From Anaerolineae bacterium (GTDB lineage Bacteria; Chloroflexota; Anaerolineae; B4-G1; SLSP01): 61,886 nucleotides of DNA. The DNA is taken from positions 1-61,886 of the forward strand of contig DAOTXC010000178.1 in NCBI GenBank assembly GCA_034435555.1. The letters run 5' to 3'. Below the pieces are notes generated by a model that saw only the letters and a program-made list of their open reading frames with translations, did not search any database and was not told the DNA's origin. The position numbers were made by a program, and so were the translations under genes. Shown piece after piece: positions 1-61,886 of this stretch (within the stretch, counting starts at the first letter, position 1; the number at the start of each line of letters is the position of its first letter).

Positions 1-11
1 TCCGCCTGCTG

Positions 12-785
12 ATGCTTGAGGGGACCGAGGCGGGCGTCTTCGCGCCGCTGGAGAGTGAGATGGTCGAAGGAGTGTTGAGGATGGGCGAGCAGCGCGCCCG
101 CACGGTAATGACCCCGCGCCACGAAATTGTCTGGCTCAATCTGGAAGATCCCCTGGAGTCGAATCTCGCCAAGATCCGCACGAGCGGCTATTCGCGCTTT
201 CCCGTCTGCGAGGGTCAACTGGATGACTTTCTCGGCCTGGCCTACACCAAAGATTTGCTAGCGCGCCAACTCACCGGACAACCGCTCGATCTTCGAGTGG
301 GCCTCCGCGAGCCGCTCTACATCCCCGAAGGGATGCCCCTGCTCGATATGTTAGAGCGCTTCCGCAGCGCGCGCACGCACGCGGCGCTGGTACTGGACGA
401 ATACGGCAGCGTCGAGGGGCTGATCACCATGCACGACCTCGTCGAGGACATCGCCGGCGACATCCGCTCGGCGGGACCAACCGAAGGGCCTAGCGCAGTG
501 CAACGCGCCGATGGTTCCTGGCTGCTCGATGGCGATTATACCGTCAACGATCTGGAGGACTTGCTGGCGCTGACCACGCCGCTGCCGAATCGGGAATTCT
601 ACGGCTACGAAACCGTCGCCGGGCTGGTGCTCGCCCTGCTGGATCACATCCCCACCCGTGGCGAGTGTGTCGCCTGGGACGGCTGGCTCTTTGAGGTCGT
701 TGATATGGACGGACTGCGGGTGGATCAAATTCTGGTTACGCCGTTGGAAGCGCAGCCACCGCCAGAAACCCTCACCGCTTCCTAA
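12..785 (+). CDS. Hemolysin/CorC-HlyC family protein (CBS pair + CorC_HlyC domain), 5' truncated by the window edge
   Basis: SGYSRFPV, LDEYGSVEGLITMHDL and YETVAGLVL motifs; the frame is open to the left edge. Confidence 0.88.
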   Translation: MLEGTEAGVFAPLESEMVEGVLRMGEQRARTVMTPRHEIVWLNLEDPLESNLAKIRTSGYSRFPVCEGQLDDFLGLAYTKDLLARQLTGQPLDLRVGLREPLYIPEGMPLLDMLERFRSARTHAALVLDEYGSVEGLITMHDLVEDIAGDIRSAGPTEGPSAVQRADGSWLLDGDYTVNDLEDLLALTTPLPNREFYGYETVAGLVLALLDHIPTRGECVAWDGWLFEVVDMDGLRVDQILVTPLEAQPPPETLTAS

Positions 786-787
786 CA

Positions 788-818
788 ACAACGGGCCGCC
801 TGTAAGGCGGCCCGTTGT
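788..818. terminator. Hairpin between convergent genes (probable bidirectional terminator)
   Basis: 13-bp perfect inverted repeat ACAACGGGCCGCC / GGCGGCCCGTTGT. Confidence 0.7.
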
Positions 819-841
819 CTGATGTATGCGCTAAATCTGCG

Positions 842-2956
842 TTATGCCTGATCTTTGAGGATGATCCGGGCATCAACCACGGTCACGCCCTTGCCTTCCT
901 CGTAAACCAACACGGGGTTGGCATCGGATTCGACGATCTCATCGCCCAGGTCGGTGATCATCTGCGAATAGCGGCTGAGCACCTCGGCCAGCGCCGCCCC
1001 ATCGCGGGGCGCTTCGCCACGCGCGCCCTTCAGAATCGGCGCGCCCTTAATGTCATCCAACATCTTCTCAGCCTGCTCCGCCGAGACGGGGGCCACACGG
1101 AAGGTCACATCCTTGAGGATCTCCACGAAGATGCCGCCCAGCCCGAACATGACCGTTGGACCGAAGGTCGGATCGTTCACGGAACCGAGGATGACCTCAG
1201 TGCCCCAGGGGGCCATGTGCTGCACCGCCACACCCTGGATGTCGGCATCGGCCTTGTAGTCCTTGGCGTTGGCGAGGATCATCTGGTAGGTCTCGCGGAC
1301 CTCCTCAGGCGTCTTCACATCGACCTTCACGCCGCCGGCATCCGACTTGTGCAGAATATCGGGGGACATGATCTTCATCACGACAGGGTAGCCCACCTCA
1401 GCGGCCAGCTCCACGGCCTGCTCCTCGCTGGTCGCCAGCTCAGTCATTGCTACAGGCAGGCCGTAGGCGGCGAAGACCTTCTTGGCCTCGACTTCGGTGA
1501 GGTTGCAGCAGCGGGCCGCGCGCGCCTTGGCGATGATCTCGCGGGCGGCGGCTTCATCCACATCGGTGTAGCGGGTGAAGGGATGCGCGGCCTGAGCACG
1601 GCTATGGGCGAATTCGCGCAACGCAGCCATCGCGTTCACTGCGACATCCGGCGCATCGAAGGCCGGGATGCCGTTCTCAACCAACCAGCGCCGCGCGGCG
1701 ACGGATTGCTCGCCGCCGACGAAGGAGACGACGACGGGCTTCCCCTCCACACCAGCCTGCTCCACCGCTTCCTTGATGCCCTTGGCGATGTCCATCGGGT
1801 CGGTCATCGCGGTCTCACAGTAGAGCACCACCAGCCCATCGAGCCACTCGTGGGCAAAGGCATAGCGAACGGAGTCCTGATACCAATCGCGCCCGGCCAT
1901 CCCGGTCAGGTCAACAGGGTTCTTGGCCGAACCAAATTCGGGCATGTGCTTCTTCATCTCCGTCTGCACATCCTCTGGGGCGAAGCGCAGCGGGATGCCA
2001 TAACGCTCGGCTGCATCGGTCGCCAGCACGCCCACGCCGCCGCCATTGGTGATGATGAGCAGGTTATCGCCCTGCATCGGCGGCTGGAGCGAGAGCGCCA
2101 GGGTCCGGTCGAAAAGGTTGCCCAGGTCGGCGGCGAGCACGACGCCCGCCTGCTGGAAAGCGGCCTCGTAGACCTTGCCCGAACCGGCGAGCGAGCCGGT
2201 ATGCGAAGCGGCAGCGGCAGCGCCGTGAGCCGAGAGTCCGGATTTGAGCGCGACAATGGGCTTGGTCGCGCGCCGCCCGGCCTCAATGAACCGCCGCCCG
2301 GCCTTGAGACCTTCGATGTAAAAACACATACAGGCCGTGTCCTCATCGGCATCGAGCCACTCCACCATATCGGCAAAATTTACGTCGGATATGTTGCCGA
2401 TGGAGATGAGCTTATCGAAGCCCACGCGCCGGATGTAGGTGGAGGCATCCATAGCGATGAGCAACGCGCCACTCTGCGAGACGAGCGAGGCTTTGCCCGG
2501 CAGCGGCAGGAAGGGCGCAAACGAGGCGTTGAGCTTGTCGGAGTTGGAGAGAATCCCCACGATATTCGGGCCGAGGACACGCATCCCGTACTGATGTGAG
2601 ATCTCAACCACCTGGTTCTCCAGGTCGGTCAACCCCACCTCGCTGAAACCAGATGCAATGATGATCAGACCCTTGACGCCTTTCTTGCCACACTCCTCGG
2701 CGACCTGGGGCACGAACTTCGCCGGCACGACCACCGCCGCCGCGTCAATGTCGCCAGGCACATCCAGCACGGAAGGGTACGCCTTCAGTCCTAAAATCTC
2801 ATCGGATTTGGGATTGATAGGATAGATAGCGCCTTCGTACTTGCTATCAATAAGATTTTTGACGACCGTGTAACCGATCTTCCCCTCTACGGAGGACGCC
2901 CCGATTACGGCCACCGCTTTAGGTCGTAACAGACCATCCAAAACTGACGAATCCAC
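842..2956 (-). CDS. ADP-forming acetate/acyl-CoA ligase, fused alpha-beta (AcdAB-type)
   Basis: N-terminal CoA-binding domain (AVIGAS, GPN), phospho-His motif ASHTGSLAG, C-terminal ATP-grasp (VVMKIMSPDILHKSDAGGV); RBS AGGAGG before GTG. Confidence 0.9.
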   Translation of the reverse strand: MDSSVLDGLLRPKAVAVIGASSVEGKIGYTVVKNLIDSKYEGAIYPINPKSDEILGLKAYPSVLDVPGDIDAAAVVVPAKFVPQVAEECGKKGVKGLIIIASGFSEVGLTDLENQVVEISHQYGMRVLGPNIVGILSNSDKLNASFAPFLPLPGKASLVSQSGALLIAMDASTYIRRVGFDKLISIGNISDVNFADMVEWLDADEDTACMCFYIEGLKAGRRFIEAGRRATKPIVALKSGLSAHGAAAAASHTGSLAGSGKVYEAAFQQAGVVLAADLGNLFDRTLALSLQPPMQGDNLLIITNGGGVGVLATDAAERYGIPLRFAPEDVQTEMKKHMPEFGSAKNPVDLTGMAGRDWYQDSVRYAFAHEWLDGLVVLYCETAMTDPMDIAKGIKEAVEQAGVEGKPVVVSFVGGEQSVAARRWLVENGIPAFDAPDVAVNAMAALREFAHSRAQAAHPFTRYTDVDEAAAREIIAKARAARCCNLTEVEAKKVFAAYGLPVAMTELATSEEQAVELAAEVGYPVVMKIMSPDILHKSDAGGVKVDVKTPEEVRETYQMILANAKDYKADADIQGVAVQHMAPWGTEVILGSVNDPTFGPTVMFGLGGIFVEILKDVTFRVAPVSAEQAEKMLDDIKGAPILKGARGEAPRDGAALAEVLSRYSQMITDLGDEIVESDANPVLVYEEGKGVTVVDARIILKDQA

Positions 2957-3002
2957 TTTTTGGCCTCCTTCGGTACAGATTTAGCCCTATGATTTTCACT
3001 AA

Positions 3003-3034
3003 AAACAAAAAGAGGGGGAAGCACAGCTCCCCCT
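3003..3034 (-). terminator. Rho-independent terminator after tig-clpP
   Basis: AGGGGGAGC/GCTTCCCCCT stem followed by a U-tract on the minus strand. Confidence 0.75.
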
Positions 3035-3041
3035 GGGTGAT

Positions 3042-3650
3042 CTATTTGTTGTTGTCGGCAGGTGTGAGCACCTTATCCACAATGCCGAATTTAACGGCCT
3101 CTGCGGCGGTCATATAGAAATCCCGATCCGTGAACTCCTTGATCTTCTCGGCATCCAGGCCAGTGTGTTCGATCAGGATTTGATTGATCAGGTCGCGCAT
3201 GCGCAGAATTTCGCGCGCCGCAATCTCGATGTCCACCGCTTGCCCCTGCACACCGCCTAGCGGCTGATGCAAGTGGATGGTGGCGTGTGACAATGCGTAC
3301 CTGCGCCCCAGCGAGCCGGCGGTAAGCAGCACCGTCGCCATGCTGGCCGTCATGCCCACCGCGATAGTCGAGACCGGCGCTTGAATCAATTGCAAGGTAT
3401 CATAAATTGCCAGCCCCGCCGCGATCTCGCCCCCCGGCGAGTTGATGTAGAAGGAAATTTCCCGATCGGGGTCCTCGCGGTCTAGGAAAAGCATCTGCGC
3501 GACGATGAGGTTGGCGACCTGAGCGTTGATCGGCGTCCCCAGAAAGACGATCCGCTCCTTGAGCAGCAGCGAGTAGATGTCATAGGCGCGCTCACCTCGC
3601 CCGGTGCTCTCGATCACCATCGGCACGACGCCCATGCTTGGCCTATCCAT
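3042..3650 (-). CDS. clpP: ATP-dependent Clp protease proteolytic subunit
   Basis: [26 protein letters not shown], catalytic Ser (ASMA) and His (HQP), DRDFYM. Confidence 0.96.
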
Positions 3651-5040
3651 CTAGCGCCTCGGCGTCCTCAGTCGGCGACGCAACTGCCTCAACCTCCGCT
3701 TCGACCGGTTCAGATGCTGCGTCCTCAGCCTCAGGCTCGGCATCCGCCTGCCCCAGGCCGATCTGTTCGAGACGCTTCAATACCTTCACCCCCGCCAACC
3801 GCCCGCTAAAACTCTTTCCCAATTGCGAATCAGGAGTGAGCTCCATCTGCGCTGCGCTTTCAACTGGAAGTCCCAAGTTCAAGATGAAGGAATCAATTTC
3901 CGATTGCACCTCTTCCAAGCTCACCTGCACCTGCTCACGAAGCGCAAACTCGGACAGGACCAGGCCCTGCGTCAAGCGACTCTCAGCAACAGGAGACAGT
4001 TCCTCCCGCAGCAACTCAAGCGTCTTGCCCTGTAAACGCAAGTAGTCTTCTAACGAGAGCTGGTGTTCTCGCTGGAGATTCTTACGGACATCTTCAACGA
4101 CATCGTCGAGCTCTTCTTCCAACATCTGTGGCGGATAGCGCACCTCAGATTGCGCCACCAACGCCTCGACCAGGGCATCGCGATAGTCCATCGCGGCGAT
4201 CTGCTCTTTGTAGGCCAAGATCCGCTCCACCAAATCGGCGCGAAGCTCCTCAAAGGTCTCGAAGTTACCCGCTGCACTCGCCAGGGCGTCATCCAGCTCC
4301 GGCAAGGTGCGAGTGTTGACCGTCTCCACCTCTACAAAGAAGTCCACAACAACGTCTCGTAAGTCTTCTTCCTCAAAATCTTCCGGCAACAAAACATCAA
4401 AAGACTTCTCCTCACCTGCAGAGAGGCCAACCAATGCTTCAATAAATTCGGCGCAGATGTAAGGATCCTCAACATCCAGCAAGATCTCGACACCGTGCTC
4501 ATGGACCAATGTCTCATCTTCATCTATCTCGCCAGTGAGCTCGCTCAGGACAATCACGTCCCCCAGCTCCGCCGGACGGTCCACCGGCGCCAAGATTGCC
4601 TTATCTTTCCGCACATGCTCTAGGGCTTGTTCGAGATCCTCATCGGTAACGACGACCGCTTCTTTGTCCAGCCGGAGTCCGAGATAATCACCCAGGTCAA
4701 CCTCCGGTGCGAGGGGTACACGAATTTTGAAGGAGACAGGGTCGAGCTGCATTTCCTCAACTCCACCGGCGGCGTAAGGCTCGACCGCAGCCTGTTCAAG
4801 CACCTGGGGGTAGATTTCGTCCAGGATTATTTCTGCAGCCTCGTTCTTGATCATCTCCTCGCCAAAGCGACGTAGCACCACATTGTAAGGGGCTTTTCCT
4901 TTGCGGAAACCGGGGATGTGTACCTCGCGGGCAATCTTCCGCGCGGCTTTCTGCATACCCTTTTGGAAGGCCTTGGCATCAACATCAACTGTGAGTAGAG
5001 CCTCATGGCTCTCCAGTAGTTCTTTCTTTACCTCAAACAC
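3643..5040 (-). CDS. tig: Trigger factor
   Basis: Ribosome-binding motif [10 protein letters not shown]; 465 aa; directly upstream of clpP. Confidence 0.93.
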
Positions 5041-5166
5041 GTATTTACCTCCATGCGCAAATCCATTGGATTATATCATAATCCCAATGAAATACCAGTG
5101 AAGAAAATAACCCCGAATCGGACAAGATGTACTCTGAACCACCAAGGGAGTAAAATAAACACGCAT

Positions 5167-5195
5167 TTGACAAATCTCTCTATCAATGCTAGAAT
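5167..5195 (+). promoter_or_regulatory. Sigma70-type promoter
   Basis: TTGACA-N17-TAGAAT with extended -10 TG. Confidence 0.75.
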
Positions 5196-5353
5196 ATAAA
5201 TATATCCGTCAATAAAAAGGCTTATATTAACTCTATTGGAGCGCAGCGTTGAAGTATAACTCCCGCCCCCCTTAGGGGATCAGCGAGACGTTATGTTTTC
5301 GCAAGCTGAGGATAAGCAGCCGTTCGCCATTAGGGACCAAGTAGGTGGTTGAA

Positions 5354-5977
5354 ATGCAAGATACACGTCAGCAAATTCTGGAGATTCTCAAGCGCCGTGG
5401 CGAGATCACTGTGCAAGACCTCAGCCGCGCGCTGAAGCTCACCAGTGTCACGGTGCGCCATCACCTGGAGATTTTGCGTTCGGAGGGTTACATCACCGAG
5501 CCTGAGGTGCGCCGTTCGAGCCGTCCAGGGCGACCGCGTTACGTCTATCGCCTCACCTCCACCGCCGCCGATCTCTTCCCCAATAACTACAGCGGTCTGG
5601 CAAATGCGCTTTTCACCGCGCTGACGGAGCACACGAATGCCGAAGAACGAGAGCAGTTGCTCAAGGAAGCGGCGCAAAATCTGGCGCTGGGTGTTGGGGA
5701 GCTTCCCACCGCCCCGTTGCCACGGTTACAGGCTATCGTCAGCTATCTTAAACAGCTGGGCTTCGTCACCAGGCTGGAGACCCAGCCTGACGGGGAGCAC
5801 TATCTTCACATATGCAACTGTCCCTACCACTACGTCGCCCAACAACACCCAGAGATTTGCAAACTTGACTTCTACATGCTTCAGGCGTTGCTCGATCCTG
5901 CCACCCTTGAACGGCTGCCTGGGCACGCCTTTGAGGACGATCTCTGCCGTTATAAAATCACCTTTCCAGAGGGATAG
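5354..5977 (+). CDS. SufR-like winged-helix transcriptional regulator with C-terminal Cys ligands
   Basis: TRQQIL...VRHHLEIL HTH, GRPRYVYRLT, FPNNY, CNCPY...C...C pattern; RBS AGGTGG before ATG 5354. Confidence 0.78.
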   Translation: MQDTRQQILEILKRRGEITVQDLSRALKLTSVTVRHHLEILRSEGYITEPEVRRSSRPGRPRYVYRLTSTAADLFPNNYSGLANALFTALTEHTNAEEREQLLKEAAQNLALGVGELPTAPLPRLQAIVSYLKQLGFVTRLETQPDGEHYLHICNCPYHYVAQQHPEICKLDFYMLQALLDPATLERLPGHAFEDDLCRYKITFPEG

Positions 5978-6010
5978 CCCTCCCCCGCGCTTTTGAGGTA
6001 TAATAGCGCC

Positions 6011-7426
6011 ATGAAAACGCTAAAGACAACTTTGATCTACCCCGGCATCGCTGGTCGGGGTTTTAACTCGCTCAAACAAGGCATGGATGCCGGCTGGATT
6101 TCCCATGGGCTGGCCTCGCTGAGCGCCGCGGCCAAGGCGCAGGGCTTCCCCGTTGATCTGATTGACCTGCGCGCGCTCCAGAGCTGGGATCACTTCCGCG
6201 AGGTGTTGCTCGAACGCGACCCTGCTGTGGTGGGCGTCACCATGATGAGCGTGGATTACAACCCCGCCAAAGAGGCGCTCGCCATCGTCAAGACACTGCT
6301 ACCCGATACCGTCACCGTGCTCGGCGGGCCGCACGTCACCATCTCGCTCGAAGACAGCCTGCGCATCCCTCACGTTGATTATCTCGTCCTGCACGAGGGC
6401 GAAGTCACCTTCCCGCAACTACTTCAGGACATCGCTGCCGGGACGCCGCCCACGCGCAAGGTGTTGCGCGGCCCCACCCCCGATCTCAATGCCATCCCCT
6501 ACGCCGACCGCGATCTCTTCATGGAGGAGTGGCGCAAGTGGGGCTATGATCTGGACTCGCCGGAGGTGCCCTTCGCTGAGGAGCTCCCTGCGCCCTTCGC
6601 CACCATCATCGCGGGCCGGGGTTGTATCTACAACTGCAGCTTCTGCAAGCCCGGCGAGGATTACCTCTTCGGCAAGGGGACGCGCAAGCGCAGCGTGGAT
6701 AACGTGATGGGCGAGATTCGCCTTCTGGTCGAAAAGTACCGCCTCGCCTCGTTCATGTTCCACGACGATTGCCTCACCGAGGATCGCACCTGGGTGATGG
6801 AATTCACCGAGAAATACCAGGCCGCCGGCTTCACCATGCCCTTCTTCGGGCAGAGCCGCGCCGACATCATCGCTAAGAACGAAGATATGGTCGCGCGCAT
6901 GGCCGAGGCCGGGCTGCGCGGTTACTTCATCGGCTTCGAGAGCGGCAACCAGCGCGTCCTCAGCAAGGTATTGCGCAAGGGCACGACCGTCGAGCAGAAT
7001 CTCGAGGCCGCTCGCATCTGCAAGAAGTACGGCATCTCGATCTGGGCCAACTACATGATGGGCATCCCCACAGAGACCCGCGAGGAGGTCATGGACACGG
7101 TGCGGATGCTCAAGGAGATTGACCCCGACTACTACAGCCCCGCCTTTTACACCCCGCATCCCGGCACCGATCTCTACACCCTCGTCGTCGAGAATGACTT
7201 GAGCCTGATCGAGGATTACGACTCGTACCGCCGCAATCCTGAGGAGCCAAAGATCCGGGGGCAGGATTATGAGTTCCTCAAGTGGGCGATGCAGGAGAGC
7301 CAACGCCGCAAGCCGCTCAACAGCGCGCGGCGCTGGGCTGCCCATCAATGGCAGCGCGCCCGCCGGGCCACGCCCCGCAAAGTCCTGCAAAAGATCGGTC
7401 TGCTGCCCAAACCGCAGGCGACCTAA
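6011..7426 (+). CDS. B12-binding radical SAM protein
   Basis: N-terminal cobalamin-binding-like domain (VVGVT, LGGPHVT), CxxxCxxC (CIYNCSFC), GFESGNQ. Confidence 0.88.
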   Translation: MKTLKTTLIYPGIAGRGFNSLKQGMDAGWISHGLASLSAAAKAQGFPVDLIDLRALQSWDHFREVLLERDPAVVGVTMMSVDYNPAKEALAIVKTLLPDTVTVLGGPHVTISLEDSLRIPHVDYLVLHEGEVTFPQLLQDIAAGTPPTRKVLRGPTPDLNAIPYADRDLFMEEWRKWGYDLDSPEVPFAEELPAPFATIIAGRGCIYNCSFCKPGEDYLFGKGTRKRSVDNVMGEIRLLVEKYRLASFMFHDDCLTEDRTWVMEFTEKYQAAGFTMPFFGQSRADIIAKNEDMVARMAEAGLRGYFIGFESGNQRVLSKVLRKGTTVEQNLEAARICKKYGISIWANYMMGIPTETREEVMDTVRMLKEIDPDYYSPAFYTPHPGTDLYTLVVENDLSLIEDYDSYRRNPEEPKIRGQDYEFLKWAMQESQRRKPLNSARRWAAHQWQRARRATPRKVLQKIGLLPKPQAT

Positions 7427-7442
7427 CCTTCCAGACACACAG

Positions 7443-7469
7443 CAGCGCCCCCTGATAACGGGGGCGCTG
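7443..7469. terminator. Hairpin between convergent genes
   Basis: CAGCGCCCCC / GGGGGCGCTG inverted repeat. Confidence 0.65.
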
Positions 7470-7492
7470 TCGCTTCTTCTAATAGGGGATGG

Positions 7493-8695
7493 CTACACCA
7501 CCCACAGCACCTCTTGAGGATGGCTGAGGTATTCTGCGCCATTCTCCGTCACCACGACGTTCTCCTCGCGGCCAATGTAGCCATGTCCCGGCACAGAGAC
7601 GCCCAGTTCGATGGCAAAGACATTGCCCACCTCGATCACACCCTCGATGGCCTCGCCGTACCGCTCCCACTTCGGGCCGAGCACGGTCGCGCCATCATGC
7701 GCGGTGCGCCCGATGTGATGGCCGAAGGCGTGCAGGTATTCAGGATAGCCGGCCTCGACCAGGGTGCTGCGGGCCGCTCGATCCACCTCCCAGCCCCTGA
7801 CCCCGGGCTTGAGCGCCGCCCGCCCCGCCTCCAACGCCGCCGTCGCCGCGTCCCAGGCTTTCTGCACTGCTGCGGGGATGGCCTGCTCTCCCGGCGGACG
7901 TAGATACCAGGTGCGCTGCAAATCGGAGACGAAGCCGTAGCGCGAGATGCCGAAGTCCACCTGCACCAGATTACCCGCCTCCGCGCGCAAACCGGAAGGC
8001 ATCGCGTGGCCCACAGCCGATTCAGGCCCCACGGTGACGACCGGGCAGTACTCCCACTCCCACGAGGAGCCGAACTCGTGCGCCTGGAGATAGTCGTGCA
8101 AAAAGTCGGCGATCTCCAGATCGGTGACGCCGGGATGCAGGCGCTCGGTCAAAAGCGAGAAAGCCTCCTCCGTGCGAGAGACCGCCGTGCGGATCAGCGC
8201 CAATTCGGAAGCGGTCTTGCGCCCCCGCAACGCGCCGATCACCTGCTCCGCCGAAATCAACCGCGCGCCGTAGGGCGTCGTCGCCAACATCCGCGAGAGC
8301 AACCGATACATCCCATAGGTCAGCCCGTCCGCCGCCGGATCGTTCTCCGAATAGTTGACGGCGATGCGGCGCGGGTTAAAACGCTTGAGCAGCTCCAGCA
8401 ACGGCTGCTGCGCCGATTGGTCGTAACCGATGACCTCCGTATAGACCTCCAGCCGCTCGACGTTGGCGACATCGTAGCGCCCCACCAGAGCAATCCGCTC
8501 GCCCTGGCGATGGATCAACATCATTGAGGGCCACGTCAGGTGGAAACCCATCACCAGATCAATAACAGGGTCCTTCACCTGCGTCGTCTCTCGCACGAAG
8601 GTCAGCCACAGATCAATATCCTGCTCCTGCAAGATCTCGACGGCCTGCTGGGTCTTCTCGCGCACAATCGCTGCCGCTTCAAAATTGGCACTCAT
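7493..8695 (-). CDS. M24 family Xaa-Pro aminopeptidase
   Basis: Metal ligands in DFG, SDLQRT, HAFGHHIG, AIELG and REENV. Confidence 0.88.
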   Translation of the reverse strand: MSANFEAAAIVREKTQQAVEILQEQDIDLWLTFVRETTQVKDPVIDLVMGFHLTWPSMMLIHRQGERIALVGRYDVANVERLEVYTEVIGYDQSAQQPLLELLKRFNPRRIAVNYSENDPAADGLTYGMYRLLSRMLATTPYGARLISAEQVIGALRGRKTASELALIRTAVSRTEEAFSLLTERLHPGVTDLEIADFLHDYLQAHEFGSSWEWEYCPVVTVGPESAVGHAMPSGLRAEAGNLVQVDFGISRYGFVSDLQRTWYLRPPGEQAIPAAVQKAWDAATAALEAGRAALKPGVRGWEVDRAARSTLVEAGYPEYLHAFGHHIGRTAHDGATVLGPKWERYGEAIEGVIEVGNVFAIELGVSVPGHGYIGREENVVVTENGAEYLSHPQEVLWVV

Positions 8696-8746
8696 CTTGC
8701 CTCCTGCTGTTTTACACCGTGCCGTAGCCCGGTTCTGTATTTGAGA

Positions 8747-9613
8747 TCAGAGCCTTTCTCCGGTAAGGTGCTGATACAATGCCTGAAACTCCTCATCGGA
8801 GTAGTAGTAGATGACGACGCGCCCCCCCTTGCGCCCGGTCTTGAGCTGCACCCGCGTCCCCAACGCCTCCTGGAAGCGTCGTTCCAACGCCTTGACCTCC
8901 GGCGGCGGCTTGGGCGGGGCCTTCTTCGGCTGCGACACCGGCTCGCCAGCGCGGACGCGCTGCACCAGCGCCTCGGTCTGGCGGACGTTGAGCGCCTCCG
9001 CGCAGACGACCTCCAACGCGGCGACCTGCTCGTCGGCGGAGTCCAGGCCCAACAGCGCCCGCGCGTGCCCTTCGGTGATCTCCCCGGCGAGCAGCGCCTC
9101 CCGCACCTCCGGCGCGGCCTGCAACAAGCGCAAGGTATTGGTGATCGCTACGCGGCTCTTGCCGACCCGGCGCGCCACCTCCGCCTGCGAAAGGCCAAAC
9201 TCATCCACCAGCTGTTGGTAAGCGAGCGCCTCTTCCAGAGCGTTGAGATCCGCCCGCTGGACATTTTCCACCAGCGCCAGCTCCAACATCTGTTGGGGCG
9301 CGACATCCTTGACGATGACCGGAACCCGTTCCAGCCCGGCCAACCGCGACGAGCGCCAGCGGCGTTCGCCCGCGATGAGCTGATACCCCCCCTCAGGGCG
9401 GCGCGTCACCACCAGGGGCTGGATGATGCCGTGCTCCTGGATCGAAGCGGCCAGCTCCACCAAATCCTGATCGCGGAAGGGCATCCGTGGCTGGTGGGGG
9501 TTGGGTACGATCTGCTCGACTGGGACCTCTTGCATCCCCAGCGAGACGCCCTCTGCTTCCTCAGTCGGAATCAAGGCCTCCAAGCCCCGTCCCAGCCCGC
9601 GTCGTTTTGTCAT
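8747..9613 (-). CDS. parB: ParB/Spo0J chromosome-partitioning protein
   Basis: LGRGLEALI N-terminus, PNPHQPR, IAGERRWR CTPase motif, LVENVQRADLN. Confidence 0.93.
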   Translation of the reverse strand: MTKRRGLGRGLEALIPTEEAEGVSLGMQEVPVEQIVPNPHQPRMPFRDQDLVELAASIQEHGIIQPLVVTRRPEGGYQLIAGERRWRSSRLAGLERVPVIVKDVAPQQMLELALVENVQRADLNALEEALAYQQLVDEFGLSQAEVARRVGKSRVAITNTLRLLQAAPEVREALLAGEITEGHARALLGLDSADEQVAALEVVCAEALNVRQTEALVQRVRAGEPVSQPKKAPPKPPPEVKALERRFQEALGTRVQLKTGRKGGRVVIYYYSDEEFQALYQHLTGERL

Positions 9614-9787
9614 AGTCTCGTATCCTCTAGTTCAGTCTCTGTTCTCGGCACCACATCCAGTATAGCACTATCCGATGAGAAGCCAACACAAACGGCGCAG
9701 TTGTGATCGCAGCGGCTCCATCTATAATCATACGAGCACGAAAATGTAGCGCGGACTGTCAGTCCGCGTAGCCAGCGGAGGGGAATA

Positions 9788-10366
9788 ATGAACGCACAAT
9801 CTGACACGCGGTTGATCATCGGCATCAGCGGGGCGAGCGGGGCCTGCTATGGGGTGCGCCTGCTGGAGGTGCTACAACAACAAGGGGTGGAAACACACCT
9901 GGTATTGACGGAAGCGGCCCGGCTGACGCTCAAACTGGAGCTGAACCGCACCCCGGAGGCGCTGGCAGCGGGGGCCACGCGCAGCTACGCCCCCGACGAT
10001 CTTGCCGCGCCCATCGCCAGCGGCTCCTTCGCCGTCACCGGCATGATCGTCGCGCCCTGTTCCATCAAGAGCCTCTCCGCCATCGCGCACAGCCACACAG
10101 ATGATCTGCTGAGCCGCGCGGCGGATGTGACCCTCAAGGAGGGCCGCCCACTCGTGTTGGTGGTGCGGGAGACGCCGCTACACCTGGGGCATCTGCGCTT
10201 GATGGCCCAGGCCGCCGAGATCGGCGCTGTCATCTTTCCGCCGGTGCCAGCCTTCTACACACACCCCCAGACGGTGCAGGAGATCATTGACCAGACCGTG
10301 GGGCGGGTGCTCGCCCGCGTTGGCATCCCCAACGCGCTCTTCGCGCCGTGGGCGGGAGGGGCGTGA
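9788..10366 (+). CDS. ubiX: Flavin prenyltransferase
   Basis: GISGASG, APCSIKSL, RETPLH, PPVPAFY motifs. Confidence 0.93.
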   Translation: MNAQSDTRLIIGISGASGACYGVRLLEVLQQQGVETHLVLTEAARLTLKLELNRTPEALAAGATRSYAPDDLAAPIASGSFAVTGMIVAPCSIKSLSAIAHSHTDDLLSRAADVTLKEGRPLVLVVRETPLHLGHLRLMAQAAEIGAVIFPPVPAFYTHPQTVQEIIDQTVGRVLARVGIPNALFAPWAGGA

Positions 10367-10813
10367 TTACCGGCGCTGGCGCTCCGCAACAACGAGGTCC
10401 CACAACGCCTTAGCTTCCGGCTCCGTGGGCGGTTCGATTTCCAGGCCGTGCGGGGTCGCACGTTCATCCATAATGTGAACGAAGGAGACGAAGCCATTGG
10501 TGCTCACGGCATTCTCGCCGCGCAACGGCCACGCCTCCACATACACGGTGATGCTGCTGCGGCCCACATAGGCGATGCGCCCTTCCATCACCAGGGTTTC
10601 GCCGCCGACCACGCTCTTGCGGAAGTCCATCCCATGCAGGCGCACGCAGACCAGCCGGTCGGGTGTGCAGTTCAAAGCCTGGCGCGCCGTCATAAAGCCG
10701 GCCTCCACCAGCCACTCCGCCATCCGCCCCGCGAAGAGCGTCCCGTGGTGATTCAAGTCAATGGATTTGACCAAATGCGATGCAGTAATCCGAGGCAATG
10801 CTTCCAGTTTCAT
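10367..10813 (-). CDS. Hotdog-fold acyl-CoA thioesterase
   Basis: DLNHHGTLFAGRMAEW, YVGRSSITV. Confidence 0.8.
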   Translation of the reverse strand: MKLEALPRITASHLVKSIDLNHHGTLFAGRMAEWLVEAGFMTARQALNCTPDRLVCVRLHGMDFRKSVVGGETLVMEGRIAYVGRSSITVYVEAWPLRGENAVSTNGFVSFVHIMDERATPHGLEIEPPTEPEAKALWDLVVAERQRR

Positions 10814-10851
10814 CAGACCTCCCCTACGATACGAACGCTGTGTCTAAAATG

Positions 10852-10881
10852 AAAGAGCCGGCGCAACGGCGTCGGCTCTTT
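10852..10881 (-). terminator. Terminator after tRNA-Glu
   Basis: AAAGAGCCG / CGGCTCTTT inverted repeat directly downstream of the tRNA CCA. Confidence 0.7.
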
Positions 10882-10888
10882 CGATTAC

Positions 10889-10964
10889 TGGTGGCCCCAA
10901 GGGAATTCGAATCCCTGTTTCCGGCTTGAGAGGCCAGCGTCCTAGGCCACTAGACGATGGGGCC
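10889..10964 (-). tRNA. tRNA-Glu (anticodon CTC)
   Basis: 76-nt cloverleaf: acceptor GGCCCCA/TGGGGCC, anticodon loop CT-CTC-AA, T-loop TTCGAAT, encoded CCA. Confidence 0.97.
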
Positions 10965-11117
10965 AGCAACACAGGGGATTCTACCAGAAAGCGGGGGTTT
11001 GTCAACCTCGCGCCAGATGCAACTCAGCGCCAGGCGCTTACGTATCACAAATACATGGGTTGCGCATTTCGGCTTTATTCCCTATAATGAGGGCAGGAAG
11101 GATGGACAGGTAGAGAT

Positions 11118-11696
11118 ATGGATATAATTCTAGATTTGGCCTCGGCATTTGGGCTTTCCACATCAGCAGGGCTGAACGCTTACATCCCCATGCTGATTGT
11201 GGCAGTTCTGGCGCGCTTCACCAACCTGATCAACTTGCAGGAACCGTGGTCAGCCTTGACGAGCTGGTGGATCATCGGGCTGCTGATTGTGCTGCTGGTC
11301 ATCGAGGAGTTTGCCGATAAGGTCCCCGCAATTGACACCGTCAATAACGTGGTCCAAACTCTTATCCGGCCCACAGCTGGCGCGATCCTCTTCGCGGCGA
11401 CCACGCAAGAGAGCATCGGCATCCACCCGATCTTCGCGCTGGGGTGCGGCTTGCTGCTCTCCGGCACCGTCCATGTGGCGAAGACCGGTGCGCGCCCGGT
11501 GCTCGCCGCTGCCACGGCTGGCGCTGCCAGCCCCGTGGTCAGCACCATCGAAGACGTCGTCGCCACCATCACCTCACTGGTCGCCATCATCTTCCCCTAT
11601 CTCATCGCCCTGTGGTTTTTGCTGATGATTGCGCTGATTGCCGTGGTGATCCGTCGACGCCGTACCCAACGTCTCGCGCGGGAAGCCAGGCAGTAG
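11118..11696 (+). CDS. DUF4126-family membrane protein
   Basis: GLSTSAGLNAYIP, EEFADKVPAID, RPTAGAIL, VSTIED motifs; several hydrophobic segments. Confidence 0.8.
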   Translation: MDIILDLASAFGLSTSAGLNAYIPMLIVAVLARFTNLINLQEPWSALTSWWIIGLLIVLLVIEEFADKVPAIDTVNNVVQTLIRPTAGAILFAATTQESIGIHPIFALGCGLLLSGTVHVAKTGARPVLAAATAGAASPVVSTIEDVVATITSLVAIIFPYLIALWFLLMIALIAVVIRRRRTQRLAREARQ

Positions 11697-11703
11697 CACA
11701 CGC

Positions 11704-11994
11704 ATGTGCCTGCTGCTTTTCGAAATCATCATGTGCGGGGTGGGCTGCTACGCGCTTGCGGCAGGACGGCTCTCGCCGATGCCGGGGCGCGTCACAATCG
11801 GGCGCCGCGCCCGGATCGCTGGCGCATTCTTGATAGCACCGCTGCCGCTGGCCTTTGGCCTGGGACTGCTGCTGGGATTGCTCAGCGAGCGAGGCGCTTT
11901 CAGCAATCCACCGCCGGTCATCTTTTTGGAGTTATTGCTCGTCTTGTGCGGGCTGATTGGCGCAGCCCTTGTACTTAGCCCAGAGCTGCGCTAA
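11704..11994 (+). CDS. Small hypothetical membrane protein (about 3 TM)
   Basis: Hydrophobic segments; co-directional with its neighbours. Confidence 0.55.
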   Translation: MCLLLFEIIMCGVGCYALAAGRLSPMPGRVTIGRRARIAGAFLIAPLPLAFGLGLLLGLLSERGAFSNPPPVIFLELLLVLCGLIGAALVLSPELR

Positions 11995-12023
11995 AATTAA
12001 TCTTATATGGAAAGGACTGAAAA

Positions 12024-12368
12024 ATGAACCATCCCTATTATCAACAAGCACCGCCGCCCTATCGCCAGGAGCCATCAACGAGCGGCACGGCAGTAGCCAG
12101 CCTGATCTTCAGCATTCTGGGCCTTCTGCAGATTCTACCCTTTATCGGCTGCGTCGTCGGGCTGATTTTGGGCTATTCAGCGCGCAACCAGATTGACCGC
12201 AGCGGAGGGTACATCGGCGGACGCGGCATGGCCCAGGCCGGGATCATCCTGGGTTGGCTGGGGGTCGCGTTCGCGGTCATCGGTATCTGTCTGGCCATCC
12301 TGGTCTTTGCGGGCGCCATCACGTTGCCGTTTGGCATGGCTTTATGCGCCGAACTAGGCAGTTTTTAG
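12024..12368 (+). CDS. DUF4190-like membrane protein
   Basis: Pro/Tyr/Gln-rich N-terminus, TSGTAVASLIFSILG, GRGMAQAGIILG; RBS present. Confidence 0.78.
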   Translation: MNHPYYQQAPPPYRQEPSTSGTAVASLIFSILGLLQILPFIGCVVGLILGYSARNQIDRSGGYIGGRGMAQAGIILGWLGVAFAVIGICLAILVFAGAITLPFGMALCAELGSF

Positions 12369-12412
12369 TTATTAAACCATCTCAGTTGCATTAATTCCAA
12401 GGAGGAACTATC

Positions 12413-12742
12413 ATGACCCAAGATCCAAATTTCGGACACCCAATGCCCGAACCGGAACCCTTTCAGTCAGAACCCACTTACCAACACACCCCGACCATGG
12501 TGGTCGGTGGCTCCGCGCCGCCCCCGCCGCCGCCCGATCCCTATGCCGCCGATGATCCCTACGCAATGCCCAGCGCCCCACCCAAGAAAAGTAACAAGAC
12601 GCTGATCATTGTCCTGGCGATTGTCGGCGCGTTGCTGCTGCTTTGCTGCTGCATCGTGATCGGGGGTTTGATGCTCTTCGGCGAGGACATCGCGCGCAAA
12701 CTGGGCTACTGGCTGCCCACCGCCATCCAATTCCTGGCCTAA
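12413..12742 (+). CDS. Proline-rich single-pass membrane protein
   Basis: RBS AAGGAGG; PPPPPPDP tract, then KKSNK plus a TM helix with LLLCCCIV. Confidence 0.7.
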   Translation: MTQDPNFGHPMPEPEPFQSEPTYQHTPTMVVGGSAPPPPPPDPYAADDPYAMPSAPPKKSNKTLIIVLAIVGALLLLCCCIVIGGLMLFGEDIARKLGYWLPTAIQFLA

Positions 12743-12806
12743 TCATACGTAAGGCAACTCCTCAGGCGCGGGTGAAGCCTGGGGAGTTTTGCGTTATAAT
12801 AGGGAT

Positions 12807-14696
12807 GTGAAAGCGCCAAACGAAAAAATCGCTCGAAAACTCGCGGCCTTGCCCGACAAGCCCGGCGTCTACTTGATGCACAACGCACGCGGCAAGATCA
12901 TCTACGTCGGCAAGGCAGTCAACCTGAGCCAGCGCGTGCGCTCGTACTTCCACGCTTCGGCGCAGGAGAACCCCAAGACGCGCCGCCTCGTGGCGGAGAT
13001 CGCCGACATCGAATGGATCCTCACCAACTCGGAAGTCGAGGCGCTGATTCTCGAGGCCAACCTCATCAAGAAGCACCGCCCGCGCTACAACGTCCGCCTC
13101 AAAGATGACAAACGCTATCCCTATCTCAAAATCACCAACGAGGCCTTCCCCAAAGTGCTGATCACCCGCCGGATGGAGCAGGATGGGGGCCAATACTTCG
13201 GGCCGTACACCTCGACGAGCGCGCTGCGCGAGACGGTGGATCTGCTGCGGCGACTCTTCCCCTATCGCACCTGTGACCGCGAAATCACCGGTCAGGATCG
13301 CCGGGCGTGCCTCTATCTCGATCTGCACCTCTGCACCGGGCCGTGCGTGGGCGCGGTGACGCAGGCGGAATACACGGAGGTAATCGCCCAGCTGCAACGC
13401 TTCATGGAGGGGGAGACCGAGGCGGTGATCGCCGAGCTGAAGCAGCAGATTGACGAGGCCGCTGCCACGCTGGCCTTTGAGCGAGCGACGCAATTGCGCG
13501 ACCGCTACCTGGCCCTGCAACGGGTGCTGGAGCGCCAACGCATTATCACCACGGCCTCGACCAACCAGGATGTGATCGCGCTGGCGAGCGATAACGGCAA
13601 CACCTGCGTCGAGGTCTTCTTCGTGCGCCACGGGAAGATGCTGGGCCGAGAGCACTTCGTAATGGAGAGCCAACCGGAGGAGGAAGCCGAAGCGGTGATG
13701 ACGGCCTTCTTGCAGCAATTTTACCAGGACGCGGCCCAAATCCCGCCGGAGATCCTGCTGCCGACGCAGATCGCCGAGGCCGCGGTGCTGGAGCAATGGC
13801 TGCGCACCAAGCGCGGGGATGTGGTTTATCTGACCGTGCCGCACCAAGGGCCATCCAAAGAGATCCTCGACCTGGCTGCGACCAACGCCAGTGAGACGTT
13901 GCGGATGTTGCAGGCGCAGTGGGCGATGGACAAGCTGCGCAGCGAGTCCGCCCTGGCGGAACTGCAAGCGGCGCTCGAGCTGCCGCGACAGCCGGCGCGC
14001 CTGGAATGTTACGATATTTCCACCACGCAAGGCGTCGAGGTCGTGGGTAGCATGGTCGTCTTCGAGCACGGGGTGCCGAAGAAAAGCCACTACCGCCGCT
14101 TCAAGATCAAGACAGTGGAGGGGCAGGATGATTTCGCCAGTATGCGCGAGGTGCTGACGCGCCGCTTCGACCGCTGGCGGCGCATCACGGCGGGCGAGCT
14201 CATCGGCGCGCGGGGAAATCAGGCCTGGGCCAAGCTGCCCGATCTGCTCGTCGTGGATGGCGGCAAGGGACAGCTGGGAGTCGCAATGGAGGTATTGCAG
14301 GCGTTCGGCCTGGAGGAACAAGTACCCGTGGTCGGGCTGGCAAAGCGCCACGAGGAGCTCTTCCGCCCTGGACGGCCCAAATCGCTGCGCCTGGACCCCG
14401 CAGCGCCCGCGATCCTGCTGCTGCGCCGGCTCCGCGACGAGGCGCACCGCTTCGCCATCACCTATCACCGCCAGCGGCGCCAGAAGCGCGGGCTGGCCTC
14501 GCAGCTGGATGAGATTCCGGGGATCGGGCCGGTCAAGCGTCGCGCGCTGCTCAAACACTTCGGCTCGCTCCACGCCATCCAAACCGCCAGCGAGGAGGCG
14601 CTGATGCAGGTCGAGGGGATCTCCGTGGTGCTGGCAAGTGAGATCTGCCGCTTCTTTGCCGCGCAGGCCGCGAAAGAGACAGATGACAAAGCTTGA
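12807..14696 (+). CDS. uvrC: Excinuclease ABC subunit C
   Basis: GIY-YIG (PGVY..IIYVGKA), LIKKHRPRYN, RLECYDIS, DGGKGQL, C-terminal HhH; GTG start 6 nt after TATAAT. Confidence 0.96.
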   Translation: MKAPNEKIARKLAALPDKPGVYLMHNARGKIIYVGKAVNLSQRVRSYFHASAQENPKTRRLVAEIADIEWILTNSEVEALILEANLIKKHRPRYNVRLKDDKRYPYLKITNEAFPKVLITRRMEQDGGQYFGPYTSTSALRETVDLLRRLFPYRTCDREITGQDRRACLYLDLHLCTGPCVGAVTQAEYTEVIAQLQRFMEGETEAVIAELKQQIDEAAATLAFERATQLRDRYLALQRVLERQRIITTASTNQDVIALASDNGNTCVEVFFVRHGKMLGREHFVMESQPEEEAEAVMTAFLQQFYQDAAQIPPEILLPTQIAEAAVLEQWLRTKRGDVVYLTVPHQGPSKEILDLAATNASETLRMLQAQWAMDKLRSESALAELQAALELPRQPARLECYDISTTQGVEVVGSMVVFEHGVPKKSHYRRFKIKTVEGQDDFASMREVLTRRFDRWRRITAGELIGARGNQAWAKLPDLLVVDGGKGQLGVAMEVLQAFGLEEQVPVVGLAKRHEELFRPGRPKSLRLDPAAPAILLLRRLRDEAHRFAITYHRQRRQKRGLASQLDEIPGIGPVKRRALLKHFGSLHAIQTASEEALMQVEGISVVLASEICRFFAAQAAKETDDKA

Positions 14697-14711
14697 TTCA
14701 TGCTCTATAAT
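14683..14711 (+). promoter_or_regulatory. Promoter of the toxin-antitoxin pair
   Basis: ATGACA-N17-TATAAT overlapping the uvrC 3' end. Confidence 0.55.
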
Positions 14712-14755
14712 GAGGTTAGATAAGTTTCACTTACGCACGTCGTAGGGAGTACAGA

Positions 14756-15292
14756 GTGGTTCTCGATCCATCAACCATAGTGACAGATATCAAAGCGCTT
14801 TTGAGAGAGATGATCGCTTGGGCGCAAAATCAGGAAGAGATCCTTGCTTTATACCTCTACGGTTCTCAGTTGTACGGTCGCGTCCATCCAATGAGCGACA
14901 TTGATGTCGCGCTGCTGGTAGCGCCAGAACTCTCTAAGCATCAACTATGGCGCTTAGAGGACCGCTATGCTACCCGATGGCCCGAAGTGGTAGATCTTCA
15001 CCTTTTGAATTTGGCCCCCTTAGCCTTTCGCTTTGAAGTCACAGCCCAAGGACAACGGTTGTGGGCGCGCGATCTTGAAGCTGTCGCAGCTTGGGAATCT
15101 TTGGTCTGGCGGCGTTATTGGGATGTAAGCCCTCGACTGAAGCGCCATTGGCGAGAGCACGTCACGCAAATCATGGAGCACAAAGATGAACTTGAACGTC
15201 AGCAGTATCAGACAGCGCTCGCAAAAGTTAGAGCAGTACATCGCCGAGTTAGAGAAGCAGCAAGCGGTTACAATCGAGAACCTCAAGAGTGA
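14756..15292 (+). CDS. MntA-type minimal nucleotidyltransferase antitoxin
   Basis: GS-X10-DxD motif (GSQLYGRVHPMSDID), VDLHLLN; upstream of a HEPN gene; more AT-rich than its flanks. Confidence 0.85.
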   Translation: MVLDPSTIVTDIKALLREMIAWAQNQEEILALYLYGSQLYGRVHPMSDIDVALLVAPELSKHQLWRLEDRYATRWPEVVDLHLLNLAPLAFRFEVTAQGQRLWARDLEAVAAWESLVWRRYWDVSPRLKRHWREHVTQIMEHKDELERQQYQTALAKVRAVHRRVREAASGYNREPQE

Positions 15293-15620
15293 TTTTACCC
15301 GCCAACTGGCAGTAGAACGCGCCTTCCAGGCAGCCATTGAAAGTTGCACCGATATTGCTACCCATATTGTCTCGGTTTACCGACTCGGGCACCCGCAAGA
15401 GAGTCGGGACGTGTTCCGTTTTCTAATCGAGGCCGGCTATTTAGACGCGGCATTTGGGGAAGCTATGATAGCCCTGGTAGGATTCCGCAACCGCATTGTC
15501 CACCTGTATTGGGATGTTGATGTAGAACGTTTGCATCAATACCTTCAAGAAGACATTGGATTGCTACGCCAATTCCATGATTTCACCTTACAGATTCTAG
15601 AAGCCGAAGAGACTCTCTGA
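15186..15620 (+). CDS. HepT-like (DUF86) HEPN RNase toxin
   Basis: R-X4-H-X-Y motif (RNRIVHLY), AVERAFQAAIE, DIATHI. Confidence 0.88.
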   Translation: MNLNVSSIRQRSQKLEQYIAELEKQQAVTIENLKSDFTRQLAVERAFQAAIESCTDIATHIVSVYRLGHPQESRDVFRFLIEAGYLDAAFGEAMIALVGFRNRIVHLYWDVDVERLHQYLQEDIGLLRQFHDFTLQILEAEETL

Positions 15621-15652
15621 TCATATTTAACCGGCACCGAATGGAACATGGG

Positions 15653-15677
15653 GGCGGATTCCATTGAGAAATCCGCC
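15653..15677. terminator. Hairpin between hepT and the end of the hcp operon
   Basis: GGCGGATT / AATCCGCC inverted repeat. Confidence 0.55.
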
Positions 15678-15689
15678 TCCGCGCCGGCA

Positions 15690-16028
15690 CTACAGCAACC
15701 GCGATTTTTCCGTCTGCCGTGGCGTCTTGACCACCAGGAAGCGGAAGACGGCCTCGCTCTCGTTCCACAAGCGATGGGGAATGCGCGCCGGGCTGACGAC
15801 GAGCTGATCCTGTTGCACAGGCTGCTGCTCCCCGCCAATTTCCACCACGCCCTCGCCCTCCAGCCCATAGAAGAAGGCATCCACCGGCGTGAGATGCAAC
15901 TTAAGCGCCTCACCCGGCTGAAGCGTGATCATCACCACTTGCACATGCTCGGTGCTGTGCAGCTCCCTGACGCTCACGTTGTGCGCGTTAGGCGCCTCTT
16001 GAACGGTCTTGCTGTCAATGATCTCCAT
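15690..16028 (-). CDS. Cupin-domain protein
   Basis: LQPGEALKLH, LEGEGVVEIG, PARIPHRLWN; RBS AAGGAG before ATG 16028. Confidence 0.85.
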   Translation of the reverse strand: MEIIDSKTVQEAPNAHNVSVRELHSTEHVQVVMITLQPGEALKLHLTPVDAFFYGLEGEGVVEIGGEQQPVQQDQLVVSPARIPHRLWNESEAVFRFLVVKTPRQTEKSRLL

Positions 16029-16054
16029 GACTTTCTCCTTGTAACAGTGTGGTA

Positions 16055-16372
16055 TCAAACTACCAATGCCGCCATATCGCTGGCGAACAAGCCCAACCGA
16101 TCTCCAGGCGCGACCGGCAGATCGGCATCCCAATCCCAGACATCCTGCTGGGCCTGCTGATAGCGCAGCCAGGGGGCCATGGTGTTGTGCGTTGCCAGCA
16201 GGTTCCCATTGTGGAAGACGTGATAGAGCTCCTCCAACGGAATACCTGCCCGGCGCAACAGCATCATCACCGTCTCACCGGCCTGTGGCTCCAGATGGAT
16301 GACAGTCTCCTCGGCGGCGCGTGCGCCTGGGACCAGGCGACGCAATTTTCCATACAGATGAATTTCAACCAT
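16055..16372 (-). CDS. MoaD/ThiS-like beta-grasp (ubiquitin-fold) protein lacking C-terminal GG
   Basis: VEIHLYGKLR N-terminal strand, GETV..LLRRAGIP, VFHNG, PGDRLGLF; ends DMAALVV. Confidence 0.65.
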   Translation of the reverse strand: MVEIHLYGKLRRLVPGARAAEETVIHLEPQAGETVMMLLRRAGIPLEELYHVFHNGNLLATHNTMAPWLRYQQAQQDVWDWDADLPVAPGDRLGLFASDMAALVV

Positions 16373-16381
16373 CGTGTCCTC

Positions 16382-17620
16382 CTACTCGTCCAGCAGCCGC
16401 CGCTCGCCTTCCAAAGCGCGAAGCGGCGTCAGGTTCTGGCTGACCTCGAGCGCGCCGCGATAGGCACCATCGGCGTCGCGCAGCGCAAAATAGCGGATGT
16501 GAATGAACATGCCCGCCATCTGGATCCAGAACTCGGCGCTGTCGCGGGTTCCGGCGCGGAAATCATTGAGGATGCGCTGCACACGATCCACGCTCTGCGG
16601 CGGGTGGCAGTTCTGCACCGCGCGCCCGATGATGGATGGCGTGCGCGGGAAGATGCGCTCCGGCGTCTGCGAGAAATAGCGCACCGTGTCCGTCTCGTCC
16701 ACGAAAGTGATATCCACCGGCAGCGCCTTGAGTAGCAAGTCGAGCTGGGCAGGGCTGAGCGCGCCCACGCTGAGCGGGATCAGCCCCCCGGCCACGCCGA
16801 CCGGCGGCGCAGCAGCCTCGACCTGCTCCTGCTCGCGAGGGTCAAGGCGCGGCTGCCATTGGTTGCCGGGCCGGGCGTAGCAGTAGCCGATCTCGTCGCC
16901 CTGCGCGCGAATCGCGGCCCACTCCACCTCCGTCAGCCGTTCCAGCGCCGCCGGAAAGAGAATCTTCTCCTCCTTGTAGACCATGTCGCGGATGGCCTGT
17001 GCCAGCGGCAGGAAGAGCGCATCTATCTGTGCCGCCAACTCCGCTGACGGCATATCCTCGGCGCCCGCCAGCAGCGCCGCGAGCGCCTTCCACTGGGCGC
17101 GGATCTCATCGTGGACGCCCCACATCACCTTGGTGGGGCCGGAGAAGCCGGTGCGCTCCAGATAGGCGAAGAGGATGTTCTCCTTGCGCAGATAGTGCTG
17201 GTCATACTCACGGAGTTTGTCCACCGCCGCCCGCGCCGCCGCGAAGGTCGCCGCGTTGGGCAGATTTTTTACGTCCTCCAGCGCCTCCGCCAGCGCATCG
17301 AGCACACGCTGCACGCCGAGGTTCTCGGCGCGGTAGGTGAAGACTGGGTGGCCCGGCACGGTCTCCGGCGCGCGCTGCTCGTCCAGCGAGTCGCGGAAGA
17401 CGGCGACGTGCAGGTCGCACAACGGCTGAATCTCCGCCGGATCAAGACCCTCCTCCACCAACGCCTGCTCAATGCGGATGATCTCATCCGGGCCGACGTC
17501 CTCCAGCAGCGCCGCGAAGTCCGCCTTGACTTCATCCGGTGATTTCCCGGCGTGCAGCGCACGGATAATAGCCTTCAGTTTGGCCTCGCGCTGGCTTTGG
17601 TTGTTGATAAACTCACTCAT
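16382..17620 (-). CDS. DUF438 + hemerythrin-like + PAS domain protein
   Basis: CDLHVAVF, GHPV, HYLRKENILF, HDEIR, KEEKILFP; C-terminal PAS with NCHPP. Confidence 0.85.
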   Translation of the reverse strand: MSEFINNQSQREAKLKAIIRALHAGKSPDEVKADFAALLEDVGPDEIIRIEQALVEEGLDPAEIQPLCDLHVAVFRDSLDEQRAPETVPGHPVFTYRAENLGVQRVLDALAEALEDVKNLPNAATFAAARAAVDKLREYDQHYLRKENILFAYLERTGFSGPTKVMWGVHDEIRAQWKALAALLAGAEDMPSAELAAQIDALFLPLAQAIRDMVYKEEKILFPAALERLTEVEWAAIRAQGDEIGYCYARPGNQWQPRLDPREQEQVEAAAPPVGVAGGLIPLSVGALSPAQLDLLLKALPVDITFVDETDTVRYFSQTPERIFPRTPSIIGRAVQNCHPPQSVDRVQRILNDFRAGTRDSAEFWIQMAGMFIHIRYFALRDADGAYRGALEVSQNLTPLRALEGERRLLDE

Positions 17621-17640
17621 GATTATCCTCCTGTTGATCT

Positions 17641-17746
17641 GCCGTCCACGAATCAGGCCACAAATACAAGAATATAGGTGCTGTTATACATGACGCTTGC
17701 ATCAGACGACAGCGCATTCGTGTATTCGCGCAAATTCGTGGACGGC
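17641..17746. repeat. Palindromic REP-like element with internal short-period repeats
   Basis: 13-bp perfect terminal inverted repeat GCCGTCCACGAAT / ATTCGTGGACGGC; internal degenerate ACGAAT/ATTCGT units. Confidence 0.7.
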
Positions 17747-17754
17747 CACCTTGG

Positions 17755-18234
17755 TTATTCCAGTATCGCTATCCCCACCCGCTCGCGCCACCAGTTGCCC
17801 AAGCCCCAGGTCATCCCGGCTTCGGTCTGCGCCAGCAGGACGAAGAGCAGCGCGTAGATGATGTGCTGGTCAATCAGCGGGTTCTGGGCAGGCGGCAGGT
17901 GCGCCGACCACATCATCAGCATCATGAGCGGGCCGCCAACCCCGGCGATCTTTAGGCCGATGCCCAGGATTAACGCCAGTCCCAGTCCCAGAAGCCCAAA
18001 CATGAAGAGCACGTTCACCACCGGCAGGCCGGCGATGCTCTGATAGAGGCCCGCCAGCGGCCCGGCGGTGGCAAAGGTCAAAAAGCCGTAGGTCGGCGAG
18101 CCGCCAGCCAACCAGGCGTTCTCCGGGGCCGTCGAAATGCCCAACCCCAGGAGTTTATCCAGGAAAGACCAGAAAAAGACCCACCCCAGACTAATGCGCA
18201 GTACAGCGAGTACATAGCGGGTTTTCTGATTCAT
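17755..18234 (-). CDS. DoxX/DoxD-family membrane protein
   Basis: LRISLGWVFFWSFLDK, 4 TM segments, NPLIDQHIIY. Confidence 0.8.
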   Translation of the reverse strand: MNQKTRYVLAVLRISLGWVFFWSFLDKLLGLGISTAPENAWLAGGSPTYGFLTFATAGPLAGLYQSIAGLPVVNVLFMFGLLGLGLALILGIGLKIAGVGGPLMMLMMWSAHLPPAQNPLIDQHIIYALLFVLLAQTEAGMTWGLGNWWRERVGIAILE

Positions 18235-18258
18235 CGTTTCCTCCGTACTTCCCTTTCC

Positions 18259-19947
18259 CTACGCCCCGACGGCGATAGCAGCCAGATCCGCCTCGACCTC
18301 GCCAATGGGCTTGATGTCGAAGTTATCCACCAACACCTTGACCACACCCGGCGAAAGGAACGCGGGCAGGCTCGGCCCCAGGCGGATGTGCTTGACGCCT
18401 AAGTAGAGCAACGCCAGCAGCACGATAACGGCCTTCTGTTCGTACCAGGCGATGTCGTAGGAGATGGGCAGGTCGTTGATGTCGTCCAGGCCGAAGGCGT
18501 CCTTCAGTTGCAGCGCGATGTAGGCCAGCGAGTAGGAGTCATTGCACTGCCCGGCATCGAGGATGCGCGGGATGCCGCCGATGTCGCCCAGATCGAGCTT
18601 GTTGTAGCGGTACTTGGCGCACCCCGCCGTGAGGATGACGTGATCCTGCGGCAGACCCTCGGCGATTTGCGTGTAATACTCGCGGCTCCGCTGACGGCCA
18701 TCGCAGCCTGCCATCACCACAAAGCGGCGGATATCGCCCTGCTGCACGGCGTTGATGATCTTGTCGGCCACGCTCATCACGGTAGCGTGGGCGAACCCGG
18801 CGGGAATCGCCCCGTCTTCGAGGGCCTGCGGCTCGGCTGAACGCTGCGCCATCTCGATAAGCGGAGTGAAGTCCTTCTGCTGCCCCGGCTCCCGGTCGGG
18901 GATGTGCGGGCAGCCGGGCCAACCGGCCAGGCCAGTGGTGAAGAGGCGCTCCCTGTAGCTCTCTTTCACCGGGACAATACAGTTGGTTGTCATCAGAATG
19001 GCCCCGCCGAAGCTCTCAAACTCCTTGGCCTGATGCCACCACGAGCCGCCGTAGTTCCCAACGAAGTGCGGATACTTCTTGAAGGCGGGATAGGCGTTGG
19101 CGGGCAGCATCTCGCCGTGGGTGTAGACGTTGACGCCCGTGCCCTCGGTCTGCTGAAGCAACTCATCCATGTCGCGCAGATCGTGACCGCTGATGAGGAT
19201 CGCCGGGCCGGGCCGCACGCCGAGATTGACCTGGGTCGGCTCCGGGTGGCCGTAGCGCCCGGTATTGGCCTCGTCGAGCAGGCGCATGGCCTCCACCCCC
19301 ATCTCGCCAGCCTTGAGCACCAGGCCCACCAGATCAGCGGCGCTCAGGCTGTCATCCAGGGTGGCGTCCAGCGCCTCCTGCATGAAGTGCAAGAGCGCAT
19401 CGTTGGTGTACTCCAGCACGTAGGCGTGCTCGGTGTAGGCCGCCAGCCCCTTGAGGCCGTAGATCAGCAGTTCCCGCAGCGAGCGGATGTCCTCGTCAAG
19501 GTCGGGATCGGCCAGAACGCCCACCAGCTGCCCCTTCATCTCCAGCACGTTGGCATCGTAGGTCTTGGGGAGCCAGGTTGCCGCTTCGGGCAGGCCATCG
19601 CCGCAGGCATCCGCGCCGTGGAGGGCGCGACATTGCGCCTGGGCGCGCTCGCGCAGCGCCTCGCGGCGCTGAATCGCTTCCTCGATCCAGGCCACATGCA
19701 CCGCCGGATCGAAGTTGACATTGGTGATGGTCAAAAAAAGCGCCTTCGCCACGAACAGATCGGTCTCCGGGTCCACAATCCCCAGGTTCGCGCGTCCCCG
19801 CACGCCCCAGAAGGAAATTCCCTTGAGCGCCCAGATTAGCAAATCCTGCAGGTTCGCCACCTCCGGGGTCTTGCCGCAGACGCCACGCACCGTGCACCCC
19901 TCATTCTTGGCCGCTTCCTGACACTGATAACAGAACATATCCATCAT
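18259..19947 (-). CDS. hcp: Hybrid cluster protein (hydroxylamine/NO reductase)
   Basis: [18 protein letters not shown] cubane ligands; hybrid-cluster motifs SGHD, THGEM, TTNC, GCDG, GCAKY, GQCND, WYEQK. Confidence 0.96.
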
Positions 19948-19961
19948 AACCTCCTCGTAAA

Positions 19962-20192
19962 TTAGCGCGTATTGTTATCTGATGCAGCAGGAGCAACGAC
20001 GAACTCGTAGGCCAGGGTAATCGCATCCTCCGGGCAGAGCTCCTCGCACAGGCCACAGTAGGAGCAGTCCGCAGGCCGCACAATCACCGGACGGCCCGCG
20101 AGCAGTTCAACGGCCTGCGTGGGGCAATAAGTCACACAATGCCCACAGCCCGTGCAGCGCTCCAGGTCAATCGTCGGCAGCCATAAATCCAT
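19962..20192 (-). CDS. 2x[4Fe-4S] ferredoxin
   Basis: [12 protein letters not shown] and [12 protein letters not shown]; RBS GGAGG. Confidence 0.9.
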
Positions 20193-20220
20193 CGTCATCT
20201 TCCTCCGCATCAGTAGCCAT

Positions 20221-20263
20221 AGCATACCACGCGGGGGTCAGGGAGTCTGTGACTTTAGTTACA
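20221..20263 (-). promoter_or_regulatory. CRP/HcpR-type box plus extended -10 of the hcp operon
   Basis: TGTGA-N6-TTACA at 20248-20263; TG-G-TATGCT with the hexamer at 20221-20226 on the minus strand. Confidence 0.75.
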
Positions 20264-20317
20264 AAGCGAGTCAGCGAATCCGGGGGCAGCAAAATCCAGG
20301 TCACTCGTGGTTGTAGT

Positions 20318-20983
20318 TCACAGCTCCGCCTCGCGTTCAAGGGCGGCGTGATCCACCACGGTAATGCGCTGGCGCTCCGCCTTGAGCAGCCCTTCCTTGA
20401 CGAAGGCCCGCAGCGTGCGGCTCACCACCTCGCGCACGCTGCCGATGTGCGCGGCGATCTCCTCGTGGGTCCAACGGGCCGGCAATTCGGCAGCTTCTTG
20501 CTCGAGCAAGAAACGCGCCAGCCGCCCCCGCACCGAATACAGCGCCAGGTCACTCGCCAAGCCGGTGAGATGCGCCAGCCGTTCGGCAAAATCGGCGAGG
20601 AGCACCTGCGCCAGATCGGGCCACTCGCGCAGCAGGCGGCGGAAATCGGCGGCGTGGAGGAGGAGCAAGGTCACATCGTTAAGCGCCTCGACGCTGGCGG
20701 CGTTCAGTCCTGCGGACTGCAAGGGGGGCGCGATGTTGAACGCTTCCCCCGGCCCCAACTGCACGAGCACCTGCTGGCGGCCCTGCGGCGACATCCGATA
20801 AACGGAGACCTCGCCCGCGAGGATGAAATAGGCCGCCTCGCAGAGGACGCCTTCGAGCAGTATTAATGCACCGGCAGGATAGCGGCGCTCGATAGCCGCT
20901 TCCGCGATGCACGCCAATGCCGCATCGGGCAGCTCGGCGAAAAGCGCGATCTGCCGCAACGTGTCGGAAGCAAAGGTCGCCAT
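20318..20983 (-). CDS. Crp/Fnr family regulator (HcpR-like)
   Basis: cNMP-binding-fold N-domain (LGPGEAFN), recognition helix SVREVVSR; adjacent to hcp. Confidence 0.88.
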   Translation of the reverse strand: MATFASDTLRQIALFAELPDAALACIAEAAIERRYPAGALILLEGVLCEAAYFILAGEVSVYRMSPQGRQQVLVQLGPGEAFNIAPPLQSAGLNAASVEALNDVTLLLLHAADFRRLLREWPDLAQVLLADFAERLAHLTGLASDLALYSVRGRLARFLLEQEAAELPARWTHEEIAAHIGSVREVVSRTLRAFVKEGLLKAERQRITVVDHAALEREAEL

Positions 20984-20988
20984 AGCGC

Positions 20989-21024
20989 CTGGGGATGGGC
21001 AGGAGACCCCTCGCCCATCCCCAG
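20989..21024. other. Strong GC hairpin between thrS and the Crp/Fnr gene
   Basis: 12-bp perfect inverted repeat CTGGGGATGGGC / GCCCATCCCCAG; no U-tract. Confidence 0.6.
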
Positions 21025-21036
21025 ATCCCCTATCAG

Positions 21037-22830
21037 CTATTCCAGCGCGCGGGTGGCTAGCGCCTGCTGCACGTGCGCGATGAAGTCATCCACTGAAAGC
21101 ACGCCCAGCTGCCGGTTCTTGCCACGCAAGCGGACAGCGACCGTGCCGGCTTCCGCCTCCTGATCGCCGACGACCAGCATGTACGGGACCTTCTGCAGCT
21201 GCGCCTCGCGGATCTTGGCGTTCATCCGCGACGCCGACGCATCCACATTGACGCGGATGCGCGCCTGGCGCAGCTGCTCCTCGACCTGACGGGCGTACTC
21301 GATGTGCCGGTCGGCGATGGGGATCACCCGCGCCTGCTCCGGGGCCAGCCACACCGGGAACGCACCCGCGTAGTGCTCCACCAAGATGCCGAAGAAGCGC
21401 TCGATGGAGCCAAGCAGCGCGCGATGCACCATGTAGGGGCGGTGCTCGGCACCATCCTCGCCCACGTAGGTCATATCGAAGCGCTCCGGCAGGTTAAAGT
21501 CGAACTGGATCGTCGTCAACTGCCACTCGCGGCCCAGCGCGTCCCGGATTTTGAGGTCAATCTTGGGGCCGTAGAAAGCCCCGCCGCCCGCATCCACCTC
21601 ATAGGCGACCCCCTCGGCCTCGATGGCCCGCTGGAGCGCGGCCTGCGCCTGCTCCCAACGCGCGGGTTCGCCCACTGCCTTCTCCGGGCGCGTGGCAAGA
21701 TAGGCCTCGATCTCCTCAAAGCCGAAGGCGTGCAACATCTCCAACGAGAAGCGCAACACGCGCAGCACCTCAGCCTCGATCTGCTCCGGCGTGCAGATGA
21801 TGTGCGCATCATCCTGCGTGAAGCCGCGCACGCGCAACAGCCCATGGAGCACGCCGCTCTTCTCATAGCGGTAGACCGTACCCAGCTCCGCCCAGCGTAA
21901 CGGCAGCTCGCGATAGGAGCGCAAGCTCGTCTTGTAGATCATGATGTGGAAGGGGCAGTTCATCGGCTTGATGAAGTACTCCTGGCCGTCCACGTCCATC
22001 GGCGCGTACATGCTCTCGCGGTAGAAATCGAGGTGGCCGGAAGTATCCCACAGCCACGCCTTGCCGATGTGCGGCGAGTAGACGAAATCATAGCCGCCCT
22101 CGAGGTGCTGGTCGCGCCAGAAGTCCTCGATGGTCTTGCGCATCATCGCGCCTTTGGGATGCCAGTAGGCCAGACCCGGCCCGGCCTCCTCGTGGAACGA
22201 GAGCAGGTCGAGATCGCGAATGAGCCGGCGGTGATCGCGCTTCTTCACCTCTTCCAGCCAGTCGAGGTATTCGCGCAGCTCCTTGGGGCTTTCCCAGGCC
22301 GTGCCGTAGATGCGCTGAAGCATGGGGCGGTCGGCATCACCGCGCCAGTAGGCCCCGGCGACGTTGAGCAGCTTAACGGCCTTGGGGTTGATCTCGCGGG
22401 AGTTTTCCACATGCGGCCCCCGGCAGAGATCAACGAACGCGCCGCTCTTGTAAATCGAGAGTTTGGGCGTCTCCGTCTTCTCGCCGTACTCGTCGGTGCC
22501 GCGCTCCAGGATGTCGTGGATCAGCTCCAGCTTGTAGGGCTGATCCGCGAAGAGCGCCTCACCCTGCTCTGGCGCGATCTCCTCGTAGACGAAATCATGC
22601 CTCTCGGCGAGCAGCTCTCGCATCCGCTCCTCAATTTCCGCCAGGTCCTCCTCGGTGAGCGGGCGTGGCAGATCGAAGTCGTAGTAGAAGCCATGCTCGA
22701 TGGGCGGCCCGATGGCGACTTTGCCGTCGGGGAATTTTTCCAGCACCGCAGCCGCCATCACGTGCGCGGCGGAGTGCCGAATACGATACAGTTTACTTTC
22801 GTGATAAGCTTCGGGACTCATGGATTTCAT
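21037..22830 (-). CDS. thrS: Threonine--tRNA ligase (short form without the N-terminal TGS domain)
   Basis: RHSAAH and DLCRGPH editing motifs, KPMNCP, RVRGFTQDDAH, MVHRA. Confidence 0.97.
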   Translation of the reverse strand: MKSMSPEAYHESKLYRIRHSAAHVMAAAVLEKFPDGKVAIGPPIEHGFYYDFDLPRPLTEEDLAEIEERMRELLAERHDFVYEEIAPEQGEALFADQPYKLELIHDILERGTDEYGEKTETPKLSIYKSGAFVDLCRGPHVENSREINPKAVKLLNVAGAYWRGDADRPMLQRIYGTAWESPKELREYLDWLEEVKKRDHRRLIRDLDLLSFHEEAGPGLAYWHPKGAMMRKTIEDFWRDQHLEGGYDFVYSPHIGKAWLWDTSGHLDFYRESMYAPMDVDGQEYFIKPMNCPFHIMIYKTSLRSYRELPLRWAELGTVYRYEKSGVLHGLLRVRGFTQDDAHIICTPEQIEAEVLRVLRFSLEMLHAFGFEEIEAYLATRPEKAVGEPARWEQAQAALQRAIEAEGVAYEVDAGGGAFYGPKIDLKIRDALGREWQLTTIQFDFNLPERFDMTYVGEDGAEHRPYMVHRALLGSIERFFGILVEHYAGAFPVWLAPEQARVIPIADRHIEYARQVEEQLRQARIRVNVDASASRMNAKIREAQLQKVPYMLVVGDQEAEAGTVAVRLRGKNRQLGVLSVDDFIAHVQQALATRALE

Positions 22831-22854
22831 CGCTTTTCCTCCTTGTTACCTCTA

Positions 22855-23100
22855 CGCAAAAACGCCCCGGTTCCTCTTGGGACGCGGGGCGCACGTGGTT
22901 CCACCCAAGTTCGCAAGCCAGTTTTCTGGCTGCGCACTCTTACGGCTATAACGGGCCTACCCGGAAATCTATACTCGGCCTCGGCCTTTCCAAATTTCAC
23001 TCGCGGGGGGTTTTCGCCGGGTTGGGGTGGAAAAGGCTCTCAGTCGCTGACCCTCTCTCCCTGTCACCTGCTGCCGGGTACTCGTCCCGCTCAACGCAGT
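22855..23100 (-). promoter_or_regulatory. T-box riboswitch (Thr)
   Basis: T-box AACTTGGGTGGAACCACG (22893-22911); terminator CGCCCCG..CGGGGCG plus U-tract; stem I AGTA/CTGAGA motifs; candidate specifier ACC at 23009-23011. Confidence 0.9.
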
Positions 23101-23120
23101 AACATCTTCAACTGAGTATG

Positions 23121-23149
23121 ATTATATCCCCAACGCGGTCGAATGTCAA
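23121..23149 (-). promoter_or_regulatory. thrS promoter
   Basis: Perfect TTGACA-N17-TATAAT. Confidence 0.85.
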
Positions 23150-23402
23150 GAAAATCCGGCGATTTTCGCGCAAAATTGCCCTAATCCGCCATTTGTGGAT
23201 TGCGCAAAGGTCTTTTTTCGTGTAAAATGAAGGTAGAGATGTGGCGCGCCTCTTGCGATATGAAGATAGTGAACCGCAAGCACCCAGCGCTACACACGGG
23301 AGCCTCCTCTTACCTGCAATCAAGGAGGATTGGCATTTTTTCATGTATTATTTTGGCACACAGTTCAAATAAACGCTAACAAGATTAGCATAGGCGAGAG
23401 AA

Positions 23403-24404
23403 ATGAAACACGCAAGTATGATTTTAAGAAAAATGGCGCTCGTCTTGATTCTCGCCACGCTCTTGGGCGCTCTCCCACAGCAGCCCGCCCTGATGCAGCA
23501 GGATGGAGAACGCTTCCGTTACTTTGAGGAGACGGGGCACTATGTGCGCGGCGTCTTTTTGGATTTCTTCGAAAGCCGTGGCGGCTTGAGAATTTTCGGG
23601 TATCCCATCACCGAGCCATTTGTTGACCAGGGCTTTCTGGTGCAGTATTTCCAAAACGCGCGCATGGAATGGCATCCCAACAATCCCGATCCCTACAAGG
23701 TGCAGCTGGGCCTCCTGGGCGACGAGCTCCGCTACCAACAACCGTTCGTGCCACGCCCACAGTTCTCCTCCCGGCGGCGGGTCTACTTCCCCGAAACGGG
23801 ACATACCGTCGCCTACGCCTTTCTCGATTACTTCAACGCCAACGGCGGCATTGATATCTTTGGCTATCCGATCTCCGAGATGTATTTCGAGGACGGCACA
23901 ATCGTGCAGTACTTCCAACGGCTCAAGATGGAGTGGCACCCACAGGACAACGTCAATCCGGTGCAGATCGGCAATTTGGGAGAGCTCTATGTGAGCGTCT
24001 ACCGCAGCCGAATGCCGCAGGAGGCCTTTACCCGCCGGTCGCCCATCCCTACCGCCGACACAACCCCCGAACCCATCCAAACGCCCCGCGTCACGGCCCT
24101 ACGCGCGGTCGTCTCACTGCGGTACTCCGTGATGGGGCAACAGGGCGACCAGACCGTCTCTGTGCTGGTCACTGATAATACGGGGGCAGCCTTGCCAGAG
24201 GCGCAGGTTGATATTCGCTTTATCAGCCCTTCAGGCGCGACGCTAGGCTCCCGCACGGGTCTCCGCACCGACGGGCGGGGATTTGTGCGCGCAGAGATTC
24301 CCGTGACGGGCGGGCGCACTGGCGAGCAAGTCGTCGTACAGGCCGATGTGCGCTACAGCAATCTCACCACTAACGCGCAGAATATCTTCTTGCTCTGGTG
24401 GTGA
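23403..24404 (+). CDS. Secreted protein with two Chloroflexi-type YFPETGH repeats and a C-terminal Ig-like domain
   Basis: Signal peptide; YFEETGH..GGLRIFGYPITE..VQYFQNARMEWHP, repeated as YFPETGH..GGIDIFGYPISE..VQYFQRLKMEWHP. Confidence 0.8.
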   Translation: MKHASMILRKMALVLILATLLGALPQQPALMQQDGERFRYFEETGHYVRGVFLDFFESRGGLRIFGYPITEPFVDQGFLVQYFQNARMEWHPNNPDPYKVQLGLLGDELRYQQPFVPRPQFSSRRRVYFPETGHTVAYAFLDYFNANGGIDIFGYPISEMYFEDGTIVQYFQRLKMEWHPQDNVNPVQIGNLGELYVSVYRSRMPQEAFTRRSPIPTADTTPEPIQTPRVTALRAVVSLRYSVMGQQGDQTVSVLVTDNTGAALPEAQVDIRFISPSGATLGSRTGLRTDGRGFVRAEIPVTGGRTGEQVVVQADVRYSNLTTNAQNIFLLWW

Positions 24405-24476
24405 ATCGAGCTGACAACAAGCGCGCCGCGCATGTTTGAAACGTGCGCGGCGTGTGGTTTATAGTGACGAGCACTT

Positions 24477-24653
24477 TCACTCATCGGTTGATTTAGCTTC
24501 TCCCAGTCCCAAGCGGGCCTTCAATCGCTCGAACCAACTCTCTTTACGCTCTTCGAGTCTCCCATCTGAGCGCAGTTGGCGCAATCGCCCCACGGCCCGG
24601 CGTAATTTCTGCATACGAATGACTTGATTCTCTTTAGACTCTTTCTCTGTCAT
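24477..24653 (-). CDS. Small basic hypothetical protein (58 aa)
   Basis: RBS GAGGAG; candidate own promoter TTGCCT-N16-TACAAT; helical charged sequence. Confidence 0.55.
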   Translation of the reverse strand: MTEKESKENQVIRMQKLRRAVGRLRQLRSDGRLEERKESWFERLKARLGLGEAKSTDE

Positions 24654-24726
24654 GCTCGTGCTCTCCTCGAATCCTGCATCACCGCCATTGTAACCCCAAC
24701 TGGCTACAAGGCAACCGCTATGCGCA

Positions 24727-25533
24727 TCAGCGCGCATCCGGCGTGGAGGCAAACATATACCCTACCCCGCGAACATTGAGGATGTAGCGCGGCTTCTTAG
24801 CGTTCGGTTCCAGCTTGCTGCGCAGCCGCCGAATATGTACCCGCACAATGGAGCGCGCGCCCCAGGGGTCGGCCTCGTAGCCCTGCGCGCACCGCACCAG
24901 TTCCTGCGGCGTGCAGACCTCATCAACACGGGCCATCAGGCACTCCAACAGGCGGAACTCGGTCGGGGTCAGGTTGACCGGCTGCTCGCGGAATGTCACC
25001 AGATGTTTGGCGCGATCCATCAAGACCTCATCTACCTGTAAAAAGCGCTCCTCATCCAGGCCGCCGGTCGTCGCCACGCCCGCTTCGCCGGAGCTCGCCA
25101 CCAGTTCCTCGACGGTCTCCTGTAACCGCTCGACCAGCACGCGGCGATGCCGCTCCTTGACAAGTTCGTTCAGCCCGCGCTTGACCGCCGCCAGGATATC
25201 CTCCACCGGGCACGGCTTGAGCAGGTAATCGTAGGCCCCCTTGCGCATCGCCTGGATGGCGGTCTCAAGGGTTCCGTAGCCGGTGATCAAGATCGCCACG
25301 ATGTCAGGAGAGTGGGCGTGCAGCCCCTCCAACACCTGCAACCCATCCATCCCCGGCAATTTGAGGTCGAGGACGGCCAAATCGAAGGGCGTCTCCGCTG
25401 CCTGTACCAGCGCGAGCGCGTCCTCGCCAGAAGCGGCCAGATCAACGTAATAGCCCTCTAGCCGCAGCAGTTCCGCCAGCGTGATGCGTTCAGCGGGCTC
25501 ATCATCAACCACGAGAATACGATTCTGCGCCAT
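24727..25533 (-). CDS. OmpR-type response regulator with a long helical linker
   Basis: REC (VVDDE, LDLKLP, YLLKP) plus Trans_reg_C (LTPTEFRLL, VRVHIRRLRSK, NVRGVGY). Confidence 0.92.
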   Translation of the reverse strand: MAQNRILVVDDEPAERITLAELLRLEGYYVDLAASGEDALALVQAAETPFDLAVLDLKLPGMDGLQVLEGLHAHSPDIVAILITGYGTLETAIQAMRKGAYDYLLKPCPVEDILAAVKRGLNELVKERHRRVLVERLQETVEELVASSGEAGVATTGGLDEERFLQVDEVLMDRAKHLVTFREQPVNLTPTEFRLLECLMARVDEVCTPQELVRCAQGYEADPWGARSIVRVHIRRLRSKLEPNAKKPRYILNVRGVGYMFASTPDAR

Positions 25534-27159
25534 TCATCCTCCTTCTCGATACCTGGGCAAACGCACGATAAAGGTCGCGCCCCTACCCGGCGGGTTTTCC
25601 ACATCTATTGCGCCCCGGTGACGCTCAACGATCCGATAGCTGATAGCCAAGCCCAACCCCGTTCCGGTGGGCTTGGTGGTAAAAAAAGGCTCAAAGAGAT
25701 GCTCGCGCACCTCCGGCGTGATGCCCAATCCACTGTCCCGAAAGGCGGCGACCACTTGCTCGCGCTCGGGGTGATAGGCCGTCCCCACCCAGAAAGTGCC
25801 CCCCTCCGGCAACGCCTCGATGGCGTTGATGATGATGTTGAGGAAGACCTGCGTGAGCTGATTGGGCGTCCCCCAGACCAACAGCGGTTCGGCGGCGAGA
25901 TGCGCCACCACCTGGATTTTGGCCTGTTGGAGGCGCTTGTTAGCAATCGCCAGCGCATCTTCCACGGATTTGTTGATGTCAATGGCCTCCATCACGTCGG
26001 AGGCCGGGCGATAGAAATCGAGCATCCGCCGGACGATCTGCACCAGACGATTGATCTCCTGTTGAGCCAGGCCCAAATAGCGCCGCTGATCGCTCTCGCT
26101 GAGGCTAGGATGCAGCGAGAGGTGGAGGCTGTTCTGGATCGCCTGCAACGGGTTGTTGACCTCATGCGCGATGGAAGCGGCCAGCCGTCCTACGGCGGCC
26201 ATCTTTTCCGCCTGGATCAACTGGCTCTGGGAACGCTCCAATTCATCGGCGAAGGCGGCGAGCTCCCCGTAGAGGCGGGCGTTATCCACCGCAATGGCGA
26301 CCATCGCCGCGATGTGCCGCAGCAAGGGCACCGAATCCACATCGAGGCTCCCCGCTTGGCCCAACACCACGAGCAAGCCGACGGTCTCCTCGTGCGTCAT
26401 CAACGGCACGCAGAGGAGATCGAGCGGCCCCATCTCCAATGCGGTCTGCCAGAAACCCGTAGGCACGGCGGTCTGCAACACCGGCTCGAATGTTGCCAGC
26501 GCCTTGGCGATAGCGCCCTCCTCGGCCACCGGCACCACGCGGCCTTCCAGCCACGTTCCCTCCGGGCTGCGCGCGGTGCGGATGACCCAGGCGCCCATCT
26601 CCTCATCGTTAAGCACGAGGGCCAGCGCGTCGGCCTCGACGACCCGCTCCAACCCTCGAAGCGCCAACATCAGCACTTGATCCAGATCGAGGCTGGAGGA
26701 GACGAGCCGGTTGATCTCGTTGAGGGCAGCCAGCTCCTGGTTGCGCTGGCGCAGCAGTTGTTCGGTGCGGCGAATCCGCAAGACCACACCGATGCGCGCG
26801 AACAATTCCTGGGGATCAAAGGGCTTAGTGACGTAATCATCGGCGCCCATGCGCAGGCCACGCGCTTTGTTGACGACCGAGTCGAGCGCGGTGATGAGGA
26901 TGACGGGGATCTGTTCCAGCAGCGGATCAGCCTTCATGGCCTCCAAGATGCGGAAGCCATCCGCGCCGGGCATCACCACGTCCAGCAAGACCGCATCCAC
27001 CTCGCGGGCGGCAGCGACCTCTTCACGCAACAGGTGCAGCGCGGTCTCGCCATCGCTGGCGACGAGCACGCCACAGGGCAACATCTCCAGCACTTCCTGG
27101 ACTAATTGCACCATCTCTGGATCATCATCAACGATTAGTACGCGCGGGTCCATTGTCAT
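25534..27159 (-). CDS. Hybrid REC-GAF-histidine kinase (cytoplasmic)
   Basis: REC, GAF (IAVDNARLY), H-box AHEVNNPL, N box, D-S-G-L-G, EPFFTTK, GTGLGLAI; no TM segment. Confidence 0.92.
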   Translation of the reverse strand: MTMDPRVLIVDDDPEMVQLVQEVLEMLPCGVLVASDGETALHLLREEVAAAREVDAVLLDVVMPGADGFRILEAMKADPLLEQIPVILITALDSVVNKARGLRMGADDYVTKPFDPQELFARIGVVLRIRRTEQLLRQRNQELAALNEINRLVSSSLDLDQVLMLALRGLERVVEADALALVLNDEEMGAWVIRTARSPEGTWLEGRVVPVAEEGAIAKALATFEPVLQTAVPTGFWQTALEMGPLDLLCVPLMTHEETVGLLVVLGQAGSLDVDSVPLLRHIAAMVAIAVDNARLYGELAAFADELERSQSQLIQAEKMAAVGRLAASIAHEVNNPLQAIQNSLHLSLHPSLSESDQRRYLGLAQQEINRLVQIVRRMLDFYRPASDVMEAIDINKSVEDALAIANKRLQQAKIQVVAHLAAEPLLVWGTPNQLTQVFLNIIINAIEALPEGGTFWVGTAYHPEREQVVAAFRDSGLGITPEVREHLFEPFFTTKPTGTGLGLAISYRIVERHRGAIDVENPPGRGATFIVRLPRYREGG

Positions 27160-27240
27160 CAGCCACCTGTTGTGTTAGCCCCTTGCTAACTTAGAGTATA
27201 AACCGAGTTGGGGAAATTGAAAGCGCGCCAGCCAATGGTG

Positions 27241-27278
27241 TGCAGCACTCACTCCGCACTCCTACACTGAACGACTAC
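27241..27278. repeat. Degenerate heptamer tandem repeat (ACTCCGC/ACTCCTA-like)
   Basis: gcactc-actccgc-actccta-cactgaa; 7-nt periodicity in intergenic DNA. Confidence 0.4.
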
Positions 27279-27313
27279 AAAAAATCAGGGACAGGGATTG
27301 CACCCTGCCCCTG
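27279..27313 (-). terminator. Terminator after the solute-binding protein gene
   Basis: CAGGGGCAGGG / CCCTGTCCCTG plus U-tract. Confidence 0.75.
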
Positions 27314-27345
27314 AGACACATTGCTTGTGCGTCACAATCGCACGC

Positions 27346-29289
27346 TTACGGCAGATCAAATGCCTCGATGTTCCACATTTCGGAGGTCTCGGTGGAATCG
27401 AGCGACAACCCGATCACCCCTAGGCGAGCTGCCACCATCCGCAGGTGCAGATAGAGCGGGATCACGGGCAACTGCTCGGAGAAGATGCGTTGCGCCTCCA
27501 GATGGCCCTCGATGTAATCCTCCGTGCCGGGCAGCGATTCCAGCGCCAGACGGCAGGCCGCGTCATACGCCTCATTGGAGAAGCCGGTATTGTTACCACG
27601 ATCCTCCCAGCCGTTTTCTGCGGAGGGGGTCTGCCACGAGGCATAGAGCTCACAGGGCGGTTCGACATCGCCGCGCCAGGCAAACGAGCCCATATCGAAG
27701 CGCCGGCCAAACAGCGGGCCGGTCGGCCCCTCGGCAAACCACTCGGCAGTGGGCAGGCTCTGCAGGTTGACCTCGATGCCGCACGCCTCCAGGTTCTGCT
27801 GGAAGAACTGCATGTACTGCATCCGCTCCGGCACGGCATTGGAGGTCCAATTGAAGGCCAACGGTGTGCCATCAGGAATACCTTCGATATCCTGTGCCAC
27901 ACGCGGGCCTTCACCATCATCCACCCAGCCCAATCCCTCCAGCAAAGCCATCCCCGTGGCAGGATCGTACTCGTAAGTGGCGAGGCGTTCATCCGCATAC
28001 AGGGGATGTTCGGGCGGGACATAAGAATCGGGCACGACCGAGCGCCCATAGAGCAGCGTATCCACCACGCCCTGACGATCCAGGCAGTGCGCAATCGCGC
28101 GGCGTAGACGGACGTCCCCGAAGAAGTCAGGGCGGTCGTAGTCGCCCACTGGGTTGATGCCGAAATCCACATGCTCCCAAACCGTATCGGTGACGAACAG
28201 CAGCTCCAGCAAGCCGCGCTCCTCCATTTGGAGAAGTATCTCGGCCTGAGCACTCAGGGGGACATCGTGGGTAATGATATCACACTCGCCGGCCAGGAGC
28301 TGCACCACAGCCGCGTTGACATCGGGGATGAAGCGGAAGATGACGGCATCGAGGTAGGGCAAGCCTTCGCTGGCGCGGAAGTAATAGGGGTTCCGCTCAA
28401 GAATGATATGCTCGCCGGCCACCCACTCTGTGACCACGAACGGCCCCCAGCCCAGCGGCATCCGGGAGGATTCGGGGGCGGTGAGCAGCTCGCCGGCGGT
28501 GTAGCCCAGTTGCTCCTGCCAGAGACGGCGGGGAAGCGGCGACCAGAAGTTGGTGTAGTAGAGATTGTCAATATAGCCGGGCAGCCCCGTCCAAACGACC
28601 GTCTGTCCATCCACAGCCTCGTAGGAGGCTGTGCGCTGATAAATGTAGCGGGAAGCGACCGCATCGGGATCGCCCACGATCTCGTAGCTGTAGACGGAGT
28701 CATCGGCGGTAACGGCGCTGCCATCCGACCAACTCACATCCTCCCTGATGACAAACCACGCGGACATCTGATCCATCTGGACAGGCTCGCCATCGAATTC
28801 GATCTCGCAATCGGGCGCGCGGCAACCCGCAGGGCGCACCCGCACGCCCTCCGAGAGCTCCACAACGACATCCTCGGCGTTGACCACCCAATCCCCCGCC
28901 TGCACGATCACCGTGACAATCGTAGCATCGCCATCCTCAAGACTGGGGAGCTTTTCCAGAATGACCGATTGGTAAGCGTAGGTGCGATTGTCAATCGGGC
29001 CGTCGTAGAGCGCCTGCCAAATGTGTTGCGCTTCCTGCGCCGCGCTGCCGTACAGGTACAGGCTCTCCGGCTCCCGGCTTTGACAGATAACCAGGACCTT
29101 CGGCTCAGGCGGAGGCGGCTCGGGTGTGGGCGTCTCAGGAACCGGCGTCGGCGGGACCTCGGCTGCGGGAACTTCGGTCGCCGGCGCTTCCGTCACCGGC
29201 GCTTGTGTTGGCGCGGGGGTACACGCCACCAACAATAGACTCCCAAGCGTCAACATACCTACCAAAGCCATGAATTTTCTACCAAACAT
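27346..29289 (-). CDS. Peptide ABC transporter substrate-binding lipoprotein (family 5)
   Basis: Lipobox LVAC, Pro/Thr/Glu-rich linker, GWGPFVV, PYLDAVIFRFIPD, DVRLRRAIAHCLDR; RBS GGAGG. Confidence 0.9.
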   Translation of the reverse strand: MFGRKFMALVGMLTLGSLLLVACTPAPTQAPVTEAPATEVPAAEVPPTPVPETPTPEPPPPEPKVLVICQSREPESLYLYGSAAQEAQHIWQALYDGPIDNRTYAYQSVILEKLPSLEDGDATIVTVIVQAGDWVVNAEDVVVELSEGVRVRPAGCRAPDCEIEFDGEPVQMDQMSAWFVIREDVSWSDGSAVTADDSVYSYEIVGDPDAVASRYIYQRTASYEAVDGQTVVWTGLPGYIDNLYYTNFWSPLPRRLWQEQLGYTAGELLTAPESSRMPLGWGPFVVTEWVAGEHIILERNPYYFRASEGLPYLDAVIFRFIPDVNAAVVQLLAGECDIITHDVPLSAQAEILLQMEERGLLELLFVTDTVWEHVDFGINPVGDYDRPDFFGDVRLRRAIAHCLDRQGVVDTLLYGRSVVPDSYVPPEHPLYADERLATYEYDPATGMALLEGLGWVDDGEGPRVAQDIEGIPDGTPLAFNWTSNAVPERMQYMQFFQQNLEACGIEVNLQSLPTAEWFAEGPTGPLFGRRFDMGSFAWRGDVEPPCELYASWQTPSAENGWEDRGNNTGFSNEAYDAACRLALESLPGTEDYIEGHLEAQRIFSEQLPVIPLYLHLRMVAARLGVIGLSLDSTETSEMWNIEAFDLP

Positions 29290-29317
29290 TATTTCCTCCA
29301 AAAGTGAACGAATCGGC

Positions 29318-29353
29318 GAGTCAGCGAGAGTAAAATACGAAATACGCAATACC
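29318..29353 (-). repeat. Oriented heptamer-array element, copy 1 (5' UTR of the SBP gene)
   Basis: mRNA sense GTATTGC-GTATTTC-GTATTTTACTCTCGCTGACTC; same tail as copies 2 and 3. Confidence 0.8.
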
Positions 29354-29454
29354 ACCCTTGCCGCTTGCGACTTACGTTTCACGTCTCGCTCACCCATTGT
29401 AAAGCAATCCCCGAAAAGTCAAGCGCATGGTCGCCAAAATTTCGCGTTACACAC

Positions 29455-29509
29455 AAAAAAGCCGAGAGCGCAGAGTGCGCGCAGTGCGCTGTAACTCTAC
29501 GCTCTCGGC
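29455..29509 (-). terminator. Terminator of the ABC transporter operon
   Basis: GCCGAGAGCG / CGCTCTCGGC stem followed by a U-tract on the minus strand. Confidence 0.7.
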
Positions 29510-29544
29510 TATAAGTTATTGCCAGACTTGTCCGTCTTAGACTG

Positions 29545-29754
29545 TCACCGCTCTATATCTTTTCTATAAAGACGGGCGTACATCGCCGCGCCAATCAGCC
29601 CCATGACCAGCCCAAATGTCGAAGCCAGATAGGAGATCATGCTCAAGATGAAGCTCGCTGGAATCAGCTGCAACACCATGAGCCAGGGCAAGACGGCGCC
29701 CAGCACGACCAAGAATAGGCCAACGAGTATCAATCTAAGCGGACTAAACCACAT
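29545..29754 (-). CDS. Small 2-TM membrane protein
   Basis: 69 aa, two hydrophobic helices; start overlaps the stop of the upstream ATPase. Confidence 0.7.
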   Translation of the reverse strand: MWFSPLRLILVGLFLVVLGAVLPWLMVLQLIPASFILSMISYLASTFGLVMGLIGAAMYARLYRKDIER

Positions 29755-30752
29755 TACTTAAACAGCCAACAGGCAACCAGGTGATGCGGCTCCGGCTCAA
29801 AGTGCGGCGGCTGCTCCTTATCGCACAGCCCCTCCATGAAGTGGGGACAGCGCGGATGGAATCGGCAACCGGAAGGCGGATTGACCAGACTGGGCGGTTC
29901 GCCCGGCGGCACATCCCGGAACCTCGTCGCGTTGTCCGCATCAGGATCCGAAGTCGCCGCCAACAGCGCGTGCGTGTAAGGATGGCACGGGTTGCGAATC
30001 AGATCGTTGATGAGCGACTTCTCGACGGCCTGGCCCGCGTACATCACGAAGACCCGCTCGGAGAAGTAGCGCACGGTGGAGAGGTCGTGGGTGATGTAGA
30101 TGACCGCCAGGTTGTGGATCTCCTGCAAGCCGCGCAGCAGCTTGAGAATCTCCACCCGCACGGAAGCATCGAGCATCGAAACCGGCTCGTCCGCAACGAT
30201 CAGCTTCGGCTCCAGGAGCATCGCCCGGCTGATCACAATGCGCTGCTGCTGCCCCCCGCTCAACATGTGCGGATACTTGGGCAGGAAGTCCTCGATGGGG
30301 GCCATCTTGACCTCTTCGAGCACCTTACGGATGCGCCGGTCTTGCTCTTCCCTGGATTTCACACCATTGATGATGAGCGGCTCGCGCAAGATCTTCTCGA
30401 TGGTCATAAAGGGCGCTAACGCGCCGTAGGGGTCCTGCTGCACAAAGCCGATCTGCGAGCGGTACTCCCGGAGCGCCAGCCCCCGCTGTTTGGTAAGCTG
30501 CATCTTGTTGAAGGTAATAGTCCCATCCGTCGGTGTGTTCAACCCCAAAATCGTCTTCATCAGGCTGGTCTTGCCACAGCCGCTTTCGCCGACGATGGCG
30601 ATCGTCTGACCATAATCGAGATCGAAGGTGATGCCATCCACCGCCCGCACATATCCGGCGTGCCCAAAGCCAAAGCGCCGCAGCTCAAACCAGACCCGCA
30701 GATCGTTGACGGAGAGCAGTACGCCGTTATCTTCCATACTTTCGTTTTCCAT
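29754..30752 (-). CDS. Oligopeptide ABC ATP-binding protein (OppF-like)
   Basis: GESGCGKT, LSGGQQQR, DEP, HPYT and oligo_HPY tail CRFHPRC. Confidence 0.93.
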   Translation of the reverse strand: MENESMEDNGVLLSVNDLRVWFELRRFGFGHAGYVRAVDGITFDLDYGQTIAIVGESGCGKTSLMKTILGLNTPTDGTITFNKMQLTKQRGLALREYRSQIGFVQQDPYGALAPFMTIEKILREPLIINGVKSREEQDRRIRKVLEEVKMAPIEDFLPKYPHMLSGGQQQRIVISRAMLLEPKLIVADEPVSMLDASVRVEILKLLRGLQEIHNLAVIYITHDLSTVRYFSERVFVMYAGQAVEKSLINDLIRNPCHPYTHALLAATSDPDADNATRFRDVPPGEPPSLVNPPSGCRFHPRCPHFMEGLCDKEQPPHFEPEPHHLVACWLFK

Positions 30753-30816
30753 TGCCACTACCTCGTCCTGACCCTTTGCATTCACTTGAATGGACATAAA
30801 TCAGCGCTCCTCTCGC

Positions 30817-31779
30817 TCACGTATACAACCAGCATTTGACCAACCGGCCATCCAGCTCGATCGTGGGCGGTTCTTCATCGCAACGATCAAAGCGCTTGGT
30901 ACAACGATCAGCAAAGCGGCAACCGGTTGGAGGCATGAGCAGGCTCGGCGGTTGGCCGGTAATGAAGTCCGGCTCCTTATCGGTGCGCAGACGCGGCACA
31001 CTGTCCATCAGCTTCTGCGAGTAGGGATGCAGCGGGCGGTCGAAGAAGCGGTGCGCATCGCTCCGTTCCACGATCTGCCCCGCGTACATCACCGCCACGC
31101 TGTTCGCCAACTCGCTGGAGGTGGCGATATCGTGCGTGATAAGGATGAAACTGATGCCCAGCTCATTCTTGATCTCCTTGAGCACATTGAAGATATTCGC
31201 CTGGGTCAAAACGTCCAGCGCCGAGGTCGGCTCATCGAGCACGATGAGGTCCGGCGAAGTCACCAGGGCCATTGCGATGGCAACACGCTGGCGCATCCCC
31301 CCGCTCAGCTCGAAGGCGTAGCGGTGCAGGAAGTCCTGGGGGACACCCACGTGCTTGAACATCTTGCTGGCCTGCGCCAGCGCCTCTTCCTTGCGCATCG
31401 CGTTGTGGATGATGGAAGGCTCGGCCACCTGATCGCCTACCTTGAGCACAGGATTCAGGGAGTTCATGGCCGCCTGCGGCACCATGGACATACGCAACCA
31501 GCGCACCTGACGCCGATACTGCTCGTCAGTCAGCGCCATCACGTCCTTGCCGTCCAGATAGACCGCGCCCTTGTACGTGTGGACATTGCGGGGCAACAGG
31601 CGCAAGATCGCCTTCGCCAGGGAGGTCTTGCCACACCCCGACTCCCCCAACACCACCACCGCTTCATCGCGGTGCAGCTGGAAATTCACGCCATCCACTG
31701 CGCGCACGACACCTTTGGTTGCGCGGAAGTGTAAGATAAGGTCCTGCACATCAAGTAACAGATCTTTTCGTTCAGCCAT
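30817..31779 (-). CDS. Oligopeptide ABC ATP-binding protein (OppD-like)
   Basis: GESGCGKT, LSGGMRQR, DEPTSALD, HPYS, GCRFADRC. Confidence 0.93.
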   Translation of the reverse strand: MAERKDLLLDVQDLILHFRATKGVVRAVDGVNFQLHRDEAVVVLGESGCGKTSLAKAILRLLPRNVHTYKGAVYLDGKDVMALTDEQYRRQVRWLRMSMVPQAAMNSLNPVLKVGDQVAEPSIIHNAMRKEEALAQASKMFKHVGVPQDFLHRYAFELSGGMRQRVAIAMALVTSPDLIVLDEPTSALDVLTQANIFNVLKEIKNELGISFILITHDIATSSELANSVAVMYAGQIVERSDAHRFFDRPLHPYSQKLMDSVPRLRTDKEPDFITGQPPSLLMPPTGCRFADRCTKRFDRCDEEPPTIELDGRLVKCWLYT

Positions 31780-31781
31780 GA

Positions 31782-33131
31782 CTATACCTCCCTCAGGCGG
31801 GGGTTGAAGATACGATCCAGCGCGAAGCCCAACAAAGCAAAGGCCAGGCCCACCACCATCAGGAGCACCGCCGGCTGCAACACCCAATAGTATTGCCCAT
31901 TGTGCAGCGCGCCATTGGAACGCGCGTCATCAATCAACTTACCCCAGGTCGGCAGAATCGGGTCGCCGATCCCCAACACCGCCAGCGAAGCCTCAAGGAA
32001 AACGTAGGCGGGGATGGCGGACACCAGGCCGGGAATCAGCACCGGGATGATGCGCGGAACGAGGTAGGAGATGATCAAACGCCAGTTGCTGGCCCCGTAA
32101 GCCTGCGCCGCCTCGATGTAGGGCGATTCCTTGACCTGCAAGAAGATGGCGCGATAGCCTTTGATTCCCGCGCCGAAGATACTCAACGCGATGACCCATC
32201 CCAGGATGACCCAGATACTACGCCCATTCTCAAAGAAGGTCCCCACCATAATGAGGATGGGCAGGAAAGGCAAGACCATGTTGATCTCGGTGATGCGCTG
32301 GATCAAGCCGTCCACCACGCCGCCAAACCAGACCCCGATCGCCGCGATGATCATCGTGGTGACGGTGGTGCCCAGGGCCGCGAGCAAACCAAAGGAAAGC
32401 GCGATGGGCGTGCCCCAGAGCAACGCCACGGTCAGATCGCGCCGCCGGTGATCGGTGCCTGCCAGACCATGGACCTGTCCATAGAGCACGAATCGAGCAT
32501 CCAAGTCCGATTCCTCCTCGAAGACAACGCCCTCAACCCGCAACGTGTAGGTTCCCTTCACGACCGTGGGCGTCTCCAGATCAGGATCGGCAAAGAGGCC
32601 GATGCGCGGCTCAACTCCATCCAACCGGCGAACCAGCCGGTCATCCTGGTCAATGCGATAGGTCTCCGCGCTTCCGACGCTGATCTCGCCCAGCCGGATC
32701 GTCCGGCCATCGGGCGTGATCCAGGACATGGAGGCGTGCGGAAGGCGCTCCTCATACTGCGCGGTGAAAAAGACGCTCAGGGATTGGGGGAAGCCGTCGT
32801 AGTCATAATCGAAGGTGTACTCTATCGTCACATCATCCATATTTTCGGAGATGACCGAGGTGCTCTTTGTCACCCCCTCATCCCCCATCCTGAGCACCAA
32901 CGTCTCTGGCTGTGTCTGCTCACGGAAGAGGTTTGTCCACGCCGGCGGCACGGTACGAGGATTATCGCCCCAGATGTCCTCGCCACCGCGCCAGAGCCGA
33001 ATGGCTTCACTGTAAGGGATGGCGATAATGGTATAGATCGCCATCCCAACCATTACCAGAATGATCGCCAAGCCGATGACCGCTGAGGGGTATTGACGAA
33101 TATCCTTAAGGGTTTGAGTAAACCATTTCAT
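31782..33131 (-). CDS. ABC transporter permease (OppC-like) with a large extracytoplasmic domain
   Basis: LAGTDHRRRD, EAA motif YIEAAQAYGAS, PTWGKLI. Confidence 0.9.
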   Translation of the reverse strand: MKWFTQTLKDIRQYPSAVIGLAIILVMVGMAIYTIIAIPYSEAIRLWRGGEDIWGDNPRTVPPAWTNLFREQTQPETLVLRMGDEGVTKSTSVISENMDDVTIEYTFDYDYDGFPQSLSVFFTAQYEERLPHASMSWITPDGRTIRLGEISVGSAETYRIDQDDRLVRRLDGVEPRIGLFADPDLETPTVVKGTYTLRVEGVVFEEESDLDARFVLYGQVHGLAGTDHRRRDLTVALLWGTPIALSFGLLAALGTTVTTMIIAAIGVWFGGVVDGLIQRITEINMVLPFLPILIMVGTFFENGRSIWVILGWVIALSIFGAGIKGYRAIFLQVKESPYIEAAQAYGASNWRLIISYLVPRIIPVLIPGLVSAIPAYVFLEASLAVLGIGDPILPTWGKLIDDARSNGALHNGQYYWVLQPAVLLMVVGLAFALLGFALDRIFNPRLREV

Positions 33132-34273
33132 TAGTGTGCTCCTCCACTACCCACGCGCACTCTAGGATCCACAATGGCGTAGATGAAGTCCAGGAAAAAG
33201 ACGGTGAACGCCAGCAAATAGGCATAAATCACCGCCGATCCGACGATCACCGCAGTATCGAAGTGACCGATAGCCTGAAACAACAACCGCCCCAATCCCG
33301 GCCAGTTGAAAATCGTCTCCGCAATGATCGCCCCCTGCCACAGGGTGATCAACATCAGCGCGAAGTTGGTGATAATATTGGGCAACGTCGGGCGTAAGAT
33401 GTAACGCCGCTCAACTTCCCGGTCAGAAAGGCCCTTCGCGCGCGCCAGCTCCACGTAATCCTCCATCGAGAAGATCAGGAAGAAGGTGCGCCAGCCGTAG
33501 ACGCTGCCGAAGAAGCCGCTGACCAACCAGGCTGTTACCGGCAGAATCAGGTGCCGGCCGATGCTGAGCGCGCGCCCGACCAGATCTTGAGGCGGCGGCG
33601 CGGCCACCATCCCGCCGAAGGGCAGCCAGCCCAACACCGCGGCAAAGAGCAAAATCAGAAAAATCCCATAAAACCAGGCCGGCGCAGCGGAGATCGGCGA
33701 AAGGGCAATCACCAGCTTATCCAGTAAGCTCCCGTAATTACGGGAGAGATATAACGCAAAGAAAAGACTGACAAAAAAGAGCAGCAGGTTGGCCGTTGCC
33801 ATATATAGCAACGTCGGCGGCAGCCGCTCCAGGATGATGTTGCTCACCAGGCGGGAGCCGCTGTCGCTCGACATAAACTGCGCGCGGCCCAGATTGAGCG
33901 TCAAGGCGCGATAAAGGAAGCGGAAACTGCGGATCAAAAAGGGTTGATTCAATCCCAAACGCTCTTCCTCGACCGAGATGTACTCCTCAATGATTTGGTT
34001 ACGCTGTTCAGCAGGTAACTGGCGTATTTCCGGATCCATCCCCACGCTGATAGAAACCTGCTCGCGAATTTGTCCTTTGAGGATCCGATCCACGTATCCG
34101 CCCATATTGGCGATGAGGATGGTCAAATAGATACCAATGACAACGGCAATCAAGAGTGCTCCCAATTTGAGGCCGGAATAACGCAGCAACTTGAGTAGCA
34201 TGTTGGAGGTGGAAGCGCTCTTCTGTGCTGGTTGTTCAACATCAGGCTGCACAGCTAGGGCATTTTCAGACAT
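33131..34273 (-). CDS. ABC transporter permease (OppB-like)
   Basis: ERLPPTL, DYVELARAKGLS, ETIFNWPGLG. Confidence 0.92.
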   Translation of the reverse strand: MSENALAVQPDVEQPAQKSASTSNMLLKLLRYSGLKLGALLIAVVIGIYLTILIANMGGYVDRILKGQIREQVSISVGMDPEIRQLPAEQRNQIIEEYISVEEERLGLNQPFLIRSFRFLYRALTLNLGRAQFMSSDSGSRLVSNIILERLPPTLLYMATANLLLFFVSLFFALYLSRNYGSLLDKLVIALSPISAAPAWFYGIFLILLFAAVLGWLPFGGMVAAPPPQDLVGRALSIGRHLILPVTAWLVSGFFGSVYGWRTFFLIFSMEDYVELARAKGLSDREVERRYILRPTLPNIITNFALMLITLWQGAIIAETIFNWPGLGRLLFQAIGHFDTAVIVGSAVIYAYLLAFTVFFLDFIYAIVDPRVRVGSGGAH

Positions 34274-34326
34274 AATCGCAATTCTCTCTTTCTCTTGAAG
34301 ACAACCTTAAGTGATGGGGGTGTGAA

Positions 34327-34353
34327 CCGGGGGCGAGCAATGCTCGCCCCCGG
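34327..34353. other. Intercistronic hairpin after the SBP gene
   Basis: 13-bp perfect inverted repeat CCGGGGGCGAGCA / TGCTCGCCCCCGG; typical position for a stabiliser of the SBP mRNA segment. Confidence 0.6.
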
Positions 34354-34371
34354 CAGTACAGCCAAACCGCA

Positions 34372-36945
34372 CTAAGGCGCGGTTACGAAGGAAAGGGCGT
34401 CGGTGCTGGGAACAGCCACCAGCTTAGATACCACCACGATCTCCAACCGGCTGGAGCCGGCGACGAGATCGCCCGTGACATCCGCACTGAGGACCACTTC
34501 CCACAGCCCGTCCTCGATCGCCGTGCCCTCGCCCACGTACGCCACCGAGCCGACAGCGTCGAGGACCAGGAACTTGACATTGTCAATGTCCGCGATGGGG
34601 TAAGGTGAACCATCGGGCAAATTGACAAAGACATCGTAGACCGCTTCCTCGCCAATGGTCACGCGACCAGGGCCATCCACCTCAACGTCAGCCAGGGGGG
34701 CCTCGGCGAAGCGCATCCACTTGTCGGCCATGTCGGGGTAGTCGCGGAAGCGCTGCAGCACAACCGTACCCTCGACGGGGAAGGCGCGCTCCAGGTAGAA
34801 GGGGCCGGTGCCGATCCAGAAGTGACCACGGCGGCGGAACCACTCAGCGTAGTTCTCGAAGCGCATCTGAATCTCGGCGGCATCCACGTACTGGCCCAGA
34901 GTGGGCGCGTAGGGGATCTCACCGGTCTCGAGGACTGTGTTCAGATTGGCCTCCAGGATGGCGATGGTGGGGCCGGCGATGTAGCTCAGGCGCTCCACTT
35001 CCAGCGCATCGGCCTTGCCGCCGCTGAAGGCAGCCTCTTCGTTCTCCTCAGCCATGAGACCGAGGGTCAGCATGTGCCAGGAACCCTGGCCCTGCGCGTA
35101 GTAGGGGTACCAGGTGGTGACGGTGTTTTCCGCATCCGGCTGGAAGCTGTTGGAGTAGGTCTCGATGATGAGCGGATCCTCGGAGACGATGCGCACGCCC
35201 CGGAAGGCGGCCATGAAGGAGTTGTAGGCGGGCACTTTGGCCGCGTCGTAGTAGGGGCTGGCTTCCTGCGCCCGGTCGAAGGAGAGGATCATGGCCATGA
35301 TGACGTCGCCGATGGAGAAGGGGCTGCCATCGTGCCACAGGCTCTTCTCGTACAGGTCGGCTTCGTAGTAGACGGTGCTCATGCGCACCGCGGTCTGGGT
35401 CTCGGTGTAAACCTCGGCGGCGGTGAGGAAGCGCTGCTCCTCAGCATCCCAGGCAACCCAGGCGTCATCGGGGACAACGATTTCCGGCACGAAGTCCAGG
35501 CTGACCCAGTCGAGGGTCTGGACGATGGGCGTACCCTCTACCGCGACGACCTCAGCGCGCTCGACGCGCTGCGGGCGGTAAAGACCGGTGAAGGGGTCGG
35601 GCAGTGTTGCCATCTCGCCCGTCGCACGGATCAACATCATGTCGTAGATCCAGTTGCTGCCGTCGAGCGGGTTCCAGGCCTCGGTGAGGATGCTGGGCAT
35701 CCCGATGGTCATGGAGCCACCGACCTCGCCCGCACGCTGAATGGTCACAGGCCAGAGCCAGGAGCCGCTCACCGCGCCGTACAGGTCAGCCGCCACACGC
35801 ACTTCGGCGCGCGCGGGGGTCAGGGCGCCACGATCGGCCAGCCAGACGCGCGTGGAGTCTTCCAGTGACAGCCACAGCGCCTGCTCAAGCATATCACGGC
35901 GCTCTTCTAGCGACGCATAATCGGAGCGATCCAGCCGGTCAGCCAGGTCGTAGAACACCGGGTCGTTGACGTAGGCCTGCCACAGCGGCACGCCCAGGCC
36001 CATGTCGGTGTAGAAGAAGGCGAAGTTGTCGGCCAGGTTGCGGGGCACGACAGTGGTGATCCAGCCGCCGGTGTAGATGTGGAACAGACCATCGGCAGGG
36101 TTGCCGCTGATCCAGATCGGGGAAGCCTCGGCAGAGGTCTTGTAGTCGCGGATGACGGTGAAGCCGATGTCCTCAAGCTGGTTGCCGAGGTAGTCGCCCA
36201 TATCGCGGCGCTCGTCCTCGACACGGATGAGGATATTGATTTCGACAGGCTCGCCGTTGTAGTACCAGAGGCCGCCCTCCATGGTCGCCCCCAGGGCTTC
36301 CATTTCCTCGCCGATGATCTCGGCAGCGCGCTCGGGATTGTAAGCGTACTCGAGCTCGATCGCGCGGATCACATCAGCCATCAGCGCGGCATCGTTGGAG
36401 GCGCTGTTGAAGCACGTCCAGCGCGCCGTCCCCAGCCCGCCCATGATCTCCTGAACCAGGTAGTTGCGGTCAATGAGATAGTTCATGGCCTCGCGCACGC
36501 GCGCGATAGCGAAGGGGTTCAGCTTGCCGGTGCTCTCGAAAACGGGGCCGACGGGGTTGAAGGTGAATTCGTTGTAGGAGCCGGAAGAGCGGAAGCCAGA
36601 TAGCTCTGGTGAAGCGTTGACACGCGCCGCAACCTCAGGGTTGCCTACCGCAAAAGCGTAGAGGTCCATTTCACCTACCTCGAGGCGGGTGATGGCCTGA
36701 TCGCTGGAAGGCTCCTCGACCACGACGATGGTGTCCAGCCATGCGCCCTGGCGCTCCACAACGGGGCGCTCAGGCTCAACGGGGGCCTCAACCGGCACCT
36801 CGACCTCAACCGGGACCTCGACCTCAACGGGAACCTCGACAGTCACGGTGATCGTCTCAGGGGTCGGCTGCGCGCAGGCAGACAACATCATAGTAACAAC
36901 AATCAAGATGGCGAGCACAGCCGCCAACTTTTTCTGGGTAAACAT
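34372..36945 (-). CDS. Large (857 aa) ABC substrate-binding lipoprotein, family 5-like, with a C-terminal Ig-like extension
   Basis: Lipobox LSAC, VEVP repeat linker, NPFAIARVREAMNYLIDR, GTGPFYL; heads the permease/ATPase operon. Confidence 0.88.
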   Translation of the reverse strand: MFTQKKLAAVLAILIVVTMMLSACAQPTPETITVTVEVPVEVEVPVEVEVPVEAPVEPERPVVERQGAWLDTIVVVEEPSSDQAITRLEVGEMDLYAFAVGNPEVAARVNASPELSGFRSSGSYNEFTFNPVGPVFESTGKLNPFAIARVREAMNYLIDRNYLVQEIMGGLGTARWTCFNSASNDAALMADVIRAIELEYAYNPERAAEIIGEEMEALGATMEGGLWYYNGEPVEINILIRVEDERRDMGDYLGNQLEDIGFTVIRDYKTSAEASPIWISGNPADGLFHIYTGGWITTVVPRNLADNFAFFYTDMGLGVPLWQAYVNDPVFYDLADRLDRSDYASLEERRDMLEQALWLSLEDSTRVWLADRGALTPARAEVRVAADLYGAVSGSWLWPVTIQRAGEVGGSMTIGMPSILTEAWNPLDGSNWIYDMMLIRATGEMATLPDPFTGLYRPQRVERAEVVAVEGTPIVQTLDWVSLDFVPEIVVPDDAWVAWDAEEQRFLTAAEVYTETQTAVRMSTVYYEADLYEKSLWHDGSPFSIGDVIMAMILSFDRAQEASPYYDAAKVPAYNSFMAAFRGVRIVSEDPLIIETYSNSFQPDAENTVTTWYPYYAQGQGSWHMLTLGLMAEENEEAAFSGGKADALEVERLSYIAGPTIAILEANLNTVLETGEIPYAPTLGQYVDAAEIQMRFENYAEWFRRRGHFWIGTGPFYLERAFPVEGTVVLQRFRDYPDMADKWMRFAEAPLADVEVDGPGRVTIGEEAVYDVFVNLPDGSPYPIADIDNVKFLVLDAVGSVAYVGEGTAIEDGLWEVVLSADVTGDLVAGSSRLEIVVVSKLVAVPSTDALSFVTAP
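36786..36840 (-). repeat. In-frame 18-bp tandem repeat encoding (VEVPVE)n linker
   Basis: ACCTCGACCTCAAC(C/G)GG(C/G)-like unit about 3 times. Confidence 0.75.
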
Positions 36946-37086
36946 AGTCTCCTCCTTAAACAGGTTTTATGTTAGATTTTGATCAACAGATTGGAGAAAC
37001 TTTTCTTTTATAATCTTGTCGCTATCACCCCCTTTTTAAGTTGCCGACTTATGTCAGAGAAACCCCTTGTTCAAAACCACCTTACC

Positions 37087-37115
37087 ATATTACAACAAAC
37101 ACCACAGAAAGTCAA
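37087..37115 (-). promoter_or_regulatory. Promoter of the ABC operon
   Basis: TTGACT-N17-TAATAT. Confidence 0.6.
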
Positions 37116-37176
37116 ACCAGGGGCTTGCAAGGGCCTACAGCACTTCGTGGCCCCGCAACACACGGCCCGGTTACAC

Positions 37177-37461
37177 TCAGGCCATCAACAACGTCAACCG
37201 GCGTTGATTTTGCAACAATCCGGTAAACGCCAGCTCCCGAGCCTCGTAGGGGAAGAGTTCGCTCACGTCCAAGAGAACCGGCATGTGGCCCTGGTACAAC
37301 CCCAACCGGCCCAAAAGTCGTTGCCAACGTGGTCGCGAAGGTTGCTGCAATTGCGCCCACAGGCGAATCGCCGCCGCTTCCGGCGGCACGACCTCCGCAT
37401 AGGGCCGCAACCCCTCCCATAAGAGCGCGTCTATATCATCCTTGAAATTATGTGAATTCAT
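37177..37461 (-). CDS. Hypothetical 94-aa protein coupled to the ECF sigma gene (possible anti-sigma)
   Basis: ATG lies inside the last codons of the sigma gene; no TM segment and no ZAS motif. Confidence 0.6.
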   Translation of the reverse strand: MNSHNFKDDIDALLWEGLRPYAEVVPPEAAAIRLWAQLQQPSRPRWQRLLGRLGLYQGHMPVLLDVSELFPYEARELAFTGLLQNQRRLTLLMA

Positions 37462-38020
37462 AGGCCATCTCAGGCACCAAACGCTGACGCCGCGCCAGCG
37501 TCTCTCGCAGACGCTCACGGGCATAATAGAGCCGGGACTTGACCGTCCCCACCGGCAAATCGAGAATCTGGCTGATCTCCTCTAGGGGAAGATTCTCCAA
37601 ATAAAAGAGCACCACCACCGCCCGATGCACCTCCGGCAAATCGGCGACCACTTCCTGAACCAACCGCACCGTCTCGCCCCGTTCAGTGTTGCGATCCGGT
37701 GCGGGGAAGGCCCCCTGAGAGCCGCTAAACCATTCCAAAATATCTTCCACCGGTTGCATCCACCGCCGCTTCTTGGCCCAATCGTAAGCAAGATTGACCG
37801 TTGCCCGATAGAGCCAGGGCGCTAAGGGGCGGGTCCCATCAACTTTCGCAGCGTAGGTGTGGAGGCGAATGAAACACTCCTGCAAAATATCCTCAGCGGC
37901 GCGCTCATCGTGCGTCACAGCGAGCGCCGTGCGATATACCAGATTCTTGTATTGATGGTAAAGCTCCCCCAAAGCCTCCAAATCCCCTGCCTGGAGCCGC
38001 TCGATCAGGTCGTTGTCCAT
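37448..38020 (-). CDS. ECF (sigma-70 group 4) sigma factor
   Basis: AEDILQECF, WLYRATVN, region 4 GTVKSRLYYAR. Confidence 0.93.
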   Translation of the reverse strand: MDNDLIERLQAGDLEALGELYHQYKNLVYRTALAVTHDERAAEDILQECFIRLHTYAAKVDGTRPLAPWLYRATVNLAYDWAKKRRWMQPVEDILEWFSGSQGAFPAPDRNTERGETVRLVQEVVADLPEVHRAVVVLFYLENLPLEEISQILDLPVGTVKSRLYYARERLRETLARRQRLVPEMAYEFT

Positions 38021-38041
38021 TATTGCCTACCTCACGCTACT

Positions 38042-38800
38042 TTATATACTCGCGCTATCATCATCAGGTTCACATAAAGCCTGTTCAAATTGTACCAGAA
38101 AATCTCGATCTGCGGAGCTCAGCATCGCTCCTTGCAACAGCTCCGGGCGGCGGACGCAGGTGCGCAGCAGGGCCTGCTCCCGCTGCCAGCGGGCAATCGC
38201 CGCGTGGTTGCCGGAGCGCAACACCTCAGGGACCGCCCACTCACGGAAGAGCGATGGGCGAGTGTATTGCGGCCCCTCCAACAGCCCGGTCGCGTAGGAA
38301 TCCTGGCGCGCGCCCTCGTCGGCACCCAGCACGCCCGGCACAAAGCGCGCCACCGCATCCACCAGCACCATCGCCGCCAGCTCCCCGCCGGTGAGTACGT
38401 AATCGCCGATGGAGATCTCCGCTGTGACCAGATGCTCGCGCACGCGCTCGTCCACCCCCTCGTAGTGGCCGCACAGCAACACCAGCCGCGATTGCGTTGC
38501 CAGCTCCATCACCAACGCCTGCTCCAGCCGCCGCCCTTGCGGGGTGAGCAGGATCACCGGGGCGCGCTCCTCCCCCAGAATCGTCTCCACCGCCGCGAAG
38601 AGCGGTTCGGGCTTCATCACCATGCCGACCCCGCCCCCATAAGGCGCATCGTCGGTCAGCTGGTGGCGGTCGTGAGCATAATCGCGGATCTGATGCACGG
38701 CCACATCGAGCAACCCGCGCAGCAAAGCGCGCTTCAGGATGCTCTCCTGAAACGGCGCTAAGAACATCGCGGGGAAGAGGGTTAAGATGTCAATCCGCAT
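38042..38800 (-). CDS. trmD: tRNA (guanine37-N1)-methyltransferase
   Basis: [43 protein letters not shown]. Confidence 0.97.
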
Positions 38801-38882
38801 TATCTACTATTGTACCTTAAAGAGCCTTGTTTTTGCAAGGGAAGAATTGCAAAATCGCCCCAGACAAATATAACCCGCCCGC

Positions 38883-40220
38883 TTAGGCCACGGCCCGTTG
38901 CCACAGCGCCGCCGCCAGCTCCCGCGAGCGGGCGGTGATCTCCGCCTCATCTAGCGTGAGCAGCTGGCGGTCGCGCATCAGCACCCGCCCCGCGCTGATC
39001 GTCGCGGTGATCAGCGACGCCTCGTAGCCGAAGAGGAAGTGCCAGGGCAGATTGCCCGCCGTCAACGGCGTGGTGGGATGATAATCCACCAGCACCAGAT
39101 CGGCCTGCGCCCCCGGCGCGAGCACGCCCAGCTGCTGCTCCGGCCAGAAGAGGCGCGCCAGCTCCGCATTCGCGGCGTAGGCCAGCCGGAAGACCAGATC
39201 GCCGGGCATAGCGCGCGGGTCGCCCTGCGCCAGCTTATGCACCAGATAAGCGGCCTTCATCTCGGCGAACATATTGTTGCTGAAGCCATCGTTGCCCAGC
39301 GCCACCTTCACGCCCTCTGCCAGCAGCGCCTCGACAGGCCCAGTGCCCACGGCATTGTTCATGTTGGAGCGCGGCTGGTGTGTGACCCACGTCCCCGTCT
39401 CGGCCAACACCGCCATCTCGCTCGCGTCAACGTGGACCGCGTGCGCGACGATGGAGCGCGGCCCCAGGATGCCCGCCGCGTGCAGCCTGTGGATCACACG
39501 CAGCCCCGACTTGCGCAAACTGTCCTCCACATCCTCCACCCCCTCCGCCGCGTGGATGTGGAAGCCGGTCTCCAGCCCCTCCGCCGCAGCGACGGCGTCC
39601 GCCAACGTCTCATCGCTGAGCGTGAGCGAGGCATGCAGCCCAAAGGAGGCCGCCAGCTGCGGGTGCGGCGCGGCCTGCATCCGCCGCAGAAAGCGCGCAT
39701 TCTCGGCGATGCCCGCCTGCGCGAGCGCCGCCCCGTCGCGGTCGGTCACCTCGTAGCAGAGCGAGGCCCGCACGCCCGCGCGCACCACCTCCTCCGCGAT
39801 GATGTCGAGCGAACCGGCAATCGCGTGGGGGCTGGCATGGTGGTCAATCAGCGTTGTGGTCCCGTGGCGGATCGCATCGGCCAGGCAAACGAGCGCCGAA
39901 TAGCGCACATCCTCCGGGGTGAGCTCTTTGTCCAGCCGCCACCACAGCCGCTCCAAAATCTCGCCGAAGCGGCGCGCCGGCGGGCCGGGGTAGGCCCAGC
40001 CGCGCGCGAAAGCGCCATAGAAATGCGTGTGACCACAGAGCGCCGCCGGCAGCGCCAGCTGCCCACCCGCATCCCAGCGGGGTTCGTCGGGATACTGCGC
40101 GGTCAAGGCAGCGGTCGACTCCACCGCGACGATGCGTTCGCCCTGAATCAGCACCGCGCCATCTTCAATCAACTGTGGCTCCGCGCCCAGCGTCGCCACC
40201 CGTGCATGTGTGATGAGCAT
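38883..40220 (-). CDS. SsnA-like amidohydrolase
   Basis: CGHTHFYG, HGTTTLIDHHAS, HIHAAEG, AHAVH, GNDG. Confidence 0.82.
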   Translation of the reverse strand: MLITHARVATLGAEPQLIEDGAVLIQGERIVAVESTAALTAQYPDEPRWDAGGQLALPAALCGHTHFYGAFARGWAYPGPPARRFGEILERLWWRLDKELTPEDVRYSALVCLADAIRHGTTTLIDHHASPHAIAGSLDIIAEEVVRAGVRASLCYEVTDRDGAALAQAGIAENARFLRRMQAAPHPQLAASFGLHASLTLSDETLADAVAAAEGLETGFHIHAAEGVEDVEDSLRKSGLRVIHRLHAAGILGPRSIVAHAVHVDASEMAVLAETGTWVTHQPRSNMNNAVGTGPVEALLAEGVKVALGNDGFSNNMFAEMKAAYLVHKLAQGDPRAMPGDLVFRLAYAANAELARLFWPEQQLGVLAPGAQADLVLVDYHPTTPLTAGNLPWHFLFGYEASLITATISAGRVLMRDRQLLTLDEAEITARSRELAAALWQRAVA

Positions 40221-40235
40221 ATCAAACCTCCTAAT

Positions 40236-40300
40236 GAGTCAGCGAGAATAAAATACGAAATACGAAATACGCGATACGCAATACGCAATACGCATTACGA
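40236..40300 (-). repeat. Oriented heptamer-array element, copy 2 (longest)
   Basis: Six full ATACG(A/C)(A/G) heptamers plus one partial, next to the GAGTCAGCGAGA head; 4 nt from the ssnA-like RBS. Confidence 0.85.
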
Positions 40301-40305
40301 TCCCC

Positions 40306-41238
40306 TCACCCCTTTAACTGAAACCGTGAATCATTCGCCAGGGTGCGGCGCAGCCCTTCCTCCAACGTGACCCGTGGGATGTAGCCCAACAGCTTGCGCG
40401 CTCTGGTCAAATCCGCCCGCAAGCGCGAGACCCCGCCGCTTTCTACCTGGCTGTTGATGATATTGCTGGATGCCCCTGTGATCTCCAGAACGCACTGCGC
40501 CACCTGCGCGATGGACGTATCCACGCCGCTGCCCACGTTGATCGTCTCCCCAGAGATACCGGAGGTCGTCCCCGCCGCCAGCAGCGCCGCAACCACATCA
40601 TCAATGTAGACGAAGTCCCGCGTCTGCTCCCCGGAGCCGAAGATCACCAGCGAGCCATTGCCGACCGCCTGCCGCAGGAAGCGTGGGATGACCGGCGCGT
40701 GCGCCGGGGGGAGCTGCTGCCCCGCCCCATAAGCGTTGAAGATGCGCAGGGCCACCGTCTCGATCCCCCACAGCGCCCCAATCGTGTGGACGTAGTGCTC
40801 GGCGGCGAGCTTGCTCACCGCGTAGGGCGACTGCGGCCTGGGGCGGGCGCGCTCCGTGATCGGCTGGCGACGTTGCGGGCCGTAGACCGCGCCGGAGGAA
40901 GTCAGCACCAGCCGGGGGATCTGCACATCGCGCATCGCCTCCAACAGCGCCACCGTCCCCCCCACGTTGACGGCGTTGTATTCACCGGGATAGAGGATGG
41001 ACTCCGCCACCAAGACCCGCGCCGCCAGATGGTAGACGCAGTCCACATCCTGCAACAGCGTCCAGAGCTTGGGACGATCCCGCACGTCGCCGCGATGGAA
41101 GAGGACGCGCGCGTCCAGAGCCTCCGCATCGCCGGCGCTCAGATCATCAACCACGAGCACCGCGTGCCCGCGCGCGACCAGCGCATTCGCCAGCGCCCGT
41201 CCCACAAAGCCAGCCCCGCCCGTGATCAAAACTCGCAT
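40306..41238 (-). CDS. NAD-dependent epimerase/dehydratase
   Basis: GGAGFVG, SSGAVYG, YAVSK (YxxxK), RDFVYIDD. Confidence 0.92.
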   Translation of the reverse strand: MRVLITGGAGFVGRALANALVARGHAVLVVDDLSAGDAEALDARVLFHRGDVRDRPKLWTLLQDVDCVYHLAARVLVAESILYPGEYNAVNVGGTVALLEAMRDVQIPRLVLTSSGAVYGPQRRQPITERARPRPQSPYAVSKLAAEHYVHTIGALWGIETVALRIFNAYGAGQQLPPAHAPVIPRFLRQAVGNGSLVIFGSGEQTRDFVYIDDVVAALLAAGTTSGISGETINVGSGVDTSIAQVAQCVLEITGASSNIINSQVESGGVSRLRADLTRARKLLGYIPRVTLEEGLRRTLANDSRFQLKG

Positions 41239-41239
41239 G

Positions 41240-42298
41240 TCATCCCTCCGATTTGGCACGCCAGTAGCGCCATTGCGCCAGCGAGAGCAGCGGCGAACGC
41301 GCCCACCGATACAGCCGGTAGAGCCACCCCTGCGGCGTGTAATCGTAGGCCCCGATGTGCGGCGTGAACGCCGCGCCGAAGCCCTCCTTGAAGCGATAGA
41401 CGCCCCACAGCGGATCGCTCTCGTCCAGCACATCGGGCGCGCCCCAAAGATCGTACACCCGGCAGCCCAGGGCCTGCGCCCGGCGGATCGTCTCCCATTG
41501 CAGCAGATGGTTGGGCATCACCTGCCGATGCAGCTCCCGCGAGGCCCCGTACATGTACCAGGCCCGCGCCCCAAAGTGAAAGAGGATCAGCATGGAGAGC
41601 AGCGCGCCCTCGTATTCCGCCACCAACGGGAGCGCCAGCCCAGCCTCCACAAAGGTCCGCCACGCATCCAGATAGTAGGCCGCCTCGCGGATGATGAACC
41701 CATCGCGCAGCGCGGTCTCGGCGTACATCTCATAGAGCACCGGCAGTTCAGCGACCTCGGCTTCGCGCACGTTCACGCCGCGTCGCACCGCCAGCCGGAC
41801 ATTGTAACGCCACTTGGACTTCATCCCGGCCATCAATGTATCCAGATCCGGCGTCAGATCGAGGCACATCGTGTTCTTGAACTGCACCTGCTCGAACGCT
41901 CGCCGCCAGCCCCGGCGCTGCAACAGCGCCATCACCGCCGCGCCCGCCGATGTATCGCTCCGCACGTCGGGATCGATCTTCAACAGCAGGGCGGCGTGGT
42001 CGCGCGCATAGGTCGCCAGATCGGCCAACACCCGCTCCGCCAACGCCATATCCGTCCAATCGAGCAGCGGCCCTTTGGGTGTATAGAGCAAGGCGCGCCC
42101 CCCCGACCGGCGCTGCAAGAGCAGGGCCGCCGCGCGGGGCGTCTGTTCAGCATCGCGCCAGAGCAAGGGGGTGGCCTCCCATCCATGGCGCGCCTTGAAC
42201 GCGCCCCAGGCCCAACTTTGTAGCACATGCGGCGCAGGCAACTGCAACAACGCCGCATCCCAAACATTTGCATCCGCTACTTCTACTCTTATCTCCAT
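41240..42298 (-). CDS. FemAB/FemX-type peptidoglycan bridge aminoacyltransferase
   Basis: LQSWAWGAFK, YTPKGP, KWRYNVR, YGAS, YDLWG, GVYRFKEGFG. Confidence 0.88.
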   Translation of the reverse strand: MEIRVEVADANVWDAALLQLPAPHVLQSWAWGAFKARHGWEATPLLWRDAEQTPRAAALLLQRRSGGRALLYTPKGPLLDWTDMALAERVLADLATYARDHAALLLKIDPDVRSDTSAGAAVMALLQRRGWRRAFEQVQFKNTMCLDLTPDLDTLMAGMKSKWRYNVRLAVRRGVNVREAEVAELPVLYEMYAETALRDGFIIREAAYYLDAWRTFVEAGLALPLVAEYEGALLSMLILFHFGARAWYMYGASRELHRQVMPNHLLQWETIRRAQALGCRVYDLWGAPDVLDESDPLWGVYRFKEGFGAAFTPHIGAYDYTPQGWLYRLYRWARSPLLSLAQWRYWRAKSEG

Positions 42299-42325
42299 AA
42301 TCTAATTGTAGCACAGCCGAGGGAA

Positions 42326-42353
42326 TTGACACAGCGGCATATCTTGTTATGAT
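42326..42353 (+). promoter_or_regulatory. hflX operon promoter
   Basis: TTGACA-N16-TATGAT with extended TG. Confidence 0.65.
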
Positions 42354-42392
42354 TACGCCATGCGCCACGGCGCTACGTGAGAGAGGGGGGAA

Positions 42393-42438
42393 TTGCGTAT
42401 TTCGTATTGCGCATTTCGTATTTTACTCTCGCTGACTC
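42393..42438 (+). repeat. Oriented heptamer-array element, copy 3 (5' UTR of hflX)
   Basis: GCGTATT-TCGTATT-GCGCATT-TCGTATT-TTACTCTCGCTGACTC. Confidence 0.82.
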
Positions 42439-42468
42439 GTTGATTCACTGATTTTAGAGGGAGATTTC

Positions 42469-43836
42469 TTGAACATACACACTAACACGCAAACCACATT
42501 GGCCCCGCCGGAACGCGCGTTCCTGGTCGGCGTTGAGTGGAAACACGGCCCCGCTGGGCCTTACCAACCGACGGCCTGGGCCGCGGAAGAATCGCTGATC
42601 GAGCTGGCCCGCCTGGCCGATACCGCCGGACTCGAGGTCATCGGGCAGGCTACCCAGGGCCTCGACCGGCCCCATCCCAGCACCTTTATCGGGAAGGGCA
42701 AGGCCGAAGAGATCGCGGAGACGTTGCAAATGCTCGGCGGCGATGTCGTCATCTTTGATGACGAACTCAGCCCGCGCCACCAGCGCGAATTGGAGGCTAT
42801 CTTCGGGCGCAAGGTCAAGGTTATGGATCGCACCGGCCTGATCCTCGACATCTTCGCCCAACACGCCACCACCAGCGAGGGCACGCTCCAGGTCGAGCTG
42901 GCCCAGTACGAATATCGCCTGCCGCGCCTCACCCAGACGTGGGCCGACCTCGCGCTCACCCGCCAGGCTGGCGGGCGCGCCGGCGGCTCGACCGGCGGCG
43001 TCGGCCTGCGCGGCCCCGGCGAGACCAAGCTTGAGATGGATCGCCGGCGTATCCGTCGGCGCATCGCGCAGATCAAGCGAGAGCTCGAGGATGTGCGCGC
43101 CCACCGCGCGCGCCACCGCGACCAGCGCCGCCGCAGCGGACTGCCCACCGTCGCGCTCGTCGGCTACACCAACGCCGGCAAGTCCACTCTCCTCAACACC
43201 CTCAGCGGGGCCGATGTCTACGTCGCCGACCAACTCTTCGCCACGCTCGACCCCACCATCCGCCGCGTCGAACTGCCCGGCGGGACCGTCGTGCTCCTCA
43301 GCGATACCGTCGGCTTCATCCAGAAGCTCCCCGCCAACCTCATCGCCGCCTTCCGCGCCACCCTGGAGGAGGTCCGTGAGGCCGATCTCCTGCTCCACGT
43401 TATTGACGCCTGCCACCCGCACGCCCTGGAGCAAAGCCGCGCCGTCTACGAGACGCTGCGCGAGATCGAGGCCGATGACTTGCCCGTCATCAATGTGCTC
43501 AACAAGATTGACCGCTTGAGCGACCCCGCCGCTGCCTGTGATGCGCTCGGCGACCTGAGCGACAGCGTCGCCATCTCCGCGCTCACCGGGCAAGGGCTGG
43601 ACGCGCTGCGCGCCTACATTGAAGAGGTGCTCGAAGAGGAGATGCTCCCCATCGAGGTCGTCATCCCCTTCGCGCGCGGCGAGCTCGTCAGCCTCTTCTA
43701 CGAACGCGGCCTTATTGATCTCGAAGAGCATCTGCAAAGCGGCACGCGCATCCGCGGACGCTTACCGCAGAGCTTGCACACCCAGTTCACCGAGTTCCGC
43801 CCGCAACGCCGCCAGAAGGGAAAAGAGGCGCTATGA
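42469..43836 (+). CDS. hflX: GTPase HflX
   Basis: GLRGPGETKLE, GYTNAGKS, DQLFATLDPT, DTVGF, NKID. Confidence 0.96.
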   Translation: MNIHTNTQTTLAPPERAFLVGVEWKHGPAGPYQPTAWAAEESLIELARLADTAGLEVIGQATQGLDRPHPSTFIGKGKAEEIAETLQMLGGDVVIFDDELSPRHQRELEAIFGRKVKVMDRTGLILDIFAQHATTSEGTLQVELAQYEYRLPRLTQTWADLALTRQAGGRAGGSTGGVGLRGPGETKLEMDRRRIRRRIAQIKRELEDVRAHRARHRDQRRRSGLPTVALVGYTNAGKSTLLNTLSGADVYVADQLFATLDPTIRRVELPGGTVVLLSDTVGFIQKLPANLIAAFRATLEEVREADLLLHVIDACHPHALEQSRAVYETLREIEADDLPVINVLNKIDRLSDPAAACDALGDLSDSVAISALTGQGLDALRAYIEEVLEEEMLPIEVVIPFARGELVSLFYERGLIDLEEHLQSGTRIRGRLPQSLHTQFTEFRPQRRQKGKEAL

Positions 43837-44438
43837 GCCATTGGCGCAAACAGCAACAAAAAGATCCCTACTTCCAACAGGCCAGAGCGGATGGCTACCG
43901 CGCCCGCTCGGCCTACAAGCTGCTCCAGATTCAGGAGAAGTTCAAGGTCATCCGCCGTGGCGATGTGGTCGTTGACCTGGGCGCTGCGCCCGGCTCCTGG
44001 TCGCAGGCCATCGCCCAGCTGGTGGGGCCGCAGGGCCAGGTCATCGCGCTCGACATCGAGCCGCTGGACCCCATCGCCGGCGTGACCATCCTCCAGGGCG
44101 ACATGACCGACCCCGCCGTGCAGGCGCAAGTCATCGCGGCGGCGGGCGGGCGCGCCGATGTTGTCGTCAGCGACGCTGCGCCGTCCACCACCGGCGTCAA
44201 ATTGCGCGACCATGTGCTCTCGATGGAGCTGGCGCGCGCGGCCCTCGCAGTGGCCCAACAGCTGCTACAACCCGGCGGGAACCTCGTCATCAAAGTCTTC
44301 CAGGGCGAAGACCTGCCCGATGTCGTCCACACCGTCAAGATGGCCTTCCATCCGGTCAAAATTCACAAACCCGCCGCTTCGCGCAAGGAGAGCTGGGAAC
44401 AGTTCATCGTCGCACGCGGTTATAAGGGGGAAAGCTAA
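43833..44438 (+). CDS. rlmE: 23S rRNA 2'-O-methyltransferase (FtsJ/RlmE)
   Basis: YRARSAYKL, DLGAAPGSW, VVVSDAAP, K-D-K-E tetrad. Confidence 0.9.
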   Translation: MSHWRKQQQKDPYFQQARADGYRARSAYKLLQIQEKFKVIRRGDVVVDLGAAPGSWSQAIAQLVGPQGQVIALDIEPLDPIAGVTILQGDMTDPAVQAQVIAAAGGRADVVVSDAAPSTTGVKLRDHVLSMELARAALAVAQQLLQPGGNLVIKVFQGEDLPDVVHTVKMAFHPVKIHKPAASRKESWEQFIVARGYKGES

Positions 44439-44441
44439 TCC

Positions 44442-45416
44442 ATGCTACGTCAGTCCAAATCCTATCGCCTGCTCTTGCTGGCCCTGCTGTTGTGGGCCGG
44501 ACTTGCTGCCGCCACAGGCCAGGTCGCAGCCGAGATGCCACCGCCCGAACGGAGCGCGCACTTGCTATGGGCGTTGCTAGCCCCACCGCCCTACGCCGGC
44601 GATAACGACCTCCAGGTCGCGCTCTGCCAGCCCGACCGCGCCGAGGCGCTGCGTCCGGGACAGATGCGCGTCCCCATCTTGCTCTACCACTACGTGGGAC
44701 GCGAAAGCCTGGAAGCCGACGGCGTCTCCACCTCCCGCTACAACGTCACAACAGCGGACTTCGCCGCGCAGCTGGAGCTGCTGGACAACCTGGGCTACCA
44801 CACGATCACCGTCGCCGAACTCGCCGCCGCGCTCTCTGGCGAATTCACCCTGCCGCCGCGCCCCATCGTCATCACCCTCGATGACGGCTGGATCGAGCAG
44901 TACGACATCGTGCTGCCGCTGCTGCAAGCCCGCGACATGCGCGCCACCTTCTTCATCCCCAGCACCTACCTCATAGGTGGGCGTTTCGTCACCGCCGAAC
45001 AGGCCCGCGAGCTCATAGCTGCGGGCATGGAGATCGGCTCTCACACCCGCACCCACCTCCAGCTCACCGGACTGGACGAAGCCACGGTCTGGCAGGAGAT
45101 CGCTCACTCCAAAGTGGAGCTGGAAGCGCGCCTCGGCGCGCCCATCACCAGCTTCTCCTACCCCTTCGGCGCGGCGGATAGCGCCACCATCGGACAGGTG
45201 CAGGCCGCCGGTTACACCGCCGCCGTCGGGCTAGGGCCATCCACTGTGCATGGGGACTACAACCGCTACTACCTGGGGCGCATCGAAGTGCAGAGCGACA
45301 TGACCCTGTCCGCACGGCTCGACCGGCTGCCCTGGCGCGGCGCGGAGACCTCGCTCTGTCGGTCGGCGCTGACCGTTGATCTCCTGCGCCGCTTCGTCAT
45401 TGCCCTGCCTTTCTAA
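44442..45416 (+). CDS. Polysaccharide deacetylase (CE4), exported
   Basis: Signal peptide, VPILLYH, ITLDDG, GSHTRTH, FSYPFG. Confidence 0.88.
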   Translation: MLRQSKSYRLLLLALLLWAGLAAATGQVAAEMPPPERSAHLLWALLAPPPYAGDNDLQVALCQPDRAEALRPGQMRVPILLYHYVGRESLEADGVSTSRYNVTTADFAAQLELLDNLGYHTITVAELAAALSGEFTLPPRPIVITLDDGWIEQYDIVLPLLQARDMRATFFIPSTYLIGGRFVTAEQARELIAAGMEIGSHTRTHLQLTGLDEATVWQEIAHSKVELEARLGAPITSFSYPFGAADSATIGQVQAAGYTAAVGLGPSTVHGDYNRYYLGRIEVQSDMTLSARLDRLPWRGAETSLCRSALTVDLLRRFVIALPF

Positions 45417-45419
45417 GCC

Positions 45420-47990
45420 ATGATTCCCGAAGCGCTGCACCTGCGCAACTTCCTCTCCCACCAGCAGACCGATCTCGACCTGCGCGGCGTGCATCTCGCC
45501 AGCCTCGTCGGCGACAACGGCGCGGGCAAATCGGCGTTGCTCGATGGCATCACCTGGGCCATCTGGGGCCGCTCGCGCGCTGCCTACGGCCACGACGAAG
45601 ACCTCATCTACCACGGCGAGGACTTCATGGAGGTCGAATTTACTTTCCGGATGCCCTATCAGAGCGGCGCCGAGCGGTCTTTCCGCATCCTCCGGCGACG
45701 CGAGCAGCGCGGGCGGCGCTCCAGCACCTCCATCCTTGACTTCCAGACACAGGGCGAGGCCGGCTGGGTCTCCCTCAACGGCGATAGCATCCGCGAGACC
45801 CAGGCACGCATCAGCGAGCAGCTGGGGCTGGAGTACGACACCTTCATCAACTCCGCCTATCTCCGTCAGGGGCGCGCCGATGAGTTCACCATCCAGACCG
45901 CCAGCGAGCGCAAGCGCGTCCTCAGCGCCATCCTGGGGCTGGATCGTTGGGAGGACTATCTCGAAGAGACGAAGAAGCGCCGCGCGGAGGTCAACGGCGC
46001 GCTACAAAGCCTGGAACGCCGCCTGGAAGAGACCCAGGCGGAGCTGGCCCGTCGCCCGGAGTACGAGGCCGCGCTCCACGAGGCCGAAGCCGAGGCCACG
46101 GCTGCTGAGGCGCAGCTACACGAGATCCAACAGACCGTCAACGCGCTGACGCGGCTGCAAGAGCAGGCCGCTGCGCTGGAACGGACGTTGCAGGGGCTAG
46201 ATCGCCAGCTCGCTGCCGCCCGCGAACAGCAGACGGCACTCACCGCCGAGCAGGAGAGCCATCGCGCCCAACGCGATGCCTACCAGACACTTCTGGCCGA
46301 AGATGAGGTTATCCAGGCCCGCTATGCCGCGTACCAGGAGGCCCTGCAAGCGGAGCGGCGCTGGGGCGAGGTGCTCAGCCAGACCGCCAGATTGCAAGAG
46401 CAGAAGGCCGCGCTTGAACAGGAGATCGCCGCCGCCCGCGCCCAGCTCGAGCAGCAGCACAGCGACCTGTTGGGCCAGCGCCGGTTGCTGGAAGAGCGCC
46501 TCCCCACCGAGGCGACCCTCGCCGAGTTGGAGGAGCGCAGCGCACAGCAGGCTTATTTCGCGCAAGTGGCGGAGGAGCTGGAACAGGCCCGCCACGACCT
46601 CCACACCGCCGAAGTGACCCGCAGCCAGCTGGTGGAGCGCAACCGCCAGCTCAAAACCAAGATGAACGAGACCAAGGCGCAGCTCGACACGCTCGCCGAG
46701 GCCGAGGCCGGCTGTCCGCTCTGTCGCCAGCCGCTCACACCGGAGCATCACACCCGCCTGCTAGAGCAGATCCAGGCCGAGGGGCAGGCGATGGGCGACG
46801 AGTACCGCGACAACCAGGCGCAGCTCCAGGCGCTTCAAGAGGAGACGCAGGCGCTCACCCAACAGCTGGAGACCCACACCCAACTCTTGCGCGACCGCGC
46901 CCAGGTGGAGCAGGCGCTCACCCGCCTCCAACAGCAGGTGGAGCAAGGGGAGGCCGCTCAAGAACGCATCACCCAATTGCAAGCCGAGGCCGCGCCGCTG
47001 GCGGCCCGTCTCGCCGCCGAGGATTATGCCACCGAGGCGCGCGCGACCCTGGCTGAGGCGCTCGCGCAACTGGCGACGCTCGGCTACGATGCCGCCGCCC
47101 ACGAGGAGGCCAAGGCACAGGTCACGGCGCTCTCCGCCGCCGAAGGCGAGCTGCGCGAGCTGGAGAAGGCTCGCGTGGGCCTCACCGGCGCGGAGGCCGC
47201 GCTGAAGCGCGTGGCCGCCGCACTCGCACAACAGGCGCAACAGCTCGAGGTGCTGGCAGCGGAGCGCGCCGCGCAGGAGACAGCTCTCGCGGAGCTGCAA
47301 CCCCGTCTGGCGACCGCGCCGCAGCTGGCGCAACAGCTCAGCGAGGCGCGCCGCATCGAGGCCGAGGCCCGGCAGCGAGTGGGGGCCGCCCGCCAGACAC
47401 TCGCCGCGCTGGCGACGCTGGAGAAGCGGCTGACGGAGATGCAAGCCGAACACGGGACATTAGGCTGCCGGCTCGCCATCCTCACCGAGCTGCGTGAGGC
47501 CTTCGGCGTGAACGGCATCCCCGCGATGATCATCGAGCACACGCTCCCGGAGCTCGAGCGCGAGGCCAACCGCATCCTGCAACGGCTCACCGGCGGGCGG
47601 ATGCACATCCGCTTCGATACCCAGCGCGAGACCAAATCCGGGACCACCCGCGAGACGCTCGACATCATCATCAGCGATGAGAAGGGCACGCGCCCCTACG
47701 AGAACTTCTCCGGCGGCGAACAGTTCCGCGTCAACTTCGCCATCCGCGTGGCGCTCTCGCGCCTGCTGGCGCAGCGCGCGGGCGTCCGCCTGCGCTCGCT
47801 CTTCGTTGATGAGGGCTTCGGCGCGCTCGACGCCGAGGGCCGTCAGCGGTTGGTGGAGGCGATCAAGGCCGTCCAGAGCGATTTCAACCTCGTGCTGGTC
47901 ATCACCCACGTGGAGGAACTCCGCGAGGCCTTCCCCGTCCGCATTCAGGTCATCAAGACCGATGCCGGCTCCCAAGTAGAGATCATCTAG
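45420..47990 (+). CDS. sbcC: SbcC/Rad50 SMC-family ATPase
   Basis: Walker A GDNGAGKS, coiled coils, Zn hook CPLC, signature FSGGEQF, DEGFGALD. Confidence 0.88.
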   Translation: MIPEALHLRNFLSHQQTDLDLRGVHLASLVGDNGAGKSALLDGITWAIWGRSRAAYGHDEDLIYHGEDFMEVEFTFRMPYQSGAERSFRILRRREQRGRRSSTSILDFQTQGEAGWVSLNGDSIRETQARISEQLGLEYDTFINSAYLRQGRADEFTIQTASERKRVLSAILGLDRWEDYLEETKKRRAEVNGALQSLERRLEETQAELARRPEYEAALHEAEAEATAAEAQLHEIQQTVNALTRLQEQAAALERTLQGLDRQLAAAREQQTALTAEQESHRAQRDAYQTLLAEDEVIQARYAAYQEALQAERRWGEVLSQTARLQEQKAALEQEIAAARAQLEQQHSDLLGQRRLLEERLPTEATLAELEERSAQQAYFAQVAEELEQARHDLHTAEVTRSQLVERNRQLKTKMNETKAQLDTLAEAEAGCPLCRQPLTPEHHTRLLEQIQAEGQAMGDEYRDNQAQLQALQEETQALTQQLETHTQLLRDRAQVEQALTRLQQQVEQGEAAQERITQLQAEAAPLAARLAAEDYATEARATLAEALAQLATLGYDAAAHEEAKAQVTALSAAEGELRELEKARVGLTGAEAALKRVAAALAQQAQQLEVLAAERAAQETALAELQPRLATAPQLAQQLSEARRIEAEARQRVGAARQTLAALATLEKRLTEMQAEHGTLGCRLAILTELREAFGVNGIPAMIIEHTLPELEREANRILQRLTGGRMHIRFDTQRETKSGTTRETLDIIISDEKGTRPYENFSGGEQFRVNFAIRVALSRLLAQRAGVRLRSLFVDEGFGALDAEGRQRLVEAIKAVQSDFNLVLVITHVEELREAFPVRIQVIKTDAGSQVEII

Positions 47991-48077
47991 CACAATCTCA
48001 CCCACTGACCGCGATGAATTGATGGCAATTTGGGCTATAATAAGGGCAGATTTCTTGTATTGAGAAAGGAGCCTGAC

Positions 48078-48518
48078 ATGTGGAAAGAGTTCAAAGAGTT
48101 TGCCATGCGCGGCAACGTGGTTGATTTAGCCATCGGCGTAATCATCGGCGGGGCCTTCGGCAAAATCGCGACCTCGCTGGTCAACGACATCATCATGCCG
48201 CCCATCGGCCTGCTGCTGGGCGGGGTGGATTTCACCAATCTCTTCATTGATCTGACGGGCCAGGGGTACACCTCGCTGGCGGCGGCGCAGGAGGCGGGCG
48301 TAGCCACGCTCAATTACGGGCTGTTCATCAACACCATCATTGACTTCGTCATCATGGCCTTCGTGATCTTCCTGATCGTCCGGGGGATCAACCGGCTCAA
48401 GCGCGAGGAGGAGGCCCCAGCCGCCGACCCCACCACCAAACCCTGCCCGTATTGCCAGACCGACATCCCCATCAAGGCGACGCGCTGCCCGCGCTGCACC
48501 TCGCAACTGGGAGGGTAA
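48078..48518 (+). CDS. mscL: Large-conductance mechanosensitive channel with a C-terminal Zn-ribbon tail
   Basis: [30 protein letters not shown]; C-terminal CPYC..CPRC. Confidence 0.95.
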
Positions 48519-48519
48519 G

Positions 48520-48829
48520 CTGGCGGAGGCGAGGCCTACGCGCAAACTCATCTTCGTTGGATTGGCCGCGGTGCTCTTCTGCATCGCAAGCTGCGCACTC
48601 GCTGTGCTCGGCGGGCGGGGCAGCCGAATCGCAACGCTGCATCATGGCCGCCGGGATCGCCACCACGCCCCAGTTACAAATCGGCGTGGCGTGGGAAGTC
48701 CCCCGGCAGACCATGATCCTGAGCTCTCTGGGGCCGCCCCTGCTCGATTCACCCACGGCGGTCTGTCTGCCGCTCCCCATGGAAGCGCCCTTCCTGCCGA
48801 TACGGGGCGCGGTGGCCTTTCCGCCATAA
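48520..48829 (+). pseudogene. Probable frameshifted small membrane-anchored protein gene
   Basis: A TM segment (RKLIFVGLAAVLFCIASCALAVLGG) in one frame continues as protein-like sequence (CIMAAGIATTPQLQIGVAWE...) in the +1 frame; no canonical start codon. Confidence 0.4.
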
Positions 48830-48868
48830 CCCATATCAGAACAAAATTACCCGAAAGGAAAAAAACTT

Positions 48869-49552
48869 ATGGCACGCACTCCCCAATCCCGTGGTATTTG
48901 CGTCTTCTGCAACCGTGAGCTGAGCAAGAGCGGTCTCACGCGGCATCTCAAGACCTGTCCAGAACGATTGAAACTCAATGCGGAAGAAGATCAACTAGGA
49001 GGAACGCCCGAAACGCTTTTCCATCTTCAGGTGCAGGATGCCTGGGGCGGTTATTTCTGGCTGCATCTGGAGATGAAAGGGTCGGCAACACTCAAAGACT
49101 TGGATTACTATCTCCGCGCCATCTGGCTGGAATGTTGCGGTCATATGAGCCGGTTTTCCATCGGCGGATGGGCCGGCGATGAGATCCCCATGAGTCGCAA
49201 GATCAGTCAGGTCTTCCAGCCCGGTGTGGAGCTGACCCACATCTACGACTTCGGCACCTCCTCCGAGACGCTGGTCAAGGCCGTGGCTGTGCGGAAGGGG
49301 CAAGCCCTCACCGACGATCCCATCTACCTGATGGGGCGCAATATCGCGCCGCCGGCGACGTGCATGGAATGTGAGGAACCGGCCACCTGGCTCTGCCTGG
49401 AATGTGTGTATGAGCACGATGAGAACGGTTATCTCTGCGAGGCACACGCGGAGGACCATCCGCATGATGCCTATGGCGAGCCAATGCCGCTGGTCAATTC
49501 GCCGCGTTGTGGCATGTGCGGCTATTACGGCCCGGCGGAGCCGCCCTATTAG
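48869..49552 (+). CDS. pRiA4b ORF-3 / IS1096 passenger TnpR-like protein with Cys/His Zn-binding ends
   Basis: CVFC..HLKTC, LECCGHMSRF, HIYDFG, CMEC..CLEC..CEAH, NSPRCGMCGY. Confidence 0.7.
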   Translation: MARTPQSRGICVFCNRELSKSGLTRHLKTCPERLKLNAEEDQLGGTPETLFHLQVQDAWGGYFWLHLEMKGSATLKDLDYYLRAIWLECCGHMSRFSIGGWAGDEIPMSRKISQVFQPGVELTHIYDFGTSSETLVKAVAVRKGQALTDDPIYLMGRNIAPPATCMECEEPATWLCLECVYEHDENGYLCEAHAEDHPHDAYGEPMPLVNSPRCGMCGYYGPAEPPY

Positions 49553-49563
49553 ACTCGCACCAA

Positions 49564-49593
49564 GCTCCCGCTCCCAATGACGGGAGCGGGAGC
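49564..49593. terminator. GC hairpin after the Zn-finger gene
   Basis: 12-bp perfect inverted repeat GCTCCCGCTCCC / GGGAGCGGGAGC. Confidence 0.6.
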
Positions 49594-49643
49594 AATTTGG
49601 ATAGATTTTAGACTTGTTCCTGAATAAGCCTTGAGCAAGTATT

Positions 49644-49714
49644 GGACGCGGACTCACGCTGATTTCCGCTGATTTTTAAGAATTATCTACGTGAATCTGC
49701 GAAAATCCGCGTCC
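49644..49714. repeat. Palindromic REP-like element built from 10-nt units
   Basis: GGACGCGGA / TCCGCGTCC terminal inverted repeat; arms CACGCTGATT-TCCGCTGATT versus ATCTACGTGA-ATCTGCGAAA-ATCCGCGTCC. Confidence 0.72.
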
Positions 49715-49750
49715 TGATCTCGATATGTATTATTTAGGGAACAACGCTTT

Positions 49751-50587
49751 CTAGCAGGTCAACGTCCCGCGCAGCACCACCACCGCCGCGCCGGTCAGCG
49801 CGACGCGCTCGCCCAACAGGCGGACGCGCAGCTCGCCGCCGCGCGCTGAGGCCTGCCGCGCGAAGAAGTCCAGCTGGCCCAGCTCCACGGCCCAGTAGGG
49901 GGCGAGCACGGTGTGCGCCGAGCCGGTCACGGGGTCCTCATTGATGCCAACCCACGGCGCGAAGTACCGCGAGGTGAAGTCGTAGGGGGGCGCGCCTGCC
50001 GCCGTCACGCAGACGCCCCGCACCTGAGCGATGGGCGCAGCGGCCAACAGCGCGGCAAAGTCGGGGGCCAGCGCCACGATCTTGGCGACCTCATCCACCC
50101 GCACCAGCACTTTGGCTGTGCGAGGATTGCGGCCCACGTAGCGCGGCGCGGCGATCCCCAGCGCGGCGAGGAGCGCCGCCGGGGGTTTCCACGGCTCCGG
50201 CGGGTCGGCGGGGAAGTTGAGCGTGATGCCGGTCGCCTCGCGGCGCGCCGTCAACGTCCCGCTCATGCGCGTCTCGAAGGCGATCTCGTCCGCGATCACG
50301 CCCACCTCGCCGAAGAGCGCCTGCGCCGTCGCCAGCGTCGCGTGCCCGCAGAGGGGCACCTCCACCGTCGGCGTGAACCAGCGCAGGGCGAAGCGGTCAG
50401 ACACCGCCCAGGGCCGGTCGTCGAGCCGCTGCACAAAGGCCGTCTCCGAAAGGTTCATCTCCGCCGCAATCGCCATCATCAACGGCTCCGGCAGCGGCGC
50501 ATCCACCAGACAGACCGCCGCCGGGTTCCCCGCGAAGGGGGTTGCGGTGAACGCATCCACCTGAAACAGCTGTAGCTCCGATTGCAT
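49751..50587 (-). CDS. PhzF-family isomerase/epimerase
   Basis: VDAFT..GNPAAV, MNLSETAF, EVPLCGHAT, EDPVTGSAH. Confidence 0.92.
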   Translation of the reverse strand: MQSELQLFQVDAFTATPFAGNPAAVCLVDAPLPEPLMMAIAAEMNLSETAFVQRLDDRPWAVSDRFALRWFTPTVEVPLCGHATLATAQALFGEVGVIADEIAFETRMSGTLTARREATGITLNFPADPPEPWKPPAALLAALGIAAPRYVGRNPRTAKVLVRVDEVAKIVALAPDFAALLAAAPIAQVRGVCVTAAGAPPYDFTSRYFAPWVGINEDPVTGSAHTVLAPYWAVELGQLDFFARQASARGGELRVRLLGERVALTGAAVVVLRGTLTC

Positions 50588-50608
50588 CTCTTGTCACCTC
50601 AGGCTAAT

Positions 50609-51397
50609 CTAAAAATCGGCAAGCCGCGCCGCCGATGGCTCCCGCCAGACAACAACAGTGCGACGCCGGAAGCGCCCCAGCACCTTGAGCAGCGGATCGG
50701 CGAGGACGCCCAACAGGACGATATTCCCCACAGCGCGGAAGGCATCCCACCACAACGAGCTGAGGCCATAGAAGACCAGGTAGCGGCGCAGCGTCTCGCC
50801 CAGCGAGAGGCCCGCCTCCCACCCACCCGCCGTTCCCGCGATGAAGGGCCAGAAGTAGAGGTTCAGCAACAGGCCGAAGCCCAATCCCCACACCCCGCCA
50901 TAAGCGGCGAGGAGCGCGATCCGCAGCCAGCGTCGCTCTGGATGGGGCAACAGCCCCGCGCCGAGGCCCACCCAGCCCGCCGCCGTCATCTGGTAGGGGA
51001 GCCAGGGGCCGATCCCCCCCGTCACTACCGCCGAGACCAGCAGCGAGAGCGTCCCAAAGAGGAAGCCGAACCGCGCCCTGAAGAGGTAGCCGGTGAGGAT
51101 GATCAGCAGGAAAACAGGCGAAAAGCCGCCCGGCAACACCAGGATCGTCGTTTCGGCCAGGCGCAGCGCCGCGTTGAGCGCCGCCAGCACCCCCATCAGC
51201 GCGACGGTGCGCGCATCCAGCTCGCGGACGGCCAGATCGGCGATGACGACGAGCAGGCAGAGCGCCGTCAGCGCGAAGAAGATCACGGGCGCATCGGGGC
51301 GCGCGGGCGCGGTAATCCCTGCCACGGGAAGCAGAAACGGGTAGAGAAAGCCCAGCAGTCCCGCCAGATTAGCCAGGATGAAGAGTGCGCGTGACAT
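50609..51397 (-). CDS. ECF transporter S component
   Basis: Multi-TM; VALMGVLAALNAALR, PGGFSPVF, GGIGPWLPYQM. Confidence 0.78.
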   Translation of the reverse strand: MSRALFILANLAGLLGFLYPFLLPVAGITAPARPDAPVIFFALTALCLLVVIADLAVRELDARTVALMGVLAALNAALRLAETTILVLPGGFSPVFLLIILTGYLFRARFGFLFGTLSLLVSAVVTGGIGPWLPYQMTAAGWVGLGAGLLPHPERRWLRIALLAAYGGVWGLGFGLLLNLYFWPFIAGTAGGWEAGLSLGETLRRYLVFYGLSSLWWDAFRAVGNIVLLGVLADPLLKVLGRFRRRTVVVWREPSAARLADF

Positions 51398-51401
51398 CCG
51401 T

Positions 51402-52628
51402 TCAGCGGGCGAAGAGCGCCACGTTTTCGATGTGATAGGTCTGCGGGAAGAGATCCACCGGCTGCACCCATTCCAGCGTGAAGCCGCCGTTCACCAGCCG
51501 CCGGGCATCTCGTGCCAGCGTCGCCGGATCGCAGGAGACGTAGACCAGCCGCGATGCGCCGCTGGCGACCAGGGCATCGAGCGCGGGCAATTCCAGCCCG
51601 CCGCGCGGCGGATCCACGATGACGGCATCGAACTGCTGCTCGAGGGTGGGGAGCAGCGCCTCCACCTTACCCTCCAAGATCGCGACGTTATCCAACCCCG
51701 CAAGGTTGTGCCGCGCATCGGCGATAGCGTCGGGGCTGAGCTCGATGCCGGTGACGAAGCCACCCACTTCGGCCATGAACGCGGTGAAGAGGCCCACGCC
51801 GCAGTAGGCATCGAGCACCTGCTCGTCATCCTCCAGCTCCAGCGCCTCCAGCACCAGATCAACCAACCGCGCAGCCTGCACGGAGTTCACCTGATAGAAA
51901 CTCGTCGGCGAGATGCGAAACTCGCGCCCATGCACGCTCTCCATGATGTAATCCAGCCCGATCAGTGGCGCGGAAGCGCCATCGTGGCACACCTGCACAA
52001 TCGAGAGGGGAAAGTCAACCTCCAGCGAGGGCGGCTCCTCGTCCTCCGTCTGAAGGACGACCATCAGGTCGCCGGTAGCAGCGCCGACCCGCAGCTCGAG
52101 CCAATCCACGCCGGGGAGCTCTAAGTCCAAAGAGGCGCACAGCTGGCAGAGGAGAGGGTGCGCGATGAGGCAATCATCAATGCGGATGATGTCCTGTCCG
52201 CCCAGCGCCAGGAAGCCCAGGCCGCCATCTACATCGGCGTGGAAGCGGATGTGGTTGCGATATTCCCACCCTGTATCATCGGGGATCGGTTCCAGCACGG
52301 GCGGATCGGTAAACTTACCGATGCGTTGCAGCTGGTCGAGCACGATCAGCGCCTTGAGCTGCACCTGTGCGGGGTAGTCAATGTGCTGGAGATGGCAACC
52401 GCCGCAGATGCCGAAGTAGGGGCAGGGCGGCTCCACACGCACCGGCGAAGGCTCCAGCACCTCCACGAGACGCGCGCGAGAGAAGCGGCGGGCCTCCTCC
52501 ATAATTTCCACACGCACCTGCTCACCGGGGATCACGTAGGGCACGAAGATGGCGCGCTTTTCGTGACGCCCGATGCCCTCGCCCCCGTGAGAGAGCACTT
52601 CAATTTTCAGATCAATCAACTCGCCCAT
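51402..52628 (-). CDS. RlmD/TrmA-family RNA m5U methyltransferase
   Basis: TRAM domain, CPYFGICGGCHLQH [4Fe-4S], FYQVN, LDAYCGVG, VDPPRGG, YVSCDPATLARD. Confidence 0.92.
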   Translation of the reverse strand: MGELIDLKIEVLSHGGEGIGRHEKRAIFVPYVIPGEQVRVEIMEEARRFSRARLVEVLEPSPVRVEPPCPYFGICGGCHLQHIDYPAQVQLKALIVLDQLQRIGKFTDPPVLEPIPDDTGWEYRNHIRFHADVDGGLGFLALGGQDIIRIDDCLIAHPLLCQLCASLDLELPGVDWLELRVGAATGDLMVVLQTEDEEPPSLEVDFPLSIVQVCHDGASAPLIGLDYIMESVHGREFRISPTSFYQVNSVQAARLVDLVLEALELEDDEQVLDAYCGVGLFTAFMAEVGGFVTGIELSPDAIADARHNLAGLDNVAILEGKVEALLPTLEQQFDAVIVDPPRGGLELPALDALVASGASRLVYVSCDPATLARDARRLVNGGFTLEWVQPVDLFPQTYHIENVALFAR

Positions 52629-52641
52629 TGTATCCTCCACA

Positions 52642-53235
52642 TCACCGTTGCGAGACCCACACGGTAAAGAACAGCACGAACAGATGAATCAAAAAGGGGT
52701 AGACGAACGATCCCGTCTGCCAGGCGACCCAGCCGAAGGCCGTCCCGCCAAAGATGCAGCTGAGCGTTTCCAGCTGCGGCTTGGTGAGATGCGCCAGCGT
52801 GAAGGGGATCGCCTGCAACAGGATCGCCCACTCGCCGGCGATGTCGGCGAGTGCGAACAGCAGCATCCCCCGGAAGAAGAACTCCCAGCCGAAGAGCTCT
52901 TGCGCCGCCCACCACAATGTCCCCCAAGCGCCGCGCGTCTGCCAGATGCGCCCATAATACTGCTGGAAGTCGGGGCGTCGGGCTACAAACCACAGCATCG
53001 GAGCCATCAACAGGCAGCCGCCGACGGTGAGCAACAAGCCGCGCTTCCAATCGCCCAACTGGAATCCATAGGCAGCGGGGGAACGGCGCAGCACCACCAG
53101 GAGCACCAATGGCAACGCCAGATAGAAGAAGAGACTATCCCACTCCTTGCGCCCTAGCAGGTCGTTGTAGAAATTCACCACCAGAGCCAACGTAGCGTAG
53201 ACCAAAATGACCACGGTCTGCCAATTTTCTCTCAT
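52642..53235 (-). CDS. CPBP (CAAX/Abi) intramembrane protease family protein
   Basis: WEFFFRG, FTLAH, HLF motifs; multi-TM. Confidence 0.85.
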   Translation of the reverse strand: MRENWQTVVILVYATLALVVNFYNDLLGRKEWDSLFFYLALPLVLLVVLRRSPAAYGFQLGDWKRGLLLTVGGCLLMAPMLWFVARRPDFQQYYGRIWQTRGAWGTLWWAAQELFGWEFFFRGMLLFALADIAGEWAILLQAIPFTLAHLTKPQLETLSCIFGGTAFGWVAWQTGSFVYPFLIHLFVLFFTVWVSQR

Positions 53236-53304
53236 CCATCCACCCTTTTTACGCTTGGTCAAGCCCTCATTATAATAGCAAGCGGTGATTTTGAAAACAG
53301 GCGG

Positions 53305-53333
53305 TTGCCAAAACCTCAGGTCTGTGGTATATT
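53305..53333 (+). promoter_or_regulatory. rpsO promoter
   Basis: TTGCCA-N17-TATATT with extended TG. Confidence 0.7.
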
Positions 53334-53402
53334 CACCCTCAGTTGAGGAATGTAAAGCGAACATTCTGACGAATTCGGCAGTCTAAAAAAGGAGTTCGGG
53401 TC

Positions 53403-53669
53403 GTGCTAGATAAAGAAGCAAAGACAGCGATTATCGAGACGTACGCACGCACGCCGGATGACACCGGTTCGCCGGAGGTTCAGGTCGCTCTGTTGACACA
53501 CCGCATCAGCTATCTCACGGAGCATCTGAAAGTCCACAAGCATGACGAGCACTCGCGCCGTGGCCTGCTTAAAATGGTCGGGCGGCGTCGCCGTCATCTG
53601 GCTTACTTGCAAAAGGTAAGCCCACAGCGATACCGTGAGCTCATCCAGCGGCTTGGTTTGCGTAAGTAA
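53403..53669 (+). CDS. rpsO: 30S ribosomal protein S15
   Basis: [38 protein letters not shown]. Confidence 0.98.
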
Positions 53670-53701
53670 TCGAGCGCTGCACAGTCAAAAAAGAGGGTAA
53701 A

Positions 53702-53742
53702 AAAACGAGTAGATGCGGACTTGACCCCCATCTACTCGTTTT
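53702..53742 (+). terminator. rpsO terminator
   Basis: 14-bp inverted repeat AAAACGAGTAGATG / CATCTACTCGTTTT. Confidence 0.8.
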
Positions 53743-53889
53743 CCCGTATCACAATTAGTTAACCACCTGGCATCTGCAGGCGCGCAGGAGGTGGGAATTG
53801 GGGAGTGGGGTGCATAGAAAATGCACAGCAGTTCCCAGTTTCTGACCTTCTACGGCTTGGAGCTGTCGGGCTATTTAGGAGGTAAAGAA

Positions 53890-56067
53890 ATGTTAGAAGA
53901 ACGTACCTACACCGTCCAATTGGGCGAACAAACCCTTACCCTATCCACGGGTAAGTTGGCCGGCCAGGCTGGTGGGGCCGTCGTCGCGCGTAGCGGCGAA
54001 ACGGTCCTGCTGGCAACAGCCACAATGTCGCGCTCACCGCGCACCGGCATTGATTTTTTCCCGCTCAGCGTTGATTTCGAAGCGCGGCTCTACGCCGCCG
54101 GGCGTATCCCCGGCTCCTTCTTCCGGCGCGAGGGACGCCCCTCGGAGAAGGCGATCCTCACCTGTCGGTTGATTGACCGCCCGCTGCGCCCGCTCTTCCC
54201 CAAAGATATGCGCAACGAGGTGCAGATCATCCTCACCGCCCTTTCACAGGACGAGGAACAACACGCCGACACGCTGGGCATCACCGCGGCCTCCGCCGCG
54301 CTGATGATCTCCGATATTCCCTTCTACGGCCCGATTGCGGGCGTGCGTATCGGCTGTGTCGAGGGAGAGCTCATCGTCAACCCGACGATCCCCCAGATGG
54401 AGGCGAGCACGCTCGACCTGCGGGTGGCCGGCTCCGCCGACGCCATCATCATGGTCGAGGCCGGCGCCGATGAGGTCTCCGAGGACTTGTTGCTCGACGC
54501 GCTGCAGCTGGCCCACGAGGCCATCCAGCCGTTGATCCAGGTGCAGCTGCAAATGCAAGAAGAGGTCGGCAAGCCCAAGCGCGAGTATCCTGCGTTTCAG
54601 ACCCCCGAAGCGCTCGTTAGCCGGGTCGAGGAACTGGTCGTCGAACGCCTGCGCACGCTGCTCCAGAACACGCTCTTCAAAGCGGAGCGCGTGGATGCCC
54701 TCCACGAGCTCGAGGAAGAGGTCCAGGAGACCCTGGCCGAGGAGGCCGAGGCCAATGAGTGGACCACCAAGATGATCGGCGAGGCCTTCCACGATGTCTT
54801 CAAGAAGCTGGTGCGCCAGCGCATCCTGGATGAGGGCGTGCGCCCCGATGGGCGCGACACACGCACCATCCGCCAGCTCTCAGCCGAGGTGGGGCTGATG
54901 CCCCGCCCGCACGGCTCGGGGCTTTTCAATCGTGGTGAGACCCAGGTGCTCAGCCTGGCGACGCTGGGGATGCCCGGCGAGGAGCAGGAGCTGGATGACC
55001 TCTTCCCAGAGGAAACCAAGCGCTACATCCATCACTACAACTTCCCGCCCTACTCCACCGGCGAGACCTGGTTCCTGCGCGGCCCCAAACGCCGCGAGAT
55101 CGGCCACGGCGCGCTCGCCGAGCAGGCGCTGCTCTCCGTGTTGCCGCCCAAAGAGGAGTTCCCCTACACCATCCGCGTGGTGAGTGAGGTGATGTCCTCC
55201 AACGGGAGCACTTCGATGGCCTCCACCTGTGCCAGCACGCTGGCGCTGATGGACGCCGGGGTGCCGATCAAGGCCCCTGTCGGCGGGATTGCAATGGGCC
55301 TGATCAGTGATGGGGCCACCTACCGTGTCCTCACCGACATCCAGGGCATGGAAGATCACCTGGGCGATATGGACTTCAAAGTCACCGGAACCCGGGAGGG
55401 CGTGACCGCGCTTCAGATGGACATCAAGATCAAGGGTGTGACCCGCGAGATCCTGCGCGAGGCGCTGGATCAGGCCCGCGAGGCGCGCTTGCAGATCATT
55501 GATGTAATAGAAGAGACCCTGCCCGAACCACGGGCGGAGCTCTCCGAGTACGCGCCCAAGATGCTCACCACGCAGATTGACGTGGAGAAAATCGGCGCCT
55601 TGATCGGGCCGGGCGGCAAGAACATCCGCGCCTTGCAAGAAAAGTACGACGTCAAGATTGATATCGAAGAGGATGGCACGGTCTTCATCGCCTCGACCGG
55701 CGGCGACGGCGCGCAACAGGCGCTCGCCCACATTGACGCGATGATGGAAACGCCCGAAGAGGGCAAGGTCTACAACGGCAAAGTGGTGCGCATCACCGAT
55801 TTCGGTGCGTTCGTGGAGATTCTCCCCGGCACCGACGGGATGGTTCACATCTCACAGCTTTCCGAAGGCCGCGTCAACTCCGTCTCCGATGTGGTGCAGG
55901 TAGGCGACGAGGTGCTGGTCATGGTGACAGGCGTCAGCTCCGATGGCAAGATCCGCCTCTCGCGCCGCGCGGTGCTTGAGGGGTGGTCATTAGAAGAGGC
56001 TCAAGAGAACGACCGGCCCAACCGCAGCAGCGGTGATCGCCGCTCACGTCCCCCACGGCGTCGCTAG
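53890..56067 (+). CDS. pnp: Polyribonucleotide nucleotidyltransferase
   Basis: FFPLSVDF, RREGRPSE, RPDGR, SNGSTSMA, DHLGDMDFK, KH and S1 domains; RBS AGGAGG. Confidence 0.98.
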   Translation: MLEERTYTVQLGEQTLTLSTGKLAGQAGGAVVARSGETVLLATATMSRSPRTGIDFFPLSVDFEARLYAAGRIPGSFFRREGRPSEKAILTCRLIDRPLRPLFPKDMRNEVQIILTALSQDEEQHADTLGITAASAALMISDIPFYGPIAGVRIGCVEGELIVNPTIPQMEASTLDLRVAGSADAIIMVEAGADEVSEDLLLDALQLAHEAIQPLIQVQLQMQEEVGKPKREYPAFQTPEALVSRVEELVVERLRTLLQNTLFKAERVDALHELEEEVQETLAEEAEANEWTTKMIGEAFHDVFKKLVRQRILDEGVRPDGRDTRTIRQLSAEVGLMPRPHGSGLFNRGETQVLSLATLGMPGEEQELDDLFPEETKRYIHHYNFPPYSTGETWFLRGPKRREIGHGALAEQALLSVLPPKEEFPYTIRVVSEVMSSNGSTSMASTCASTLALMDAGVPIKAPVGGIAMGLISDGATYRVLTDIQGMEDHLGDMDFKVTGTREGVTALQMDIKIKGVTREILREALDQAREARLQIIDVIEETLPEPRAELSEYAPKMLTTQIDVEKIGALIGPGGKNIRALQEKYDVKIDIEEDGTVFIASTGGDGAQQALAHIDAMMETPEEGKVYNGKVVRITDFGAFVEILPGTDGMVHISQLSEGRVNSVSDVVQVGDEVLVMVTGVSSDGKIRLSRRAVLEGWSLEEAQENDRPNRSSGDRRSRPPRRR

Positions 56068-56106
56068 TGGGAAGCTATATCTTGATCACGTAAAGGAGAT
56101 CAAACA

Positions 56107-56280
56107 ATGAACGAGGCAAAAATCCAAATGTTGGCCGAAACCGAACAGTACGCGGTGTGGACCTCTCTTGAGGAAAATGACGAGGTGCTCTACCATCTGG
56201 AGCTGGGCAATGTCACCGTCCACCTCTTCCCCGACGAATGGGAGGAGTTCTTCGATCTCATCACCCAGGCGACACGCTAA
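56107..56280 (+). CDS. Small acidic hypothetical protein (57 aa), below the ORF-track cutoff
   Basis: RBS AAGGAG; MNEAKIQMLAETEQYAVWTSLEENDEVLYHLELGNVTVHLFPDEWEEFFDLITQATR; GC3-biased codons. Confidence 0.72.
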   Translation: MNEAKIQMLAETEQYAVWTSLEENDEVLYHLELGNVTVHLFPDEWEEFFDLITQATR

Positions 56281-56474
56281 CACTACGCATACGATCACAC
56301 CACCAGCGCGGGGCTTCGGCTCCGCGCTGTGTTGTTGGATGGCAGTCGGTTCGGGGCGGCTTTTATGCTATAATTAGAGAAAGAGATAAAATTGGTAACT
56401 TGCCGTCAGGCGTATATAATACGCACAAAGACAATCCAAACCGATAGTGTAGGAAATCTCAAGGATGAAGAGCC

Positions 56475-58967
<2,493 letters not shown>

Positions 58968-58976
58968 AGCACGCGC

Positions 58977-59879
58977 TCACTCCTCGGCGCGCGGATGGGC
59001 GCGCCCGTAGACCTCGCGCGCGCGCCGCTGCGTCACGTGCGCGTAAATCTGCGTCGTGGCGAGGTTAGCGTGCCCCAGCAGTTCCTGCAAGACCCGCAAA
59101 TCCGCCCCGCCATCGAGCATGTGCGTGGCAAAGGTGTGTCGCAACAGATGCGGCGTCACCGTCTGCTCGATGCCGGCGGCCTGCCCTGCCTGCCGCACCA
59201 CCTCGCTGACCGAGCGCACCGACAAACGGCGTCCAAACCGGTTGAGAAAGAGCGCCGGCGACGGGCGCTTCCCCACCAACTCCGGGCGACCAGCAGCGAG
59301 ATAGTTTCGCAGAGCGTTGACCGCCGGGCGGCCCAGCAACGCCACCCGCTCCTTGTCACCCTTGCCGATCACGCGCAGCTCCCCGCTCGCCGTGTCCATA
59401 TCGCGGAGGTCCAGACCGGCAAGCTCGCTCACCCGCACACCGGAGGCATACAACGTCTCCAGAATGGCCTGATTGCGCAGGCCCAACGGCGTCGTGCGAT
59501 CCATCACGGAGAGCAACCGGGCGACCTCTTCGTGGGAGAGATAACGTGGCAATCGCTGCGACAGACGCGGGGCGTGAATCCGCCGGAAGAGATTCTGCGT
59601 CCAGACCCGCTGGCGCACGAGAAAGTCGCCAAAGGCGCGCAACTCGAAGACCCGGCGGGCAATGCTGGCCCGCGCGTACTCGACCTCGTGTAGCTCCGCC
59701 AGATAATCGCGCACCAGGTCGCGCTGCAGGCCCTCCAGGGTGGTGACATCGTACTCCGCGCAATAGTCAATGAACTGGCGAATATCGGTACCGTAGTTTT
59801 TGATCGTGTAGGGGGAGGCGTTATCAAGTTCCAACGCCTGTAGATACCGGGCGAGCCAATGCTCAAGCGAGGCCATCAT
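58977..59879 (-). CDS. XerC/XerD-type tyrosine recombinase
   Basis: YASGVRVSE, GKGDKER, HLLRHTFATH, LLGHANLATTQIY; about 300 aa. Confidence 0.92.
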   Translation of the reverse strand: MMASLEHWLARYLQALELDNASPYTIKNYGTDIRQFIDYCAEYDVTTLEGLQRDLVRDYLAELHEVEYARASIARRVFELRAFGDFLVRQRVWTQNLFRRIHAPRLSQRLPRYLSHEEVARLLSVMDRTTPLGLRNQAILETLYASGVRVSELAGLDLRDMDTASGELRVIGKGDKERVALLGRPAVNALRNYLAAGRPELVGKRPSPALFLNRFGRRLSVRSVSEVVRQAGQAAGIEQTVTPHLLRHTFATHMLDGGADLRVLQELLGHANLATTQIYAHVTQRRAREVYGRAHPRAEE

Positions 59880-59977
59880 CACCCCCACGAGATAACACAA
59901 GGCCAGAAGCGGGGTACATTCCAGCTTCTGGCAGCGGATCGAACAAGACGGCTGGGGTAACCTCTTGTATCGGGGAT

Positions 59978-60826
59978 TCAGTCACCGCCATCGCGCTCAG
60001 CCCGGAGCTGATCGTAGACGTGCAGGATATTGGCAACATGCAGCCGATGGCTGGCAATGCCGAGCGGGACGCGCTCCAGGCCGCAGGTCTCCAACGGGAT
60101 TTGCCAGATATCGTCGCGGGGCTGCCCCTTGTCGAGGATCATCTGCGCCTGCTCGCGCACACACTCCAGGTAGTGGATGTAGCGATCCATCACGTGCCGC
60201 ACCTCGCCACGCAGAATCACCTCACCATGCCCTTGCACCACCGTCTCAGGGGAGAGCGCCTTGATGCGTTGCAGCGCGACGATAGACTGCGCCCAATCGC
60301 CATCAGCGATGATGGGGATCGCCATCACCGCATCCCCGGTAAACAGGATGGACTCTTCTTGGTACAAGACACCGATATTGTCCACCGTATGGCCTGGCAG
60401 ATGGAACAGCTGGAAGGTTTTCTTACCGGCTGAGAGGTAGAGTGCGCCTGTCTCAAAGGTGATCGTGGGCATGCGCAAAAAGACCTCGTCGAAGGCCGGG
60501 TCGTTGCGTTGTGCCTCTTGCAAAGAAAGCTCCCCCACCTCCTGCAGCCGCCGCAGACAGAGCGCGTGGCCCAAAACATCGAGCGTGTCGGGGAAGGCAA
60601 ACAGACCGTAGACATGATCCATGTGGTAATGCGTGAGAATGATTGAGTGGAACTTGCCGCCCGCGCGCGCGCGCATAAAGGCGGCAATTTGCTTAGCCTC
60701 ATCAGGAAAGGGCAGCGAATCAATGACTACCACGCCTTCCGAGGTCAAGATAGCAGCCGAATTTACCAGCGCATACCGCTCGCTGGTAAATAAGAAGATC
60801 TCTTCAGTTACTCTTTCCCAATACAT
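59978..60826 (-). CDS. MBL-fold metallo-hydrolase
   Basis: THYHMDH, PGHT, FTGD, VQGHG. Confidence 0.88.
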   Translation of the reverse strand: MYWERVTEEIFLFTSERYALVNSAAILTSEGVVVIDSLPFPDEAKQIAAFMRARAGGKFHSIILTHYHMDHVYGLFAFPDTLDVLGHALCLRRLQEVGELSLQEAQRNDPAFDEVFLRMPTITFETGALYLSAGKKTFQLFHLPGHTVDNIGVLYQEESILFTGDAVMAIPIIADGDWAQSIVALQRIKALSPETVVQGHGEVILRGEVRHVMDRYIHYLECVREQAQMILDKGQPRDDIWQIPLETCGLERVPLGIASHRLHVANILHVYDQLRAERDGGD

Positions 60827-60952
60827 GACCTCTCCTAATTATCCAGGCGTCATCGTTTGGATAACTTTGGTGCGAATTTGATGCTTAGAGAATAACATAC
60901 CCCAGGCAGAAAGTCAAGGTTACTTTACATAACAAAGAAAATAGGTACAAGA

Positions 60953-60981
60953 AAAACCGCCCTTCTAAGAAGGGCGGTTTT
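60953..60981 (-). terminator. Terminator of the 6S-like RNA
   Basis: AAAACCGCCCTTC / GAAGGGCGGTTTT. Confidence 0.8.
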
Positions 60982-60992
60982 ATCATTCCGGC

Positions 60993-61161
60993 CCGCCGTG
61001 TCGTGTGCCGACGGTTTTGACCCTGCTAACGCAGGTGGGGACTTGCCAAGCGGTTCCGCTTTGCTCAAAAGCTACTGCATCCCCGCTTTATGGACGAGAG
61101 TCCCCTTTTGTCAAGGTGTTGGCTCAAAACCCCATCCCGGCATCACGTGCACGGCAGGTGC
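60993..61161 (-). ncRNA. ssrS: Probable 6S RNA
   Basis: About 170-nt rod. Closing helices pair 60995-61020 with 61124-61155; central bubble with a CCTGC/GCAGG hairpin; inner GGGGACT/AGTCCCC helix; own promoter (TTGCTA..TG-G-TATCAT) and terminator. Confidence 0.72.
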
Positions 61162-61222
61162 AGGGATATGATACCACACTTCGACAGGTTAGCAAATGCG
61201 GGTTTTTAAGCGCGATTTTTTA

Positions 61223-61251
61223 TTGACAGCACATTGCAGATCAGATATACT
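61223..61251 (+). promoter_or_regulatory. Sigma70-type promoter divergent from the 6S-like RNA
   Basis: TTGACA-N17-TATACT. Confidence 0.7.
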
Positions 61252-61864
61252 GAAAACAGAACATCGCCCACCTTTGTTCAAGAGAGAGTTGGATTCGGAA
61301 CAGATTTCTCTCATTCGCCTCTCAACAAATAAAGTGTTGTTCATCATTCGTAACTACTCACCCTGGCTCCGAGGGGATCGTCAGATCCCCACCAAGTCAG
61401 AAGAATTATCCGGGACTGCATTTTATAGTAGCCTAGACTTTGCTTATGCATCCACGCCGGATCTGGCGATCCGGCTAGAGCCTGAGTAGATACCATCATT
61501 CTCTCTTAGCGTCGGATACCAGGATTGCTTCAATACCGGTATTGGCACTTTCCACTTCCATCCAATATCACTGTGCTGTCAAAATTGGACGTGGCGAGTG
61601 TACGCTCACCAGACCGCCATCAAGTCAGCCTGTTCCGACATGAGCTCTTGTATTCTGCTACCGCTGACAAAATTCGGTCTCGGTATGGGCCTGCTGTTCT
61701 TTCCTCTTCACCTACGCCGGATGCTTTTCTAAACAAGATATATTTCAACGGACGATGTGCATTCACTTTCAATACAGCAATTCCCGGAGGTTGTTTTATA
61801 ATCACCCTCACCGGCCAGTTATAGGCTGGTAGTCAGCCAGCAATAACATGAGGAGGAGTCAGCC

Positions 61865-61886
61865 ATGCCCAAACCCACAGCGCTTT
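61865..61886 (+). CDS. Start of a gene truncated by the window edge (MPKPTAL...)
   Basis: Strong RBS AGGAGGAG followed by ATG. Confidence 0.6.

Follow-up and report, generated by a model that had tools for sequence, protein, structure and literature searches.

A probable HcpR-type nitrosative-stress locus in an uncultured Anaerolineae bacterium, read as one arrangement of a modular gene island

The widespread hybrid cluster protein (Hcp) reduces NO with high affinity, and its physiological partners are debated. In a 61,886-nucleotide stretch of DNA (the window) from an uncultured member of the Anaerolineae, which are among the dominant groups of digesters and sediments, hcp stands among seven minus-strand genes which, according to the ORF listing and Pfam/NCBIfam scans, fill positions 15690–20983 exactly. 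Are its neighbours dedicated to Hcp, or is this a local arrangement of genes that belong to a wider regulon? The features are as follows, beginning with the regulator.

20318–20983, minus strand: Crp/Fnr-family regulator, HcpR-like by context (Pfam cNMP_binding and HTH_Crp_2)
20248–20263, minus strand: predicted operator box TGTAACTAAAGTCACA (pattern TGTRAC-N4-GTYACA, here TGTAAC-N4-GTCACA), centred at 20255.5
20221–20229, minus strand: extended -10 element TGgTATGCT, read from the DNA
19962–20198, minus strand: 78-amino acid 2x[4Fe-4S] ferredoxin with a FrdX-like role (Pfam Fer4/Fer4_7; two CxxCxxCxxxCP motifs)
18259–19947, minus strand: class I Hcp (NF003658, 815 bits against a cut-off of 367)
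17755–18234, minus strand: DoxX/DoxD-like membrane protein (weak Pfam DoxX match of 18.3 bits, below the 23.6 cut-off)
17641–17746, minus strand: 106-nt palindromic element whose ends are perfect 13-bp inverted repeats, in the gap between doxX and the DUF438 gene
16382–17620, minus strand: DUF438, hemerythrin-like and PAS_10 protein, YtfE-like and outside the RIC family (Pfam; PDB 3CAX, E-value 1.6e-59)
16055–16372, minus strand: 105-amino acid beta-grasp protein, MoaD/Ub-Mut7C-like, with no Cys, a C-terminal LVV and no Pfam match
15690–16028, minus strand: 112-amino acid single-domain cupin (Cupin_2, PF07883, 59.1 bits against a cut-off of 27.2)
15653–15677, no strand assigned: candidate bidirectional terminator between the cupin gene and the convergent hepT, an 8-bp GC-rich hairpin with no T-run, also read from the DNA

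The preliminary description spoke of seven co-directional genes with short gaps. All seven do share one strand; from crp/fnr to cupin the gaps are 119, 14, 24, 134, 9 and 26 nt, so that "short" fits four of them and not the two of 119 and 134 nt. GGAGG-type ribosome-binding sites precede all six genes downstream of crp/fnr. The ferredoxin is likelier to start at the Shine-Dalgarno-preceded ATG at 20198 than as the listed 87-amino acid ORF, since the start of the latter falls within the -10 element, and the cupin starts at a Shine-Dalgarno-preceded ATG and not at the TTG at 16133. The cluster is probably a regulator gene followed by a six-gene operon centred on the NO-reducing Hcp; the genes themselves are identified, and from their layout we infer a single transcript. 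An Rfam scan of 15000–23600 returned nothing except the thrS T-box, and a terminator scan did not detect the hairpin at 15653–15677.

The regulator has the recognition helix SVREVVSR and only two Cys residues, and on inspection it carries NAAS in place of the cAMP-binding RSA motif. Judged from its sequence it is probably neither a cAMP-binding regulator nor an FNR-type Cys-cluster protein. Its nearest solved structures are generic Crp proteins, none of them a characterised HcpR. The operator box is the sole zero-mismatch match to its pattern in the window (61.9 kb), and in nearly all related loci a box is kept 62–80 nt 5' of the ferredoxin start. The extended -10 element implies a start site near 20214, which would place the box centre at -41.5, in class II geometry. 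Across about 45 loci, three types of recognition helix go with three types of box: RE..SR helices pair with TGTGAC/TGTAAC...GTCACA, RD..GR helices with CGAC-TTTT-GTCG and RE..AR helices with TGTGAC...GTCATA. The initial assignment to an hcp cluster of the nitrosative-stress type with an adjoining Crp/Fnr regulator is supported by a regulator gene beside hcp (in relatives also), a palindromic box at a predicted activator distance and the co-evolution of helix and operator.

The Hcp aligns from end to end with that of D. vulgaris (1E2U/1W9M, E-value 1e-228), and carries an N-terminal CX2CX8CX5C motif followed by the hybrid-cluster ligands His, Glu, four Cys and Glu. Using what we take to be the ligand numbering of the D. 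vulgaris structure, 11 columns were chosen (C3, C6, C15, C21, H244, E268, C312, C406, C434, C459 and E494); all 11 are identical in the two proteins, in agreement with the claim that every cluster-ligand motif is present. The cluster also owns a ferredoxin, as had been stated: its gene lies directly 5' of hcp, as it lies directly 5' of hcp or the DUF438 gene in most relatives. The ferredoxin is likely to be the electron donor to Hcp, an electron flow suggested by gene order and protein type.

How far the remaining genes belong to hcp was judged from 160 related loci, 80 collected around the beta-grasp gene and 80 around hcp. Within 3 kb of the beta-grasp gene, tblastn found the ferredoxin in 42 loci, DUF438 in 28, crp in 27, hcp in 9 and cupin in 7; clustering of the ORFs in these loci added a SAM methyltransferase (23), DUF166 (15), a flavodiiron/ODP-like protein (9) and a stand-alone hemerythrin (8). 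An island gene lies at most four genes away in 47 of 72 scored beta-grasp loci. The hcp loci contain the ferredoxin in 23 cases, crp in 20 (16 within 3 kb), DUF438 in 11, cupin in 5 and beta-grasp in 3, and these partners concentrate where Hcp identity is 70% or more; most relatives below 70% have no DUF438, beta-grasp or cupin gene nearby. In the commonest order, crp-fdx-DUF438-beta-grasp, hcp does not occur within 10 kb, and one locus (L017) reads crp-fdx-beta-grasp-cupin. The order of the window, hcp-(doxX)-DUF438-beta-grasp, is found in two loci (L022 and L176). The genes behave as interchangeable modules of one regulon island, which also includes flavodiiron-like proteins, hemerythrins, the SAM methyltransferase and DUF166. 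Co-occurrence with hcp, a check proposed at the outset, gave a divided answer: DUF438, beta-grasp and cupin genes do recur with hcp, but often they share this regulator and box where hcp is absent nearby, and they are rare below 70% identity.

Eight residues of the DUF438 protein (C68, H71, H91, E99, H142, E147, H170 and E217) are invariant. Its Pfam Hemerythrin match scores 65.8 bits, and hhalign relates it to E. coli YtfE with a probability of 91.7%, over the hemerythrin domain only (residues 139–227). The equivalents of YtfE H129, H160 and E208 are kept and that of E133 is offset by one position; the YtfE ligand His204 aligns with a nearly invariant Met, which leaves a di-iron site uncertain. 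According to Pfam the N-terminal domain is DUF438 and not ScdA_N, with an invariant CxxH in place of the ScdA_N Cys pair; its model reaches a pLDDT of only 57–68, and PAS domains dominate the Foldseek matches to the model of the full protein. Literature searches on DUF438 with hybrid cluster protein, and on PF0695/PF0692, gave nothing usable.

The beta-grasp family is the only undescribed part of the cluster. The AlphaFold2 model (pLDDT 88.6) has MoaD (1NVI_D/1FM0_D), SAMP1 and RnfH as its best Foldseek matches (TM 0.65–0.68 normalised to target, Foldseek probability 1.0), and PF14451 (Ub-Mut7C) is matched by 27 of 49 family members, the window's own protein lying under every Pfam threshold. 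The original call of a ubiquitin fold was therefore sound. The family consensus ends in ...DMAxLVV and has no Gly-Gly. A role as sulfur carrier for the Hcp persulfide was rejected, the protein having no Cys and LVV in place of GG at its end. Relatives were found in 238 species genomes; in 18 loci the gene lies 7–23 nt 3' of the DUF438 gene, which is its most frequent tight coupling, and no E1/MoeB, MoaE, ThiG or Mut7-C partner was found among the recurrent neighbours of the beta-grasp loci. Perhaps, and we suggest this only tentatively, the protein founds a new non-conjugating ubiquitin-fold accessory family specific to an NO/redox-stress regulon that Anaerolineae share with some Desulfobacterales, where either the DUF438-hemerythrin-PAS protein or the operon ferredoxins would have it as an obligate partner. 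If so, it might for example dock those partners to Hcp or to flavodiiron enzymes, by analogy with RnfH or TmoB, the small beta-grasp subunits of other redox/di-iron complexes.

The cupin, whose closest PDB entry is 1V70, has on inspection a Thr at the usual second-His position of its first metal motif; it recurs 3' of beta-grasp, DUF438 or hcp in relatives. The DoxX-like protein has 619 homologous clusters, several bearing PF07681 or the source's doxD name. The gene adjoins hcp in a subclade (L176–L182), the closest DoxX homologues at 82–84% identity, and occurs in none of the 160 loci of the beta-grasp and hcp sets; other homologues are solitary, beside an MtaB-like gene or within a CsoR-CopZ-CopA copper operon. 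In three relatives (L098, L100 and L101) its slot between hcp and DUF438 is taken by a flavodiiron-like gene. DoxX as a general Hcp partner was rejected on account of the copper-operon and unrelated contexts of its homologues, and the earlier proposal that it supplies Hcp with electrons is not supported, its adjacency to hcp being confined to a small subclade and a flavodiiron-like gene standing in its place in relatives. The palindromic element following doxX folds into a long hairpin (-52.5 kcal/mol, z = -3.35) at which the transcript could be terminated or processed; it has no second copy in the window.

We consider it probable that the region is an HcpR-type nitric oxide (reactive nitrogen) stress locus, and that its seven genes are one permutation of a modular Anaerolineae regulon island and not a fixed Hcp machine. 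The regulator would bind the TGTAAC-N4-GTCACA box and activate one transcript, fdx-hcp-doxX-DUF438-beta-grasp-cupin. The ferredoxin would pass electrons from its two [4Fe-4S] clusters to the class I Hcp, which would reduce NO to N2O (or hydroxylamine to ammonia). The DUF438-hemerythrin-PAS_10 protein may be a counterpart of YtfE/RIC, a metal protein handling nitrite, NO or nitrosylated iron centres, and the cupin may be equivalent to the one that NO induces in hcp operons of Desulfovibrio. The beta-grasp protein would most likely be a non-conjugating ubiquitin-fold accessory with either the DUF438 protein or a ferredoxin as its binding partner, and DoxX a membrane protein that joined hcp in a small subclade. 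Members of the island would be shuffled, lost and replaced from genome to genome. That NO is the signal is presumed, as are the roles given to DUF438, beta-grasp, cupin and DoxX.

Three other readings were weighed. The preliminary description proposed that DUF438, beta-grasp and cupin could be dedicated to maturing or repairing the hybrid cluster, with the ferredoxin and DoxX as a private electron supply. The genes are indeed co-directional with hcp behind one predicted promoter, the adjacencies hcp-DUF438, hcp-beta-grasp-cupin and hcp-doxX recur in relatives, and the hemerythrin domain of the DUF438 protein has a homologue in YtfE, for which a part in iron-centre repair was once proposed. Against this, the commonest relatives, crp-fdx-DUF438-beta-grasp or crp-fdx-beta-grasp-cupin, are free of hcp within 10 kb, hcp relatives below 70% identity mostly stand without the accessory genes, sulfur carriage by beta-grasp is impossible without Cys and Gly-Gly, and DoxX homologues lie in copper-resistance or unrelated contexts; to our knowledge, moreover, E. 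coli and Desulfovibrio make Hcp without the beta-grasp family. Dedication to Hcp is the least likely of the readings considered. Chance joining of two units, fdx-hcp-doxX and a separately expressed DUF438-beta-grasp-cupin, split by an inserted palindromic element, would explain the 134-nt gap with its stable hairpin, the presence of hcp-doxX without the downstream genes in L177–L182 and that of DUF438-beta-grasp without hcp-doxX in many others. This too we find doubtful, though less so, as the gap has no promoter-like site and no second operator box, DUF438-beta-grasp relies on the same crp-box-fdx head in relatives, and hcp and DUF438 stay adjacent in L022 and L176.

The nature of the signal bears on the remaining reading, in which the island serves mainly O2/peroxide or general redox defence, Hcp is one of several di-iron/Fe-S scavengers and the regulator senses redox state, not NO. 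Since genes of O2-type defence (flavodiiron-like, and rubrerythrin beside hcp in L157) occur in the islands of relatives, the signal could be O2 or peroxide; stand-alone hemerythrins and NDH2-like oxidoreductases are found in related loci as well, and among solved structures the regulator is nearest to generic Crp proteins. However, hcp, cupin and hemerythrin-PAS genes answer NO or nitrite in every studied organism (PMC5701242, PMC4534486, PMC1274295), and the D. vulgaris hemerythrin-PAS homologue is reported to be unresponsive to oxidative stress (PMC5701242). We judge this reading unlikely, between the two preceding ones, and retain that of a nitric oxide stress locus drawn from a modular island.

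Together, the locus and its approximately 160 relatives present a defined set of helper genes which in Anaerolineae is reshuffled but kept under one regulator, comprising ferredoxins, DUF438-hemerythrin-PAS, cupin, a flavodiiron-like protein, a methyltransferase, DUF166 and the new beta-grasp protein. In the nitrosative-stress response the YtfE-like branch is poorly understood, and these genes are concrete candidates for it. The co-variation of regulator and operator is a clean natural example, usable for regulon assignment in uncultured genomes. No new kind of system is revealed by the cluster.

Among known proteins, Ub-Mut7C (PF14451), the MoaD/ThiS fold and RnfH share the beta-grasp fold with the window protein, which differs in having no Gly-Gly, no Cys and no nearby E1, MoaE or Mut7-C, and in an extra insert of about 20 residues (YQQA...W.W). 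Two structural genomics entries resemble the DUF438 protein: PF0695 of Pyrococcus furiosus (3CAX) likewise combines hemerythrin and PAS_10 domains, and the C-terminal domain of SMU_1151c (2QKP, E-value 6.8e-25) shares PAS_10 alone. A CHPP motif is conserved among all three; the 3CAX alignment begins at query residue 89 (chain residue 7), and the DUF438 N-terminal domain lies outside that chain. In E. coli, NsrR controls YtfE (RIC) and Hcp-Hcr, and YtfE acts jointly with Hcp (Crack 2022, PMC9052748). A hemerythrin-like protein alongside Hcp, with homologous hemerythrin domains, is common to both systems, but the window protein has DUF438 instead of ScdA_N, an extra PAS_10 domain and Met at the position of His204, the reductase is a ferredoxin and not Hcr, and the regulator is of the Crp type and not Rrf2.

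The closest parallel is with the HcpR loci known from anaerobes, Desulfovibrio among them (Rodionov 2005, PMC1274295; da Silva 2015, PMC4534486; Cadby 2017, PMC5701242). HcpR regulons include hcp, frdX and hemerythrin-like genes (PMC1274295). In Desulfovibrio, NO induces hcp and the cupin Ddes_1828, beside hcpR2, as well as Ddes_1165, a "YtfE-like hemerythrin + PAS" protein (PMC5701242), and the D. gigas cupin DGI_2602 is HcpR1-dependent and induced by GSNO (PMC4534486). Shared with the window are a Crp/Fnr regulator adjoining hcp, a palindromic CRP/FNR-like box, a ferredoxin gene linked to class I Hcp, a small cupin (co-expressed there, present as a gene here) and a hemerythrin-type protein in the response; the regulator and cupin are likened to their Desulfovibrio counterparts by context and type, not by orthology. 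With hcp, frdX and an NO- or GSNO-induced cupin already included in the HcpR regulons of Desulfovibrio, and a hemerythrin-PAS protein induced by NO there too, the cluster can no longer be called undescribed as a unit. What sets the window apart is an Anaerolineae host, all parts behind one predicted promoter, the TGTRAC-N4-GTYACA variant of the operator and the added beta-grasp and DoxX-like genes; the cluster is the known HcpR nitrosative-stress regulon in a local, reshuffled form.

ORF listing and Pfam/NCBIfam scans place seven co-directional genes on the minus strand within 15690-20983. These are listed below with the neighbouring features.

23121-23149, minus: thrS promoter, a perfect TTGACA-17-TATAAT ahead of the T-box leader
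22875-23103, minus: thrS T-box leader (90 bits to Rfam RF00230, slightly short of the gathering score of 93)
20318-20983, minus: Crp/Fnr regulator (crp; ORF list, Pfam/NCBIfam scans)
20248-20263, minus: operator box TGTAACTAAAGTCACA, read from the sequence between the regulator and ferredoxin genes
likely start 20198, minus: 2x[4Fe-4S] ferredoxin (fdx; ATG preceded by a Shine-Dalgarno (SD) sequence)
18259-19947, minus: Hcp (NF003658, 815 bits)
17755-18234, minus: DoxX-like membrane protein (Pfam DoxX, 18.3 bits, below threshold)
17641-17746, minus: 106-nt palindromic element in the doxX-DUF438 gap, with 13-bp perfect terminal inverted repeats
16382-17620, minus: DUF438, hemerythrin and PAS_10 protein (Pfam scan)
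16055-16372, minus: 105-aa beta-grasp protein (ORF list; no Pfam match)
15690-16028, minus: Cupin_2 protein (Pfam scan)
14756-15292 and 15186-15620, plus: nucleotidyltransferase-like ORF and overlapping second ORF (ORF list)

The seven genes are separated by 119, 14, 24, 134, 9 and 26 nt, and a GGAGG-type ribosome-binding site precedes each of the six downstream of the regulator. The ATG at 20198 is the likely ferredoxin start since the longer ORF begins within the promoter. Hcp aligns end-to-end with that of D. vulgaris (E 1e-228), with identical residues in the columns of the four cubane cysteines and the seven hybrid-cluster ligands; the gene cluster and Hcp ligands of the preliminary description are thereby borne out. 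Upstream, thrS has its own T-box leader and consensus promoter; in many relatives it adjoins the shuffling set of regulon genes, here termed the island, in either orientation. Downstream, the two plus-strand ORFs are a putative MNT/HepT pair, convergent with the operon and closing its end. The palindromic element has a predicted fold of -52.5 kcal/mol (z = -3.35) and no second copy within the 61.9-kb window; the corresponding gap of L176, a related locus, has an unlike sequence.

The operator box is the only perfect TGTRAC-N4-GTYACA match in the 61.9-kb window. An extended -10 (TGgTATGCT) lies downstream at a fitting distance, which would put the box at about -41.5. In nearly all related loci a palindrome occurs 62-80 nt ahead of the ferredoxin start, and its sequence follows the recognition helix of the adjoining regulator: RE..SR helices, the type in the window, pair with TGTGAC/TGTAAC...GTCACA boxes, RD..GR helices with CGAC-TTTT-GTCG and RE..AR helices with TGTGAC...GTCATA. 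The predicted control of the operon by the adjacent regulator has its strongest support in this pairing of helix and box. The regulator has only two cysteines, and the Arg-Ser of a cAMP pocket is missing; its nearest solved relatives are generic Crp proteins, and it is the content of the regulon that points to NO as the probable signal. Between box and ferredoxin start, many relatives carry a GC-rich hairpin of 11-13 bp (CCGCCTTTCTG...CAGAAAGGCGG), in most cases with a T-run behind it (L003:6394-6472, L041:2155-2230, L054:2571-2641, L082:8567-8637 and about 20 further loci). It has a -10-like hexamer in the loop, an SD sequence in the right arm and compensatory changes in 6 of 13 predicted pairs, and may either terminate transcription of the regulator gene, in overlap with the regulated promoter, or sequester the SD. 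It is absent from the window.

The AF2 model of the beta-grasp protein (pLDDT 88.6, pTM 0.81) matches MoaD, SAMP1 and RnfH, and among 49 family members 27 hit PF14451 (Ub-Mut7C). The C-terminus of the family is LVV, and neither Cys nor His is conserved, which excludes a sulfur carrier or conjugated modifier; a protein-binding accessory role is therefore a reasonable prediction. The DUF438 protein matches PF0695 (PDB 3CAX) across hemerythrin and PAS_10, and 2QKP across PAS_10. Its family profile aligns with the hemerythrin domain of E. coli YtfE (probability 91.7%), keeping the equivalents of H129, H160 and E208, with a nearly invariant Met at the H204 position. Since its N-domain is not ScdA_N, it falls outside the RIC family and would be at most YtfE-like in action. 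The cupin is a plain Cupin_2 protein whose nearest solved relative is TTHA0104.

The preliminary description had proposed that DUF438, beta-grasp and cupin could form a dedicated Hcp maturation or repair set, a reading that the neighbourhoods do not uphold. The beta-grasp family comprises 140 protein clusters and has relatives in 238 species genomes, mostly Anaerolineae/Chloroflexota with some Desulfobacterales MAGs; neighbourhoods were counted for the 80 best loci of each scan and, with many contigs short, the fractions are lower bounds. The closest relatives (L009-L012) read crp-fdx-hcp-betagrasp-cupin. The commonest order, thrS...crp-fdx-DUF438-betagrasp, has no hcp within 10 kb. Other orders are crp-fdx-betagrasp-cupin (L017), hcp-DUF438-betagrasp-cupin (L022) and a divergent hcp adjoining crp-fdx-DUF438-betagrasp-cupin (L020). 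A second type of arrangement runs crp-fdx-fdx2-[ODP or hcp]-betagrasp-methyltransferase-DUF438-DUF166. Within 3 kb of beta-grasp, tblastn found fdx in 42 of the 80 loci, DUF438 in 28, crp in 27, hcp in 9 and cupin in 7. ORF clustering brought out more recurrent neighbours: a SAM methyltransferase in 23 loci, DUF166 and a second ferredoxin in 15 each, a flavodiiron/ODP-like protein in 9, a hemerythrin standing alone in 8, and an NDH2-like oxidoreductase in 7. DUF438 lies 7-23 nt upstream of beta-grasp in 18 loci. Among 72 scored loci, an island gene lies no more than four genes away in 47, and the context is unrelated in 25.

A SAM-dependent methyltransferase directly follows beta-grasp in 18-23 loci (L029, L041-L045, L054, L058, L063-L066, L075-L080, L084, L088), often with DUF438 and DUF166 next. 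About one third of the family lies outside any stress island (L021, L023, L030, L031, L047, L059-L074, several labelled Desulfobacterales), some members near an opposite-strand aldehyde:ferredoxin oxidoreductase gene; the family may thus have a role independent of hcp and DUF438.

Seen from hcp (80 metagenomic loci, Hcp identity 61-79%), the whole fetched loci contain fdx (23 loci), crp (20, of which 16 have it within 3 kb), DUF438 (11), cupin (5) and beta-grasp (3). These genes are concentrated in the 23 loci of at least 70% identity; most of the 57 below that level lack all five. A distant second small cupin lies downstream of hcp in eight loci, and in L098, L100 and L101 a flavodiiron-like gene occupies the doxX slot of the window, between hcp and DUF438.

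DoxX was found in none of the 160 loci of the two sets. Its closest homologues (82-84% identity) adjoin hcp, either as hcp-doxX-DUF438-betagrasp, as in the window (L176), or as hcp-doxX followed by a convergent thrS (L177-L182), whereas others (82%, 68% and 64%) stand alone, beside an MtaB-like gene, or in a CsoR-DoxX-CopZ-CopA operon. DoxX is therefore a recruit at subclade level; hcp adjacency in one subclade and other contexts elsewhere rule out a general Hcp partner. The 64%-identical homologue, in a copper-resistance-type operon (L094:5619-9291), belongs to a Chloroflexota MAG that also has a crp-fdx-DUF438-betagrasp cluster on a separate contig (L038).

The interpretation in the preliminary description is supported in part. 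The locus is probably an operon of the nitrosative-stress type that brings its own ferredoxin, and its accessory genes act like exchangeable parts of a single regulon. The HcpR regulons delineated by Rodionov et al. (PMC1274295) comprise hcp and frdX and also hold ferredoxin-, hemerythrin- and cytochrome-like genes. The D. gigas cupin DGI_2602 is an HcpR1-dependent, GSNO-induced target (PMC4534486), a cupin-hcp pair beside hcpR2 shows the strongest NO induction in D. desulfuricans (PMC5701242), and in E. coli YtfE and Hcp share their regulation and work one after the other (PMC9052748). The novelty is modest: the predicted arrangement as a single operon, an operator variant that co-varies with the regulator, a DoxX confined to one subclade, and a previously undescribed beta-grasp family within the island. 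The combination had been thought undescribed; this holds for the beta-grasp family and the single-operon arrangement, but a core of regulator, ferredoxin, Hcp, cupin and hemerythrin-PAS protein has been described before, in Desulfovibrio.

Follow-up and report, generated by a model that had tools for sequence, protein, structure and literature searches.

The window, a stretch of 61,886 nt from an uncultured Anaerolineae bacterium, holds three copies of a small dispersed repeat, each located 4-18 nt ahead of an SD, in RNA transcribed as a leader or between two cistrons. The element has been copied to unrelated loci and is missing at the corresponding sites in the nearest relatives found. We see about an even chance that it is a small (~62-96 nt), non-autonomous, modular dispersed repeat with a heptanucleotide microsatellite that exerts a cis effect on the downstream cistron.

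On the coding strand of the gene that follows, copies 1-3 have CGTATTTCGTATTTTAYTCTCGCTGACTC in common. Exact matches to CTCGCTGACTC occur three times in the window, at 29318-29328 and 40236-40246 on the minus strand and at 42428-42438 on the plus strand, and directly 5' of each lies a run of 7-nt units arranged head to tail. Matches to GTATTKCGTATTKC number 12, where 0.54 are expected and no shuffle out of 100 gives as many, and TRF reports period 7 at all three copies, which bears out an earlier note describing three copies with a common tail and preceding heptamers. Where that note gave 2+, 6+ and 4 units, a recount of the (C)GTATTK units comes to 3 in copy 1, 7 in copy 2 and about 5 in copy 3. 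In addition to array and tail, the element has a 5' arm, GGGTGAG/GTGAG, of which copy 2 has GGGTGAG again and copy 3 the shorter GTGAG. These copies are the strongest dispersed repeats of the whole window (I1, 62 nt at 82%; I2, 50 nt at 88%; D17, 35 nt at 94%), and an nhmmer alignment of copies 1 and 2 extends over the whole length, arm through tail. Between copies 1 and 3 the likeness (I1) runs through the spacer to the SD, and the 8-nt period claimed for this spacer is present in loose form (GCTGACTC/GYYGATTC). The tail-to-SD distances of 18, 4 and 18 nt in copies 1, 2 and 3 came out unchanged on re-measuring. The identical non-repetitive flanks show that the composite unit was copied as a whole, and that the arrays did not originate separately at their sites. 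A tail-only remnant proposed at 20266-20279 is not supported: the match at 20268-20278 is a 1-mismatch 11-mer, of which ~1.8 are expected by chance, and the element profile misses it.

Table 1. Positions of the repeat copies, their modules and the neighbouring expression signals in the window.
Feature	Positions	Strand	Basis or remark
Copy 1, whole element	29318..29395	-	sequence reading, unit matches
Copy 1, 5' arm GGGTGAGCGAGAC	29395..29383	-	
Copy 1, degenerate 7-nt units cgtgaaa/cgtaagt/cgcaagc	29382..29354	-	
Copy 1, array GGTATTG CGTATTT CGTATTT	29353..29333	-	
Copy 1, tail TACTCTCGCTGACTC	29332..29318	-	
Copy 1, 18-nt 3' extension GCCGATTCGTTCACTTTT	29317..29300	-	resembles copy 3 extension (I1)
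SD GGAGG of SBP gene	29299..29295	-	
ATG of SBP_bac_5 gene	29289..29287	-	gene call, Pfam PF00496
Putative SBP gene promoter, TTGACT (29422..29417)-15 nt-TACAAT (29401..29396)	29396..29422	-	read by eye, inferred
Copy 2, whole element	40236..40311	-	sequence reading, unit matches, TRF
Copy 2, 5' arm GGGTGAGGGGAT	40311..40300	-	includes TGA stop of epimerase gene, 40308..40306
Copy 2, 7-unit array	40299..40251	-	CGTAATG, CGTATTG x2, CGTATCG, CGTATTT x3
Copy 2, tail TATTCTCGCTGACTC	40250..40236	-	
Copy 2, ATT, then SD AGGAGG (40232..40227) and ATG of ssnA-like amidohydrolase (40220..40218)	40218..40235	-	
Copy 2, possible uORF: GAGGGG, 6 nt, ATG; encodes MRIAYCVSRISYFVFYSR, stop at tail TGA	40239..40295	-	putative
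Copy 3, whole element	42377..42438	+	sequence reading, unit matches, TRF
Copy 3, 5' arm GTGAGAGAGGGGGG	42377-42390	+	
Copy 3, array GAATTG CGTATTT CGTATTG CGCATTT CGTATTT	42390-42423	+	
Copy 3, tail TACTCTCGCTGACTC	42424-42438	+	
Copy 3, 18-nt 3' extension GTTGATTCACTGATTTTA	42439-42456	+	
Copy 3, possible uORF: GAGG, 6 nt, TTG; encodes (L/M)RISYCAFRILLSLTR, then stop	42393..42443	+	putative
hflX promoter TTGACA-16-TGtTATGAT	42326..42353	+	promoter scan, 11/12 matches, near-consensus
SD GAGGGAG of hflX	42457-42463	+	
TTG start of hflX	42469-42471	+	HflX Pfam domains
Doubtful relic TTCGCTGACTCG	20268..20279	-	1 mismatch, no heptamers

The three downstream genes, an SBP_bac_5 gene, the gene of an ssnA-like amidohydrolase (relatives carry the name putative aminohydrolase SsnA) and hflX, are unrelated and without functional link. 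The leader position of the copies follows from the gene calls and Pfam matches, the hflX promoter, the intercistronic gap at copy 2 and the short, element-free leaders of relatives; gene calls and hflX promoter thus agree with the earlier claim of one family in transcribed leaders just 5' of ribosome-binding sites. Given its promoter, copy 3 lies within a ~108-nt 5' UTR, and copy 2 takes up the 85 nt that separate the stop codon of the epimerase gene from the ssnA start, an interval that would be only about 10 nt long without the element. A -10 element had been claimed upstream of copies 1 and 3; the promoter scan upholds it for copy 3, whereas for copy 1 there is a by-eye candidate, unreported by the scan because this demands a spacer of 16-18 nt.

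The corresponding ssnA and hflX sites in the nearest relatives found (SsnA at 86% identity, HflX at 71-75%) are without the element. At hflX the -10 'cgctatgat' is conserved in the relatives and the element-free leaders are only about 25-80 nt long, and copy 2 falls exactly at a synteny break, the order being epimerase-BrkB-SsnA-EamA in relatives and epimerase-element-SsnA-TrmD in the window. In the comparison with near-identical strains (L001, L002, L003, L203 and L204; 99.83-99.98% identity with the window), the sole indel across 21 kb is a single heptamer, in copy 2, and 2 of the 14 SNPs fall within its 50-nt array. The units of copy 2 number 7 in the window, 7 of other sequence in L001 and 6 in L002, and the L003 assembly ends inside the array. 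Copy 2 is the only polymorphic copy among these strains, copies 1 and 3 being constant. The array therefore changes by whole units and in unit sequence between near-identical strains, as replication slippage predicts. The between-strain comparison of unit number that had been proposed gave 7 against 6 units; tuning by repeat number, as suggested at the outset, becomes at least mechanistically possible.

Arrays of CGTATTK are present in many phyla, beside unrelated housekeeping genes; their neighbours include G6PD, TsaD, TIM, Ddl, adenylate kinase, DnaJ and transporters. In viral contigs, control heptamers with shuffled units form 27 and 12 arrays, versus 6 for CGTATTK, and given these controls the heptamer itself may be nothing special. 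A clear analogue occurs in Caldilineaceae (L032, L044, L052, L330-L446), a MITE-like element of ~129/136/143 nt with the ends TAATGTG...CACATTA and, between them, 1-6 CGTATTK units; genomes each contain tens of copies, some of which adjoin an SD or provide a stop codon. The earlier note had argued that a random MITE would not be expected to preserve both strand and position. The three window copies do have the same mRNA sense, but with n=3 (chance about 1/8 to 1/4) an orientation lock is not established; moreover, heptamer arrays near start codons in other genomes mostly run opposite to those of the window (33 to 10), and the Caldilineaceae element inserts in both orientations (26 to 22), with counts of 26/22/22/16 at gene starts and ends. 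The suggestion that the copies are the footprint of a mobile element gains support from the absence in relatives, from the Caldilineaceae analogue and from the inverted ends of copy 1, where arm GGGTGAGCGAGA and the tail complement GAGTCAGCGAGA agree imperfectly, at 10 of 12 positions. Inverted ends are convincing in copy 1 only and weak in the other two; no target-site duplication was found at the window copies, and no transposase or other mobilising gene was identified for the window element.

Every copy is made up of a 5' arm of GGGTGAG plus a purine run, three to seven (C)GTATTK units and an invariant 3' tail rich in pyrimidines, TTTTAYTCTCGCTGACTC; in two copies the tail continues as GYYGATTC... 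to the SD. Once transcribed in this orientation, it would act in cis on the downstream cistron, with an effect set by unit number and unit type. The downstream gene is probably affected at the RNA level, by G-U hairpins, an anti-SD-like tail or a uORF frame that depends on unit number. On the hairpin route, CGUAUUG units would pair mutually via G-U to give a hairpin that lengthens with unit number, and the U-rich CGUAUUU units after it would complete a shape like that of an attenuator or an RNase III substrate. The tail (UCUC) could also pair alternatively with the 5' arm or with the SD. By a third route, the SD-like purine run and a start codon in the first unit would open a short uORF, whose frame each 7-nt slip would shift to stop before, or run over, the downstream SD and start codon. 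The predicted fold of copy 1 pairs arm with tail (z = -3.4); copies 2 and 3 have unremarkable z-scores (-1.3 and -0.6). For (CGUAUUG)7 the predicted energy is -19.2 kcal/mol versus -2.5 for the antisense strand; the copy 2 strain variants are predicted to differ (-27.2, -31.4 and -25.8 kcal/mol), with SD sequestration in the window variant only, and no structure is predicted for those CGUAUUU units that lie closest to the SD.

The repeat could instead be purely selfish or neutral, a MITE-like or recombination-spread fragment plus microsatellite, tolerated in scarce non-coding bases and devoid of a regulatory role, with shared orientation and SD nearness reflecting coincidence and a compact genome. 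This we consider possible, if somewhat unlikely. With three copies a shared orientation has a chance probability of about 1/8 to 1/4, intergenic gaps are short (as at copy 2), the Caldilineaceae analogue inserts both ways at gene starts and ends, arrays of control heptamers arise just as readily in viral DNA and the nearest relatives do without the element; yet all copies end in a fixed relation to the SD, copies 1 and 3 are alike right up to it, and the predicted strand-specific G-U pairing and SD complementarity would make some effect on expression hard to avoid, selected or not. Phase variation through an upstream ORF appears improbable. The purine run would then be a real SD and the first heptamer a start, and, as 7 = 1 mod 3, each slip would move the stop, either into the tail, with coupling or re-initiation, or past the downstream SD and start, with a block. 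Copies 2 and 3 have suitable signals (GAGGGG-6 nt-ATG and GAGG-6 nt-TTG) and their predicted uORFs end at a TGA in the tail or, in copy 3, in the first octamer after it, octamer-spaced TGAs closing all three frames there; in L002, with one unit fewer, the shifted copy 2 frame runs over both the SD and the ATG of ssnA, to a stop 52 nt into that gene. Against a switch of this kind, the predicted peptides are unlike between copies, the copy 1 frame is open into the SBP ORF without a stop, copies 1 and 3 are not polymorphic, and this genome, which is G+C-rich, has many purine runs that resemble an SD.

The leading idea of the earlier note, a multimeric site for an RNA-binding protein (a cold-shock-domain, S1 or TRAP-like oligomer reading ~7 nt of U-rich single strand) whose coating of the array controls translation or stability, strikes us as quite improbable. 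U-rich units in a regular 7-nt register, the predicted lack of structure nearest the SD and the same proposal for TAACTGA repeats (PMC4679880) speak for it; no candidate protein was identified, unit number and sequence vary freely, the downstream genes are unrelated, and the mostly reversed orientation in other genomes argues against a conserved RNA recognition code. Very little likelihood attaches to a DNA-level element, in which a transcription factor or nucleoid protein would use the heptad direct repeats as its operator or roadblock, or in which the repeats would form a recombination hotspot at a rearrangement junction. The synteny break lies exactly at copy 2 and some regulators, such as SARPs, use heptameric direct repeats (PMC5930380), but the units are strictly tandem without helical-phase spacing, the arrays lie downstream of promoters and no regulator gene adjoins any copy. 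We give almost no credence to the suggestion that the repeats flank cassettes of four-helix-bundle (23S IVS protein) or GxxExxY genes. A 23S_rRNA_IVP-family ORF does follow the array in L063, the only one among 67 neighbours on the sense side; the families listed for the 85 ORFs at the opposite side do not include it, the remaining neighbours are assorted housekeeping genes and no such gene lies beside the three window copies. For the CGTATTK heptamer, these neighbour-gene counts refute that reading.

Several known systems resemble the element that we propose. Pneumococcal BOX elements have the modular form boxA-(boxB)n-boxC. Like MITE/BOX repeats and the Caldilineaceae element, the window element is short, non-coding and multi-copy, with partial inverted-repeat end modules, an internal module of variable number and insertion at gene boundaries, where it can provide stop codons or abut an SD. 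The Caldilineaceae element additionally has the CGTATTK unit and size steps of 7 nt, but no sequence similarity outside the heptamers; the window element departs from the MITE/BOX pattern in that no target-site duplication was seen and the inverted ends are weak in two of three copies. TRAP sites in Bacillus trp leaders, 9-11 (G/U)AG triplets with 2-3 nt spacers bound by an 11-mer protein, are likewise regularly spaced short repeats in leader RNA 5' of an SD, whereas the window units are contiguous 7-mers of variable number, at genes without a metabolic link. Cyanobacterial STRR heptamers were reportedly described by Mazel et al. in 1990. These, the long simple sequence repeats of Mrazek et al. 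2007 (via PMC4679880) and the GGGNATC repeats of Xanthomonas/Nostoc (PMC4692102) are, like the window element, tandem heptanucleotide arrays, mostly intergenic, of variable unit number and scattered phylogeny, often within ~50 bp of ORF boundaries, with strand preference and transcribed; they are plain arrays, while the window copies have identical non-repetitive flanks.

A close parallel in arrangement is the 5'-UTR heptamer SSR (ATCTTTC)n of H. influenzae hmw1A/hmw2A, which forms a hairpin with a G-rich arm and undergoes RNase III processing (PMC12721329). Both are T/U-rich 7-nt repeats that lie downstream of a promoter and ahead of a start codon, so placed as to be part of the 5' UTR, with a G-rich flank able to pair with the repeat. 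At hmw, slippage changes unit number and output follows via the leader hairpin; the window element has slippage-like change and a predicted hairpin. The units differ, without sequence relationship, and hmw arrays have at least 11 units in one gene family of a host-adapted pathogen (PMC12721329), as opposed to 3-7 units in an environmental Anaerolineae bacterium, where the three housekeeping genes concerned are unrelated. Unlike hmw, the window repeat forms part of a dispersed element whose tail is fixed. The TAACTGA direct repeats of marine Beggiatoaceae, some Cyanobacteria and Bacteroidetes (MacGregor 2015, PMC4679880) are likewise heptamers at many unrelated genes, mostly in one orientation and immediately 5' of start codons, with a proposed translational role and a patchy phylogenetic distribution, as for window-type heptamers. 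They overlap or replace the ribosome-binding site, canonical SDs being rare (PMC4679880), whereas the window element has a canonical SD 4-18 nt downstream, a different unit and an array that lies between two conserved modules, the 5' arm and the 3' tail.

Heptanucleotide repeats immediately upstream of start codons and a 5'-UTR-hairpin heptamer SSR have thus been described before (PMC4679880, PMC12721329), and to speak of an undescribed system, as the earlier note did, is too strong. The element probably spread as a MITE/BOX-like repeat, with any regulatory effect secondary to its spread; it may tune expression of the genes that it precedes, and it is a fresh instance of an already described kind of repeat.

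The strongest dispersed repeats anywhere in the window are three copies of one composite element, in which a purine-rich 5' arm is followed by an array of CGTATTK-type heptamers and a pyrimidine-rich tail (see the table). The earlier note had proposed a three-copy family with heptamer arrays, and the counts bear this out: the 11-mer CTCGCTGACTC occurs exactly three times, 7-nt units lie head-to-tail directly 5' of each occurrence, and Tandem Repeats Finder detects a 7-nt period in each of the three places. The heptamer pattern GTATTKCGTATTKC, with up to two mismatches allowed, gives 12 matches in the window against 0.54 expected, a number reached in 0 of 100 shuffles. Read in the sense of the downstream gene, all three copies conform to CGTATTTCGTATTTTAYTCTCGCTGACTC; the 5' arms are an addition to the element as it was first described. 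A 15-nt non-repetitive tail is identical in all copies and the arms are related, which indicates that the composite was copied as one unit. Independent local origin of the arrays, as plain SSRs that would share no flanks, is rejected because the flanks are shared. Copies 1 and 3 are alike through the 18-nt spacer up to the SD (62 nt at 82%). The arm of copy 1 is an imperfect inverted copy of its tail, matching at 10/12 positions (GGGTGAGCGAGA versus GAGTCAGCGAGA), and copies 2 and 3 retain only GGGTGAG and GTGAG, respectively, of this inverted arm. A tail-only remnant suggested at 20266 did not hold up: the site, at 20268, has no heptamers and departs from the 11-mer at one position, chance alone predicts about 1.8 such sites and the element profile misses it, so we do not count it as a copy. 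Searches with nhmmer for diverged copies (a 3'-half profile and single-copy queries, run on the window and 1.5-2.2 Mb of related or array-bearing loci) returned only the three copies. Exact-pattern scans for the element found no match in GTDB species genomes and none in JGI metagenome contigs, although the same contig is present in JGI sample 3300022547, and Rfam covariance models gave no match at the three elements, either at the gathering score or at E<=5.

Coordinates of the element copies, of neighbouring and other features of the window, and of related loci (L-numbers are fetched loci)
Feature	Location	Strand	Sequence or composition	Remark
Copy 1	window 29318-29395	-	arm GGGTGAGCGAGAC; 3 units: GGTATTG, CGTATTT x2	11-mer at 29318-29328; 2.9 period-7 copies; tail ends 18 nt before SD (GGAGG); SBP_bac_5 solute-binding protein gene downstream
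Copy 2	window 40236-40311	-	arm GGGTGAGGGGAT; 7 units: CGTAATG, CGTATTG x2, CGTATCG, CGTATTT x3	11-mer at 40236-40246; 7.1 period-7 copies; tail ends 4 nt before SD (AGGAGG); SsnA-like amidohydrolase gene downstream
Copy 3	window 42377-42438	+	arm GTGAGAGAGGGGGG; about 5 units: GAATTG, CGTATTT, CGTATTG, CGCATTT, CGTATTT	11-mer at 42428-42438; 4.6 period-7 copies; tail ends 18 nt before SD (GAGGGAG); hflX downstream
hflX promoter	window 42326-42353		TTGACA-16-TGtTATGAT	near-consensus; copy 3 lies between it and the hflX SD
Putative copy 1 promoter			TTGACT-15-TACAAT	read by eye; promoter scan did not report it
Mechanical SBP ORF	window 27346-29397	-	MGERDVKRKSQAARVVLRISYFTLADSPIRSLLEEI-MFGRKF...	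open 36 codons upstream of the real start, through all of copy 1
Annotated SBP start	window 29289			downstream ATG, with SD and signal-peptide-like N-terminus
18-nt tandem repeat	window 36786-36840		CCTCAACCGGAACCTCGA	3.1 copies, 91% matches; within the 857-aa ORF
857-aa ORF	window 34372-36945	-		without Pfam match
tRNA gene	window 10892-10964	-		
6S RNA	window 60987-61163	-		56.8 bits, above gathering score
Leader block of nearest relatives	L449 1485-1591, also L450-L454; L126 82-127; L251 509-554		CGTGAAATTCGTGTTCATTCGGGGCCRTTTTCGARGGA	directly before the epimerase SD in one lineage, upstream of the hflX promoter in another
hflX leader, 71%-identity relative	L159 5920-5975		GGTATTGGGTGAG; GGGGGCGG/CCCGCCCC; CGTATTTC	GGTATTGGGTGAG in the loop of the GGGGGCGG/CCCGCCCC hairpin; CGTATTTC directly before the hflX SD
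About 22-nt tandem repeat of relatives	L449 1-130; L451 1-130		cctactaggaatcatttacgtt	about 5 copies, upstream of a FemAB-like gene
Caldilineaceae loci	L032 1380-1530; L044 6400-6560; L052 660-810			array and about 95 nt of flank in common
Contig end in strain contig	L003 1-25			ENA ERZ1742330 NODE_12946; end falls inside the copy 2 array

All three copies lie close 5' of a ribosome-binding site, each time of an unrelated gene and in the same sense, and this part of the earlier claim stands. The orientation lock that was read into it is not established: with three copies, a shared orientation has a chance probability of only about 1/8 to 1/4. The window organism is an Anaerolineae bacterium whose best HflX matches are at 72-75%. 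In relatives, hflX keeps the -10 element but its leader is short (only about 25-80 nt) and lacks the element; together with the promoter upstream of copy 3 in the window, this marks copy 3 as an insert of about 60-80 nt within the 5' UTR. Promoter positions imply that the array is part of the 5' UTR of the mRNA for copy 3 and, with the promoter read by eye, for copy 1. Copy 2 is intercistronic and occupies the 85-nt gap from the epimerase stop codon to the ssnA start codon. Its 5' arm includes the TGA of the epimerase, a protein that ends in ...RFQLKG-stop, as against ...RFRRK-stop in relatives. Gene order there is epimerase-BrkB-SsnA-EamA in the relatives with 86% identical SsnA (L449-L456) and epimerase-[element]-SsnA-TrmD-sigma factor in the window (around 40221-40311), which places copy 2 at a synteny break. 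The element is absent before hflX and ssnA in the nearest available relatives (HflX 71-75%, SsnA 86% identity); the SsnA relatives at 86% identity belong to the same clade as the window organism. The nearest relatives carry a dispersed leader block of their own, which by eye resembles the window element and has the short motifs ACGTGRRAACGTAAGT and GACTCGTGATTCG in common with it; because nhmmer at E<=1 gives no support for this likeness, we take it as a lead only. The motifs in the hflX leader of the 71%-identity relative could be the seed or relic of a similar element, or chance.

A 65-kb metagenome contig, of which the window is a variant, occurs in JGI 3300022547, ENA ERZ27245514 and ENA ERZ1742330, and these assemblies are 99.83-99.98% identical to the window. 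Across 21 kb, the sole indel is one heptamer of copy 2, whose array is 7 units long in the window and 6 units long in the strain contig L002. Two of the 14 SNPs relative to another strain contig, L001, fall inside the 50-nt copy 2 array, and the unit sequences differ as well. Unit number, which the earlier note had proposed to compare between strains, thus varies at copy 2, while copies 1 and 3, with fewer and less perfect units, are invariant among these assemblies. The copy 2 array behaves as a slippage-prone microsatellite. An assembly artefact is ruled out, since three or four independent assemblies agree on the copies. A third strain contig, L003, ends inside the copy 2 array, a break that fits repeat or allele heterogeneity disrupting assembly.

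Arrays of the heptamer are also found in other genomes. When GTDB species genomes were scanned for three CGTATTK units, at least 119 loci (L004-L122) matched; among the matches listed, 44 are from Chloroflexota, 28 from Bacteroidota, 20 from Planctomycetota and 6 from Kiritimatiellota, whereas Proteobacteria are very rare, Firmicutes are missing and Actinobacteria contribute a single locus (an Acidimicrobiia MAG). Some genomes matched more than once, other 7-nt arrays often adjoin the CGTATTK arrays, an inverted partner array is present in 17/127 and the neighbouring ORFs are unrelated housekeeping genes, again among the matches listed. In this same set, start codons of unrelated housekeeping genes are preceded, at 4-40 nt, by (CAATACG)n or (AAATACG)n arrays in Chloroflexota, Planctomycetota, Bacteroidota, Kiritimatiellota and other phyla. 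Where an array is within 60 nt of a start codon, crude ORF calls among the matches listed place 33 opposite to the window orientation (mRNA reading MAATACG) versus 10 in the sense orientation (binomial p = 6e-4). A suggested association with four-helix-bundle/23S-IVS (PF05635) or GxxExxY genes is unsupported, since among the matches listed only 1/67 sense-side ORFs belongs to that family; none is listed for the 85 other-side ORFs and none lies beside the window copies. Viral contigs contain 6 CGTATTK arrays versus 27 and 12 for two shuffled-unit control heptamers; because the controls form arrays there as often or more often, we make no claim that CGTATTK is special. In the literature searched, nothing relevant turned up on tandem repeats of the CGTATTK heptamer.

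An instructive parallel comes from Caldilineaceae, where three loci have the array and its flank in common in otherwise unrelated contexts. Scanning with this flank revealed that individual genomes, OZ253474.1 and OZ244877.1 among them, contain tens of copies (L330-L446). The Caldilineaceae element begins with TAATGTGCGTTCAC and ends with GGGATTCACATTA, giving 7-nt inverted ends, and has the layout TAATGTGCGTTCACATTGAGAACCCGC...GAATTG(CGTATTK)1-6GCGTAAGGGCAGGCGAGAC...GTCTCGGTTTCAAACGGGATTCACATTA. Its sizes, mainly 129, 136 and 143 nt, differ in 7-nt steps, and it carries 1-6 internal CGTATTK units. Relative to gene starts and ends in both orientations it is distributed 26/22/22/16, and at times it provides a stop codon or abuts an SD. 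This element is MITE-like, and an Rfam search of it matched no family. Small inverted-repeat elements that enclose a CGTATTK microsatellite are thus a recurrent architecture in Chloroflexota, which in the Caldilineaceae case shows no orientation lock.

At the RNA level, (CGUAUUG)n is predicted to self-pair via G-U pairs, with -19.2 kcal/mol at n = 7 versus -2.5 for the antisense RNA, and (CGUAUUU)n is predicted to be unstructured. This asymmetry could explain the strand bias seen elsewhere, and it would mean that the window copies face the way that folds, their hairpin-forming G-type units being followed on the 3' side by U-rich T-type units. A leader hairpin formed by the repeats and the G-rich arm is predicted in copies 1 and 3, with a significant z-score for copy 1 only (-3.4); those of copies 2 and 3 are unremarkable. 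The tail (UCUC) may pair with the 5' arm, as predicted for copy 1, or may instead pair with the SD, as predicted in copy 2, where the SD has an unpaired probability of 0.05. The three strain variants of copy 2 differ in predicted fold. In each copy, moreover, a start codon in the first unit follows an SD-like purine run at a distance of about 6 nt; the putative uORFs would be closed by a TGA that lies in the tail or the first octamer, and in the 6-unit strain the putative uORF would be frame-shifted and run over the ssnA SD and ATG. A conserved uORF peptide is ruled out, as each of the three copies uses a different frame with respect to the tail. It seems to us improbable, on present evidence, that CGTATTK/MAATACG arrays in general are a strand-sensitive leader module widespread among environmental bacteria (Chloroflexota, Planctomycetota, Bacteroidota, Kiritimatiellota). 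In such a module the unstructured, A-rich MAATACG-type RNA would be the common form, 4-40 nt before start codons, and the other orientation would fold via G-U pairs; slippage by whole units would alter the structure of the leader or the frame of the uORF and act as a contingency 'rheostat' on housekeeping genes of non-pathogens, with the window element as a packaged mobile version.

PMC4679880, summarising Mrazek et al. 2007, gives heptanucleotide repeats as the most frequent class of long SSRs in many bacteria. TAACTGA repeats of Beggiatoaceae lie just upstream of start codons in a single orientation (PMC4679880), GGGNATC repeats show strand-biased placement near ORF ends (PMC4692102), and (ATCTTTC)n in the H. 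influenzae hmw 5' UTR controls expression via RNase III and a hairpin in which a G-rich arm takes part (PMC12721329). TAACTGA-type repeats replace the canonical SD within a few nucleotides of the start, whereas in the window canonical SDs are kept and lie between the start codon and an array that ends 29-43 nt away. The element is like LSSR/STRR repeats in its 7-nt head-to-tail units and unit-number polymorphism, but unlike them in its shared non-repetitive flanks, and its contiguous 7-mers differ from the spaced triplet repeats of TRAP leaders. Modular repeats with a variable internal module are known, among them BOX elements and MITEs. From a MITE, the window element differs in having no target-site duplication at any of the three copies (flanks aat/gcc, aaa/att and tac/gtt). 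Its inverted ends are imperfect in copy 1 and partial in copies 2 and 3, its density is 3 copies in 62 kb, and no transposase or related autonomous element is found among the window gene calls.

Taken together, the window element combines features of described heptamer SSRs and modular repeats: it is a dispersed modular leader element with a slippage-prone heptamer array. This structural part of the reading is well supported. The main rival is that the element is merely a tolerated selfish repeat; beside it stand the Caldilineaceae element, spread over gene starts and ends in both orientations, and the small number of window copies that agree in sense. Beside an effect of the element on its downstream gene stand the position of every copy before an SD and the predicted pairings of tail, arm and SD; a regulatory role is plausible. 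Were the element without effect, it would be an ordinary dispersed repeat, one that breaks assemblies and could still serve to tell strains apart. If unit number sets the output of the downstream gene, as the regulatory reading would have it, SSR-based tuning would extend to housekeeping genes, namely hflX, a peptide-binding protein and an aminohydrolase. It would then reach free-living uncultured Chloroflexota, having been studied until now almost only in host-adapted pathogens and surface antigens, and an expression tuner would be seen travelling as a small mobile cassette. For the wider pattern, strand bias and RNA-fold asymmetry together offer a simple, testable reason why such repeats keep their strand.
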